Source of the DNA: Guillardia theta CCMP2712
Lineage: Eukaryota > Protista > Cryptophyta
Length of the DNA: 64,000 nt
Direction of reading: 5' to 3'
Assembly: GCF_000315625.1 (NCBI RefSeq)
Contig: NW_005434480.1
Location: 1-64,000, forward strand
Shown here: positions 1 through 64,000 of the stretch, in pieces
Numbering within the stretch: the stretch's first letter is position 1
Layout: each line of letters opens with the position of its first letter
Program-made: the position numbers and the translations under genes
The notes under the pieces: model-generated
The model's input: the letters and a program-made list of their open reading frames with translations, nothing else
Told to the model about the DNA's origin: nothing
The model's database searches: none

Positions 1-190
1 TCTCTCCTTCTCTCTCCGTCTCTCCCCCTTTTCTCGCTCCCTCTCCCTCTCTCTCCCTCTCTACTTCTCTCCCTCTTTCTCGCTCCCTCTCCCTCTCTCT
101 CCCTCTCTACTTCTCTCCCTCTCTCTCTCCCTCTCTCTCGCTATCGCTCTCGCCCTGCTCGTTCGCTCTCCTCCTCTCACCTCTTCCCCT
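1..190. repeat. CT-rich microsatellite / low-complexity tract
   Basis: Nearly pure C/T runs with repeated 'tctcgctccctctccctctctctccctctctacttctctccct'. Confidence 0.9.
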
Positions 191-197
191 CCATCAG

Positions 198-333
198 CGT
201 GCCGGACGAGGTCACGCTCTACCTCGAAGTTCATCTAAGGAGGATGGGAGTCTTCGTCAACAAGCCTCAGGTCTGCCAACCTTCCCCGTCTCTCCTCCCT
301 CACTTGCTCCTTCAGCTTCAGGTCAACCACTAA
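198..333 (+). CDS. Possible last two exons of an upstream gene of unknown product
   Basis: ccatcag acceptor at 197; exon 198-270 reads VPDEVTLYLEVHLRRMGVFVNKPQ; GT...cttcag intron 271-321 (51 nt); then GTC AAC CAC TAA. Based on splice signals only, no recognisable homology. Confidence 0.3.
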
Positions 334-700
334 CGACCCTCCTGCTCCTGCCGTCTCGTCGCCAGAGGCATGATAGTCGTCCTGAGATCTTCATCAACAA
401 CCAATACACATAATCAACGAATCTGTTCATCTTCACAGAACCTAGACAGCGTAAACAAGGTATCTGTAAGTTCGTTGCACACAGCACACCATTTTTCAAA
501 ACCAAAGAGTGTTTTATTACATTTGGTTTGTATCGCTCAGCTTAGTGGTCATTGATTCAAAACTTGCTAGTGATAAGAGTTCTGCCAAAAAACGGCAGAG
601 CAGATCTTCGACTGAAGCTCACCGCATGGGAGCTCGAGTCCAAGTCGCTCACTGTCCGTCCTTCCTGCATCAGTACCGAATAATCCCGTATAAATACAAT

Positions 701-2140
<1,440 letters not shown>

Positions 2141-2904
2141 CTTCTCGCACCCCCGCCACTCACATGTTTTCGCTTCTCTTCGATGGTTTTGCCGCGTCGA
2201 CACGTCGATATATACCCCCATGCCTACCCCACCCATCACAGAACCTGACCCACCCTATCTTTATCCTATCCTGCTCTCTTCTACCCCTCATATTTCCCTT
2301 TTTTTACCCCACCTTTTTCTATGACAATGGACAGGTGTACTCTGTACCACCCATGGGGGACCTCTGGTGACCACCCCCAACCCCGTCGGCCCTCGGGAGC
2401 GGCGTTCAAAATCGACGTTGGCCGAAATCGGATCCAAACTTTTCGGACCTCTACAGCAATCTTCAAATTTGACCCAAGATTTTGCTACCCCTGCATTGGC
2501 CTTTCTTGTATCATCACCCCTACGTTTGACTGTTATCACCCCCCATTTTCATTGTACCCTACCTATCGAAAGATTTTGAAATTTTGAATTCGAATTCAAA
2601 CCTGAAAGCCGGCATCGACTTTGGATTCCTCAAAACGACTAGCCGTTGGTCTGAGAGAGGCATTTTCTGTGGAGTGAGGGGGTAGGGGTATACAAGTTCG
2701 AAGACGAACCCCTCCTGTCCTTCACGAGTCGTGACAACGGTGGGTGGGGTCGGCATTTTCGCTGAGGGAAAGGTGGGGGGTATTGGGACAAAGAAAGTAT
2801 TTGGATTCTGTTTGAAACCAATACAAGTGAATATTTCAAAAGTGGAAATGCATGTTCAACCAACTTCATGTTTGCTACCTTCGATCATGCCGCATAGACG
2901 GTAC

Positions 2905-3150
2905 TACGGTAGTACAGTAGCCGGCCGGGCCAGTGACTAGGCTAGCCGGGTCCCCGGGCCGCCCGAACACTGAGTTGGCCGCCGAGCTACAATGTGCGAG
3001 GACGCAGCACTGGCCCGGAGCACATGAGGGCATACACAGTGACACCCCGGCGACGGTCTATGACGGACGGTACTCCGATCCGCCGGATCGGACCGGACTC
3101 CGGGACCGGAGGCGGCTGTCGGACGCCTCGGCCCGGGTCGGCCGTCGGAA
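2905..3150. repeat. GC-rich low-complexity block (ccgg/gccggg-rich)
   Basis: Dense ccgg, cggccg and gtgac/gtcac words; the same vocabulary occurs at 4000-4500, 22895-23000 and 25060-25140. Confidence 0.55.
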
Positions 3151-3345
3151 GTTTTCATGTCATGGAGCTAGGCTGTGGCATGCATAACTGGAGCTACTTC
3201 TGGATCGGCGAACAAGGTACAACTGCAAAACATCTTCAAATGCCCAAGTTGAAACGGATGTTCCAATCTCGCGGCAGCAATCTCTGGTCACAAGTTCTTG
3301 ACGGTTCAAAAATTTATCTTTTGGTCTTCAAATGCCGGCGGGCAC

Positions 3346-3402
3346 GCTCTCTCTCTCTCTATCTCTCTCTATCTCTCTTATCTTCTCTCTCTTCATCTCT
3401 CT
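3346..3402. repeat. (CT)n microsatellite
   Basis: ctctctctctctctatctctctctatctctct... Confidence 0.85.
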
Positions 3403-3741
3403 TCATTGCACCCGCTCGCTATGCATCTCCCTTATCTCTTTACTGCACATCTAATAGCCCTGCATGAAAATCTTCTTCAGAATGGATGATGGAACGTATG
3501 CCAGCCGTGCCAGTCAGATAGCGCCGAGTTAACAAAAACTCTCCTGTAAACCAAGACGACTTACGTGGCGAGGCGGCCAATGTAGCGTATGTAGCCGTCT
3601 TGCTAAGGTCCTCTCATGTCTGGATGCTTGGGTTTCACATCCTATCATACAGTCTATCTCTCATGTGCTCCTCAATTCTGGTTTTGTGTGCATTAAACTC
3701 GGTCTTGAGCAAAAACTGTCTTGTTACAACTAAGGTCGATG

Positions 3742-3999
3742 TGATGTCTGCGTGACTTTGGACTAGTACAAGTCTAACAAACTTGTATTCCGTCGGTTAT
3801 GGGCCCCGATTACATGCTCAATCATGTTGATCTTATATTTGGTTAGTTGAATTGTTTACTGGAGTTTTTTCTTCTTGGTATTGTTTTCCGTTGCTGTTGA
3901 AAATTCATGCAAATTCTATCAAGCTTTACTGGCACATTCGGATGATGTCTGCGTGACTTTGGTCGGACTAGTACAAGTCTAACAAACTTGTATTCCGTC
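3742..3999 (+). repeat. ~55-bp direct repeat pair (3742-3794, 3943-3999)
   Basis: tgatgtctgcgtgactttg[gtcg]gactagtacaagtctaacaaacttgtattccgtc occurs twice, differing by a 4-nt indel. Confidence 0.9.
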
Positions 4000-4500
4000 A
4001 CTGAGTGGCCGGGCGGCCGGGCGCACCGTCCGAGGAGCGGCCGGGCGGCGGCCCGCCGGACTCCGGGAGGCCGCCCGGCTCGCCGCCTCATCCGCCGGGA
4101 TCCTCACCGAGGATGCCCCCGGGCCCGGCAACTCCCGGAGTACCGGAGCCTCAGAGTCCGCCGTGACGGTCCCGCCGCCCGGCCGGCCTCGGCGGCGGCA
4201 GTCCCTGACGGTCCGGTGACCCCGGTCGGGCGGCCGGGCCGCGGCCGCCCACCGTCGGTCACCGGGCCCGGTGACCGTAGTGTTGCCGCCGGGCCGGCGG
4301 CGGCAACTGAGGGGCAGGCTACGCCGTGACGCGTGACCATCCGACACCGTCAACCGTGGCCGGGCCGGGCCGGCCCTTTGACGTGAGGCTCGGTAAGGCC
4401 CACTGCCAGGCTGCCGGGACTCTGCGACTCTGTATCGGACAGGTCACCCGTGGCCCGAAATCGTACTTAATCCGGGCCGACTCGGTTCGTTCACGGTACT
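4000..4500. repeat. Extremely GC-rich CpG-dense block upstream of gene A
   Basis: Runs such as ggccgggcggccgggcgc and accgggcccggt; the ORFs here are Arg/Pro/Gly compositional artefacts. Confidence 0.65.
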
Positions 4501-4784
4501 TTGGTTGTACCAGTTCCGAAATAATATCTATATATACACTTTAAAACTCTTGTTCACCTGATATTCACCTGCTTTCCTCTAGAAATTTTGAGTACCTGTC
4601 CAATGGATTTGCCGATAAAAATACATCGATACAATTATTATATGTCGAAGTTGGCGATGGCATTTCTACATGACCCTGGTTTTTCTCAGGACCCGACGTA
4701 ACCAGGTGTGGGTGAAAGTCATTTTTCGTACGACAACTCAAAACTTTTCTGAGCCCATGTGAAGGGCCGCTTTGCTCAGCGCGC

Positions 4785-7700
4785 ATGCAAGGCATGAGGC
4801 AGGTGAGGGTGGAAAAGCTGATGATCGGTGCTTGTTCGCAAGTGACATCACTGATGACAGATGCAGATGTCGGTATGGCTGCTTCTTGCTTGCTGCTCGT
4901 CAGCTGTACATGCCGATCGGCAAACATTCACTGTCGGATCAATCACCACGGTTGGAACCATAGCCGAGATGGCTCAGCTGCACTTCGACTATGGCGTGAA
5001 GGATCTCAAGGCGACCAACTTCAAGATCTACTGGGGTCAGCTTGGAAACACCCTGACCAAGTCCAAGCAGACCAGCATTCTGTCTCCTGGGCATGTGGTC
5101 GAGGTTTACATGCCCGGCTTCACCGGAGGGTCGAACTTCTTCGGTGCATCTCGTGGAAGCACTGAGAGCACTGAGAGCACGATCAGCTGGATGTCACAAG
5201 AGAACAGCGTTGTGATCTCTCAGTCTGTACAAGAGCCATGGCAGCAAGCCATCTCAAGCGACCTGTCGCTGTCTGTGAGTGGACCAGGAGCAGTTGGATG
5301 CATGGGAATCGTCGGAGATTTATCATCGAATGCTTTCGACCTGAAGCAGCTCCGGGCGGACGTGTTTGACTACTGTGAGTGGAACGATCAGCGAGAGATG
5401 CTGCGTCTGAGGCTGAGCAGCAATGCGCCTAGCACCGTGACAGGAGTCTTCATAAGCAAAGTGAGCATGTATCTCAACTATGACACATCATCCAAGCAGA
5501 ACGGTCTGGGACCTCTGCCGCCTCTCGGAGGCATCCACGAGGAATGGCATCAGATGGCCTTCGTGTCTGTGTACGAGAAGCCCGCAAGCACATCGATTGA
5601 CTGCACCGGAGTGAGTCTTTCCGCCTTCGCCAGTACCACCTGCAGCACTGCAAACCTCGTGTACCAAGTACCGTTTGACAAGTACAAGTCACAACGCTTC
5701 GGCTCTGACAGGCCAAGACTTCCAGTGAGGAAGGAGGCCGGAGCTGTGGGAGTGACCAAGAACCCCACGTTTGTGTATGCTGCCGCTGCAGGGAACACCG
5801 ACGGCATCAGCCAAGCCGTGTGCATCACTGTGACGATCGTACCATCCATGACCATCTACTCGTCTCCGACATCGTCTACTCCTACAACCTTTACGATCTC
5901 CGGGCTGACAGGGTCTGGTACACCAGATTCAGTCACAGCCTTGTATCAGAACAAATGTCAATGTGAAAGCACTCAAGCAGAGCTCTTCCCAAGCAGGTTC
6001 CAGTCTGTCAGCTACGGAAACCAGGTTGGAAAAGCCGACTTTGTCCAAGGGGCGGGCACCTTGACGTTCCAGCTCTTGCCAGGCATGTACATTCAAGCAG
6101 GGGAGGTTGTCATCTTCTCGTTTCAGCTCAAGACACCGGGAACAGTGTCAGCAGCATCTAAGCCCATCTCTATCTCAATGTCTGGCACATATTGCCAGAT
6201 CTCTGACTTCTGCACGGGATCTACCGGTCAGTCCATCACCCTCAACCCGATCACTTTCAGTCTCTCGACGAAGATTCTTCAGGCGGTTGGAAATAAGATC
6301 GGAGCAACCATGTTCCAGAGCTCGTCTGACACAGGCTCCTTGTCAAACATGTTTGTGACTTTGTCTCCCAACTTCGATATCCAGACCTCTTCTATCCTGA
6401 CCTTCACTGGTCTGTGCGGGACTCAGGAGTCTGGTACCAAGGTGAACATAGTTGGTAACAGGTTTGCTGGAGGCAATCCTTTGACGGACAAGTGCTCCAC
6501 CTCGTCATATCCGACGGAGGTTGACATTGGAGATCCAAGTCTTGGATACACCGGGTCGACGATGGACTGGAGCCAGTCGTCAGGGACCCTCAAGCTCACC
6601 CTGAACCAGGCTCTGGCCGCGCGAGGTCACTATGCCTTCGCATGGAGCTGGAGGGTGTCAGATAGGGAGAACTCTGCATGTAACATGACGGTTTCGTTGA
6701 CTACTGGGCCGAACCAGGTTCAGAACGAGGCTGTGACTAACTTCGGAGGAACAGTGGGTCTTGTTGAGAAACCGTCGTTTACCAAGTACAAGATCGGACA
6801 GGTTACTACTCGACCCGACGTGACGAACTACATCTGTGTGACATTGAAGACTAACTTCAACCTTCAAACATACTTGAATGCTGGGATGTACTACGTAGCA
6901 AGCATCACCTTGCCAGGCCTGTCAGGTAGCCAAGCGCAGGACAACTCCAACCCGGACATTGTCAACTGCCCTTCTTACGACTGGAACACTCACTCACTTG
7001 TAACGCCATCAAAGGCCAGCACTGCGTACTTCACCAGCGCTCTCACTGCTGGAGAAGTCAACAAGGTTGCATACTTCGCAGCTGGCATAGCCAAGTTTGT
7101 ATTGAACCCAGCTCAGAATCTCCCCTCAGGCCATGAGATCAAGTTCGCCATTCCTCTCAAGAACTCCAAGGTCGCGCAGCCTTGCCAGACGGTCACATTG
7201 ATGTTGAATGCCTTGTATCAGAGCCAGAACGGCCAGGTATCATACACGACGACACAGACGGTGCAGATGGTTGTATCCCCTGTGAATCGTGCCTTGCAAG
7301 ATGGAGAGATGGACGGGGATGCCTGTCCTTTGAAGGTCTACGATAAGGGCTTCCTCACCCGGTTGATCAGTCAGCAGACCCCTCTTATCCAGGAGAACAA
7401 CGTCTTGACTATTTCTCTCCGCTCTAACGTTGATCTCGGTCTCAACGGTTTCGGTGCAACCATCACCATTGCGGGCTTGACGGGCACAGACACCACGCAG
7501 ACGTCACTGACCCCGCAATCGCTGGCGTCAACAGACTACTCTCCGATTATTCAGAAGACTGAGTGGTCTCAGTCCAACGGTCAGATGATCATTCACCTTC
7601 CTTCATCTTCCACTTGTCAGATGCCTATCAAGGGAACTACCACCAACTGTATGATGGCTGGCTGGACCTATGTGCTTCAATATTCCTTCATTAATGGCAA

Positions 7701-10700
7701 GACGCCGCAGTCAAACCCGACCGTGTTCATCTCAGCTTCGTTTGCCAGCGGCGAGCAGACCAACTCACAGACGGCAACTCTTCCGCTTTCCAGCTACAAA
7801 AACCCTCTCGTCTTGACGAGCAATCTGTTCAACAAGTACGACATCGGACAGTTGTATCCTGCGCCAGGTGCAGTCAATCCTGTCTGTGTTACCCTCAGGC
7901 CGAACAAGAACATTATCAAACAGACCAAGTTTACTTTGACTGGGCTGCCGATGTTTACTTCCACGTCAACTGTTGACTTTTACGACGAATACGGAATCAG
8001 CCCGCTCTCAAGCACGTCGCTGAGCGGATATTTTACAACGATCTCGGGTAACAACATCGCAAACAAAGCAGATTATAACAACGGAAACGGTGAGATCCAG
8101 TTCCAGTTTGTGACCCAGACGCTGGTGCTGGGAACCAAGTACAAGTTCTGCTTCCGTATGATCAATCAGAACTCTGCCTACTACAACGGAGGATCGTGTC
8201 CTTCTGTGACGTTGCTTGTCAGCTCCAGTGACGCGCCGGTGGCAGCTCCTGGAGTGCAAACGTACACGATGAAGCAAGACACGGGCAAAAGAGTGTACGG
8301 ATATCCGTCGGTCCCGTCAAGCTGCGCGGGCTACATCGTGGACCCCTCGTTCCCGCATGCGACCATTCGCTCCAGCTCCAACGTGACCTCAAACACTGTG
8401 TGGATGACTGTGGAGCTACAGCCCAACTACGCCTTGACTATCAGCCAGGCGGTGACGGTCTCATCGCTGACTGGCTTCTATGCCCCTCCTCCCACCTTCA
8501 CCTGCTGGATCAGCAGGAATGGCGAGTATGTCAATGTGGCTTCGAACACAGTCAGTGGAAACATCCATAGTGCAGACTTCACCTCTACATGTACTTTCAA
8601 CCAGAACGAGTTCAAGATTACTTACCAGCAGTCGACCAACCTGCCTGTCTACAACCCTTACTTCAATGTCAACGCGATGAGATCGAACGGCATCTATGAG
8701 ATTGTTGTGCTGTCAGGCGGGTCTGGGTACACTGTGCCGCCTAGTGTTGTGATTTGCGGGTCTGAGTTCTACAAGAACTCGGTATGCACTGGAGGCAATG
8801 TGATGTACGGGGTCGGACAGGGAGCGACTGCCACAGCAACGATCTCGGATGGAGCGGTCACTGCAATCACCATCACCGACCCTGGACATGGATACTACCT
8901 CACACCTGTGGTCATCATCTCACCTGCAGCAACTGAGACTGGAACTATCACTGCAGCAAAGGCGCAGGCTTATCTGTACGACAGGGGCGTCTACACGGTG
9001 CAGTTTCAGATTCAGAACCCGAGTTCGGAGCAGTCTGCTCTCGCTCTGTCCATTCAGGCTACGTCCAACTTCCCATCGCAAGCCATTGTGTCGGGATCGC
9101 AGACCAGCGGCTTGCAGATGACTGCGTCCTCTTCGGATGTCGTGCTCAACATCGTGCCGCAGACCCGCTTGTTTGCGGGCGACTCCTTGTTTGTCAACCT
9201 TCCTGCCTACGAGGTGGAGGAGTCCGGGCCTCTGTTTGGAGTGCAGTCATCTAGCTCGGCGTTTGAGACTTTCACCTCACAGTTAGAATGGGAGTTGTTT
9301 GGCAGCTCCGAGGACAGGGCGAGGGCATACTTGTCCAAGGGTTATGTTGCCGATGGTAACAGGCATCGATCGGGCGATGCGGACGTGGACGGAGTGTTCG
9401 TGTTGTCACCGTCTGACGACGGCTACGACAAGAACAAGGACCTCTGCTGGAGCCACAAGCAGTGCCCTTGGGGAGCGTCGGACTACGATGTTGGAAGGCA
9501 GTCGTCTTACACGCTGTCGAAGGTTCGATTCGCGGGACCAAGCCCTCTGGGGTACACGCATGAGGCTTGCTACACGGCTGACTTGTCTGCATCGGCATCG
9601 GACTACGTTGGTATGCAGATCTCGTGCAGAAACAACGCTTTCACCGCAGCAACAAGCGGGTCATCCGTGACCGCCATCAAGGTCAAGTCCGCTGGGCTGT
9701 ACACCGTGACTGCGCAGGCATCTGCTCAGACCGTGATGATCTCGCAATCAGATGCTGGCGCTGCTAGCTCTGCTTCAGCCTCGATCTCTTACCAGGTAGC
9801 GCAGCTCTCGCTCAACGCTGGGACTCTGGCGAACTGTCAGAGCATCACATTCACTGCAGCTGCTGGAACTCAATTGATCGCTGCCAGCGCCCAGGTCGTG
9901 ATGTCAGTTGTTGCTTCTACAACTGCACCCGCGTACAGAGTCGAGATCACCAATCCTGGTTTGTACACGACCTTTCCTACTGCAACTTGTACTGGAACCA
10001 TCCCCCCCACCCTCAACCTGTTCATGTCCGTAGCCACAGTCAGCGTGACCAGCCAGGGCAGCGGGTACGTGACCATCCCATCCGTGTTCTTGTCGGCCGC
10101 GCCTACTGGGGTTACCCAGACAAGAGCACCAGTTTTTGAAGTGATCATGTCTACGGCCAACCAGAATGTCATCACTCAAACGATCCTCGATTACAACCCG
10201 TACTACACTCAGACCCCCTGCTTCCTTGTGGGGCAGGAGTTTCCGTCGTCTTTCTTGAGCGACTGCAGCATCAACGTGAAGGAGAACGTCGGCAGGTACA
10301 CAGGAATGACTGCCATGATCGGGTCCAACGAGTACTTGATCAAGCAGGGAGCAGGAGGAGTGTACTGGGTGGTGGACTCGAGCGGAAACAAGCCAAGGAA
10401 CATTGACATTGCCAACAAGCCCTACACCATCTACACTCAGCTTGAGTTGATCGTTGCCAAGAGCAAGAGGGTGGAGCCTGGCGAGTCTGTGTCGATCACC
10501 ATACCTGGGTACAGGTTCAAGTCGTATCCTGAGGACGTCAATGCTTACATCACTCCATCTACCGACGACGCATCCAAGACTATCGCGGAGAGAACAAGGT
10601 ACTACTTCGCTACCTCGCTGCCGGTCAAGAGCTCGTACGTGAAGGGATACGGAGTGTCGGGGATGGTCATAACCGGCGGTACGCTCGCGGGAGACTGCTA

Positions 10701-13700
10701 CATCAAGTACGTAGAGGGTCCTCAGAGCATAAGAGGAAACAAGCCGGAGGTACGATTTATCGCTGGGGCCACGTCCAAGTTCGAGATCACTTACGCGGGA
10801 AGCGGATACACCTCTCCTCCGCGCTTCATCGGTCAGTGTGTGACCAGCACGGCAGTCACGATCTACTTCAACGGAGTTTTCTTGTTGTCTGGAAATACAG
10901 GGGTAAGACGCGTTGAGGTGACAGTACAGGGAAACAACTGTCGCCCAGGAACTACAGTCAATATCGAGTCTCCAAATCCAGCTGGGTCCTACATTGATGG
11001 CCTGACGGGGTTGACTTATGTAGGTCAGCAAGCCTCAGCTGTAGTCTTGCTGGAGGGAAACAGCGTGTCTCAGGTGGCGCTCCAGAACGGAGGTAGTGGA
11101 TACATATCAACTCCTTTGGTTACGTTTCCGGCTACATGCAATGCTGAGGCGAGGGCGTACATCTCCCAGAACTTCTCGTCGAGCATTGCGATGAGGTACG
11201 AAACAGGCAACACCTTCTTGTACGACTGGAGCAGAGAGCAGACCGACACCTTGACGGGCCTTTACTTGTCTGAGTTCTCGTCTGTCTCCTTGTTCTCTCT
11301 CGAGACGGCGGCAAGCGGGTCAGCAGAGATCAACTCTGGGTACGTGGCAACGATTGCCATTACTCACGCTGGTACAGCCTGCATGAGCCCGACGGTGATC
11401 GTGTCCGCACCTTCAGGGATGCCGTCGAATGCGCAGGCAAGGGCAGTTGCCGCCACAAACGCAGGCATCCTGGCATTCATCAACGTGACATACGGAGGGT
11501 ATGGATACACGTCAGCACCATCGGTGATCATCAAAGGTTGCGGGGCTGCGACTGCGAAGGCCTTCTTGAGCTACTCGAACGTCGATGTGCTTGTGGGCGG
11601 ATCAGCCTCGTTCTCTAGCTACAGAGGAATGCGACCACTCCAAGTGACGCAGTCGTCTGCCAACTCGTACAAGACTGTCAACCCGGTCACGTCTGCCATG
11701 GACTCCCCGGTCCTGGTCGGCTTCAACGAAGCATGCTCCAATGGTCAGACCGAGGCATACCAGCGGGATCAGTCTACCTACAAGAACTCGCGTGTCACCG
11801 GAGTGACCATGTCAAGCGCTGGAGCAGGATACACCTTCAAAGGCACCACCGTGACCTTCTCTGCCTCGCCGCTGGGCTCCTCCAACATGTACGCGACTGC
11901 CAAGGGTGTACCGACGTGGTCGTTCCCTCCTACAACCACCTCCAATGGGGGCACTACAAACCTGAACACGAACGTCTTGCTGTACAAAGGGGCTGCTCTG
12001 TCGACAGCAACCGGATGCGACAACATCGTCTTGATGTTCTCCTACCCCGAGAGGGCCGGAGGAGCGCAGCTTCAGATCCAGATCAACAGCGCCGCATCCA
12101 GAACCTCTCAGGTCATTCAGCAAGGAACGGGCTATGCCTCGATCCCGTACGTGTACGACATCAAGTTCTACTCTAACGGCCAGTTCTTCTTGAAGGATGG
12201 ATACACGGGCACCAACGGGAACTGCATTCCCCAGTACTTCGCTATCGACGTACCTCGGTTGACTAATCTCGCATCGGGCGTTGGGTTGGTCATCGACGGC
12301 GTGTACATGACTCAGGGAGGGTACGGGTATGACATCGCTCCCACCGTGACGTTTGACTGCAAGTCATGTACCATAACCTCACAGGCCGTGGCAATCGCCA
12401 ACATGGAGAGCGGATGCTTCAATGGTCAGTGCACTCAGCCTTCCTACGCCAACGCCTTCTTCTCGCCTGTCAACAAAAACAACCTCCAGGTCTGCCAGGC
12501 GACCAACCCGGGAGCCAACGACTACCGCACGCGCAAGACGCTTCAGATGCGAGTATCCTCGGGTCAGTCTGGCATCCAGTACTCGTCGTCGATGGCGTAC
12601 GCGGCGAGAAGGAACCGAGGCTTCATGGCATCGACTGGATCGCTGAACTTCTACGTCTCATCTCAGAACCTCCTGTCAGCCATGTGCACACCACCTCAGG
12701 TAGTCGTGGAGCCTCCGATAACCATGTCGGGTGTCCCCGCACAGGTCGAGCTTGTGGTCGAGAGCACGAGGGCCGACAGCTATCTCTCTCAGAGTCCAGC
12801 CACAGCCGCTGATCTGCCGGCACAGGCCGCACAGTACAAGCTTGCTGTCCGCACTGTCAACCCGGGCTCGGGATACGTAACTGCCCCCGCTGTCTCCTTT
12901 GTGAGCGTTGGGAGCACACCATGTTCTACGACTGGCCTGGTGGTCGCAGCGGAACTGCAGGGAGGCATGTCGGTCGCGACTGTACAGACAGCTGCTGCTC
13001 CGTTGTACATCTGCCCAGCACAGACGTATTACCTCAACCCCACTACTATGACCCTCTCCACCACTCAGACTCAGGGGGCTGCGACTATCACCTGGGATCG
13101 TAAGGCCAATGCTCCATACGTGGTTGACGGCGGCTACGGGTACTCGTACGGCACCCAGTCTGTCACTCTCTCGTGGGCATCGTGCGGGTCAACTACAGTG
13201 GTGATCTTCTTCGAGGACAGCAAGTCCCTGGATGGCCTTGCGCCGTACCCGTCGTTCTGGCCGGGAGACATGTCGGTGGATCAGTCTACCTGGAGGAATC
13301 ATGCGGGAGAGATCACGGGCGTTGACTTCATGTACGAGTCTAAGCACTTCTTTTCCAACCCGACGGTACCGACGCCTCAAACCTTCTTGAACGTGAACAT
13401 CGCGGCTCGAAGCCTGAAGCAGGCTGGCTTGTTCTCATCGAGATCTAACGATATGCGGGCAGCAGCCAGTGTCTCATTCGTCTTGGAGGACGCCTCTTGC
13501 TTCAAGGCAGGAGATTTGATTGAGATTGACACCGAGATCTTCAAGATTGGAACGGTGACCGGCAACATGATCACTGTTAGTGAGAGGGCGCTTGGAGGAA
13601 CACAGTCAGCTCAACACTTTCCCGGAGCGAGTGTCGTCTTGTTCTTTCCTGGCACGGCACTTGAACAGACTGTCGGGGCATCCGTTGCGGGAATGATTGA

Positions 13701-16700
13701 TACGTTCTATGTGGCATCAGCGAGTGGGTTTGCCGTTGGAGTCTCAATTGCGATCGATGACGAGTTCATGCTGGTGGCGAGCGTTGACACGACCGCCAAT
13801 ACTCTGAGCGTGTACAGAGGATACACACAGGCGGAGGGAACAAAGACTCCATCACATCAAGCAAGTTCACTGGTGGGACTCTTCAACCCCAAGGCTGCAG
13901 TAGCAAAGACCTCGGCCTCCATCACAGCGACTGCCACGTCTCTCTCAGTCTTCACCACGAGAGGCTTCACGGCCAACACTTACATTCAGATTGATAACGA
14001 GATCATGCTGATCACTGCCTTGAACACGGGCTCGTTCACCGTTCTCCGCGCTCAGGCTTACACTCAGGCAGCATCGCACGCATCTGGGGCCGAGTACAAG
14101 GCCGTGAGCGTCGAAACAGTCTCTTATTTGCCTATTGCGTTGAAATCTGCGCTGTCTGAAGCTGCGACTGTTGTGGATTTGAACGTTAGCAAGACAGCAT
14201 CGCTGTTAGCACAGGGCGCCAATATCCTCGTGGAGAATGAGATTATTTATATCTGGTATGTGAACGAGTCTGCAAACACCATCACTGTCTCTAGAGGACA
14301 ACAAGGTTCCATGGCAGCCGCACACAGCGCGAGCGCGGAGGTTGTATTTCCCATTAGGGCTCAGAACCTGATTGATACCATCATCGGGGCTACTGGCGTG
14401 CTTCAGTCCATCTCAGGCAGCAACTCCGGCTTGTACGCACGTCCTCTAATGACCAACCCCGGCACTGCTGATGCTACCCCGATGTTGCACCTCGAGGGCA
14501 TCGCAGTGATCAGCAGCCCAACCAAGCTCCAGAAGGCCCCTGTGCTCTCCCTCAACTACCTCGCTCCTGCCTTCACCCCTTACCCTGCAGTAAACCAAGA
14601 CCTGATCGCTGCTTCAGTGTCCTACCCTGTCATCTACAACCCAGCCAAGTATAGCACCGACCCGCTCTACTACCAAGACAGGATGGACGGATACGACTTG
14701 ATGTATCCCCACTCCTCTGTGCTACAGAGCAGCTCCAACCGGATCAACGGAACAAGCCCGGTCTACATCTTCGACTCGTTTGGACAGATGCTGGGCGATC
14801 ACGTGGTCGGCAGTGAGAGCATCGCCGTGACCCTGCAGGCTCGTACCGCCCCGATCACCACCAACCCCGTGACCTCTACCACCTCATCTTCGACCTTGAC
14901 AACCAAGACATCGTACAAGGTGACTCAAGTGTCTCCTAGCCTGGGCAGCGTGTGGGGGCCTCCTTCCAAGGTCTACTCGCCTTTCTTGGGCTACTCCATC
15001 AAGTCAGTGGTGGCATCCGGGGTTCAGTCTCCAGCTACGCTCAACGCTGCCATTACCGCAATTTCCATCTCCGTTGAGCTGACCGTGGCTGTCTCGTACA
15101 TCACGGTATACAGTTATATCCGCATTGACAATGAGGTAATGAAGGTCACGGCTGTCACTGAAAATACCCTGACCGTGGTCCGTGCTCAGCGGTCAACCTA
15201 CGCAACCACTCACGCTCTAAACGCCAACGTGTACTCGGACTGCATCGGTCGACTCTACGCCGAGCCGAGCCTGGAGGGAGGAGAGCCGGCCATCCTCGAC
15301 TTTAGTGGGAGCTCAGTGACGGTGGTGTCGGGAGGCAGCGGATACTTGTCAAGCTCGCATGTGTATGCCTGCGGGAGTGCTACGAGATGTGACTATGCTA
15401 CAGCCCAGGACAACACCTGCTCGCTGACCTTCACTGCCAGTCTCGGGCCCGCTGTGACTGAGGTGTATCTGAACGATACGGTAGCTACGAGAGCTCTTGG
15501 AGGGCAGATGACAGGACTCACTTCCTCCAGCAGTCGATTCTTCTTGTGGAAGACTCGGCCGAGAAAAGTTTCAATAGTCTCTACATCATCAGCTTCATCA
15601 AATACAAACAATTCCTCCAACAGCTCTAATACTCTCATTTCAGTTTGTGGAGATGGGATCAAGTCGCCTAGCGAGGCTTGTGATGACGGCAACACCCGGC
15701 CTTACGACGGCTGCAGCTCTAACTGTACGATCGAGCGTCTCTGGCGATGTGCCGACGTGAATCAGATCTCCGTCTGCCAGCTCATCAGCCTCCCGAGGTT
15801 TGTCACCCTCCAGCTCTACCCCAACACCTCCTTCACCAACGCTCCTTGTAGCTACCAGGTGACCGTCGAGGCGAACTTCTACTTCAAATTAGGGGCCCCC
15901 ATCGCAGTGAGAGGTCTCCCTATTACTTCCAACGCCAGCACCCTGGACATCTCCAGCACTGACGTGTCCCCAATGGCATCTTGGAACCTTACTTCTCAGC
16001 TCCTTATCTTCAACGTGTCGAATTCCAACACCAACGCCACCATCCTCACCTTCACCAGCAGAAGTCCACCAGCCCCCTTGAACTCGATCAACGTCCAAGT
16101 CTCTTGCATTGATTGTGTCGCTGACTTGCCGAACTACTCCGTTCCAGTCTTCACTTCCACCCAGCCTCTGACATTCAAAACTCTTCCTCCTTCCATTTGC
16201 TCGGGCTCAAAGTTTGGTCCCAGCTGTGAATACACCTGCTATGGTACTGTGGTTGTCAACAGCTGCGTTTGCTCAGCTGGACAGGTCGGGTTTCTATGTG
16301 ACCAGACAGCCACGCTGAACCCAGCCCTCAGCACCCCTCCTCAGGTCGTCTCCAGCTCGGGTAAGAACCTCACCTCTTCCACAGGCATCGGGGTGGAGAT
16401 ACCTGCTGGAGCTCTCGTTCAGAGTGTCACCATTTCAGTCAAAGTCTACGAGGTGTCAAACCTCGACCTCGGCGTTCAGCAAGGCTCCATAGACCCGGCG
16501 GGCCCTCTTGTGCAGTTCGAGCCATCAGGCATCCGATTCAGCAAGCCCGTCAAGATCTTCACACCCTACGACCCCAGCAGGATCTCAGGAGGAAAAGTCC
16601 CGTCAGTCTTCTACAACAACGAGTCAGCGTTCCCTCCATGGGAGCGGCAGGAGAGTCAGGTAGTGGCCGGGAAGACCCTAGCCGTGGCGTCGGTGCTTCA

Positions 16701-17115
16701 CTTCTCTGGCTACATGACCATGGCCGCGGACCCTTTGCTCATCACTACTCCCAACACATCGCCCAGCTCTTCGATCACTGAAGGAGGTCAAAGTGACCAG
16801 TCTGTTCCCTCCGTCGATTCAAAGGGATCGAGCAAGCTTGGCCTGATTCTCGGACTATCGCTCGGAGCTGCGGCGCTGCTCATGGTCTCACTGATAATCT
16901 TTCGACTTCGCCGCATGCGAGCGAAGGCTGCAGGGACGAACATTCCTCAGAATGTACGGCTAGGATCGTTCCGCGGGAACCCACCAAGTCATCAAGCGCA
17001 GCAAAGGGAAGTCGAAGAAGAGGCGATGACGAACTCCAACGCTTTTGATGCTTCAAATTCCTCATTGATTTTCGGGATTCCCGTAGAGGAACGCGATCTC
17101 TCAGACCAGGCGTGA
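4785..17115 (+). CDS. Giant secreted type-I membrane protein, paralog A (~4,090 aa): signal peptide, Ig-like repeats, GSGY repeats, IDxE/RG..H repeats, Cys-rich DUF4215-like repeat, EGF-like, ZU5-like, TM, cytoplasmic tail
   Basis: 12,255-nt uninterrupted ORF (4861-17115), with a probable micro-exon 4785-4802 (MQGMRQ) and intron 4803-4860 (gtgagg...ctgatgacag). Signal-like WLLLACCSSAVHA; CGDGIKSPSEACDDGNTRPYDGCSSNC; GVEIPAGAL...GPLVQFEPSGIRFSKPV...HFSGY; TM LGLILGLSLGAAALLMVSLIIF followed by RLRR. Confidence 0.92.
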
Positions 17116-17116
17116 G

Positions 17117-17177
17117 ACAGCTGTGATGTATCTGTATCTCTAACAGTGATACATCACAGCTGTGATGTATCTGTATG
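17117..17177. repeat. Perfect 24-bp palindrome plus direct repeat immediately after the gene A stop
   Basis: gatacatcacag|ctgtgatgtatc at 17148-17171; acagctgtgatgtatctgtat occurs twice. Confidence 0.9.
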
Positions 17178-17720
17178 TCACTCAACCACCCAGTTGCTGT
17201 CAACGATTGAAACCAAGGAGCAGAGCATCTCGACTATCAACTCATGCTGATGGACAACTTCCATGACACCTGTCCAGCCGGCGACTCAAGAGGAAAAGAA
17301 CCATGTCAGTTCTTCGGGCACTACGACCAGCGACAAACTTGGATCATCTTAATGATCGATGCGGATCTCTTGTATGCCAGTGTAATCTTAGAATAGAATC
17401 CACCAAAGTAAGTAAGCTGATTCAAAAGTTTGATTAATCAAAAGCATCCAGCCATTGTTGGCTGGTGCTTGTACAATCTAAGATCCTAAGATTGTTCGTG
17501 AAAAAAAAAGGGAGAATATTATCTCTTCTCTCCTCCCATTTCAATCCCGTTTCCACTCTTTTGGTCTAGTCTACTTTCTCTTCTGATCTTTTCTGATCTC
17601 TTCTTATCTCTTCTTCTCTTTTCCCTTCTCCCTCTGAGGAAGGGATTTCCTCTAATCTGTCAATAACTGGATTTTCTACTTGATATTCGACACTCAAAGA
17701 AATCTGTTCTGCATTTTCCT

Positions 17721-18230
17721 TTGGGAGATGAATTTTTCTCCATAATGTTCATGGGCCAATACCTGTCTCCTCAACTCCAGTGGTGGCAGGAGAATTCGCT
17801 CTCCTGGAATCTTGTGCCCGCTAGCAAGGAGCCCAGTCGTCTGTCATTCAGGGACGCAGTTGATAGCACGATGTCCCTCCAGGATGTCTTGGAGATCTTT
17901 AGAGACTTTGAGGCTGAGATGTCACGTTGGGATCCAAAAATTTTAATCATCGTGGATGCCGCAAGAGATTTTATTCCAATGACAAATACCGATATCCCAC
18001 GAGGAGTTGGAGACATTGGGAGGATGTCAAAGAACTGCACGCTGCTATTCACATGTTGTGAAGGTCAGACTGCAGCTGATAAGTCAATCTTCATGAGATT
18101 GCTCTTGGATCCTCGAACAGGAATCTTTGCTCCCAAGAGAGCGCTTGACCTTGCACTATTGTCCTGTGCGCGAGGATGTCGTGAAATACAAGCATGCAAT
18201 CTCATCGATGCTCACAAGAGCGGACGTTGA
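17721..18230 (+). pseudogene. Caspase-like (peptidase C14) domain fragment lacking the catalytic dyad
   Basis: Motifs in caspase order: IMFMGQ (cf. F-x-G-H), NLVP, KILIIVDAAR (cf. IxDACR), LLFTCCEGQTAADKSIFMRLLL (cf. p10-like region). No ATG start; flanks are degenerate. Confidence 0.55.
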
Positions 18231-19116
18231 AAGACAAGGAGGAGCCCGGGGTAGAGATTGATCTAAATGTGGATACCTCTGACTTCTGCTTCACTCTCGC
18301 CTTGTTTGTGTCAACCATGATAGTCCCGCTCACTTCCGTCTCACCCTGTCCGCTAACTCGCACCTGAAAAATGCAGCTCGTTACCAAGTCCAGGTGGACT
18401 TCAGCTGATTCCGACGAGGCCAGATGCTAGAGTTTCTTCGAGTCCTCCATTGTAATCCCTTTCAGTGCCTAACTGATTGACCGGCAGCGCGAGGGAGCTG
18501 CGAGACTCGTTGGGAGGAGGCAGCACGACAGAGGCAGGACCAGGAGCTGGCGAGCAAGACAGTACTAGAGGGCTGGCAGCTGAATGCGGCCCGAGAGTTG
18601 GACTCGAAGGGAAGCAGTTCACTGTTGCTCCCGGCTCACTGACTGCCGGTACTCCTGGCAATACATACGTGAAGGAACGAACTTGATTGATACGATTGAT
18701 AAGAGAGAAAGGGACAAGTCGGTCGAGCCCGTTCACTGTTGACCCTCTCTTGCCTTGCAACAGACATTATCAGAAGCATATCTGGTTGTAGCAGTAGGAG
18801 GTCAACGGTTCAAGAACAGGTGGAAGTACAAGGTAAGATTCATGTTAACATTTTAATCGACACGACTGGATTGGGAGGAGAGCAGCACGGAAAAAGTCTG
18901 ATTCTACCTTCCCCTCTTCCACCAACCAAGACTCCCTCCTCCCCACTCTAAAGGTCTCACAACATTTCACTCACCTGGTGTCTCTGCTTCCCCACTCTGA
19001 AGTTGTGACGACATTCTCACTCACTGACCTTTCAAACCCTCTGATCTCTCCGCACGTCCCACACTACCATCACAAGTGCCATCTAGAACTCACACGCTCT
19101 CGTCTCCTCCCTCCTC

Positions 19117-22058
19117 TCACTCGTTGATCCCCAGACTTTTGAGATAGTCAACGATCCCCAGCAGCCCACCCCAGCTGGCCCGTTGTGCACACGTGAACCC
19201 GTGCTTGTCCTTCTCTCTCAGCAGCTCCTCCCCGCACATTTCCTGCAGATATCGCAGCATGTCAAGATGTCCGCCTTCGCTCGCCGCATGCGCGCATGTC
19301 ATCCCATCATCGTCCTTCTCTGCCAGCAGCTCCTTCCCGCAAGTCTCTCCGAGGTACCGCAGCGCTTCCAGCTGCCCTCCAAGGCTGGCCGTCAGCGCAC
19401 ACGTCTTGCCTTCCGAGCTCTTCTCCTTCAGCAGCCCCTCTCCGCAGGTCGCCTTGAGATAACGCAGCACCTTCAGCTGCCCTCCAGCACATGCCCCGTG
19501 TGCGCATGTCTCCCCATCATTGTTCTTCTCTCTCAGCAGCTCCTCCCCGCACGCCTCCTTCAAGTAACGCAGGACGTCAACCTGACCTACTGCACTAGCC
19601 GCATGCGCACAAGTCAAGCCATCGTTATTCTTCTCCCTCACAAACTCCTTCAGTTTCTCCTTCCCACACTGAGCCTCCACGCTCTTCAGCACCTCCACAT
19701 GTCCAGCCTCCACCGCCCAATGCCCGAAAGTCTTTCCTTTCTTGTCCCTCGCCTTGAGGTCTGCTCCTGCCTCTATCAGCTCCTTCACGCTCCCGGCCCT
19801 CCCCAGCATCGCTGCCACATGCAATGCTGCCCTGCCATCCTCCAACCGCGCATTCAAGTCGCACCCGGCGGCCTTCAGCACCGGGATCAGCTCCCCCTGC
19901 CCACGTACCACCGCTATGACTGTCGGGGGTTCAGTTTGCTCGCCAGAGATTGACAGGCCAGAAATCTGGCACAGCCTCTTGCTCAGGTCTCGTCTGCTGT
20001 TCTCATCCGCTGCATTCAGCGAGCTGATCTGCTTCAGCAGGCTCGCCATCGTCTTCCAGCAAACCGACTTCATCGTGTCTCTTGCAAGCTCGTCACATCG
20101 CTCGTCTCCTGTGGTGTCCTCAATCCAGTATCTGAGCTTGTTGATCGCCATGTTCTTCATCGAGTTGTACAGGTCGATCGCATCTTTGAACTTCCAGTCG
20201 TCGTTGTACCACTCTGCATCCTTCTCCTTACTCACTTTAACGAGCTTCCAGCATTCATCCTTGATCGATCTCAGAAGCTTCTTGTAGTTGTTCAAAGAAT
20301 CAGCAACTGCACTGCTCAGCCGCTCCTGGATCCTCGGCTCCCACTCCACCAGCTCTCGCTCTACCTCCCTCGCGATGTTCTCCATCAGCCCTACGTACAG
20401 CTGCTTCTTCTTCCCTAGCGTCTCTTCGATCGTCAAGCTCATCGTGTTCGCGTTGATCTTCAGCTCCAGCACCTTCACCCGCCTCCCCTCTACCTCCCTG
20501 TACCGCGGCGTCTTCACCACCTCCAGGTACGACAGCGGCGGATACAACATCTCCCCCTCCCCCGGATACTGAGACACAAACGTCAAGCTCGCCCCCCGGT
20601 CGATCGCCCCGCAGCTGATCTCGAACACGACCGACTCTCCCTCCTCCCCGGCGTACTGCATCGCCGTCCTGACGTCTGTCGTCGTGCTCAGCAGCCCGTA
20701 CTCGACTCCTCCGGACACCCCGAGCTTGTCCTCGTTGAGGAAGCTCTCCGGCAGCTTGAGGCCCTTCAGTCCAATCCACACTTGCCGATCCTCCGGCAGA
20801 GGCGTGTGACGAGACAGCTTCACGACGCCGCTGACGATGCAGTGGATGGTCGTCGTGTACCTGTTTGCGACTTTGTCTGGGGCCCTGAGGGAGTTGTTAT
20901 ACTTGTCATACATCGGCCCTGTCACCATGTCAAGCTTGTCAGTCATCCCCGCCTCCTCCCTCCTCCCTCTCTCCCCTTCTTTGTCTCAGCCCATGCTCCT
21001 TCTCCCTCTCTCGCTATCTCTCTCTTACCTGTGTAGAGCTGCAGCGCGATCAGCTCCGCCTCCTGTAGCCCCGCCTTGATCGCCGTGTCCAGCGCCTTCA
21101 GCTCCTCCATCCCTCGGATCACCCGCGTCCCGTCCGACAGCCTCCGCCTCCTCTCCGGGTCTGTGACGTTGAGCCACTCCTCCTTGGCTGTCGTCGTGAT
21201 CCCGTAGTTGCTCGTCGTGAACCCTTCCTCTGCGTCCTTGCCCTTGCAGTGCTCCTCCTCTATCGCCTTCATCAGCTCCGTCTGAGGTAGCCCGATCCGC
21301 TCCATCAGCCCCCCGTAGTACTCCTCGATCTTCCCGTACACGGCCTCGCGTATCTCCCCGCTGCCTGTACCGTCTGACGCGTTCACCGCAAACTTGCTGT
21401 TGTGCGACGTCGGACTGTCTCCTCCCGCCCGCCCTCCTGCCTCCGCCGGCCTCCTCAGCGCCTCCTCGAGCCTCCTTGCTATCGCCGTCTGCCATAGAGC
21501 CGATAGAGCGCTCTCCGTCATCCCCTGTAGCCCCGCAAGAGGACTCGCCGCGCTCCCGCCGGGGATGCACTCCGCCATGACTCGGAGGATGTTGAGGTCG
21601 CCGAGGCTGCTGGCCTTGCGCTCGAGCTCCCACTCTCTTGCGACTCTGACCTCGTAGTCGTCGTACGTGAGCTTGTCAGGGCCTTCATGGGGCATGAGGG
21701 CCGACGCGTCTAGGCCAAGAGCGAAGCGAAGCTTGTTGTGGAGCTTGGAGGATGGCTGGGGGTTGTCGAATAGCTCGCGCAGAGCAGATTTGATCTCGTC
21801 GGTCAAACGCCATTCCCCGGCTCCCGATGGCCTCACCTGTGTCTTGTTTGATGGCTGAGTCGTAGGGCTGGAGATGCTTGACGGGATCGTCTTCACATTT
21901 CCTTGAGGGGCTGGGGGATCTTTGACAGTCTGCTTTCTCAGCGCGGCCTCGAGCTCTGAGATCCTTCTTGTCGCTTCCTCCAACCTCTTCTTGAGTAGCG
22001 AGTCATCATGACCGTCCTCGGGCTTCACTTTGGACGAGAAGCAGGGGAAGCAACTCAT
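19117..22058 (-). CDS. ADP-ribosyltransferase (R-S-E/ARTC-like fold) plus ankyrin-repeat protein, two exons (22058-21029, 20918-19117), ~943 aa
   Basis: Removing intron 21028-20919 (gtaaga...gactgac...gtgacag) restores LYTGPMYDKYN. ART motifs: QVWIGL, GVEYGLLSTTTD, SQYPGEGEMLYPPLS. About 8 ankyrin repeats follow (GxTCAHxAxxGGxLxxLRYL). Confidence 0.85.
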
Positions 22059-22189
22059 GTCCCTTCCTCAGCCCAGGGAGAAACCTGCTACAGGAGCTTA
22101 CATCAGCCGGCTTCAGATATCTCTCCTCTCTTCCTCTCCCATTCCCATTCCCTCCTTCTCTTTCCTTCCTTCCCTCCCCGCCCCCCTTC

Positions 22190-22192
22190 TAT

Positions 22193-22224
<32 letters not shown>

Positions 22225-22237
22225 GCTCTCGCTCTCG

Positions 22238-22274
<37 letters not shown>

Positions 22275-22490
22275 CTCTCCTCTCCTNNNNNNNNNNNNNN
22301 NNNNNNNNNNNNNNNNNNNNNNNNNNNNNNNNNNNNNNNNNNNNNNNNNNNNNNNNNNNNNNNNNNNNNNNNNNNNNNNNNNNNNNTCCTCTCCTCCCTC
22401 TCCTCTCCTCTCCTCTCCTCTCCTCTCCTCTCCTTCTCCTCTCCTCTCTCCTCTCCTCTCCTCTCCTCTCCTCTCCTCTCCTCTCCCTCC
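22190..22490. repeat. (CT)n/(CTCTC)n microsatellite spanning an assembly gap of 100 N (22287-22386)
   Basis: Directly visible; a run of exactly 100 N is the usual placeholder for a gap of unknown size. Confidence 0.95.
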
Positions 22491-23689
22491 TCACATCTCT
22501 TTGTTGCCATATCCGTACCACCCTACCTAAAGCCACCCCCCTCACTGATACATCCTTCGCCGTACACCCCCCCCAATCACATAAAGTACCCCCACCCTTT
22601 CTATTGTTGTTGACTACCCCCTAGACATACAACCCCATCATTTCTTTACAACGCGCCACGCCCCTTTAAAACACCACCCCCCTTTATCCCCATTGTTTCA
22701 CCCCTCCTTCTCCTTTTTACAATCGGTTCTTCCGAATTACACGCAACGGTCCTGTAAAGTAGGTGGGTAGTACCACCATTGTGCCAGAGTACCCCATGAT
22801 TGCGCCTGCAATCGTGCATATCTACATAGGTAGGGTGTTCCAAAGATATGCCAGCCACCGGTGCTCTGTCCATATCATTTCTGAAAGTCACCCTCGGGCC
22901 CGGGAGTCGCCGGGCCCGCCGGATCAGGGCCCGGAGCCTCAGTGTCCCGACCCGGTGACAGACTCAGTGAGGCCCAGACTGAGCACCGCGTGACTGTCAC
23001 TTGAGAAGTTCACGACGGTACTGTTGCGTGTTTGTTCAAGCGGAGCTCCAGACCGTACGGTCTACTGTGACTGGATGCCGTGCCATGATGCTGACCCGGC
23101 AGTGTCGGAGTGACGTGATGACAGTAAGCTGAAATGCTTAACTTGGCTGAAATGCTTAACTTGGTGTGTTGTGATGATTACGAGTGTGATTTTAGTTCAT
23201 TCCTTGATCATCGGAACCGGTCTCAGGCCCGGAGCCTCTGATCAGTGTGACTCCAGGAGCACTGAGCACTCTCGCGACGCTGTTGACGGGTCAGAGAGTC
23301 GAAGGAACTACAAAGAGACTAAAGTCACAATGCGCCCACTCGTTGGCGACTGAGTTGGCCGAGACAGTACGGTACGGTCTGAGTAGCGGTAACGAGAGTC
23401 GCCACTCGGCTTCGCAGTTTGCCTTTCGGCCCAACTCTGACCGTTGAGCTGACGGTCCAGTCACAAGTTGGGCATCATCGTACTCCGCTGAGAAGCTGCT
23501 ACGAGAGCACGGAGAACAAGTAGTTGTATCATCTATCATCTGATGCCTGTATCAATGATGCTGGGCCGGGAGTCGAGCCAGGTGGTGACCGTACGTGGAA
23601 GGAACGGAAGGGAAACGAGTACGAGACGCGAGTCAAGGGAGAGAAGAGAAAAGAGAGAAGGAGAGTCGATGGCTCCGGCGATGGCGGAG

Positions 23690-24870
23690 ATCATGATGAG
23701 GCGTACACGATGCTGATCTCTCATCAGCCGGAGGTGCAACGAAGCCAATCAAGGAGGGAGGAATATTTGCTATCACCCAGCTGGCAAGGACCATCGATCC
23801 AGTGGGGTGTGGCTATAAAGGAAAAAGCATGCAACGAGCTGCAGAGCTGGTCTGAGAGGACAAGGCAGCAAGATCAGACGACAACTTCTTGAGAAAGGTG
23901 GAATCAGGCGATCGTATTGACAGCCATGCACGACTTCGCTACCTGCAACAAGGTACAGGAAGCCATGAAGACTGATGGCATGTAGACTGACGCCATGAAG
24001 ACTGATGGCATGTAGACTGACGCCATGTAGACTGACGGCATGAAGACTGATGGCATGTAGACTGACGGCATGAAGACTGACGGTGCATGAAGACTGACGG
24101 CATGAAGACTGAAGCCATGTAGACTGACGCCATGAAGACTGACGGCATGTAGACTGACGGCATGAAGACTGATGGCATGTAGACTGACGCCATGAAGACT
24201 GACGGCATGAAGACTGATGGCATGTAGACTGACGGCATGAAGACTGACGGTGCATGAAGACTGACGGCATGAAGACTGATGGCATGTAGACTGACGGCAT
24301 GAAGACCAAAGGCATGAAGACTGACGGTGCATGAAGACTGACGGCATGAAGACTGAAGCCATGTAGACTGACGCCATGAAGACTGACGGCATGAAGACTG
24401 ATGGCATGTAGACTGACGGCATGAAGACTGACGGTGCATGAAGACTGACGGCATGAAGACTGAAGCCATGTAGACTGACGCCATGAAGACTGACGGCATG
24501 TAGACTGACGGCATGAAGACTGATGGCATGTAGACTGACGGCATGAAGACTGATGGCATGAAGACTGACGGTGCATGAAGACTGACGGCATGAAGACTGA
24601 AGCCATGTAGACTGACGCCATGAAGACTGACGCCATGAAGACTGACGGCATGTAGACTGACGGCATGTAGACTGAAGGCATGAAGACTGACGGCATGTAG
24701 ACTGAGGGCATGATGGAGTCTCCCAAATACACTGACATGCGCTCCTTGCTAGCTACGACGAGATCAGGGACAAGATCGGAAAGACAGGAGGCATGGAGGC
24801 TGTAATGCCAGCCAGGAGATACAGGAGCGAGCATGCGAGGCGCTGATGAGCATTCAAGGGCCTTGCAGAG
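23690..24870 (+). pseudogene. Degenerate armadillo-like repeat gene interrupted by a minisatellite
   Basis: Frameshifted fragments: AYTMLISHQPEVQ; IKEKACNELQSW; KGGI..IVLTAMHDFATCNKVQEA before the array; YDEIRDKIGKTGGMEAV and QEIQERACEALMSI after it. These fit the ARM-like consensus GGxxAVxxAM...VQExACxAL. Confidence 0.45.
23961..24712. repeat. 15-bp minisatellite (~50 units) with 17-bp variants
   Basis: Unit catg(a/t)agactga(cgg/tgg/cgc/agc), with a periodic 'cggtg' variant. Confidence 0.97.
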
Positions 24871-25419
24871 GCTCGGAGGCAGAGGGAATCGAAAAGGCCA
24901 GGCATGAGCGCTTGATACTGAGCTGGTACTCTACACTGTCCAAAGATCCAGGTGGACTTCGGAACGAGAACCTTGAACTAGTCTCGACGTCCTTCCGCAC
25001 GGTTCACGACTCTCCCAGTCCCAGTCTTGCACAGACGTGATGAACTGACTGTCAGTCGCCGAACTCGGAACGCACTCGCCGGGCCCCGGGACACCCGGGC
25101 CGGGTAGAGGTACTCAGGCACGGTCACCGGCGCCCTGGATCCTTCCGCCCCCCAGTATGTGTCCCAAGCGATCAGTACGTGGACCGCCGACAATCAGGAG
25201 ACTCAGTAGAGGAGGCTTGACCCTGCCACACTCTACGGTCGCGCAGGCCATACGGTGAGAAGAGAAAAGACAGATACCTTCACTTACCTTCGCCGTCCCA
25301 ACAGAGGAGGCAACTGACGCAGTTATATGTTGAGACACAAGCCTGCCCTGATGAAACAAACGTGCGGCGGATCATGTTTCCGATCTGATGGTTGGTTGTT
25401 GCCCGTACGGTCATAGTAA

Positions 25420-25610
25420 AACCCTAACTCCTCTTAAACCTCGTCTTAATAGCATTGACTCCCCTTAATAGCAGACTCCTCTTAATAACATTAACAAACT
25501 CCTCTTACTATTAATAACACAGGCTAACTCCCCTTAATAAACCCTCTAAATAACATTAACCCCCCTTAATAACATTAACCCCCCCTTAATAACAATAACT
25601 CCCTTTAATC
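25420..25610. repeat. Degenerate ~18-bp AT/C-rich tandem repeat
   Basis: Recurring 'ccccttaataacattaa' / 'ctcctcttaata'. Confidence 0.8.
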
Positions 25611-25777
25611 ACCTCAGCTAATTCTCTACCGCTGTCTGGCTGGCACACCGGATATCATGGTCTTCACTGGCCCTACCCCATTCTCCGTTACGCTCTGTAA
25701 CCGACATGTCATATCAAGCGCCGAAGCTCGGCTCGGCTGTGGTAAAAATGTCACGAGGGCTCCGCGAGTTGACTTTT

Positions 25778-27413
25778 GACCGTCATCTCAGTACCAGAAG
25801 CTTTACTCAACCGCAGCAAGATATCAATCTAAGACGTGGGTCATACTACGGGTCCTAGCTGACAACCTCCCGTAGGACTTTACGTTTGAAACTTTTCAAG
25901 TCTCCTCTCCTCGCGGCAGCTTGTCCCTGTCCCTCTCTTCCCCTGCCCCTGTCTCTCTCTCTGCCCCTCCTCCCTGTTCTACCCCTGCCTGCTCCCCGCA
26001 CGCGTGTTCCTCGCTCCCTGCCTGCTCCCCGCACGCGTGTTCCTCGCTCCCTGCCTGCTCCCCGCACGCCCCTACAGACCCCACCTCACAGCCTATGCTT
26101 GCCCGACCTGTCAAGTCCCTCTAGTCCCCTCCCGTACTGCCCATGACTGTCCAAAGACAGAGAGTCGCAGCAGGCTCTGGCCGCTTTCTGACTGGGTCGC
26201 AGAGCTGACTCGACGTCTCGGCTAGCAGCTAGGGGACAGCATCCAATGACTTGTGCTCGCGACGACTCTCAGGTATGTCCTCCAGACCCCTCGCGTTGCA
26301 TCCTCATGCGAGCATACCAGAGCCTCGCACGCTCACACGCTGCCTCCAAGCAGACAACTCTGCCTGGAGCTGACATCGGCGACTATCTGGTGAAGGCCAT
26401 GATGACTGGCATGGCCGTGCAATGTCATGAATAGCTTACTAGCCATGTACAGAACATCGCTATGAGCTCGCTGGTGGAAAGCGTCTCGAGAGCGATCAGC
26501 CCGATCTTGGTAGCGTTACACGTCTCGACATGGCCTCAGCATGTGACGTCCTTGCAGACCAATGACGTCGACAAGCAGCAGCCGAGGAAGCATCCCGATC
26601 TCAGACTAGACATGTCAGGTCATCAGTGCTTGCAGCGTCCGAGCCCGACGAGTCTGACTCTACCTCTCCGCAGAAGCAAGCTCGCCCGAAGACACGCCCA
26701 GCCAACGCCATGCCGAAGCGCCTGTAAGACCCGACGCTCCCTTGTTGCCGAGCTTCACGGCCGGCGGGAGACGCAAGTCAGCTCTGCGATTGTCGACGCC
26801 TCCCTCTCCGCACAGCTCCAGCCTGCCGTCTCCGGTGGGGAAGAAATCGATCCGCTTCATGGACGACCAAGCCCCGCAAGCCCCGCAAGCTCCAAGGTCC
26901 CCCATATCGTCTGCGAGCTCAGCGTGTGCCGAGTCCCGTGCATCAGACCAGCGCATTGCGCGGTATGGGGCACCGCAGCCTTGTAAAGCAGACAAGAGCA
27001 GGAAGGCTAGGCAAGACCCTACGATCGCCGCCAGCTCCAGCGCCGTCGCTGGTCAACGTCGGGCTGAGGTGAGATGGGCTGGGAGCTCCGGGCCTGCGAT
27101 GGCTTATCTTGCTGATCGAGCAGGCGGACGAGTGGTGGGCGAGGGTCAACTCGAGCGCGCAGCTGACACGAGAAGCCAAACAAGCAGTCCAGCTCCACGC
27201 TGACCAGGTGATGCAGCAGGCGACATCTTGCTTGCTGGCAAGTGACCGGCTTGTAGGCGCGGATGAGGTCTACGAAGAGTCGCTTGGCTGATCATCGATC
27301 GTCTCTGAGCATGCCAGACCGGCACCTGATGGAGATAGCGATGCAGAGTGGGAGGCGATATAGCGATACAGCATTCTTGCACTGATTGGTAGACAGGGGA
27401 GTAGTAAAGGGTG
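25778..27413 (+). repeat. Unclassified ~1.5-kb repeat, copy 1 (includes a 33-bp tandem x2.6 at 25983-26068)
   Basis: Core acagcatccaatgacttgtgc...ggggagtagtaaagggtg is near-identical to copies 2 and 3; identical short ORF translations recur in the ORF track. Confidence 0.92.
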
Positions 27414-29097
27414 GAAAAGCTCGGTTTGTTAGCGCTAAGTTAGCAGAGATGACAGGGGTCGTTGTTAGCAAGAGTAGGCTGTTTTGTGTGGTTCTCTCAA
27501 TTAAATCGAGCACGGATTGAACGAGACAATCTGCTTGCTAAGTTCAAATCTGTTACGCCTCGAAGCTTCACGGGTCGCAGACGTCTACAGCAAATGCTCA
27601 AGGCATCTCCGCAGGTTGACACACAAAGGTGAAGAGTAGAGACATGAAGTTTATTTGATAACACCAACACACTATCAATTCATTGCACACACAGCAAGGG
27701 AAAGGACAGACCACCTTAGCAGTTGTTGACGATCCTTTTATAGTCGAGGGGAACCACCAGGGGTGGTGAGGCTCCTCCCGCACGAGCGAGCATCCCTCGT
27801 GCGTCCGCTTAGATCTGCTGCCTGCTCCTCGAGGTTCATCCAATCGTACCGGTACAGCAGATACCTCCCGTAATTTGCACACTCTGTCGTCCAACAGGGG
27901 TCGACTTCAGAGCCCCAGTAGCCGTTAGAGCCCTTGCTGCCTTCATGGCTGTACGAGAAGACCGTAGCTTCTCTTCCTGCCAACTCCTGCTCAATACTAT
28001 TCGTTCCTGCGGAGGCTTGAGCTGACCTTGGCAGAGCTCTGAAAAAAGCTCAATGCTCTTACGCTGTTGGAAGGTTGGATCATTCGAGATAATGTCAGAT
28101 CTTCACTTCTGTCTACCAGAAAGATATTTTTTGTGCTCTTGCAGGTCAAAACATGTCCTCATTTCCAGCACCACCTTGTGCAAGTAACCACTCTGCGCTC
28201 ATCGAATCTCTCCGCGCTTGTGTTAACAAACAAAGATATGATCTGGATCGTCTTCTCCCTCTAGGTTGATGACATGGCAAATCCGTCAAGCGATCTACCG
28301 GCTGTGCTCCATTCGAGCTTCTCTACGTGAGAAGCGTTAAGTTTCCTCTCCCGCCGACATATCCATCTGAAGAGACCCTGACGCAATCATGAAGATATGG
28401 ATGTCTGGTGCACATGCAACAGGCGATGTCATTTGTCTCACTGCTGGATCAACAGAGCAACAGCTTAACTAGCGATGTCGCCCTCGTACCTTCAAGATTG
28501 AAGATCAGGTTTGGATTTGAACAGCTGACATTTCAATCCAAGATCAGACCCTTCAACACAGTCCAAGTCAAATTGAAATCTCTAGTCAGTTCACTTCGGA
28601 TGATTCTGACTGACTTGAGCATTCTTCAGCAAAATCTTACAACAGATGGAACAGAGTTGTCGACCACCTTGTCTTGTAGGTCTCTCACAGCTATCATGGA
28701 GTGAGATCATGCCATGGGCCTCCTCTTGTACATCATTCCATCACTCGTGCAAATCGTACCTGTGACAGCTCGCTCTCTTCCTACCTCTCTCGCCTACTTA
28801 CCCGCTACATCAGATCTCTCTCCCTGCTGACTTCGCTGCAGCGCAACTTCGTTACTACCGTTACAACTAGTATCCGGCTTTCTGCCCCCACCAGGCCCAG
28901 TTACTTCCGCTTTGGTATAGGCCTTCTTTAAAATGACCATCAAGTACCAGAAGATTTACTCAATGATCCACTGATATGTCGCCCCTTCCGCCTCTACCGG
29001 CCGATTCGGCCCCCGCGGTGTCATCAATCACGAGATGGCGGCTACTTTATTGCCAAGAGACGTCTTTTCGATCTTGATCACGTGGACCACCTTTCAA

Positions 29098-30705
29098 TGA
29101 CCATCTCGTACCAGAAGCTTCACTCAACCGAAACAAGATATCAATCCAGGGTCGTGTGAGGGAAGCTACTTTGGTCCTATGGCCCTACCCTACCAGGTTC
29201 TAGCTAGCACGAGACTGATATCTTTACCCCTTCCCCCTCCTCTCCAGTTTAACCCTAGAACGCGTGTTCCTCGCTCTGCCGCAGAACCCACGACACTGCT
29301 TGCCCCTCAGCCACAGCATCCAATGACTTGTGCTCGCGACGACTCTCAGGTATGTCCTACAGACCCCTCGCGTTGCATCCTCATGCGAGCATACCAGACC
29401 CTCGCACGCTCACACGCTGCCTCCAAGCAGACAACTCCGCCTGGAGCTGACATCGGCGACTATCTGGTGAAGGCCATGATGACTGGCATGGCCGTGAGCT
29501 CGCTGGTGGAAAGCGTCTCGAGAGCGATCAGCCCGATCTTGGTAGCGTTACACATCTCGACATGGCCTCAGCATGTGACGTCCTTGCAGACCAATGACGT
29601 CGACAAGCAGCAGCCGAGGAAGCATCCGGAGCATCTGACAATCAGACTAGACATGTCAGGTCATCAGTGCTTGCAGCGTCCGAGCCCGACGAGTCTGACT
29701 CTACCTCTCCGCAGAAGCAAGCTCGCCCGAAGACACGCCCAGCCAACGCCATGCCGAAGCGGCTGTAAGACCCGACGCTCCCTTGTTGCCGAGCTTCACG
29801 GCCGGCGGGAGACGCAAGTCAGCTCTGCGATTGTCGACGCCTCCCTCTCCGCACAGCTCCAGCCTGCCGTCTCCGGTGGGGAAGAAATCGATCCGCTTCA
29901 TGGACGACCAAGCCCCGCAAGCCCCGCAAGCTCCAAGGTCCCCCATATCGTCTGCGAGCTCAGCGCGTGCCGAGTCCCGTGCATCAGACCAGCGCATTGC
30001 GCGGTATGGGGCACCGCAGCCTTGTAAAGCAGACAAGAGCAGGAAGGCTAGGCAAGACCCTACGATCGCCGCCAGCTCCAGCGCCGTCGCTGGTCAACGT
30101 CGGGCTGAGGTGAGATGGGCTGGGAGCTCCGGGCCTGCGATGGCTTATCTTGCTGATCGAGCAGGCGGACGAGTGGTGGGCAAGGGTCAACTCGAGCGCG
30201 CAGCTGACACGAGAAGCCAAACAAGCAGTCCAGCTCCACGCTGACCAGGTGATGCAGCAGGCGACATCTTGCTTGCTGGCAAGTGACCGGCTTGTAGGCG
30301 CGGATGAGGTCTACGAAGAGTCGCTTGGCTGATCATCGATCGTCTCTGAGCATGCCAGACCGGCACCTGATGGAGATAGCGATGCAGAGTGGGAGGCGAT
30401 ATAGCGATACAGTATTCTTGCACTGATTGGTAGACAGGGGAGTAGTAAAGGGTGTGAAAGCGCTGCAGTTTTGATTGTACATGTATAGAAGGGAATGTTC
30501 TTGCAAGAGTATAAAATGTACAAGTGTGTAAACGAGTGGATGAGTGAAAAACATTGGAAAAGAAAGCTCTTTTACTTGTATGGGTTTTCTCATCATAAGC
30601 TATACGCCGAAAATGTGTTTTGATGATGTCTGCTCAGGAAGAAGAACTGATGGCAAATGTGATATCTGAAAACCAACGATGAAACCAAGGAATGACTGAA
30701 TGTCT
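29098..30705 (+). repeat. Unclassified ~1.5-kb repeat, copy 2
   Basis: Core 29313-30455; a 5' piece is shared with copy 1 (gtaccagaagctt.actcaaccg) and a 3' extension with copy 3. Confidence 0.92.
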
Positions 30706-31044
30706 TGATTTCAAGAATTTGAATGTTTCTTCTTCCTTACTACCTATGTATTTTGATTCTTAGAATTTGAATCATTGTTACCGCAACTTGATCACACTCC
30801 TTGACCTATTCTGTCCATGAGTGATTCATTAGCACGTGACTAATCACGAGCTCGTAACGTGACTGCAAAACAGCAAAAAGACTTCATTTCGAGCTGCTGA
30901 CAGTCAATAATTACCATACAGAGCCGTTGCAGGATGTTTACTCAACTGCATATCAACATTCTTTTAGTCCATCCTTCCACCTTGTCCTACCTGCATGGCC
31001 CTACTTGTCCATTCTCCCTGCCCCTGCCCATGACTCCATGGCCC

Positions 31045-32578
31045 TGGCCCTGCCTGCTCCCCGCACGCGTGTTCCTTTCTCCCCTACAGACCCCACCACA
31101 CCGCCTATGCTTGCCCGACCTGTCAAGTCCCTCTAGTCCCCTCCTGCACTGTCCATGACTGCCCAAAGAAAGAGAGTCGCAGCAGGCTTTGGGCGCTTTC
31201 TGACTGGGTCGCAGAGCTGACTCGACGTCTCGGCTAGCAAGGGGACAGCATCCAATGACTTGTGCTCGCGACGACTCTCAGGTATGTCCTACAGACCCCT
31301 CGCGTTGCATCCTCATGCGAGCATACCAGACCCTCGCACGCTCACACGCTGCCTCCAAGCAGACAACTCCGCCTGGAGCTGACATCGGCGACTATCTGGT
31401 GAAGGCCATGATGACTGGCATGGCCGTGAGCTCGCTGGTGGAAAGCGTCTCGAGAGCGATCAGCCCGATCTTGGTAGCGTTACACGTCTCGACATGGCCT
31501 CAGCATGTGACGTCCTTGCAGACCAATGACGTCGACAAGCAGCAGCCGAGGAAGCATCCGGAGCATCTGACAATCAGACTAGACATGTCAGGTCATCAGT
31601 GCTTGCAGCGTCCGAGCCCGACGAGTCTGACTCTACCTCTCCGCAGAAGCAAGCTCGCCCGAAGACACGCCCAGCCAACGCCATGCCGAAGCGCCTGTAA
31701 GACCCGACGCTCCCTTGTTGCCGAGCTTCACGGCCGGCGGGAGACGCAAGTCAGCTCTGCGATTGTCGACGCCTCCCTCTCCGCACAGCTCCAGCCTGCC
31801 GTCTCCGGTGGGGAAGAAATCGATCCGCTTCATGGACGACCAAGCCCCGCAAGCCCCGCAAGCTCCAAGGTCCCCCACATCGTCTGCGAGCTCAGCGCGT
31901 GCCGAGTCCCGTGCATCAGACCAGCGCATTGCGCGGTATGGGGCACCGCAGCCTTGTAAAGCAGACAAGAGCAGGAAGGCTAGGCAAGACCCTACGATCG
32001 CCGCCAGCTCCAGCGCCGTCGCTGGTCAACGTCGGGCTGAGGTGAGATGGGCTGGGAGCTCCGGGCCTGCGATGGCTTATCTTGCTGATCGAGCAGGCGG
32101 ACGAGTGGTGGGCGAGGGTCAACTCGAGCGCGCAGCTGACACGAGAAGCCAAACAAGCAGTCCAGCTCCACGCTGACCAGGTGATGCAGCCAGGCGACAT
32201 CTTGCTTGCTGGCAAGTGACCGGCTTGTAGGCGCGGATGAGGTCTACGAAGAGTCGCTTGGCTGATCATCGATCGTCTCTGAGCATGCCAGACCGGCACC
32301 TGATGGAGATAGCGATGCAGAGTGGGAGGCGATATAGCGATACAGCATTCTTGCACTGATTGGTAGACAGGGGAGTAGTAAAGGGTGTGAAAGCGCTGCA
32401 GTTCTGATTGTACATGTATAGAAGGGAATGTTCTTGCAAGAGTATAAAATGTACAAGTGTGTAACAGTCGGAGTGGATGAGGCTTTCGGATTAATGGTAT
32501 TGCGTGATGTCTACTCAGGAAGAAGAACTGATGGCAAATGTGAACCAACGATGAAACCAAGGAATGACTAAATGTCTG
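31045..32578 (+). repeat. Unclassified ~1.5-kb repeat, copy 3
   Basis: 5' 200 bp shared with copy 1, core shared with all copies, 3' extension shared with copy 2. Confidence 0.92.
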
Positions 32579-33417
32579 GATTGGAAGAGAAGATTTGCGT
32601 GTTTGTGTGCAGGTCTCTTTCGATTAGCGTAGGAGAACAGTGGATATTCCCGTAGTCTTTATCATCTTGAAATTGATGTGCACAAGTGCAGTGGATATAC
32701 CTCAAAAGCTGTATTGTTGCGTTACAAACATGTGATCGTGTTACAGACATTTCAAGTAGAGAAATCGATCAGACCATCTTGTGTTCACACAAACGCCCGC
32801 CGTTATCCACTTTACCATGGACCCTACTCATATGTATAGTACCCGTTCGAGTCATCAAAGAATTTGGGGTATCTCCACTTCCTTTCTTGACCCCTACCTA
32901 CACATTCTATTCCCAAACTCTGGAGAGTCCGCAACAGACGCGAACCGCTCGAACGCAACGTTTCGGAGCTTGTGGAGTCCGTGCGCACATGTTGTAAAAG
33001 TACTTTTTAATCCTGGTCACGATGCATATCAAGAGATATCAAGAGCTCTTGATATGCCCGGAGATCCTGCGGGACTGAAGTTACTACGATGTTACTACCC
33101 GTAGATACACTGTAAAAGCCTTTTGGTACCGGAAGCCGGTACTGGAAAACCCTACCAATAGTGAAGGATGGTATCAAAGTGCAAGTAACAAAAATTGAAT
33201 TATAAGTTGGATATCAGGCGGTCTGCGGTGCCACGAACTAGAGGAGGCAAGGGGGTAGTCCTACCCCTAGTCTGGTGGTAAACCCAAGGGTAAAAGGAGG
33301 GGTAGACAACTTACCTTCGTATTGTAAACTTCAACGGCACCCTGCCGGATACTTAGAGGGGTGGGTCTATCCTGCCTCCTTCCTCCCCTCCCGCGCATGC
33401 GCTGCGCTAGGGTCGCC

Positions 33418-36400
33418 ATGCCCCCCGACATGTCTGGGCTGCAGGTGCTGCTGTCCTGCTCGCGACGAGCTCCCATGCTGACCTCTTCTCAGGCGATCTT
33501 GCTGCTCCTCCTCTCCATCAGCTGTCCTGCGCATGCTGCTGTCGTCTCGCAGTCTGGGATTAAGTACACAGTCGCTGAGACGGCTCAGCTTCAGATGGAA
33601 GGAGGCGCCTCGGATCTCAAAGCGACAGACCTCAAGATCTACTGGGGGTCGCTGGGAGCTTGGAGCGAAGGGAGTGACATTCTTGCATCGGATACCGTCA
33701 TCGAAGTTTATCTCCCGCGCTTTTCAGGAGGATCGAACATCTTCGGCGCATACAGATCTGGCAGCGCAGAGACAAGCGTCATGTGGATGAAGCAAGGTCA
33801 AGTCGTCACCATATCTGAGAGCGTGTCCAAGCCATGGGCAGCAGGTCTCCCTGTGTCAAGCCAGTCTTCGCTCGAGGCTGGTCCGGGGGTGGGAGGATGC
33901 TTTGGCATCACCCAGGACCTTTCGTCGAATGCTTTCGATCTCAAGCAGCTCCAAGCAAACTCCTTCTCCATGTGTCATTGGGACTCACAGAAAGAGACGC
34001 TCCGTCTCCTCATGTCCTCATCCCAGCCCATCACAGGCGTGTACATCAGCAAGGTCTCCTTGTATCAGAACTATGACGTTCACGGCAAGCAGAACGGGCT
34101 GGGCCCTCTCCCGCCCATCGGAGGGATAGACGAGCACTGGTATCAGCTAGCGAATGTGGCCGTGTATCAGGCATCTGGATCTTCACGAGGCTGTGCGGTG
34201 AGGGCGATCAGTGACTTTCCGTCGACGCCTTGCACGAGCGATCTCTTGGTGTATCAAGTTCCCTTCGACCAGTATCGCTCAGTGAGGTTCGGTACGGACC
34301 TCCCTCCCATCCCTACAAGAAAAGGCGCAGGAGCCGTCGGCACCGTAGCTCCTCCAGCCTTCGTCTATGCGGCAGCGTCAGGCAACAACGATGGGCCCAA
34401 TCAAGCTGTCTGCATCACCGTCACTCTGATCAGCTCGGCCACCCTCTACTCGGCTGGCGTCAATCCCACCACCATCACTCTCACCGGACTGACGGGAGCC
34501 TCTACCACCAGTCAGCCCGTGCGGCTCTTTCAGAACAAGTGTCAATGCCAAGGCTCAAGCCCGGTGCAGGACTTGATGCCTGCGAGGTTTCGAACGTCCA
34601 CCACCGCCAACACCGTCGGCTCAGCAGACTTCAAGGCTGACGGGACCCTGACCTTTCAGCTCATACCCGGGCATTACATCCAAGCTGGAGAGGTGCTGAC
34701 CTTCTCCTTCAGTCTTGTGACGGGTGCCAACCCTCAGTCGTCTCGAGACCTCAAAGTGTCAATGTCCGGCCAGGCGTGTCTGACCAATGACTTCTGTACG
34801 TTACCCAAGTCAGTAGCGATCACGGTTGCGCCGACCTCGTTTGACTCGTCGTCGAGGATCTTGGAGGTGGTGGGCAAGAAGCTGAGGGTGTCGATGTTTC
34901 AAAGCTCAAGCGACCCTGGCTCACTGACCAACCTCTTTGTGACGCTCCGGCCCAACTTCAACGTCGAGGTAGGGTCGGTCATCAGCATTCAGGGCCTCTG
35001 TGGCTCGCAGAGCAACTCAGCCTATGTCCCTCTAGTCAGCAACAGGCTCAACGGCGGGACGCCGCTGACCGACACATGTACTGGAAACCCGACCGAGGTC
35101 GACCTTGCCGACTACTGGCCAGGCTCAAGGCTGGACTGGAGTGGCGGGGGACCTCTCAAGATCACTGTGGCGAGCAGCTTGAGTCTCGTTGCTCGCGGTA
35201 CTTACGCTCTGTCATGGACTTGGCGGAACCTGGACTTGGCTCACCCGGCGTGCTCGATGACTGTCAGTATGCAGAAAGGAGGAGACGTGGTGAGCGCGGA
35301 GGCTGTAGAGAACATCGGCAACACAGTCGGCACGGTGCTGAGTCCTGGGTTTATCAAGTACAAGATCGGACAATCGACTACCCGTCCTGACGTTGCCAAC
35401 TACATCTGCGTGACGCTGAGAAGCAACTTTCGTGTCTCCACACTCTCCAACACCCAAGGTCAGAACAACCTGGCCCAGATTACTATCTCAGGCCTACAGG
35501 GATCTCAAACGACAACAGCGCTGTTCGTCAAGGCTTGTCCGTCATACGACTGGAGCCTGATGCAGCTACAGCCCGAGTCTGATCCGCCAACAGCTCACTT
35601 CATCGACCAGATTACGGGAGGTACACTCCATCATACGACAAGCTGGTCGTCTGGATCAGCCGTCCTGACCGTCAACCAGGACGACGTTGCAAGTCAGATG
35701 TACTACTCGATCCCTCAGCAGCAGGACATTGTGTTTGCTCTCAGGCTCAAGAACCCCAAGGTCTCCAACCCTTGTCAATCAGTGACCATGAGCTTCTCTG
35801 GTGTTGGCCCTGGCAACCGCTTGGTCACGCAGACGGTCAACATGGTGCAGAACCGTGTCGATAGAGCCCTCGAGGACGGTGAGACAGACGGAGACGTGTG
35901 CGTGCTCAAGACGTACGATTACAGCTTCCTGACTCGAGTCATCGCCCAGTCAACCTCGGTCGTACAGGAGAAGAACGTCATTACCGTCACCTTGAGGTCT
36001 AACATGGACCTGTTGAGCTCCGTCTACAGTCCTCAGATCACCATCTCTGGTCTCACAGGAGCAGACACAGCCGTGACGTCCTTGTCTGCTGCTGCCATCA
36101 CAGACCAGTACTTCCCCAACATCCAGAAGTCGAGCTGGGATAAAGCACGAGGAGTGCTTGTAGTCACTCTTGCTCCAGGAGCTTGCCAGCTGCCTGTCAA
36201 GGGTCGACCGTCTAATTGCATGCATGCTGGCTGGACGTATGCATGGAGTTACACCTTGACGAATGGCGTGACGGAGCAGGCCAGCCCTTCTGTCTCCGTG
36301 TCATGTCAGTTTGCTGAGAACAAGCTGTCGAGCCCACAGCTCATGGCTTCGCCGATGCGCAAAGACTTGCACGCTCTCTACTTGACGAGGCAGCTGCTCA

Positions 36401-39400
36401 ACAAGTATGACATCGGGCAGTTGAGTCCGGCTCCTGGAGCTGTCAACCCTGTTTGCATTACCTTGAGACCCAGCAAGTCTATCAATGCGCCGACGACCTT
36501 CACTCTGACGGGCTTGGACATGTTCTCTTCCGGTACCAAAGTAGCCTTGTACGATGAGTATGGGGTATCGCCTCTTACCAGCGGGCTGTTCCAGACAGTT
36601 GGGGCTAGCCCGCAAGACAACTACGCGACGTATGACAAGTCAACGATACAGTTTCAGCTGGGCCCGTCACAGTCGCTGCAGCAGAACTCCAAGTACAAGT
36701 TTTGTTTCCAGCTCACCAACGTCAAGACAGGACAAGCGACCTGCCCTCAGGTCTCGCTGACAGTAGATTCACCGTCTGCACCTGCCGTGTACCGAGGAGC
36801 TCAGTCGTATCTCTGCAACAATGATGTGACCAGGAAGGTAGCCGGCTACACGTCTGAGCCGTCAGGGTGTGCGGGCTACATCTCAGATCGCAAGTTCATA
36901 TCGTCCAACATCAGGTCGGGATCGAATGTGACAGGCAGCACAGTCTGGTTGACGATGGAGCTACAGCCTAACTATCCTCTCGCCTCGGGTCAGACTATCA
37001 CAGTCGGATCGTTCATCAGCATGAAGAACGCTGGATCATCGGACATACCATGTACGATAGCCAGGAACGGGCAGGTTGTCAATGCCGCTACCAACAAGCA
37101 TCGCGCCAAGGGCATAGCGCCTCCGGCTGTGTTCAACAGCGTATGCAAGTACCTCGACAACACGATACAGATCTCGTACACCGGGGCGTCAACGCAGTAC
37201 TCATCTTCCGTCTACGACCCGTTCTACAACGTCAATGCTCGCCGATCCAAGGGCCTGTACAAGGTGGAGGTCACAGCGGGAGGGTCGGGGTATCAGTCTG
37301 CTAGTGTGATCATATGCGACGTTACTCCTGGAGCTGAGTTCTGGACGAAGCCGACATGCACAGCTGCTGGGGTAGTGTTTGCTGCCGGCAGCTCTGCCTC
37401 AGCAGCCGCGACCGTGATCTCCGGCACCGTCACGTCCATCAGCCTGACAGCGCCTGGCTCAGGCTACACGATACGTCCGCAAGTCTTGATCGTCGACTCG
37501 TCGGGCTCCGGGAGCGGCGCGCAAGCAGAAGCGTTCATCTACGATCACTCCATCTACACAGTCCAGCTGCAGCTGGTCAACCAGGGCACTGCCGCCAGCG
37601 CTCAAGCTCTGACGGTCACATCCGGCTTATCATTTGTGTCTGCGACGCTAGACAGTGGTTACGAGGTCCGAGCAAAGTCCAGCATGCAGCTCCAGGAGCA
37701 GCCCAGCAGAGATGTCGTGTTCACGGTCACTCCCGAGCATAACCTCTACGAAGGCGACATGCTCCTCGTCAACCTGCCTGCCTACGACGTTGTCACGGGT
37801 CCCATCTTCGGCGTGACGTCGTCGCCCAACCCGGCCTTCACCACCTTCACCACGCAGCTGGAGTGGGAGCTCAACTACTACCAGGAAGATCGCGCTCGAG
37901 CATACATCAGCAACGGCTGGGTGGCGGACGGGAACAGGCATCGGTCAGGAGACGGAGACGTGGACGGCTTGTTTGTGCTGTCGCGGGATGACGATGGCTA
38001 CAACAAGAACAAGGACTTGTGCTGGAGCCGCGTGTCCTGCCCGTGGGGCCTTCCGGACAGCGACATCACCTTCGGGGGTCCATCGAAGACGCTGGTGCTG
38101 ACCAAGGTGACCAACGGAGCCTCGACGACTCTAGGGTACACGCAGGACATCTGCTACAGGAACACCAGCGTCAACCTCCTTCAACCGTCGGACTATGTCG
38201 GCATGCAGCTCAAGTGCCGCAACAATCAGCACACGGTGACAGCCGGCGGTCAGGTCACAAGCGTGCGAGTGCGGCACGGGGGCCTTGTGGTCATCAGCGG
38301 GAGATACTCGGAGAGCTCGGGAGTATCAGGAGCCGCGCCGACGTTTGTGGCATCTGGCGCGACCGATCAGGCAACGGGGACGCTGCTGTACCAGGTGGTG
38401 GGAGTCCAGTACGTGTCAGGCAGCTCGTTGGCAACTGGTGACACGATCGTCTTCGATTCTACCTACCAAGTCCTGCCGGCGAATGCTACCATCTCTTCTC
38501 TCTACAGCACCAGCCCAGCTGTGCATGTTACTGCCCCCGGGCTGTACTCCGGATATCCTTATGCGACCGTGACCGGGAAGAACACCCAGCTACGAGTGCT
38601 TGTCTCTGTGGCGAGTGCCAGCCTGACGTCTCAAGGCAGCGGATACACGTCCATCCCCACCATCACCACCTCGCTCAAGCCAAGTGTCGGCCTGCCCTCG
38701 ACAGTCCAGCAGCTTGAGCTGCCAGTGTTTGACGTCTCCTTGACCAACGTGACGAGCACCGTTGTCACCCAGTCTATCCTCGACTACAACCCAGCTAGAC
38801 AATGCTTCGTAGTGGCGGAAGAGTTTCCGACTTCCTTCTTGAGCGACTGTCAGGTCGTGCCCAAGGAGCAGGTCGGTCGGTACACCGGCATGACAGCGAT
38901 GATCGGGTCCAGCGAGTACGTCATCAAGCAGGGAGCAGGCGGCGTCTACTGGGTGGCAGACCTCAAGGGCAACAAGCCTAGAAGCATCGACCTGGCCAAC
39001 AAGCCCTACACCATCTACACGCAGCTGCAGCTGCAGGTGGCGAAGGGCAAGTGGATCCGACAGGGCGAGAGCGTCAGCATCAGCATCCCCGGCTACCGGT
39101 TCAAGTCGGTCCCCAGCGACCCCAACGCGTTCGTCACTCCCTCTACGGACGACGCCTCCAAGACCATCCGAGAGAGGACGAGGTTTCAGTTCGCGACGCC
39201 CGTCAGCTTTCGCAACGTCGGGCTAGCGGGCTCTGCTGCTTCGCGGATGCTTGTGCTCGGCGGTGCCATGTCGTCAGGCGACACCTGCACCATCCAGGGA
39301 AGCGACATCGAGAGACCCCAGGCGCCCGACGGGGTGACGGTCAACCATGCTGAGACCATGACAAGCGTCGGAGGGAGCGGGCCTGTGTTTGCTCCTCCTT

Positions 39401-42400
39401 CTACTTGGGGCTCGGGCTATCTGCGACCCGGGAGGTTCTACGGCACCTGCACCTCTGGCAGGCGCCTGTCGGGCGTGTTCATGCTCGAGGGGCAGAGGTC
39501 AGGCATCGAGCTGATCGAGATCGTGACTCCAGGAACAAGCTGCAGCGCCAACGTCCAGGTCACCATCTCCAGTCCCGACAAGGACGGGGTGGCTGATGGG
39601 CTGACCAACACCCCGGTCTGTCCGTCCGACAGCTCTCTATGCTCTCAGGCTACGGCAGTCGCGACTGTCAGCGGAGGGTCCATCACCAGCATCGCCCTCA
39701 CCAGCGCGGGCAGAGGGTACTTCTTCCCGCCTACCGTGACGCTTACGAACCCCAGCTCCAACACGCCTTGTGACGCCTTTGCGATAGCGCACTTGTCTCA
39801 CAACTTCACCTCTCGTCTGCGGGTGACAGCAGACTCCAACCTGATGATGTACCACCCCCAGCGAGATCACTTCGACTCCCTCACTGGCCTGCACTCGACC
39901 GTCTTCCCCGCGGTCGCTCTGTACAAGCGATATGATGCGAGGAAGTCCAACGCTGAGGTCGGAACAGGATACGTGGCTGCCATAGTCGTGACGTCTCTAC
40001 CGCCGTCGTCTTGCACAGGACCCATCACCATCGAGCCTCCGCCCTCAGGCAGGACCGCGAGGGCTCAAACAGCAGCCAACGGCGGCGTCACCTCGATCGA
40101 GGTCATCGACGGAGGGTCCGGGTACGAGTATCCGCCAGCTGTGACCCTGCCGTGCACAGACGGCAGCGCCCGGGCGATCCTAGGCTTCGTGACCTCAGAC
40201 GTTCACATGGCCGGCCCGAGAGCCTCTTCGTACACTGGCATGCAGTCGGCGCTGCTGACGTCATCGTCCAAGGCTCCCGCCTTCCGCTCTACCATGGACT
40301 CGCCGGTGGTGGTCGGCTTCAACAAGGCTTGCAGCACTGCAGTCACGCAGACGATGCTGAGGGCAGGCAGCTCGTGGAACAGCTCTCGAGTCACAGCTGT
40401 GACGGTCCCGCAGCAGGGGGTGTCGGGGTTTGCGTTCGGGTTCACAAGCGTGAAGATAAGCCCGTCAGCTATCAACGCCAACGGTCTGGTCGACGCTCAT
40501 GCCGACGCCGTGGCGGTCCCCACCTGGTCCTTTCCTGTCTCGGGGTCGAGGCTGGTCAACGGGGAGCTTGGCGTAGTGCACTACAACGGGCCTACGACCG
40601 TGACTAATCTCTTCAGCTGCGACGGGTCGGTGCTGGTGTTCAGCTCTCCGCAGCGGCCAGGAGGGCAGGCGCTCAAGATCAAAGTCTCCCAAGCTGCGGG
40701 CGCGAGCCTTCCGAGCTACGAGATCGTACAGCAGGGTCAAGGGTACGCCAATATCCCCATCGTTGTCGACATGGAGTTTAGCGTCAGAGGGGCGGTCAAG
40801 AGCTACCGACAAGACTTTGCGGACCTGAGCAGCAGCCAGCAGACGCTCTGCAAGCCTTCCTTCTTCTCGCTCAACACGGCGTACCAGGGCACCAACGTCT
40901 ACTCGGGCTTCGTCATAGCCTCAGGCACTGTGGCACAGCAGACAGGCCTGACTCTCGACGGAGCTCTCATCACCCACGAGGGATACGGATACCAGAGCTC
41001 GGGCTCCGGACCCATCGCGACCTTCAGCTGCAGCGGATGCTCCAGCAGCGCCTGTGCTGACAAGAGCGCCAACTCCATCGCCAACCAGGTGTGCACTGCC
41101 TCAGAGCTTCAGGTGGAGGCGACGGTGAGCGGAGAGTGCTCGGGCTCGTGCGAGCAGTCGGTAGCGACCAGCGCCTTCTACTCGCCCAGCAACCGCGACG
41201 GGCTGCAAGTCTGCTCGCCGGCGGACGGAGCGGCAGGAGACTACAGGACGCGCAAGACGCTGCAGATGCGCGTGTCGAGCGGGCCGTCGGCGTACTCCTC
41301 CAGCAACGTCTACACGGCAAGACGCAGCCAGGGCTTCCAAGGCCCGCGAGGCTCCTTGATCTTCAAGATCGCAGCCAACGAGGCGTTCGCGTCCGCCTCG
41401 CTCTGTCAGCCCCCGCGCGTCCTCGTGGAGCATCAACGTCGTCGCTCTGCCCGGGTCGCTGCCGGCATGCCCAGCTCCCACTCTTGGCGCTTACCCGAGA
41501 AGTGGGATGGTCGCGTCTCGGGTCGAGCTCGTGAGGAACGTCTCGCTGCCAGAGCTCAACCAGGGGGCCGCAAACGTCCAGCCGACTTGCAGCAGCGGGT
41601 CGTTTGTTGTCAAGTCTCTCTGCCCGGGCTCCAAACTCTGCACAAGCGCCTACTCGCAAGCGGAGCTCAACCCGCTGCCTTCCTGCTCAGGCTCCTCGCA
41701 GTGCAGCGCATGTGCTACGTTCCCTTGCCCCGCCCGCACCTGCGCGGCCGACAACTGTCCCTCCTACCTGTCGACAGTCCTTGATGCCTCGCTGTCGAGT
41801 GTGGTCGCTGATGAGGCGCTGGCAGCCATCGGGTGGGATGCTCGGACCCACCAGCCAGTCCTGCTCAACGCGGGCTTCGGCTTCTCTCCCAGCACGCCTA
41901 ACCCGCTGAGGCTCGAGTTTCCTTCGGACGCAGGACAAGCGTATCCGTGCGCGGAGATTCTACTCTACTTCACCGACGGCCCCAGCTCAGACGCCCTTCA
42001 GCCGGGCCCTCTCTACTGGCCGGGCGACTTGTCCTTCGATCAGAGCTCTGTCCGCAACCTGGCGGGCCAGGTGACCGGCGTGGACTATCTGCTCAGACCC
42101 GGCTTCATCAACGCAGTCTACGGCTCGTTCAGCAACTTCCCTGTCACGACTCTTGTGGCTCTCAGAGACCAGGCGGCTCGTCGGCTCCTGCAGACCTCCA
42201 GGTCGGCTGTGCTGGAGGTGCAGTCAGTGTCGGGCTTCAAGGTGGGCGACTACGTGCGGCTTGTGGATGAAGTCCTTCTCGTGGACGCGATCAGCGTCCA
42301 GCAGAGCACTCTCACGGTCACTCGAGGCGCGCTCAACACCAGCATGGCCTTGACCTTCGCCGCAGGCACCGTTGTCAGGACCTTCAACCCGGGCTCCGTG

Positions 42401-45400
42401 CTGCTCAAGAGCGTCGCAAGGGACGCGACCAGCATTGACGTGTCAAACGCCGCCAAGTTCACGTCGGGCAGATACATCCAGATAGAGAAGGAGGTCATGT
42501 ACGTCACTGCCGTAGGAGCCTCGTCGCTGACTGTGCTTCGAGGACAAGAGGGGACGATCGCAGCCAGTCATGCCGCATTCAAGGCGGTGGGGTACGTGCG
42601 ACTGTCTCAGAAGTATCCCATCGTGCTGCAGGAAGCCGTGACGGCGGATCAAACCTCGTTGACTGTATCGGACGCGAGCCTGTTGTTTGCGGGGGCCTTC
42701 ATCCAGGTGCTGGGCGAGATCATGACAGTGACTTCGATATCCGGCGACAAACTTACCGTCCAGCGAGCCCAGGTAGGAACATCGGCGTCATCGCACCCGA
42801 CGGGAGTGCTGGTGAAGCTGACCACTGGGGCGAGCCTGGGGCGGTCAATCTACAGGTCAAACATGGTTCTGCTGGCTACGATCAGCTTTAGCGACACTGT
42901 ACTACGTTTGAAGGACCCAGTGAAGGACACGCAGTCGTCAGGCTTTCAGCCAGGCGACTACCTGCTGGTATATAATTATTATGATTTGTTTGATGAGGCG
43001 ATGTTGGTATTGAGCGCTGAGACGGCTACTGTATCGGGGTATCTCTACCAGAACCTGACGGTCCAAAGAGCTCAGTTTGGATCAAATCCTGACAAAGCTG
43101 ATTTGTTGGAAGGGATCTCAGTGAACTATCTATTCAGCCCACGAGTCCTGGAGCAGGAAATCGATAAGACGGCAACCAACGCGAACTTCTCAAACACTTA
43201 CGGACTGCAAGCCGGAGATCTGCTGTGGGCGTTTCCAGGGTGGGATAATGATGTGTACTTCGAGGTGATGGAGTATCAGTCGGACGGCAGTGTGCGTCGA
43301 GAAATGATCCCTGACTTTCAGGGTTACCCACAGGCTACCAGCGTGTCATCAGGAGCACTGGTGCAGACCATTGCAAAGCCTGCTTATCTTAACACTCGGT
43401 ACAGAACAAATTACAAATCTTGTGCAAGCCCACCATGTGAGGTGCCCTTATCAAGGGTATCAGACTTGGTAGTTGGAGACATCGTGAGCAACGGCTATAC
43501 TCTTACTCTGGAAGTCAAAGCTATCAACACTAAAGACAGCACAATCACTGTGACGAATGTTTTCGCACCAACCGAAGTTGTGAAACTGTCAAATACAGAG
43601 AGTACATTTTCGAAGGTTGAGGGTTTGAGGCTCCTCAACTCAACCTTTAAGGTGACAGATTATCAGGCTACCTACAGCATCTCCTTGACCACTCAAGTGT
43701 CCGACTTCTACTCCCCGGGTGACTTCGTGTGGATCTGCCAGGCTGATGGCAAAAATGGTTTGTTCCGAGTCGAAGCTGTCGCAGACTACTCCATGGACGT
43801 TACTCCATTCACCAAAACTCAGGGGCCTTCATTCGAAAAAGACAAGGCAGTCCTGTACAAGTACGAGAGATTCGACGTTCTTCACGGTGATGCGCTATAC
43901 CCCGGCGACAGCGTCATGTTCTCGGCGGATGCTTATGGGGGGACAGCGCAAGTCATCTCGTCCTCTGAGAACGAAGTCCGCCTCAAGTTCACGGCAGGAG
44001 AATACGATAAAAAGGAATTTTTTCGTAACGTACATTGGGCCCATCAGCTGCTCCCTGTCTCCAAAAAGAGCTTCGCCAGGTCCAAGCTCGCTCTAGACAT
44101 CAACTCGACCGTATCCCGCATCATCCTCTTCGACGCCTCCGGGTTCCTAGCCGGCGACAGCATCGTCGTCGACGACGAGATCATGACCATAGACAACCTC
44201 AACGGCAACCTCCTCCAAGTCTCTCGAGCTCAAGCAGGCACTGCTGCTGCCCCTCACAAGCTCGCAGCATCAGTCGCATGGACCGCTCCCGTCGCCAAGA
44301 CGTCCTCGCCAGTCTCTGCCGTGACTCCTCTGACCCGGCGCGACCAGCACCTGAGGTATATCGCACAGCAGGGCTCCATCACCCTTCCCAGCTCGATCCT
44401 GCAAGCCTCCAGCAGCTACCAAGACGTCTGGGCACAGCTCGACGAGGAGATCATCATGATCCGGCAGCCCGCCTCAGGCACCGTCCCCGCGGATGATCGC
44501 GGGCTGAGAGGAACGTCGGCGGCTGCCCACGTGACCAACACGCCCTACAACATCCCCAGCGCGGTCTTCTCCTGGCAGCTCAACGTCAGGTCAAGTCTGC
44601 TGGGCTCGTCGGGCTTCTCAGCTCTGCCTGTGTACAGCATGAACGCGGCTGGAGTGATCGCAATGTCAGGAGTCCACGTGCTGTCGGGAGGAGCCGGAGT
44701 GACAAGCAGGCCATCCTTCCAGCTGAGCCTCAACAGGCTCATTGACGGCGACGCCCAAGGACAGGCGGTCGGAGGAGCGACTTACTCCTACCGCCCTCTC
44801 GTCCAGCAGACTTACCTCGGGGTCGACCTGACGGACAAGTTCACCAAGAGACTCATCAGGCCGACTGTGACCTACCCCGTGACGTACCAGCCTTGGAGGT
44901 TCCCAGCAGACCCTCTCTACTTCCAGGACAGGATGGACGGGTATGATCCGAGCTCAGACAGCTCCCTGCTGTCTCCCATCAACGGCTCCAACGCCATCAA
45001 CGCCAGCTCTCCGATCCCTCACGAGCCAGGCTCGCCCGTGTTCGTGCTGGACTCCTTCGGTCAGATGCTCGGCGATCAGGCTGTACCCCAGCAGAGCCTG
45101 TCGGTGTCAGACGGCGGCGCGTACTCCTACTCCATCACCAGCCGACCGTCCGTGCTGGACTCTACCTGGAGCAGCCCGGCCCTGCTCATCGTGTCGACGT
45201 CGTCGGCTACTAAAGCCGACATGTACCTCAACGACACCATTGCGGGCTCCTACTCCAACGGTCAGAAGACCGCTCTGCTGTCTGCCAGCAGCAGGATGTT
45301 CGCATGGAAGACAGACCCGCGCAAGCTTGCTGTGCTCGTCGGGGCCTCGTCAGCAGCGTCCGCGCCGGCGAGCGCGAGCTCGTCGACGACTCCAGCAGGA

Positions 45401-45643
45401 GGTCAGAGCATCGGAGCCATCATCGGAGGCGTCATCGGGGGCGTTGTCGGAGCAGCTCTGCTCGGCCTGCTCGCCTACAAGCTCCTTGTGCCCAAGGCTG
45501 TCGGCAAGGCGGTAGACGAGGAGATGGTGCCTGTCTACCTGCCTCAAGCCTATCCTGCCCTTGACGTGCAGTACGCCGCTGCAGCCCCGATGCCTGTTGG
45601 TACTCCAGCGTACGGCCAGCAGCCCATGGCATACGGAATGTGA
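33418..45643 (+). pseudogene. Giant membrane protein paralog B (~4,120 aa if repaired), frameshifted by a deletion at 41432-41450
   Basis: ORFs 33361-41784 and 41507-45643 are collinear with A and near-identical to E. A probable in-frame 48-nt intron at 33445-33492 gives the signal peptide MSGLQAILLLLLSISCPAHA. TM IGAIIGGVIGGVVGAALLGLLAY; tail ends YGQQPMAYGM. Confidence 0.8.
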
Positions 45644-46624
45644 GAAGCGCGGCTGCTTGATGATCCGGCAGGCAGCGGCTGATGCTGCTGTCTGCCTCGT
45701 AGAGCTCGATACGAGCGATTCCTTCTATCGGATGAGAATAAAGTCAATGTGAAGTTGAATAGCTTGAGGCCTTGTAGTTCTAAGACGAAAGGAGGGAGAG
45801 AGACAGTGAAGAGAGGAGGTAGAGCAGGGCAGGTACGCGAAACTGATGCAGGGAGGAAAGTATTGAAGGTAGACTGATGTCACTAGATAACTGTTGATGA
45901 ACAGAAGCTCAATGGCAAAGAGAGACTGAAAATGACGACTGTCATTGCCCGAAAGACGATCGATAAAGGGGAGGTTTGCTGTGGCAAGCTTCAGCCCCCT
46001 GCTCAATGCTCGTCGAGCCTCACCGCAACCTCTTTCCCCTAGCAGCACGAACAGGCTCATTCCCTTCCCCGCCATCCCAGCGTCCCCTGCAGCTCCACCA
46101 CGAAGGGGGGGAGTCCACAAGGGGTCCTCATCTCAGTCTTAGATACTCGCTGGCTGTCTACTAGGCACCAGCTGGGGCTATCCTCGAGTGCTACCCCCTG
46201 ACCATGACCCCTCCGAGTTGCGCTCGCTCCTCAATGGCTCTCATATCATCTTGCGATTGCATCAGGAGCAGGAAGCTTCAAGTCTGACTTCCCTCGCTAG
46301 AATCGAGCTCGCCTCCATGAGACCATGTGCTGCCTCACTCGGTGGCCTAGTTCCTCTCTGAGGCGAGCTGCTCTCCCTATATTCCCCGTTTTTTTGGTGA
46401 ATTACAGATGAATCAGTCGAGATGAGCGTGCTGGGAGTGGGTGGGGGTGATCAACGTCGTTAGAAGGGCATTCAAGGGAGGGATATGATATCAGAGTTGT
46501 ACACATAGAGCTATGGGATCTAAGTAGGGTTCGAGGTAGGTTTAGAGTACTAGTATCTGTAGCGATGCTACTGTATGTCGTTCTTGACAGTCACGAGAGG
46601 TTCTCATGCAGGAGTGGCAGCAGT

Positions 46625-46730
46625 CATCATGCGATCCTACCCGCCTGTTCCCACGTATGTCATGTCATCGTACCCGCCTGTTCCCACGGATGTCATGTCA
46701 TCCTACCCGCCTGTTCCCACGGATGTCATC
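46625..46730. repeat. 33-bp tandem repeat x3
   Basis: tcatgtcatcctacccgcctgttcccacggatg repeated three times with minor changes. Confidence 0.9.
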
Positions 46731-46747
46731 GGGTCTATCGGAGCAAC

Positions 46748-49700
46748 TCACACCCGCCTGAACTCGATCAGCAACTCAGGGTAAGTCTGCCGCCGGTCGT
46801 ACACGATGAACTCCCTGTGCTTGTCCAGATAGGCCTGCAGGTGAGTGTCTTGCGTTACTAGGCTCCGATCTCTGAGTCATGCAGACGGTCGCTGCCCGGC
46901 ATGGCTGGTGGTCGTCGAGCTCTCCTCATGGTTTGCAGGGCCTCGTACGGCGTTCCTAGCGCCACCCGCACAAGCAGCATGCGGCAGATCCCGTGGCTGT
47001 CGGGCGTGCAGTACTCGTCGCTCTTGCTGGAGTTCTCCGCCAGGTAGACCCCAGCTCCGAACAAGCCTCCCAGACCCGCTCGTCGAGCCCGGACTTCAAG
47101 ATAGCTTCCGCCATGTCGTGCTTGGTCCCGTGGAACAGAAACGTCTCGTTGCTCGTCTTGTCCAGTAGTCGCTCTAGAGCATACGCCGACCACAGCCCCG
47201 CATGCTCTACACGGAAGACTCGCTCCACCTCGTATCCTTTATACTTGAGGCCCTTGTTGTCTCTTCCTTGCCCGAGGTACTGCGACTTACACGTCGACGT
47301 CATCAGCTCTTGTATCCTGTCCTTCCATTCGCTTGTAACGTCGACCTTGATGTCCGTGCTCCTACCGCTTGATTGACTCTGCCAGTAGTAGGGAGGCTTC
47401 AGCACCGCGCGATCCTGCGCGAGAAGCAGCTTCTCTGTCTCAACGTCTCTCCCTTTTTGTTTGAGCTCGGCCTCGCGCTGGCTCAACGTCGTTAGCCCTG
47501 ACTGCACCTGACGCTGCTGGTCTGTCAGAAGCTGACCTTGCTTGTTGAGCTCGGCCTTCTCTTTCTGTAGCTGCTCCTTCCTGGACCTGTCGTCGTCTTC
47601 GAGTTGCTTGCCTCTAGACATCAGGTCTCGCTGCTGCTCCAGCAGCTGCCTCTCCTCACGCTGCACGCGCTCCCTGCGCTGGTGCATCTCCCTCTCCCTC
47701 TCCTTCAGCTCGTCTTGCTGTGCAGCCAGCGCCTGACGCTCTCGATCGAGCCGCTCCCGCATGTCAGCGCGCTCCTTGTCGAGATGTTCGCGTTCCAGGA
47801 TCATAGCATGGCTGAAGTAGCGGTGAGTCAGAGCCTCGACAGATGAAGGCCTCATGCTTGGATTGGAATCGATGAGTCTAAAAACAAGATCCTTCGCCTC
47901 TCCTTGTAGCCTGGCCACCATCACCGTGATGTTCTCTCGCCGCGACCCACTTGTCCATACCTCTGTCAACACCTCGAGCATCACCAACCCATACGAGTAC
48001 ATGTCGCACTTGTGCGAGAGCTGCTTCTTGCTCGTGGAAGGGTCCAGCAGCTCCGGAGCCATGTAGTAGGCAAGGGTTGCGGTCACTGTCGCTGCCAGCT
48101 CCCTCGCTCGGTCCTCTTGCTCCTTCGACACATCAAAGTCCGCGATCTGCGGCTCTGCACGCTCGTCCTTGGAAGTCATCAGGATGTTCCCGGGCTTGAT
48201 GTCGCAGTGGATGATCCTATTTCGATGAAGGTGCTCCAGCCCCTGCAGCACCTGCATCAGCACCCTGTGCTTGTGCTGATCGCTGGGTTTGACATGCTCC
48301 ACCCAGCTCGAAAACGTCCCTCCGACGAGGAGCGGCATCTTCAGGTATCCCTTCATGACTGATCTCTCGAATTCTCTCCTCTCTTCGATAAAAGCGCTGC
48401 TCAGCTTCATGATGTAAGGGTTCTCCAAGCGACGCAAGATGCTGGCTTCACGAAGGAAGCATCTGCTTCCCCTTGTGCTGTCTGAGAGTACGTACTCCTT
48501 GATGACATATTCTTCGTCTCCTTGTCTTACGAGCATAACGTTATGTCGGGCTCCCTTCTGCCCGGCCTGCGACAGCCGGTCAACCACTTTGAACATGTCC
48601 ATAGTCTCGCGCCCAATCACAAAATCTCCGTCGCTCCCCCCTGTCTTGCGCTCCATGTCCTGCTTCAACTTGTTTCTGTGCTCAGGATAGTGACAGGCCA
48701 TGCTCCACAGCCTGCTCTCCGTCCTCTCGAGCTCTTTGGCGCTTGCCACGAGCTTCGTATGGATCGCTTCTTTCGTCTGCTCTGAATCTTGGTGGGCGAT
48801 TTCTTCCTTTGGCACCTCTCTAGGTCGGATTGGTGACGAAACATCTCATCTTCCAGGCGCTCAACCGCCTGTTTCAGCTCTCCCCACCTCCCCACCTATC
48901 CAGCAGACGCTGCGGGTCTTCTAAGCTCTCAAACGTCTTCTTGTAACTGCTCAAGCCCTCGACATCTGCCATCTGATCCAGCTCGAAGGACACAGTCTGT
49001 GCCCATGACAGAGCTCGCCTCAGCAATGACACCTCGTCTTCAGACACAAACGCTGCCTCAAGCGCCATGTGCGTCTCCGGTAGCGCATCTTCTAGATGGT
49101 TCGTGTCTCTGCAGCTTGTAACGGCGAAGCTTCCATCCAGCATTCCCACCAGCTAGCTCCATTGCCTGCTTGTACTCCAGCAGACGAACCTGACAACCGC
49201 CTTCAAGCGCAGCTTCCAGCTCGTCAGATGCCTGTATTAGATCTGTCCTCGTCTTGTTCCGCCTCTCTATGCTCGCATTTTCCTCCTCTTTCGCACATCC
49301 CATGACCTCAGCTTGTCTGGTATTGAGTTCACCCTGCAAGGCCCGCACTCTACCCCAAGCCTCCCGCATACGCACATACGCCTCGTGGCCCCTGCTGCCC
49401 AGCAACTCTACCAAAGCAAGGACATGTGCGCTTGCACTCCTGAGGCGAGCTCATTGCTGCACATCTTCTCCGTCAGCTCATGAAGTGAAAGCTTCGCTAC
49501 CCCCTGCAGGCCTATGGATGAACCATGCCGCTTCGCCGCCTTCACTGCAGATCGCAGGGTAGTGCTCTTGTCCATGTTGGTGAGAGCACGCTTTCGCCGC
49601 ATCCAGTCCTCTATCTTGCTCGCCAGCTCCTCGTCCTGCCTCTCTCGCGCTGCCTCCGCCGCTGTTCGTCCCAGCGAGTCTCGCAGCTCCCCGAGCTCTC

Positions 49701-50199
49701 CGCCCCCGACCTCCAGCAGCCTCTCACAGACAGACCAGACGCCTCGCGCCGCCTCCGCGTGCAGCGCCGAGCCATCAAGCATATGAGTCTTGAGAGACAC
49801 ACTAAATACGCCATCACTATGACCCCCACTATGACCCCCCTCCATGCTCACAAGGTCCCACACCCTCAGCGTATTGTCCCAGCTCCCGCTGACAGCCGTC
49901 TTGCCGTCCCCGCTGATCGCCACGCTCGTTACCCTACGACTATGACCCTGAAGACAAGCCTTCTCCTCCATGCTCTTGACGTCCCACACCCTCAGCATCC
50001 TATCCCAGCTACCGCTGACTATGGCCGTGACTCTCGCTGGTCCTACTGGATGCTTCTGCTTCAGTCGCTCTGCTCCTGCACTCACGGCCAGCGCTCTCAC
50101 TTGGACCTCATCTCCTCTCTCGATCGCTTCGATCAGCTGCTGCCGCTTCCTCTCGTCCTCCTCCATGCTCTGCTGCTCGTCGTCGGAGACCTGGCTCAT
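46748..50199 (-). pseudogene. Decayed multidomain gene: ankyrin with inserted WD40 repeats, helical region, Ser/Thr kinase, coiled coil, PARP catalytic domain
   Basis: WD40: VSGSWDRMLRVWD, GHSRRVTSVAISGDGKTAVSGSWDNTLRVWD. Kinase (~48600-47810): YVIKEY, HCDIKPGNIL, IADFDVSK, YMAPE. PARP: NETFLFHGT, GLFGAGVYLAENSSKSDEY, MLLVRVALG, HREFIVYDRRQTYPELLIEF. Several frameshifts and in-frame TGA stops. Confidence 0.85.
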
Positions 50200-51223
50200 C
50201 CTCCTCCTCGCTCGTCCTTCAGCCCCAGCACAAGGGACCTCTTGTCTTCCCTCGCTCCTCTCGAGCAGACCGTCTGCCGTCCTCGTCGTCCTCGTCGCGC
50301 TTGAGCTTGAGGTCCGTAGGGAGGAGTCAGAGAGAGCGAGAGGCCTGTAGCAGGGATGAGCAGCGGGACCTCTGAGGCTTGTCTGACAGCCTTGAGCCTC
50401 TCAAACGTCTATCTCTTGTATGTCTGTTCTGTTTCTCGTATTTCTCTTCTTTGTCAGTCTTGTCACTAGGATGTCTCTCGCTTTTCTCTGTCTCCTTCTG
50501 CCTCTCTTCTGTCTGTCTTGTAAACATTTCTTGTTCTCTTCTACATCTTCTTCTGCTTTGTTACCACTCGCATCTATCTCCTCATACCTACCTCACGACG
50601 TATACTCTGTCTCTCTCCCTCTTTCTGCATCTGGGCTGCTGGTCGTGATTCTGCTCTTTCTCTCTTCGTTCTCTCTTCGATCTCTTCCCCCCTTTCTCAT
50701 CCTCTCGTAAACATCCAATCCTGTAAACATCTCTAGATGTCTTCTGCTTATTCATCTTTTCCTTTCTCACCATCTCCCTCTCCCTTCCCTTGTCTTTCTC
50801 TCTCCTCTCGCATGCTCCTGCTTCCACCGGGCCTGCTGGATATTCAGCGTAACTTTCCCACCCCATGGACCAAAAACAAACTTTTGCACATACTTTCCAA
50901 ACTTTGGCGCACCTACTCCACCAACCCATAATACGGGCTGCAAGGAACCCCGCCCACGACCCGGCTTCCCACCGCATTGCTCCCACGCTTCTGACCCTCC
51001 ATACCCTCCGCAAACCCTTTCCAAACCTCCGCATGCCCGAAACCATCCCCACCTCCCGCTCCCCCTCCCCCGCCCTGGAGATTTGCGGAGACACCCCACC
51101 CCACCCTCCTCTCCTCAAGTCGAGAAACTAGAGGTACCCCCTCCCACGGCCAGATTTCCGGAGACCCCACGGGCCCTTGGCGTACCGCCCCCCTCCCCGG
51201 CCTTCGAGGGCATGGAGGTTTGG

Positions 51224-51828
51224 TGGACTCCTTCGTTCAGATGCTCGGCGATCAGGCTGTACCCCAGCAGAGCCTGTCGGTGTCAGACGGCGGCGCGTTC
51301 CTACTCCGTCACCAGCCGACCGTCCGTGCTGGACTCTACCTGGAGCAGCCTGGCTCTGCTCATCGTGTCGACGTCGTCGGCTGGTACAGCTGACATGTAC
51401 CTCAACGACACCATTGCGGGCTCCTACTCCAACGGTCAGAAGACCGCACCGGCGAGCGCGAGCTCGTCGACGACTCCAGCAGGAGGTCAGAACATCGGAG
51501 CCATCATCGGAGGCGTCATCGGGGGCGTGGTCGGAGCCGCTCTGCTCGGCCTGCTCTCCTACAAGCTGCTTGCGCCCAAGGCTGTCGGCAAGGCAGTAGA
51601 CGAGGAGATGGTGCCTGTCTACCTGCCTCAAGCCTATCCTGCCCTTGACGTGCAGTACGCCGCTGCAGCCCCGATGCCTGTTGGTACTCCAGCGTACGGC
51701 CAGCAGCCCATGGCTTACGGCATGTGAGAAACGCGGCTACTTGATGATCCGGCAGGCAGCGGCTGATGCTGCTGTCTGCCTCGTAGAGCTCGATACGAGC
51801 GATCCGTTTCATCGGATAAGAATAAAGT
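51224..51828 (+). pseudogene. Paralog C: duplicated 3' end (TM, tail, 3'UTR) of gene B
   Basis: Matches B 45048-45744, with a 2-nt deletion (~51298) and an internal deletion of about 90 nt; same tail and downstream sequence. Confidence 0.92.
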
Positions 51829-52421
51829 GAGAGTGAACCTGACGGGCCTGATTGCTCGTATCAACAATCAGAAGGGGGGAGGTAGAGGAAGGCAGGTACT
51901 AAAAAGAACCTTTCTGTGAAGGGTTGTGCAACATCTATCGGAGGAAAGGCTAGTCTCTACCCTCCTTCTTCGAAGCTATAAAAGGATTATCGCACCTTTC
52001 ATGTGTGTGCCATGCCTGTGAGTGTTGGCTTGTCTCGTCTGTTGTGTGAGAATAAAGAGAGATAGATCTCCTTCTTGATGTCACCCTGCGGAGAAATCCA
52101 GCGCAAGTTCTTGCTGCAGACCTATGTTCAAGGTCGTAAAGCCTCGGGATGTGACAAAGAAGCAGAAATGCAGGAGCCGAAGCAACAGCAAGGAGGCAAA
52201 CTGAAAATATCGCTCTAGCGGCAGAGCGCTGGGAGTGCTGGGGAGAGAAAAGACGACAGGACACAAGCACGACCGAAGTATGGGAACAACATGCGTAGTC
52301 ACTGAATGCGTCATCGTTCTTTACTCACGAAAAAAAAGCAGGAGTGGAGGGAAAAGACAAAACGCGTCTCATGCGTTGAGTCGGATCATGAAGGATGCTT
52401 ACCAACCAGCAGCTGGTCAGC

Positions 52422-55400
52422 TCACATGCCGTACGCCATGGGCTGCTGACCGTAGACGGGTGTCTGGAGCGGCATGGGGGCAGCGGAGGCGTAGTCTACA
52501 GGGAGAACAGGGTAGGTCTGGGGGAGGTACACCGGTACCATCTCCTCCACGGGAGACTTCACCACGGTCGCAGGGGCCAGCAGCTTGTACGCCAGGAAGC
52601 CCAGAAGAGCCGCGCCGGCAACGCCCCCGATGACCCCGCCGACAATGGCGCCGACGTTGATCGAGCTACCAGCTGGGGTAGTGGTGGCCGTGGTAGCGGA
52701 GGGGGAGGCAGGGGTTGAGGAAGGCAGAGTTGTAGAGACCTTCCTTGACTGCGTCTTCCACAAGATGAAGCGGCTGCTCGAGGAGGTCAGCCCGCTCAGC
52801 TGACCCCCGAGAGCTCTGGCAGCCACTGTGTTGTTGAGATACACCTCCTGCACGGCAGATCCGAGGGAGGCAGTGAAGGTCAGGGAGCAGGTGTTGGCGG
52901 TTGCTACCGAGTAGTCACACCTCGTCGCGCTGCCACAGGCATGAATCTTCGACGACGACAAGTAGCCGCTGCCTCCCGACACGACGGTCACTGTATTTCC
53001 ATCGAAGTCGAGGACAGCTGGCTCCCCCCCCTCCAGGCTTGGCTCGGCATAGAGCCGACCCACACAGTCCGAGTAGACACTCGCTTGAGCAGCGTGTGTG
53101 GTAGCGTACGTCTGACGCTGACCGCGCACGACTGTCAGGGAGGAGCCAGCGACGGCTGTCACCAGCATGACCTCGTTGTCAATGCGGATGTAGCTGCCTG
53201 ACGTTATGAAGGTCACCGACGCTGACAGCGTCACGGTAGTTGAGGTCGAGTCCAGCACAGCGTTTGACAGGGCAGCCGGAGATATCGTTCCCGATGCCGC
53301 CACCGACTTAATCGAGTAGCCCAAGAACGGCGAGTAGACCTTGGACGGTGCTCCCCACACGCTCCCTAAGCTTGACGACTCCTGGGTGATGCTGTAAGAT
53401 GCCGTCACTCTGGCCGTCGATGACACGGAGCTCGAGAGCACGGGTGTAGTGGCGAGGGCCGTAGCGAGGGCCTGCAGGGTGACGCGGAGAGTCTCGCTTC
53501 CGGTCACGTGGTCTCCAAGCATCTGCCCGAACGAGTCAAGCACGTAGACCGGGCTGGTGCCATTGATCTTATTCGAGCTCCCCTCCAGCACAGCTGAGCG
53601 CGGGCGCATCAGGTCGTACCCGTCCATCCTGTCCTGGTAGTAGAGCGGGTCCGAGCTGTACTTGGCGGGGCTATAGACGACAGGGTACGAGACCGAGGGC
53701 ATGATGAGCGAGGGGATCGCACCCGGGTACGAGGTCAGGGCAGGCGCCAGGTAGTTGAGCGATAGCACGGGGGCGCTCGGGAGCTTGGCGGGGCTCTGGA
53801 TGACGGCAAGGCCGTCGAGGTAGAGCATGGGTGTAGCATCGGTCGTGTCTGGGTTGGTGATCAACGGGCGGGCATAGAGCCCGGCATTGCTCCCGGAGAT
53901 CGACTGAAGGACGCCCGTCGCCCCGATGATGGTCGACATGAAGTACTGCGCCCCGATGGAGAGCTCGATCTCTGCGCTGGCGCTGTGAGCGGCTGCGGCG
54001 GTGCCCTGCTGGGCTCTGGCGACCGTGATGGTGCTGGTCGTCTTGTCCACTGCCAGCACCAGCATGACCTCGTCGTCGACGAGGATGTTTGTGCCCTGGG
54101 CTGGCATGGTGCCGGACACAGCGATCTGAGTAGCGGAAGCCGAGATGCCGGCAGACACGGTCTGCAGCAGACGTCGCCCTGCTGCTGTCTGAGTCGGGGA
54201 CGATGCAAGAGCAGTCGTCGAGCTGCGCACGTAGGTCACAGACGATCCCTGGGCGTGGGAGGTCGCGAGCGATCCCTGGACGCTTCTGGTCACTCCGACG
54301 AGGTTGTTGGCAAGGGACGTGATCTGAAGCAGCTCCTGGCCGATGGCGATGACGTCATACTGAAACAAGCCGGTGGCGTCGTTGACGATGATGAACGTAG
54401 CGTTGTTGGTGAGAGGGGCGACGAGGATGGCGCTCCTCAGGCCGTAACGAGACGCTACTGACATCCAACCGCCCCAGGGGCTAAAGGGGAAAAACGACAA
54501 GGTGCCGAACTGTCCATGCTTGATGTTGAGCAGGTTGGGTGAGGAAGCAGTGACAAGGGCTATTTCAGGTACAACTGGAAACGCGATTACCATCTCAACA
54601 TAGTCACCCGGAGCGATCCCGGTCTGAGAGTTGACGTACACGTTGTCGTGGACGAAGACGACATCTCCACTTGAATGAGCACGCGGCTGGTAACACCATG
54701 ATAATCCGGAACATTGTGCTTCAATCGGATTAATTCCTCGTGTCACATTGAGCTGGTTTGAGGTCAAGACATCGTTGATTAGCATGAGCTCAGGGGAATC
54801 CTTTTTATTTCCGTTCATCTCTCCATTGTAGACAACGACATACTGGCCGGGCTGGAATCCGGAATTGTCCTTGACAGAAATGATAGTGTCTGCTTTATCT
54901 GAGATTGCGTCTGTGAGGTATGAAGGATTGCCGACGACTAAAACATATGCATCTTTTGCATGTTCAGTCCTGTTGGTGATGTTTGCAGGCTGAACCTCAA
55001 ACGTGCTGGATGTCGGAGTAGTTGGAACGTAGAGAACTTCAGTATCAATGACAATGTAGCTCCCGCCTGGTATGCTGGAGTAACCAGATTGAGAGGAAGA
55101 AACGTCTGCAAGTGTGATACTGGTGGCGTCGCTTCCAACAGCCCCTTGCAATCGAGGTAGGACGGGAAGTTTTGTTTCCACATACGCATCAGTATAATAT
55201 TTAGGAAGCGATGTTGCGCTTGAAAGTTTTGTGAGAATTGGTTCTCCCTTGTTCCAATTGTTTGTACCTGATCCAAATACACCGCGATCGACCGTTATCG
55301 ACGTTTCGTTGAAATCCGTTACTTTGAGAATTTCATACCAATCAAAAAACAATGTCAAGTAGTCGCCGATCGCAAGGCCCAGGCTTGTTGTGTCCAAGGG

Positions 55401-56399
55401 GTATGAGGGTGATGATTCTATCGTGCTACTGCAAGGTAAAGTACATTTAGTCAAATCTGATGTCAATTTAAACACAGATGTCGCGATCGACACAACGGTA
55501 CGAGCAGGCCAGGGATCCCGTATCGAAACTGTCGTTCCAAAGAGACCTCTTTCTATGCCCACAGTCGTGCCGGTTATAGATGTGATCTGAACGATCTCAT
55601 GAAAATAATTGGAACCATCATCGTACGAATAATCGTACATGTGCATGTAAAGTCCAACTTTCATGCCCTCAAAAGAGATCACGGTCATCGACGTATCATC
55701 CTTTGCCAGTGGCGATGCCAGGGCTGTCGGCAGCAGAGTCACCGTCTCAAGGGTCAAAGACCGGTACTCAGCCCCGACCACGTGCGCTGCCGCTGTCGTT
55801 TGCGCCTGACCTCGCAGGACGGTGAACGACGTGGAGGTCAAGCTTGTGATCTTCATGATCTCCTCGTCGATCTGGATGTACATGTTGGCCGTGAAGCCTC
55901 TCGTCGTGAAGACAGTGATCGACGTGTCTGCTGCCGTCACGGCTGCCTTGATTCTTGCGACTGCTGTCGTGGGGTTGTACAGCCCGACGAGTGAGCCCGC
56001 AGCTTGAGCAGGTGTCTTCGTCCCGGCAGACTGAGAGTAGCCTCTGTACACGCCCAGCTGCTTGTTGGTCACGTCCACACTCGCTACAAACATGAACTCG
56101 TCGTTGATGGCGATCGTATGTCCGACCTTAAAGCCTGAAACTGACGCAACGGAAACCGTTTCCAGCGCTCCTGCGGTAGACGCGGGGATGGCCTTCTCCA
56201 GTGCCGTACCGGGATAGAAGAGCACCACACTTGCTCCCGGTAGATGTTGTGCTGCTGTCGTCCCTCCCAGTGCCCTCTCACTCACTGTGATCGAGTTGCC
56301 CGTGACTTGACCGACCTTGAAGATCTCCGCGTCAATCAAGATCAGGTCTCCTGCCTTGAACAACGATGCGTCTGCGACCGCGAACTGGATGTTCGTACT
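52422..56399 (-). pseudogene. Paralog D: C-terminal third of a giant membrane protein, ORF intact but 5' portion absent
   Basis: 1,313-aa ORF collinear with A from FKAGDLI.ID.EIFK, with a B-type TM and tail. Homology stops at ~56399 (STNIQFAVADASL), with an in-frame TAA at 56408-56406 and no signal peptide. Confidence 0.75.
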
Positions 56400-56749
56400 C
56401 TTATATTATACTTGTCGATTCTAGCATTTTATACGTAACATTATGCGAGGCAACACTTAGGATTGAGGTTCCTGGCTGATAAAAGCATTCATATGCCTTT
56501 CAGTGAGCATTACACGTCGACTCATGTTCTTACGTTCCCTTTACAGCATTTTAAGATGCATGATAGGAATTGCGTTCAAACATATTTGAGGTGTGTCGTC
56601 TTGTGCAGCATGTGCTTTGCTACTTCTTGATACCCATGAGATCCCGAGGTGTACAGCATCTTCCGAATGTGTCTTGCTGTTCAAGAGAACATAGACAAGT
56701 TTGAGACGCATGAAATCACTTTCTCTTTTTCCTCTGATAGCGCTTTGCT

Positions 56750-57350
56750 TCTGGGAAGTTCAACAGTTGACCTCTTGAGGTCAGGAACTGACCAGTGGGC
56801 AGAGGTTCTGTGAAGATATCAGCAACTTGCCCATTCGTGTCAATTGCTTCCAAGGAAATCTGCTTGTTTGCAACGCACTCTGGTATGAAGTGAATTCTTC
56901 GCTTAACATGCTTCGATCGGCTATGCTGACGGGATTCTCGCTGAGTTTGATACAGGCGGCGTTGTCTTGGTAGCGTAGTGAAGCTACAGCTCTGTCCTCT
57001 GAGGAGAAGCAGGGGATCGTCCGTTGTTTGTATGCCATGAACTCGAGCAGAAGAAACGAAGCATTTGCTTCTTTATCTTATCTGTTTGATGTTCTCTTGT
57101 ATTTGCTCAGACTGAGTGTCTCGTATGGGAAAACATCCTTTTCACGAACCAAGAAACAGCCCCAGGGGTTCATGCTCAGCTGGAGAGGATTCAACAGATT
57201 CTAGAATGAATCAGCGGAGGAGAAGATGCTTTGCAAGGTGCTCGAGCATGCACAGGTTGGCTCCATACTTTGTTTGGATCTACCCGGCTGGGTCTACAAG
57301 AGATTTTTACATCCAATTCATCGATCCCGTAGGAAACAGAAACGCTACTC
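56750..57350 (-). mobile_element. Ty1/copia LTR-retrotransposon pol relic (RNase H C-terminus; possible RT trace)
   Basis: YQDNAACIKLSENPV, then after a frameshift SRSKHVKRRIHFIPECVANKQISLEAIDTNGQVADIFTEPLP, matching the copia RNase H consensus DN.A.I...NP...RSKHI...HF......ADIFTKPL. Weaker RT-like DELDVKI...NKVW near 57250-57330. Confidence 0.85.
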
Positions 57351-57767
57351 AACAACGATTGAAACAAGAATGCAAGGGAAAACAAGAATGCAAGGGAGGT
57401 GTAGCAACTCCTTCAAGAAAGTTACCGTGTAAACCATGCAGTAAACCATGCACATGTCTTTCCTTCTACATGAGAAATGGAAATAAGAGAATTGGATAAT
57501 TATGTTTAAACGAACGCGTGATCAGCGTTTGGTCTCCTTTACGAGAGCAGCAAGCGTGTTGTTTGAGGGTGATTTACTTCTAGCGTTCTAATAGCTCACA
57601 TGAAGATAATGACGATTCGTCAAGTAAACATAGAGACTTGTATCCTCTGATTCTCTATCTTCTCTTGTTCCTACTCCGTAACGAAAACATAACAAGCTGA
57701 GCTGGCCTTTGAACCGCTGGGCTACAACCTACTTGAGTCAATAAATCCGACCGACAACAAAAATGAA

Positions 57768-57869
57768 TGATCTATCTCGACTGATGTATCTCGACTGATC
57801 TATCTCGACTGATGTATCTCGACTGATGTATCTTGACTGATCTATCTCGACTGATCTATCTCGACTGAC
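57768..57869. repeat. 14-bp tandem repeat x7
   Basis: tgat(c/g)tatctcgac repeated seven times. Confidence 0.95.
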
Positions 57870-58472
57870 TGGTTAGACAACGCCATCTGAGCATCATGAT
57901 CAGGCTCTTTGGCAATGCAACACTCTCAAGACTGCGTTGGTACCTGCCAGATTCCGGTCAACAGCAACTATCAACTTTCGAAGTCAAGGCGGCATGTACG
58001 TCAAATGGCGAGATTCCATTCGTTGCTTCGACCAGCGTCCTCGTGCGGCAACAGGCTGAGGGTGTCGATGTTACAGAGGTCTAGTGATCCGGATGCAATC
58101 CTCGTGGCCTATGTAAGCATTGTTCGAAAGTCTTTGGAGAAATGAAGCAAAGATTGAAGCCCTGATGAGTAATCGAGCAAGTAGCGGGGTAACTTTGACA
58201 AATAAGTGCGCTTCTCCTAAGATCATAAGGACATCAGCATAGGCGATATCGTCACTGACTGTGTGTCTGCCAGGGTGGACTGGTCAATTGACGGAGGTTT
58301 GAAGATCATGGTTACTTGCTTTATTCTAGCCCGAGGTACATATGCTCTGTCATTAGAAGGTACTCAAGTCTGACCCAGCACACCCCGACCGGCAGTTCGA
58401 GGCAGCAGGAGAGAGCTGGTAACATCTCTTGTCCATTCCTCATAAGGATGGCATGTGACCAACATCATTCTG

Positions 58473-58505
58473 CCCTAAACCCTAAACCCTAAACCCTAAA
58501 CCCTA
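58473..58505. repeat. Interstitial telomere-type repeat (CCCTAAA)4.7
   Basis: ccctaaa x4 plus cccta; TTTAGGG on the minus strand. Confidence 0.92.
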
Positions 58506-58582
58506 TGACGTGAACGTAAGTCAAAGATCTGTCGTTCCAGCGAGAGAGAATGCTTGACAGAGAAGAGGTCGAATTAGTGCTC

Positions 58583-58745
58583 GTGTACTTCATCCCAGAC
58601 TGCGGGACAACAGCAGCATCAGCAGGGCAACTGAAGTGAGTGCGGGCAGCAAGATTCCCTGAAGACTAGAGACACGTCGGCGGGCGTAGCGTCCTTCACC
58701 TAGCAAGGCGAAGGCTCTGGGAGGGGAAGAGGAAGAGAAGCAGGT
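58583..58745 (-). pseudogene. Relic of the 5' end (signal-peptide region) of another giant-protein paralog
   Basis: Minus strand tcagttgccctgctgatgctgctgttgtcccgcagtctgggatgaagtacac aligns with B 33518-33569 tcagctgtcctgcgcatgctgctgtcgtctcgcagtctgggattaagtacac. Confidence 0.75.
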
Positions 58746-61700
58746 GGAGCCAACGTAGGAGGCAAAGAAGGATGCACTTTCTCGCCGACGGCCTTGGGCG
58801 TGATGAGCTTGTAGGTGAGCAGGCCGAGTAGAGCTGCTCCTACCACGCCCCCGATGACGCCTCCGATGATAGCTCCGATGTTCTGACCTCCTGCTGGAGT
58901 CGTCGATGAGCTCGCGTTCGCTGGCGTGGACGCTGCTGCTGAGCTTGCAACCGCTATTGTGGACGCTGCTGCTGAGGCCCCGACGAGCACAGCAAGCTTG
59001 CGCGGGTCTGTCTTCCATGCAAACATCCTGCTGCTGGCAGACAGCAGAGCGGTCTTCTGACCGTTGGAGTGGGAGCCCGCAATGGTGTCGTTGAGGTACA
59101 TGTCGGCTGTAGTAGCTGACGACGTCGACACGATGAGCAGGGCCGGGCTGCTCCAGGTAGAGTCCAGCACGGACGGTCGGCTGGTGACGGAGTATGAGTA
59201 CGGGCCGCCGTCTGACACCGACAGGCTCTGCTGGGGTACAGCCTGATCGCCGAGCATCTGGCCGAAGGAGTCAAGCACGAACACGGGCGAGCCTGGCTCA
59301 TGAGGGATCGGAGAGCTGGCGTTGATGGCGTTGGAGCCGTTGGTAGGAGACAGCAGGGAGCTGTCTGAGCTCGGGTCATACCCGTCCATCCTGTCCTGGA
59401 AGTAGAGAGGGTCTGCTGGGAACCTCCAAGGCTGGTACGTCACGGGGTAGGTCACAGTCGGCCTGATGAGTCTCTTGGTGAACTTGTCCGTCAGGTCCAC
59501 CCCGAGGTAAGTCTGCTGGACGAGAGGGCGGTAGGAGTAGGCAGCTCCTCCGACCGCCTGTCCTTGGGCGTCGCCGTCGATGAGCCTGTTGAGGCACAGC
59601 TGGAAGGTCGGCCGGCTAGTCACTCCGGCTCCTCCAGACAGCACGTTGACGCCAGACACTGCGATCACTCCAGCCGCGTTCATGCTGTACACAGGCAGAG
59701 CTGAGAAGCCCGACGAGCCCAGCAGACTTGACCTGACGTTGAGCTGCCAGGAGAAGACCGCGTTGGGGATGTTGTAGGGCGTGTTGGTCACGTGAGCAGC
59801 CGCCGACGTTCCTCTCAGCCCGCGATCATCCACCGGGACGGTGCCTGAGGCGGGCTGCCGGATCAAGATGATCTCCTCGTTGAGCTGTGCCCAGACGTCT
59901 TGGTAGCTGGTGGAGGCCTGCAGGATCGAGCTGGGAAGGGCGATTGAGCCCTGCTGTGCGATGTACCTCAGGTGCTGGTCGCGCCGAGTCATAGGAGTAA
60001 CGGCAGAGACTGGCGAGGACGTCTTGGCTACGGGAGCAGTCCATGTGACTGATGCTGCGAGCTTATGAGGGGCAGCAGCGGTGCCTGCTTGAGCTCGAGA
60101 GACTTGGAGGAGGTTGCCGTTGAGGTTGTCTATGGTCATGACCTCGTCGTCGACGACGATGCTGTCGCCGGCTCGGAACCCGGAGGCGTCGAAGAGGATG
60201 ACGCGCGTTACGGTCGAGTTGATGTCCAGAGCGAGCTTGGACCTGGCGAAGCTCTTCTTGGAGACAGGCAGCAGCTGATAAGTGAAATGTGCGTCTCGAA
60301 TCCACGAATCATCACGTTCTGTGCCATATTCTCCTGAGGTGAACTTGAGGCGTACCTCGTTCTGAGAGGACGAGATGACTTGTGCTGTCCCGCCATAACC
60401 GCCCCCCGACAACATGACGCTGTCACCAGGAAATAACGCGTCACCGTCGAGGACGTCAAACTTCTCGTACTTGAATAAGATTGCTTTGCCTTGTTTGAAT
60501 GTGGTTTGGCAAGCGAATCTGGAGCAACTGAAAGAGATGACGTCCATGGAGTAATCTCCGACAGCTGTGACTCGGAACAAACCATTCTTGTAATAAGGTA
60601 ATCCCCACTTGTCCAAGTCAGCCATGCCGATTCTCACGAGGTCACCCGGGGAGTAGAAGTCTGACACTTGAGTGGTCAAGGTGATGCTGTAGGTATCCAG
60701 AGTATCTGACAGTGAGACAGTCGAGTTGAGGAGCCTCAGACCCTCGACCTTCGTAAATCGATGGTTAAAATTTAGATTCAAATCCTCGTTTGGTGCAAAA
60801 ACCTTGGTTGCCGTGATTTTGCTGTCTGTAGTGTTGATAGCTTTGACTTCGAAAGCTGCATAGCCATCGCTCACAATGTCACCAACTGCAAAGTCTGATA
60901 CACTAGATAAGGGCACCTCACATGGGCTGGTACAAAACCTTTTAGTCACTTTACAGGTTGGAGGATACTTCAAGTAAGCAGGCTTTGCAATGGTATGCAC
61001 CAGCGCTCCTGCTAACACGCTGGTCGCCTGTGAACTACCCCGATAGTCAGGGATCATTCCTCGACGTACACTGCCGTCCGACTGATACTCCATCACCTCG
61101 AAGTACACATCATTATCCCAACCTGGAAACGCCCACAGCAGATCTCCGGCTTGCAGTCCGTAAGTGTTTGAGAAGTTCGCGATGGTTGCCGTCTTATCGA
61201 TTTCCTGCTCCAGGACTCGTGGGCTGAATAGATAGTTCACTGAGATCCCTTCGTAGAAAACAAATTTGCCTGGATTTGACTGAAACTGAGCTCTTTGGAC
61301 CGTCAGGTTCTGGTAGAGATACCCCGATACCGTAGCCGTCTCAGCGCTCAATACCAACATCGCCTCATCAAACAAATCATAATAATCAAATACCCGCAGG
61401 TAGTCGCCTGGCTGAAAGCCTGACGACTGCGTGTCCTTCACTGGGTCCTTCAAACGTAGAACAGTGTCGCTAAAGCTGATCGTAGCCAGCAGAACCATGT
61501 TTGACCTGTAGATTGACCGCCCCAGGCTCGCCCCAGTTGTCAGCTTCACCAGCACTCCCGTCGGGTGCGATGACGCAGATGTTCCTAGCTGGGCTCGCTG
61601 GACGGTAAGTGTGTCGCCGGATATCGAAGTCACTGCCATGATCTCGCCCAGCACCTGGATGAAGGCCCCCGCAAACAACAGGCTCGCGTCCGATACAGTC

Positions 61701-64000
61701 AACGAGGTTTGATCCGCCGTCACGGCTTCCTCCAGCACGATCGGATACTTCTGAGACAGTCGCACGTACCCCACCGCCTTGAATGCGGCATGACTGACTG
61801 CGATCGTCCCCTCTTGTCCTCGAAGCACAGTCAGCGACGAGGCTCCTACGGCAGTGACGTACATAACCTCCTTCTCTACCTGGATGTATCTGCCCGACGT
61901 GAACTTGGCGGCGTTTGACACCTCAATGCTGGTCGCGTCCCTTGCGACGCTCTTGAGCAGCACGGAGCCCGGGTTGAAGGTCCTGACAACGGTGCCTGCG
62001 GCGAAGGTCGAGGCTATGCTGGAGTTGAGCGCGCCTCGAGTGACCGTGAGAGTGCTCTGCTGGACGCTGATCGCGTCCACGAGCAGGACTTCATCCACAA
62101 GCCGCACGTAGTCGCCCACCTGAAAGCCCGACACTGACTGCACCTCCAGCACAGCCGACCTGGAGCTCTGCAGGAGCCGACGAGCCGCCTGGTCTCTGAG
62201 AGCCACAAGAGTCGTGACAGGGAAGTTGCTGAACGAGCCGTAGACTGCGTTGATGAAGCCGGGTCTGAGCAGATAGTCCACGCCGGTCACCTGGCCCGCC
62301 AGGTTGCGGACAGAGCTCTGATCGAAGGACAAGTCGCCCGGCCAGTAGAGAGGGCCCGGCTGAAGGGCATCTGAGCTGGGGCTGTCGGTGAAGTAGAGTA
62401 GAATCTCCGCGCACGGATACGCTTGTCCTGCATCCGATGGAAACTCGAGCTTCAGCGGGTTAGGCGTGCTGGGAGAGAAGCCAAAGCCCGCGTTGAGCAG
62501 GACTGGCTGCTGGGTCCGAGCATCCCACCCGATGGCTGCCAGCGCCTCATCAGCGACCACGCTCGACAGCGAGGCATCAAGCACTGTCGACAGGTAGGAG
62601 GGACAGTTGTCGGCCGCGCAGGTATGGGCGGGGCAAGGGAACGTAGCACATGCGCTGCACTGCGAGGAGCCGGAGCAGGAAGGCAGCGGGTTGAGCTTTG
62701 CTTGCGAGTAGGCGCTTGTGCAGAGTTTGGAGCCCGGGCAGAGAGACTTGACAACAAACGACCCGCTGCTGCAAGTCGGCTGGACTTTTGCGGCCCCCTG
62801 GTTGAGCTCTGGCAGCGAGATGTTCCTCACGAGCTCGACCCGAGACGCGACCATCCCACTTCTCGGGTAAGCGCCAAGAGTGGGAGCTGGGCATGCCGGC
62901 AGCGACCCGGACGAAAAATCGAGCTTGATATTCGGAGCGGTCAAGTAGCCGGATCCTGCGTTGATGACTTTGAGCACGTACTGGTAGGGAGCAGCGTCGG
63001 CAGCGAAGCCCTTGCTGGCTGCTGTCGAGCTCGCAGACGGGCCGTTGGTGTAGGGGTCCGAGCTGGTGTCGATGTAGTCGAGCAAGACCTCCGCCTGCAC
63101 TCCACCTGAGGGAGGAGGCTCCACGAGGACGCGCGGGGGCTGACAGAGCGAGGCGGACGCGAACGCCTCGTTGGCTGTGATCTTGAAGATCAAGGAGCCT
63201 CGCGGGCCTTGGAAGCCCTGGCTGCGTCTTGCCGTGTAGACGTTGCTGGAGGAGTACGCCGACGGCCCGCTCGACACGCGCATCTGCAGCGTCTTGCGCG
63301 TCCTGTAGTCTCCTGCCGCTCCGTCCGCCGGCGAGCAGACTTGCAGCCCGTCGCGGTTGCTGGGCGAGAAGAAGGCGCTGGTCGCTACCGACTGCTCGCA
63401 CGAGCCCGAGCACTCTCCGCTCACCGTCGCCTCCACCTGAAGCTCTGAGGCAGTGCACACCTGGTTGGCGATGGAGTTGGCGTTCTTGTCAGCACAGGCG
63501 CTGCTGGAGCATCCGCTGCAGCTGAAGGTCGCGTTGGGTCCGGAGCCCGAGCTCTGGTATCCGTATCCCTCGTGGGTGATGAGAGCTCCATCGAGAGTCA
63601 GGCCTGTCTGCTGTGCCGCAGTGCCTGAGGCTATGACGAAGCCCGAGTAGACGTTGGTGCCCTGGTACGCCGTGTTGAGCGAGAAGAAGGATGGCTTGCA
63701 GAGCGTCTGCTGGCTGCTGCTCAGGTCCGCAAAGTCTTGTCGGTAGCTCTTGACCGCCCCTCCGACGCTAAACTCCACGTCGACAACGATGGGGATATTG
63801 GCGTACCCTTGACCCTGCTGTACGATCTCGTAGCTCGGAAGGCTCGCGCCCGCAGCTTGGGAGACTTTGATCTTGAGCGCCTGCCCTCCTGGCCGCTGCG
63901 GAGAGCTGAACACCAGCACCGACCCATCGCAGCTGAAGAGATTAGTCACGGTCGTAGGCCCGTTGTAGTGCACTACGCCAAGCTCCCCGTTGACCAGCCT
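58700..64000 (-). CDS. Giant membrane protein paralog E (5' part beyond the window), inverted near-copy of B with an altered tail
   Basis: Frame is open from the window edge for more than 1,757 aa; aligns with B 40549-45505; retains the segment deleted in B; TM present, but the tail diverges after PKAVG. Confidence 0.88.
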   Translation of the reverse strand, partial: RLVNGELGVVHYNGPTTVTNLFSCDGSVLVFSSPQRPGGQALKIKVSQAAGASLPSYEIVQQGQGYANIPIVVDVEFSVGGAVKSYRQDFADLSSSQQTLCKPSFFSLNTAYQGTNVYSGFVIASGTAAQQTGLTLDGALITHEGYGYQSSGSGPNATFSCSGCSSSACADKNANSIANQVCTASELQVEATVSGECSGSCEQSVATSAFFSPSNRDGLQVCSPADGAAGDYRTRKTLQMRVSSGPSAYSSSNVYTARRSQGFQGPRGSLIFKITANEAFASASLCQPPRVLVEPPPSGGVQAEVLLDYIDTSSDPYTNGPSASSTAASKGFAADAAPYQYVLKVINAGSGYLTAPNIKLDFSSGSLPACPAPTLGAYPRSGMVASRVELVRNISLPELNQGAAKVQPTCSSGSFVVKSLCPGSKLCTSAYSQAKLNPLPSCSGSSQCSACATFPCPAHTCAADNCPSYLSTVLDASLSSVVADEALAAIGWDARTQQPVLLNAGFGFSPSTPNPLKLEFPSDAGQAYPCAEILLYFTDSPSSDALQPGPLYWPGDLSFDQSSVRNLAGQVTGVDYLLRPGFINAVYGSFSNFPVTTLVALRDQAARRLLQSSRSAVLEVQSVSGFQVGDYVRLVDEVLLVDAISVQQSTLTVTRGALNSSIASTFAAGTVVRTFNPGSVLLKSVARDATSIEVSNAAKFTSGRYIQVEKEVMYVTAVGASSLTVLRGQEGTIAVSHAAFKAVGYVRLSQKYPIVLEEAVTADQTSLTVSDASLLFAGAFIQVLGEIMAVTSISGDTLTVQRAQLGTSASSHPTGVLVKLTTGASLGRSIYRSNMVLLATISFSDTVLRLKDPVKDTQSSGFQPGDYLRVFDYYDLFDEAMLVLSAETATVSGYLYQNLTVQRAQFQSNPGKFVFYEGISVNYLFSPRVLEQEIDKTATIANFSNTYGLQAGDLLWAFPGWDNDVYFEVMEYQSDGSVRRGMIPDYRGSSQATSVLAGALVHTIAKPAYLKYPPTCKVTKRFCTSPCEVPLSSVSDFAVGDIVSDGYAAFEVKAINTTDSKITATKVFAPNEDLNLNFNHRFTKVEGLRLLNSTVSLSDTLDTYSITLTTQVSDFYSPGDLVRIGMADLDKWGLPYYKNGLFRVTAVGDYSMDVISFSCSRFACQTTFKQGKAILFKYEKFDVLDGDALFPGDSVMLSGGGYGGTAQVISSSQNEVRLKFTSGEYGTERDDSWIRDAHFTYQLLPVSKKSFARSKLALDINSTVTRVILFDASGFRAGDSIVVDDEVMTIDNLNGNLLQVSRAQAGTAAAPHKLAASVTWTAPVAKTSSPVSAVTPMTRRDQHLRYIAQQGSIALPSSILQASTSYQDVWAQLNEEIILIRQPASGTVPVDDRGLRGTSAAAHVTNTPYNIPNAVFSWQLNVRSSLLGSSGFSALPVYSMNAAGVIAVSGVNVLSGGAGVTSRPTFQLCLNRLIDGDAQGQAVGGAAYSYRPLVQQTYLGVDLTDKFTKRLIRPTVTYPVTYQPWRFPADPLYFQDRMDGYDPSSDSSLLSPTNGSNAINASSPIPHEPGSPVFVLDSFGQMLGDQAVPQQSLSVSDGGPYSYSVTSRPSVLDSTWSSPALLIVSTSSATTADMYLNDTIAGSHSNGQKTALLSASSRMFAWKTDPRKLAVLVGASAAASTIAVASSAAASTPANASSSTTPAGGQNIGAIIGGVIGGVVGAALLGLLTYKLITPKAVGEKVHPSLPPTLAPPASLPLPLPEPSPC

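Follow-up and report, generated by a model that had tools for sequence, protein, structure and literature searches.

The giant membrane proteins of one family of the cryptophyte Guillardia theta carry, in their C-terminal third, a sharply bounded block in which otherwise near-identical paralogs diverge strongly. From the analyses described here we consider it probable that these paralogs are old, that the sequences around the block have been homogenised by ectopic gene conversion, and that the block itself is resistant to conversion and, its constraint being relaxed, drifts. The block differs from its flanks in its silent-site divergence, in a trough of GC3, in its enrichment in indels, in the location of its variable sites in loops, and in trees that are discordant with those of the flanks. 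The analysis started from two paralogs, B and E, present in the window, that is, the whole stretch of 64,000 nucleotides that was analyzed.

The locus and the gene family

In Guillardia theta the family includes at least ten giant proteins of approximately 4,100 aa, which have a signal peptide, are anchored in the membrane at the C-terminus, and bear in the ectodomain a row of ~75-aa beta-barrel repeats. Their genes, of ~12 kb, are largely intron-free, and the C-terminal ORFs are mostly unbroken; the exceptions are an intron predicted ahead of the last exon in some of the paralogs and, in K and J, short in-frame introns that are likewise predicted. Family transcripts of full length occur in Hanusia phi, and RNA on B is nearly absent (6 reads among ~20 million records, in one run searched with B only).

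Gene B, which encodes a giant type-I membrane protein, is split in two ORFs. The N-terminal ORF (33361..41784, + strand) shows 73% identity to the N-terminal 2600 aa of its paralog P0002, and has a signal-peptide-like start near 33475-33540, with a hydrophobic leader ahead of AHA/AVV. The C-terminal ORF of 1378 aa (41507..45643, + strand), supported by the reading frame, the alignment and a profile search, includes in this order a Cys-rich part, beta-barrel repeats, a conserved C-terminal domain, a Ser/Ala stalk, a transmembrane helix and a Tyr-rich tail; the helix, IGAIIGGVIGGVVGAALLGLLAY, was read directly from the sequence at 45410..45478 (+ strand), with the cytoplasmic tail after it. As seen by sequence comparison and in the public model, B has a deletion of ~188 nt relative to E at the junction 41434..41451 (+ strand), which shifts the frame between the two ORFs; the public model P0174 crosses it by means of a tiny predicted intron and 26 residues that are out of frame. 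Paralog E is an inverted copy (58700..63973, − strand; public model P0173, 4081 aa) that is cut by the end of the window, and its cytoplasmic tail is swapped for other sequence after ~58781. A third copy, a fragment that corresponds to the 3' end of B, lies at 51221..51837 (+ strand), with a 100% identical tail peptide. Outside the window, F is truncated at its 5' end and starts exactly at B position 42993, and I starts at B position 41428 and is preceded by an inverted copy of its own 3' end.

The comparison of B and E was extended to five or six more paralogs of Guillardia theta (F, G, I, J, K, L) across the C-terminal third of the proteins. A first protein-database search returned F as the sole match, the other close paralogs being hidden behind short cluster representatives, and a Pfam profile search of B, the upstream ORF of B and D gave no matches.

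A sharply bounded island of divergence

A maximum-likelihood block scan of B versus E placed the divergence island, referred to here as the core block, at 43316..44044 (+ strand), where 24.6% of the bases differ, as compared with 3.6% elsewhere; the counterpart in E, taken from the B/E alignment, is 60278..61045 (− strand). When third codon positions alone were considered the island was 43327-44071 (31.7% vs 5.7% different), with a LR of 111.7, while the best of 200 shuffles gave 19.0; hence, the island is sharply bounded and far above chance. The protein alignment shows seven indels between B and E in the core block, each of them a multiple of three. An earlier sequence-only reading of this DNA had proposed a sharply bounded variable block, and these results agree with it; the replacement clusters that it quoted (GSNPDKADLLEG/QSNPGKFVFYEG, ICQADGKNG/IGMADLDKWGLPYYKNG, TPFTKTQGPSF, YDKKEFF) are all present in the B/E alignment. 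Its proposed start at 42960 is ~350 nt too early for this pair, given that 42960-43306 is near-identical (dS 0.07). Within that stretch there is an isolated replacement patch of 33 nt (43079..43111, + strand; GSNPDKADLLE vs QSNPGKFVFYE), with 11 replacement differences and 1 silent difference, whose surroundings are identical in B, E and F; a CAG in it is common to E and paralog G.

An assembly artefact was rejected for the core block, because independent raw DNA reads (X14; at least 99% identity) and contigs from another study (X2) span it without showing differences. Templated mutagenesis from a repeat donor was also dropped, since E was the sole other copy of the block found when the window was compared with itself.

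At the level of the family the variable region extends over 42800..44050 (+ strand) and is recognized by a trough of identity and a trough of GC3, and is made of five or six degenerate repeats whose loops are enlarged. It holds 112 gap runs, versus 2 and 7 in the flanks, and indels are 20-50 times enriched in it. GC3 falls from 0.75-0.8 to ~0.5 across the variable region; over eight paralogs the values are 0.45-0.61 within it and 0.68-0.81 in the flanks (0.61 in the 5' flank of J). The ten family members compared have each a different block on a common frame, and the same divergence island is found in each close pair, within B/E/F/L and, independently, in G/I. The 3' boundary, which falls in the first canonical repeat past the block (44051..44290, + strand), is common to these two clades. 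As had been anticipated from B and E, the reading frame is preserved: 7/7 B/E indels are in frame and the ORFs are intact through the 112 family-wide gap runs, a statement that refers to the aligned C-terminal parts and in which the read-through of K has one stop, located within a predicted intron. An open frame kept through so many indels implies selection for a working protein.

Repeats, fold and loops

Upstream of the core block, canonical repeats of ~75 aa with the pattern GDxIxIxxEIMxV...LTVxRxxxGTxAxxH (42251..42830, + strand) match phage tail and tail-fibre profiles of PHROG; B aa 292-441 match phrog_1101 (4.6e-20) and phrog_11439 (3e-18). No PHROG or Pfam profile matched within B aa 500-850, where the repeats of the block are no longer recognised. 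At the level of the fold, phage capsid and baseplate domains were matched with VIA Z 9.7 over 78 aa (20% identity) and Z 9.3 (24% identity), and a block repeat matched the tail tip of phage Chi with VIA Z 8.3, the structure models behind these matches being of middling confidence (pLDDT 72 and 68). A Foldseek search of BFVD gave 141 matches at E<=1e-3, with E 1.8e-14 to cyanophage structural proteins; sequence searches of the PDB returned nothing relevant, and Foldseek against the PDB with a 611-aa model returned weak rows only. The block is best read as five or six degenerate beta-barrel repeats of the phage-tail type with enlarged loops.

The hairpin turns of the block repeats are 6-8 residues longer than the canonical ones, and variable sites occupy 61% of the predicted loop positions versus 37% of the predicted strand positions (Fisher p 2e-4). 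The aromatic loops that had been highlighted as part of the B/E variation do enlarge the canonical hairpin turn, but they are not where these two genes vary: FPGWDNDVYFE is identical in B and E, YNYYDLFDE differs by two residues, and variation in both loops is seen only in comparison with other paralogs (F, G, I). The content of Y/W/F rises modestly, from 7-9% in the 3' flank to 10-13% in the block.

Codon-based tests of selection

The sequence-only reading had interpreted the block as a binding surface under selection and suggested dN/dS>1 as a check; of this interpretation, the preserved frame and the preferential location of variable sites in loops are upheld, and selection for change is not. 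For B and E, dS is 0.54 in the core block versus 0.04 and 0.11 in the flanks (NG), i.e. silent divergence, which keeps pace with replacement divergence, is 5-12 times the flank level, and dN is 0.20-0.23; dN/dS, ~0.4 in the block and 0.25-0.4 in the flanks, is hardly altered. The silent divergence of the block is likewise far above that of the flanks for B-F and E-F, and dN/dS of the block is 0.37-0.52 in all close and intermediate pairs.

Comparison of the site models M1a and M2a yielded in the block a class with omega>1 (2dlnL 14.5-27.9; 6-9% of codons, omega 4-28), and no such class in the 3' flank. The codon models were run with in-house code checked only against counting estimates. When gap-adjacent codons were trimmed (two codons in the sets of four or five paralogs, four codons in the B/E/F set), 2dlnL dropped to 4.3-4.9; when the fast class was given its own overall rate the signal was gone (2dlnL 0-2.5), and this neutral fast-rate model fitted better than M2a. 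The codons flagged by M2a are different at all three positions and adjoin indels, therefore they look like non-homologous loop residues. It is also the case that recombination inflates selection tests based on site models. The positive M1a/M2a result was thus rejected as evidence of selection after allowing for gap padding and rate heterogeneity in the null model, and we found no solid sign of selection for change in the block. According to the codon models, ~53-63% of the block codons evolve at omega ~0.1 and the remainder at omega ~1.

Probable homogenisation of the flanks

At the four-fold sites of codons that keep their amino acid, B and E differ by 0.27 in the block versus 0.06 in the flanks (p 4e-7), and for seven close pairs, including G-I, the values are 0.22-0.45 versus 0.06-0.15 (p 1e-3 to 5e-10). 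In contrast, in pairs whose flanks have not been homogenised (K vs B/E/F/L, J vs G/I) the block shows 0.34-0.47 and the flanks 0.30-0.34, a difference that is not significant in 5/6 of them; this near equality rules out a constant mutation rate specific of the block. In comparisons across the two clades, silent divergence in the block is still ~2 times that of the flanks, which would require occasional conversion between clades or a weaker constraint on silent sites in the block. The trees of block and flanks disagree: quartets of G, I, J and B gave 58:3:7 and 34:5:3 in the flanks and 42:28:23 in the block, the core of K is closer to G/I/J while its flanks are closer to B/E/L, and the tail of B is closest to F while its body is closest to E. 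The higher GC3 of the flanks is as expected if GC-biased conversion acts there. In a PHI-type permutation test the incompatible sites were not spatially clustered (p 0.51 in the flank, 0.65 in the block; 46-47% of the informative site pairs are incompatible), and no individual conversion tract was demonstrated.

From these results we propose that ectopic gene conversion has lately homogenised old paralogs all around the block, in B, E, F and L and separately in G and I. Conversion tracts would end at the block, which would thus keep its true age and appear as a sharply bounded island. The block would be the stretch in which the repeats degenerated and the hairpin loops grew, with less constraint and more indels than any other part of the C-terminal third; about half of its codons, those of the strands, would be strongly conserved, and the others, those of the loops, would change at a nearly neutral rate, with the addition of insertions and deletions. 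That the homogenising process is gene conversion, and that sequence heterology, perhaps with the help of selection, halts it at the block, we infer from the patterns described above. Selection may take part in keeping the blocks distinct, and it is conceivable that the transfer was the opposite one, i.e. a recent duplication of whole genes into which blocks were imported from unsampled donors.

Alternative explanations

Diversifying selection on ligand-binding loops, in which new variants of a recognition surface are favoured and selection keeps conversion out, would account for the ten different blocks of ten members, for an island with the same 3' boundary in two independent clades, and for variable sites in loops; the omega>1 class, seen in the block and absent from the 3' flank, and the excess of replacements in the 33-nt patch also fit it, as does the fact that, in the unconverted pairs with K or J, omega is ~2.5 times higher in the block (0.37-0.5) than in the flanks (0.18). 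Nonetheless we regard it as unlikely, since the mean dN/dS (0.4-0.5) is well below 1, the omega>1 class fades with gap trimming and with the rate-variable null, the codons behind it lie beside indels and have changes at all three positions, and tests of this kind are known to be inflated by recombination; moreover, RNA for B is nearly absent in the run searched, and B carries an upstream frameshift. If the rise of dS together with dN is taken instead as the effect of a local mutational hot spot, with a raised mutation rate or error-prone repair, e.g. around indel-prone repeats, the extreme indel enrichment and the ~2-fold silent excess that persists between clades are also covered. This explanation seems to us highly improbable, given that the silent block/flank ratio is ~5 in close pairs and only 1.2-1.8 in the K/J pairs, values that a fixed rate multiplier cannot yield at once, and that rate alone cannot explain the discordance between block and flank trees.

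A cassette-style exchange would make B, E and F young duplicates of a whole gene, with blocks overwritten from distant or silent partial copies. Such copies are plentiful (F from B 42993, I from B 41428, and the fragment at 51221-51837), and there are mosaic clusters within the block, with B=F sites at 43801-43829 and E=F sites at 43853-43895. However, no donor was found, the closest relative of each block among the ten paralogs showing 59-64% identity within B/E/F and 74% between G and I, and several unseen donors would be required, one per close pair. Protein-database searches gave no further block-bearing fragments, and the block alone (248 aa) found nothing; these searches were limited in length, so that their blank result is weak evidence. 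Taking both sides together, we consider the exchange very unlikely. A slim chance is also given to a repertoire system, in which at least nine or ten giant surface proteins would keep a uniform frame by gene conversion and carry each a unique, loop-rich recognition module, while the numerous copies with a truncation or a frameshift (B, F, I and the tail fragments) would serve as a silent archive whose segments are copied into expressed genes. If the repertoire were real, it would denote surface variation, or recognition of self or partners, in a free-living alga.

For the preferred explanation, i.e. old paralogs with homogenised flanks and a conversion-resistant block, the implication is that what appear to be hypervariable binding loops under selection can arise from concerted evolution and relaxed constraint. 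Other families may be examined with the same controls, which are the silent sites of conserved codons, pairs whose flanks were not homogenised, the removal of codons beside indels, and site models with variable rates. The work also documents an uncharacterised cryptophyte family of ~4,100-aa membrane proteins made of phage-tail-type repeats, in which a variable module sits at a conserved position; for this reason the family is a natural candidate for roles in recognition at the surface of these algal cells, in adhesion or in the glycocalyx.

Comparison with known systems

Many multigene families have been described that evolve in concert around a conversion-resistant island of divergence. The Guillardia genes resemble these families in that near-identical flanks surround a sharply bounded old segment of surface proteins, silent and replacement divergence rise together, and block and flank trees are discordant; they differ in that individual tracts were not resolved (PHI not significant) and in that the paralogs come from a single genome. 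One such family is that of the merozoite surface antigen paralogs of malaria, reported to be shaped by gene conversion (PMC10919680); unlike this example, the host here is a free-living cryptophyte alga, and the genes are ~12 kb long and largely intron-free.

In overall architecture there is a likeness to FMG1B/FMG1A of Chlamydomonas (PDB 9gos; bioRxiv 10.1101/2024.09.28.615573), proteins with Ig-like repeats of ~100 aa that have a conserved Cys pair. Both families have ~4,000 aa, a chain of small beta domains whose peripheral loops vary, a Cys-rich region, a single C-terminal transmembrane segment and a short cytoplasmic tail common to paralogs. Unlike FMG1, the Guillardia repeats are ~75-aa barrels of phage type; Foldseek gave E 3e-3 with a probability of 0.21 and phmmer no match to the PDB chains, hence the likeness is treated as an analogy of architecture.

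The canonical repeats match by sequence (E 1e-18 to 1e-29) the decoration repeats of phage tails, baseplates and capsids (PHROG phrog_1101 and phrog_11439; PDB 9in6_M, 8rk3_o, 8vjh_A), and the predicted models of both canonical and block repeats suggest that the fold is shared. The block repeats depart from the phage profiles, since they match no PHROG or Pfam entry and have the larger hairpin turns described above, and, in contrast with phage, the Guillardia repeats are part of a type-I membrane protein of a eukaryote, which has a signal peptide, a transmembrane helix and a cytoplasmic tail.

Results

Genes B and E and their paralogs

A giant gene of Guillardia theta CCMP2712, the source of the window, has its N-terminal ORF at 33361-41784 (+) and ends in ORF B (41507-45643, + strand), which encodes its C-terminal 1378 aa. 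ORF E (58700-63973, − strand) is an inverted paralog of B and runs past the end of the window; in the public models B has 4044 aa and E 4081 aa. From the N-terminus, the proteins start with a hydrophobic leader and a very long ectodomain, followed by a Cys-rich stretch and ~75-aa repeats in a chain; then come a conserved C-terminal domain, a Ser/Ala stalk, a single TM helix and a short Tyr-rich tail. Representative proteins were searched and their contigs then looked up, using assembly GCA_000315625.1 for the protein matches and paralog loci. This yielded DNA for six further G. theta paralogs: F (P0001, 899 aa, scaffold JH993203.1), G (P0002, 4104 aa), I (P0165, partial), J (P0170, 4089 aa), K (P0171, 4176 aa) and L (P0172, 4150 aa). 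The same search recovered an additional copy, P0166, and two full-length transcripts of Hanusia phi, P0003 and P0009.

Two family members that are more distant lie in the window. A (4861-17115, +) has 4084 aa and carries DUF4215 and a ZU5-like match close to its C-terminus; in D (52422-56363, −; 1313 aa) the hairpin turns are likewise enlarged and Tyr/Asp-rich (e.g. Y-DYSYDDGSNYFHE). The window also contains three tandem copies of a unit at 26016-32604 (93-94% mutual identity over ~1.2-1.4 kb, each with ORFs of ~150-280 aa), a 353-aa ORF of internal tandem repeats at 23773-24834 (−) that matches itself at 84-93% at many offsets inside 23959-24713, and an assembly gap of 100 N at 22287-22386.

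State of the copies

B lacks ~188 nt that are present in E, at 41434/41451, and this deletion shifts the frame; across 41434-41551 the public model of B hides the frameshift by means of a tiny intron of ~41 nt, itself a prediction, and 26 residues that are out of frame. B may be a pseudogene. Only 6 RNA reads fell on B among ~20 million records read. In E the conserved cytoplasmic tail is lost, and the protein ends instead in an unrelated Pro-rich sequence (58700-58790). F (L001:9993-12799 of JH993203.1) is homologous to B from 42993 onward only, lacking everything upstream, and it starts near the start of the region of low GC3. I (L003:9200-14262, JH993115.1) has a start that matches B 41428, and upstream of it lies an inverted copy of its last 265 codons, 98% identical. 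The four copies are possibly in decay, or conversion may be keeping them similar.

In one block repeat F carries a private 13-aa segment (GYVIFMLFASVDL-type), perhaps an insertion or a short intron left unspliced. The 3' end of B recurs as a fragment at 51221-51837 (+), in which the tail peptide is 100% identical. An intron precedes the last ~24-41 codons of the cytoplasmic tail in L and G (L004:12882-13011; L002 after 15401), whereas in B a single ORF continues through the tail.

B and E differ in a bounded island

A likelihood scan delimited a divergence island, hereafter the block, at 43316-44044, within which 24.6% of the bases differ between B and E versus 3.6% outside; third codon positions alone place it at 43327-44071 (LR 111.7, versus at most 19.0 in 200 shuffles). 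Raw DNA reads from a separate study span it at ≥99% identity with no variants, and the contigs of another study contain it with zero differences; the island is real and well bounded. The B/E alignment returned each of the replacement clusters quoted in the sequence-only reading, as well as the in-frame indels, seven in number and all in frame. The start proposed there, 42960, was too early, given that the ~350 nt at that point are almost identical in B and E, barring one 33-nt patch (43079-43111). Its aromatic loops are indeed enlarged hairpin turns, but B and E hardly differ in them; the variation is confined to comparisons with other paralogs.

Selection on the block

The clustered changes had been attributed to diversifying selection. 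By the Nei-Gojobori method, B versus E gave dS 0.535, dN 0.204 and ω 0.38 in the core; the values were 0.043, 0.018 and 0.41 in the 5' flank and 0.105, 0.027 and 0.25 in the 3' flank. Silent change is therefore raised as much as replacement change, and F showed the same pattern against B and against E. Codon-model likelihoods (GY94, F3x4, own code) gave M0 estimates of ω that match the counts. In the block, M2a was favored over M1a (2ΔlnL 14.5-27.9), with 6-9% of codons at ω 4-28; in the 3' flank no class with ω>1 was found. This signal is undercut, because the flagged codons, which differ at all three positions, adjoin indels, because gap trimming shrinks it (for B/E/F(/G), to 11.4-12.7 at two codons and 4.7-4.9 at four; for four or five paralogs, to 4.3-4.6 at two codons), and because the fit of M2a is surpassed by that of a null whose neutral class may evolve 3-5 times faster overall. 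With ω>1 added, that null gained only 0-2.5 in 2ΔlnL. The block is best described with ~53-63% of codons at ω ~0.1 and the remainder at ω ~1, and variable residues make up 61% of loop versus 37% of strand (p 2e-4; AlphaFold model, pLDDT 72). Positive selection on the block is not shown; selection keeping the modules distinct is possible.

A variable region common to the family

Another near-identical pair consists of G and I, whose flanks are 2-8% different. Over the same region, ~42800-44050 on the coordinates of B, they differ by 15-41%, and the 3' boundary is in common. Across the family, mean pairwise identity drops from 0.6-0.8 to 0.3-0.5 in the stretch from B aa 430 to 845, with a sharp return at aa 847. 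Gap runs number 112 in the block and 2 and 7 in the flanks. GC3 of the variable region is 0.45-0.61 in all eight paralogs, and 0.68-0.81 in nearly every flank (the exception being the J 5' flank, 0.61).

Quartets of G, I, J and B were supported 58:3:7 and 34:5:3 in the flanks and 42:28:23 in the block. The core of K is nearest G/I/J and its flanks nearest B/E/L; the tail of B is nearest F and its body nearest E, and in the 3' flank the three alternative groupings of B, E and F were supported 12:11:7. These trees agree with an older block and with flanks of close pairs that are too similar. A PHI-type permutation test found incompatible sites without spatial clustering (p 0.5-0.65), so an individual conversion tract is not demonstrated.

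Nature of the repeat

Pfam returned zero matches. Among PHROG families, those for tail proteins and tail-fibre proteins match the canonical repeats; the block repeats matched none of them. Foldseek against predicted viral structures gave 141 matches at E≤1e-3, chiefly cyanophage structural proteins (best 1.8e-14). A second structure model (B aa 690-930, ten sequences, pLDDT 68; like the first, of middling confidence) aligns with decoration domains of the phage capsid, baseplate and tail tip, the canonical repeat at Z 9.7 (9in6_M) and Z 9.3 (8rk3_o), and a block repeat at Z 8.3 (8vjh_A).

Discussion

The best explanation for these observations is a divergence island in a gene family under concerted evolution. 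The key comparison used four-fold sites, restricted to codons with conservation at positions one and two, and is immune to loop misalignment. The close pairs (BE, BF, EF, BL, EL, FL and GI) gave 0.22-0.45 in the block and 0.06-0.15 in the flanks (p 1e-3 to 5e-10); the intermediate pairs (K versus B/E/F/L; J versus G/I) gave 0.34-0.47 and 0.30-0.34, mostly not significant. A mutation rate specific to the block would raise it in every pair; what is observed instead is that the flanks of close pairs are too alike, and this comparison rejects such a rate. The block gives the real age, dS ~0.5-1.0, like the split from K. Against the island reading counts the fact that between clades silent divergence in the block is still ~2x that of the flanks. 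Transfer could also have run in the opposite direction, with blocks imported from unsampled donors.

Under concerted evolution, the island would correspond to loops that are prone to indels and under loose constraint, carried on a beta scaffold that is conserved. The contrast in GC3 would follow from GC-biased gene conversion if it acted on the flanks and spared the block.

Phenomena of this kind are already known. Within the reach of our literature searches, neither the gene family nor its fixed variable module has been described. The top PDB row in Foldseek was, weakly (E 3e-3), the Chlamydomonas flagellar glycoprotein FMG1B, which has a similar overall design but different repeats (bioRxiv 10.1101/2024.09.28.615573), and we treat its likeness to the B/E family as an analogy.
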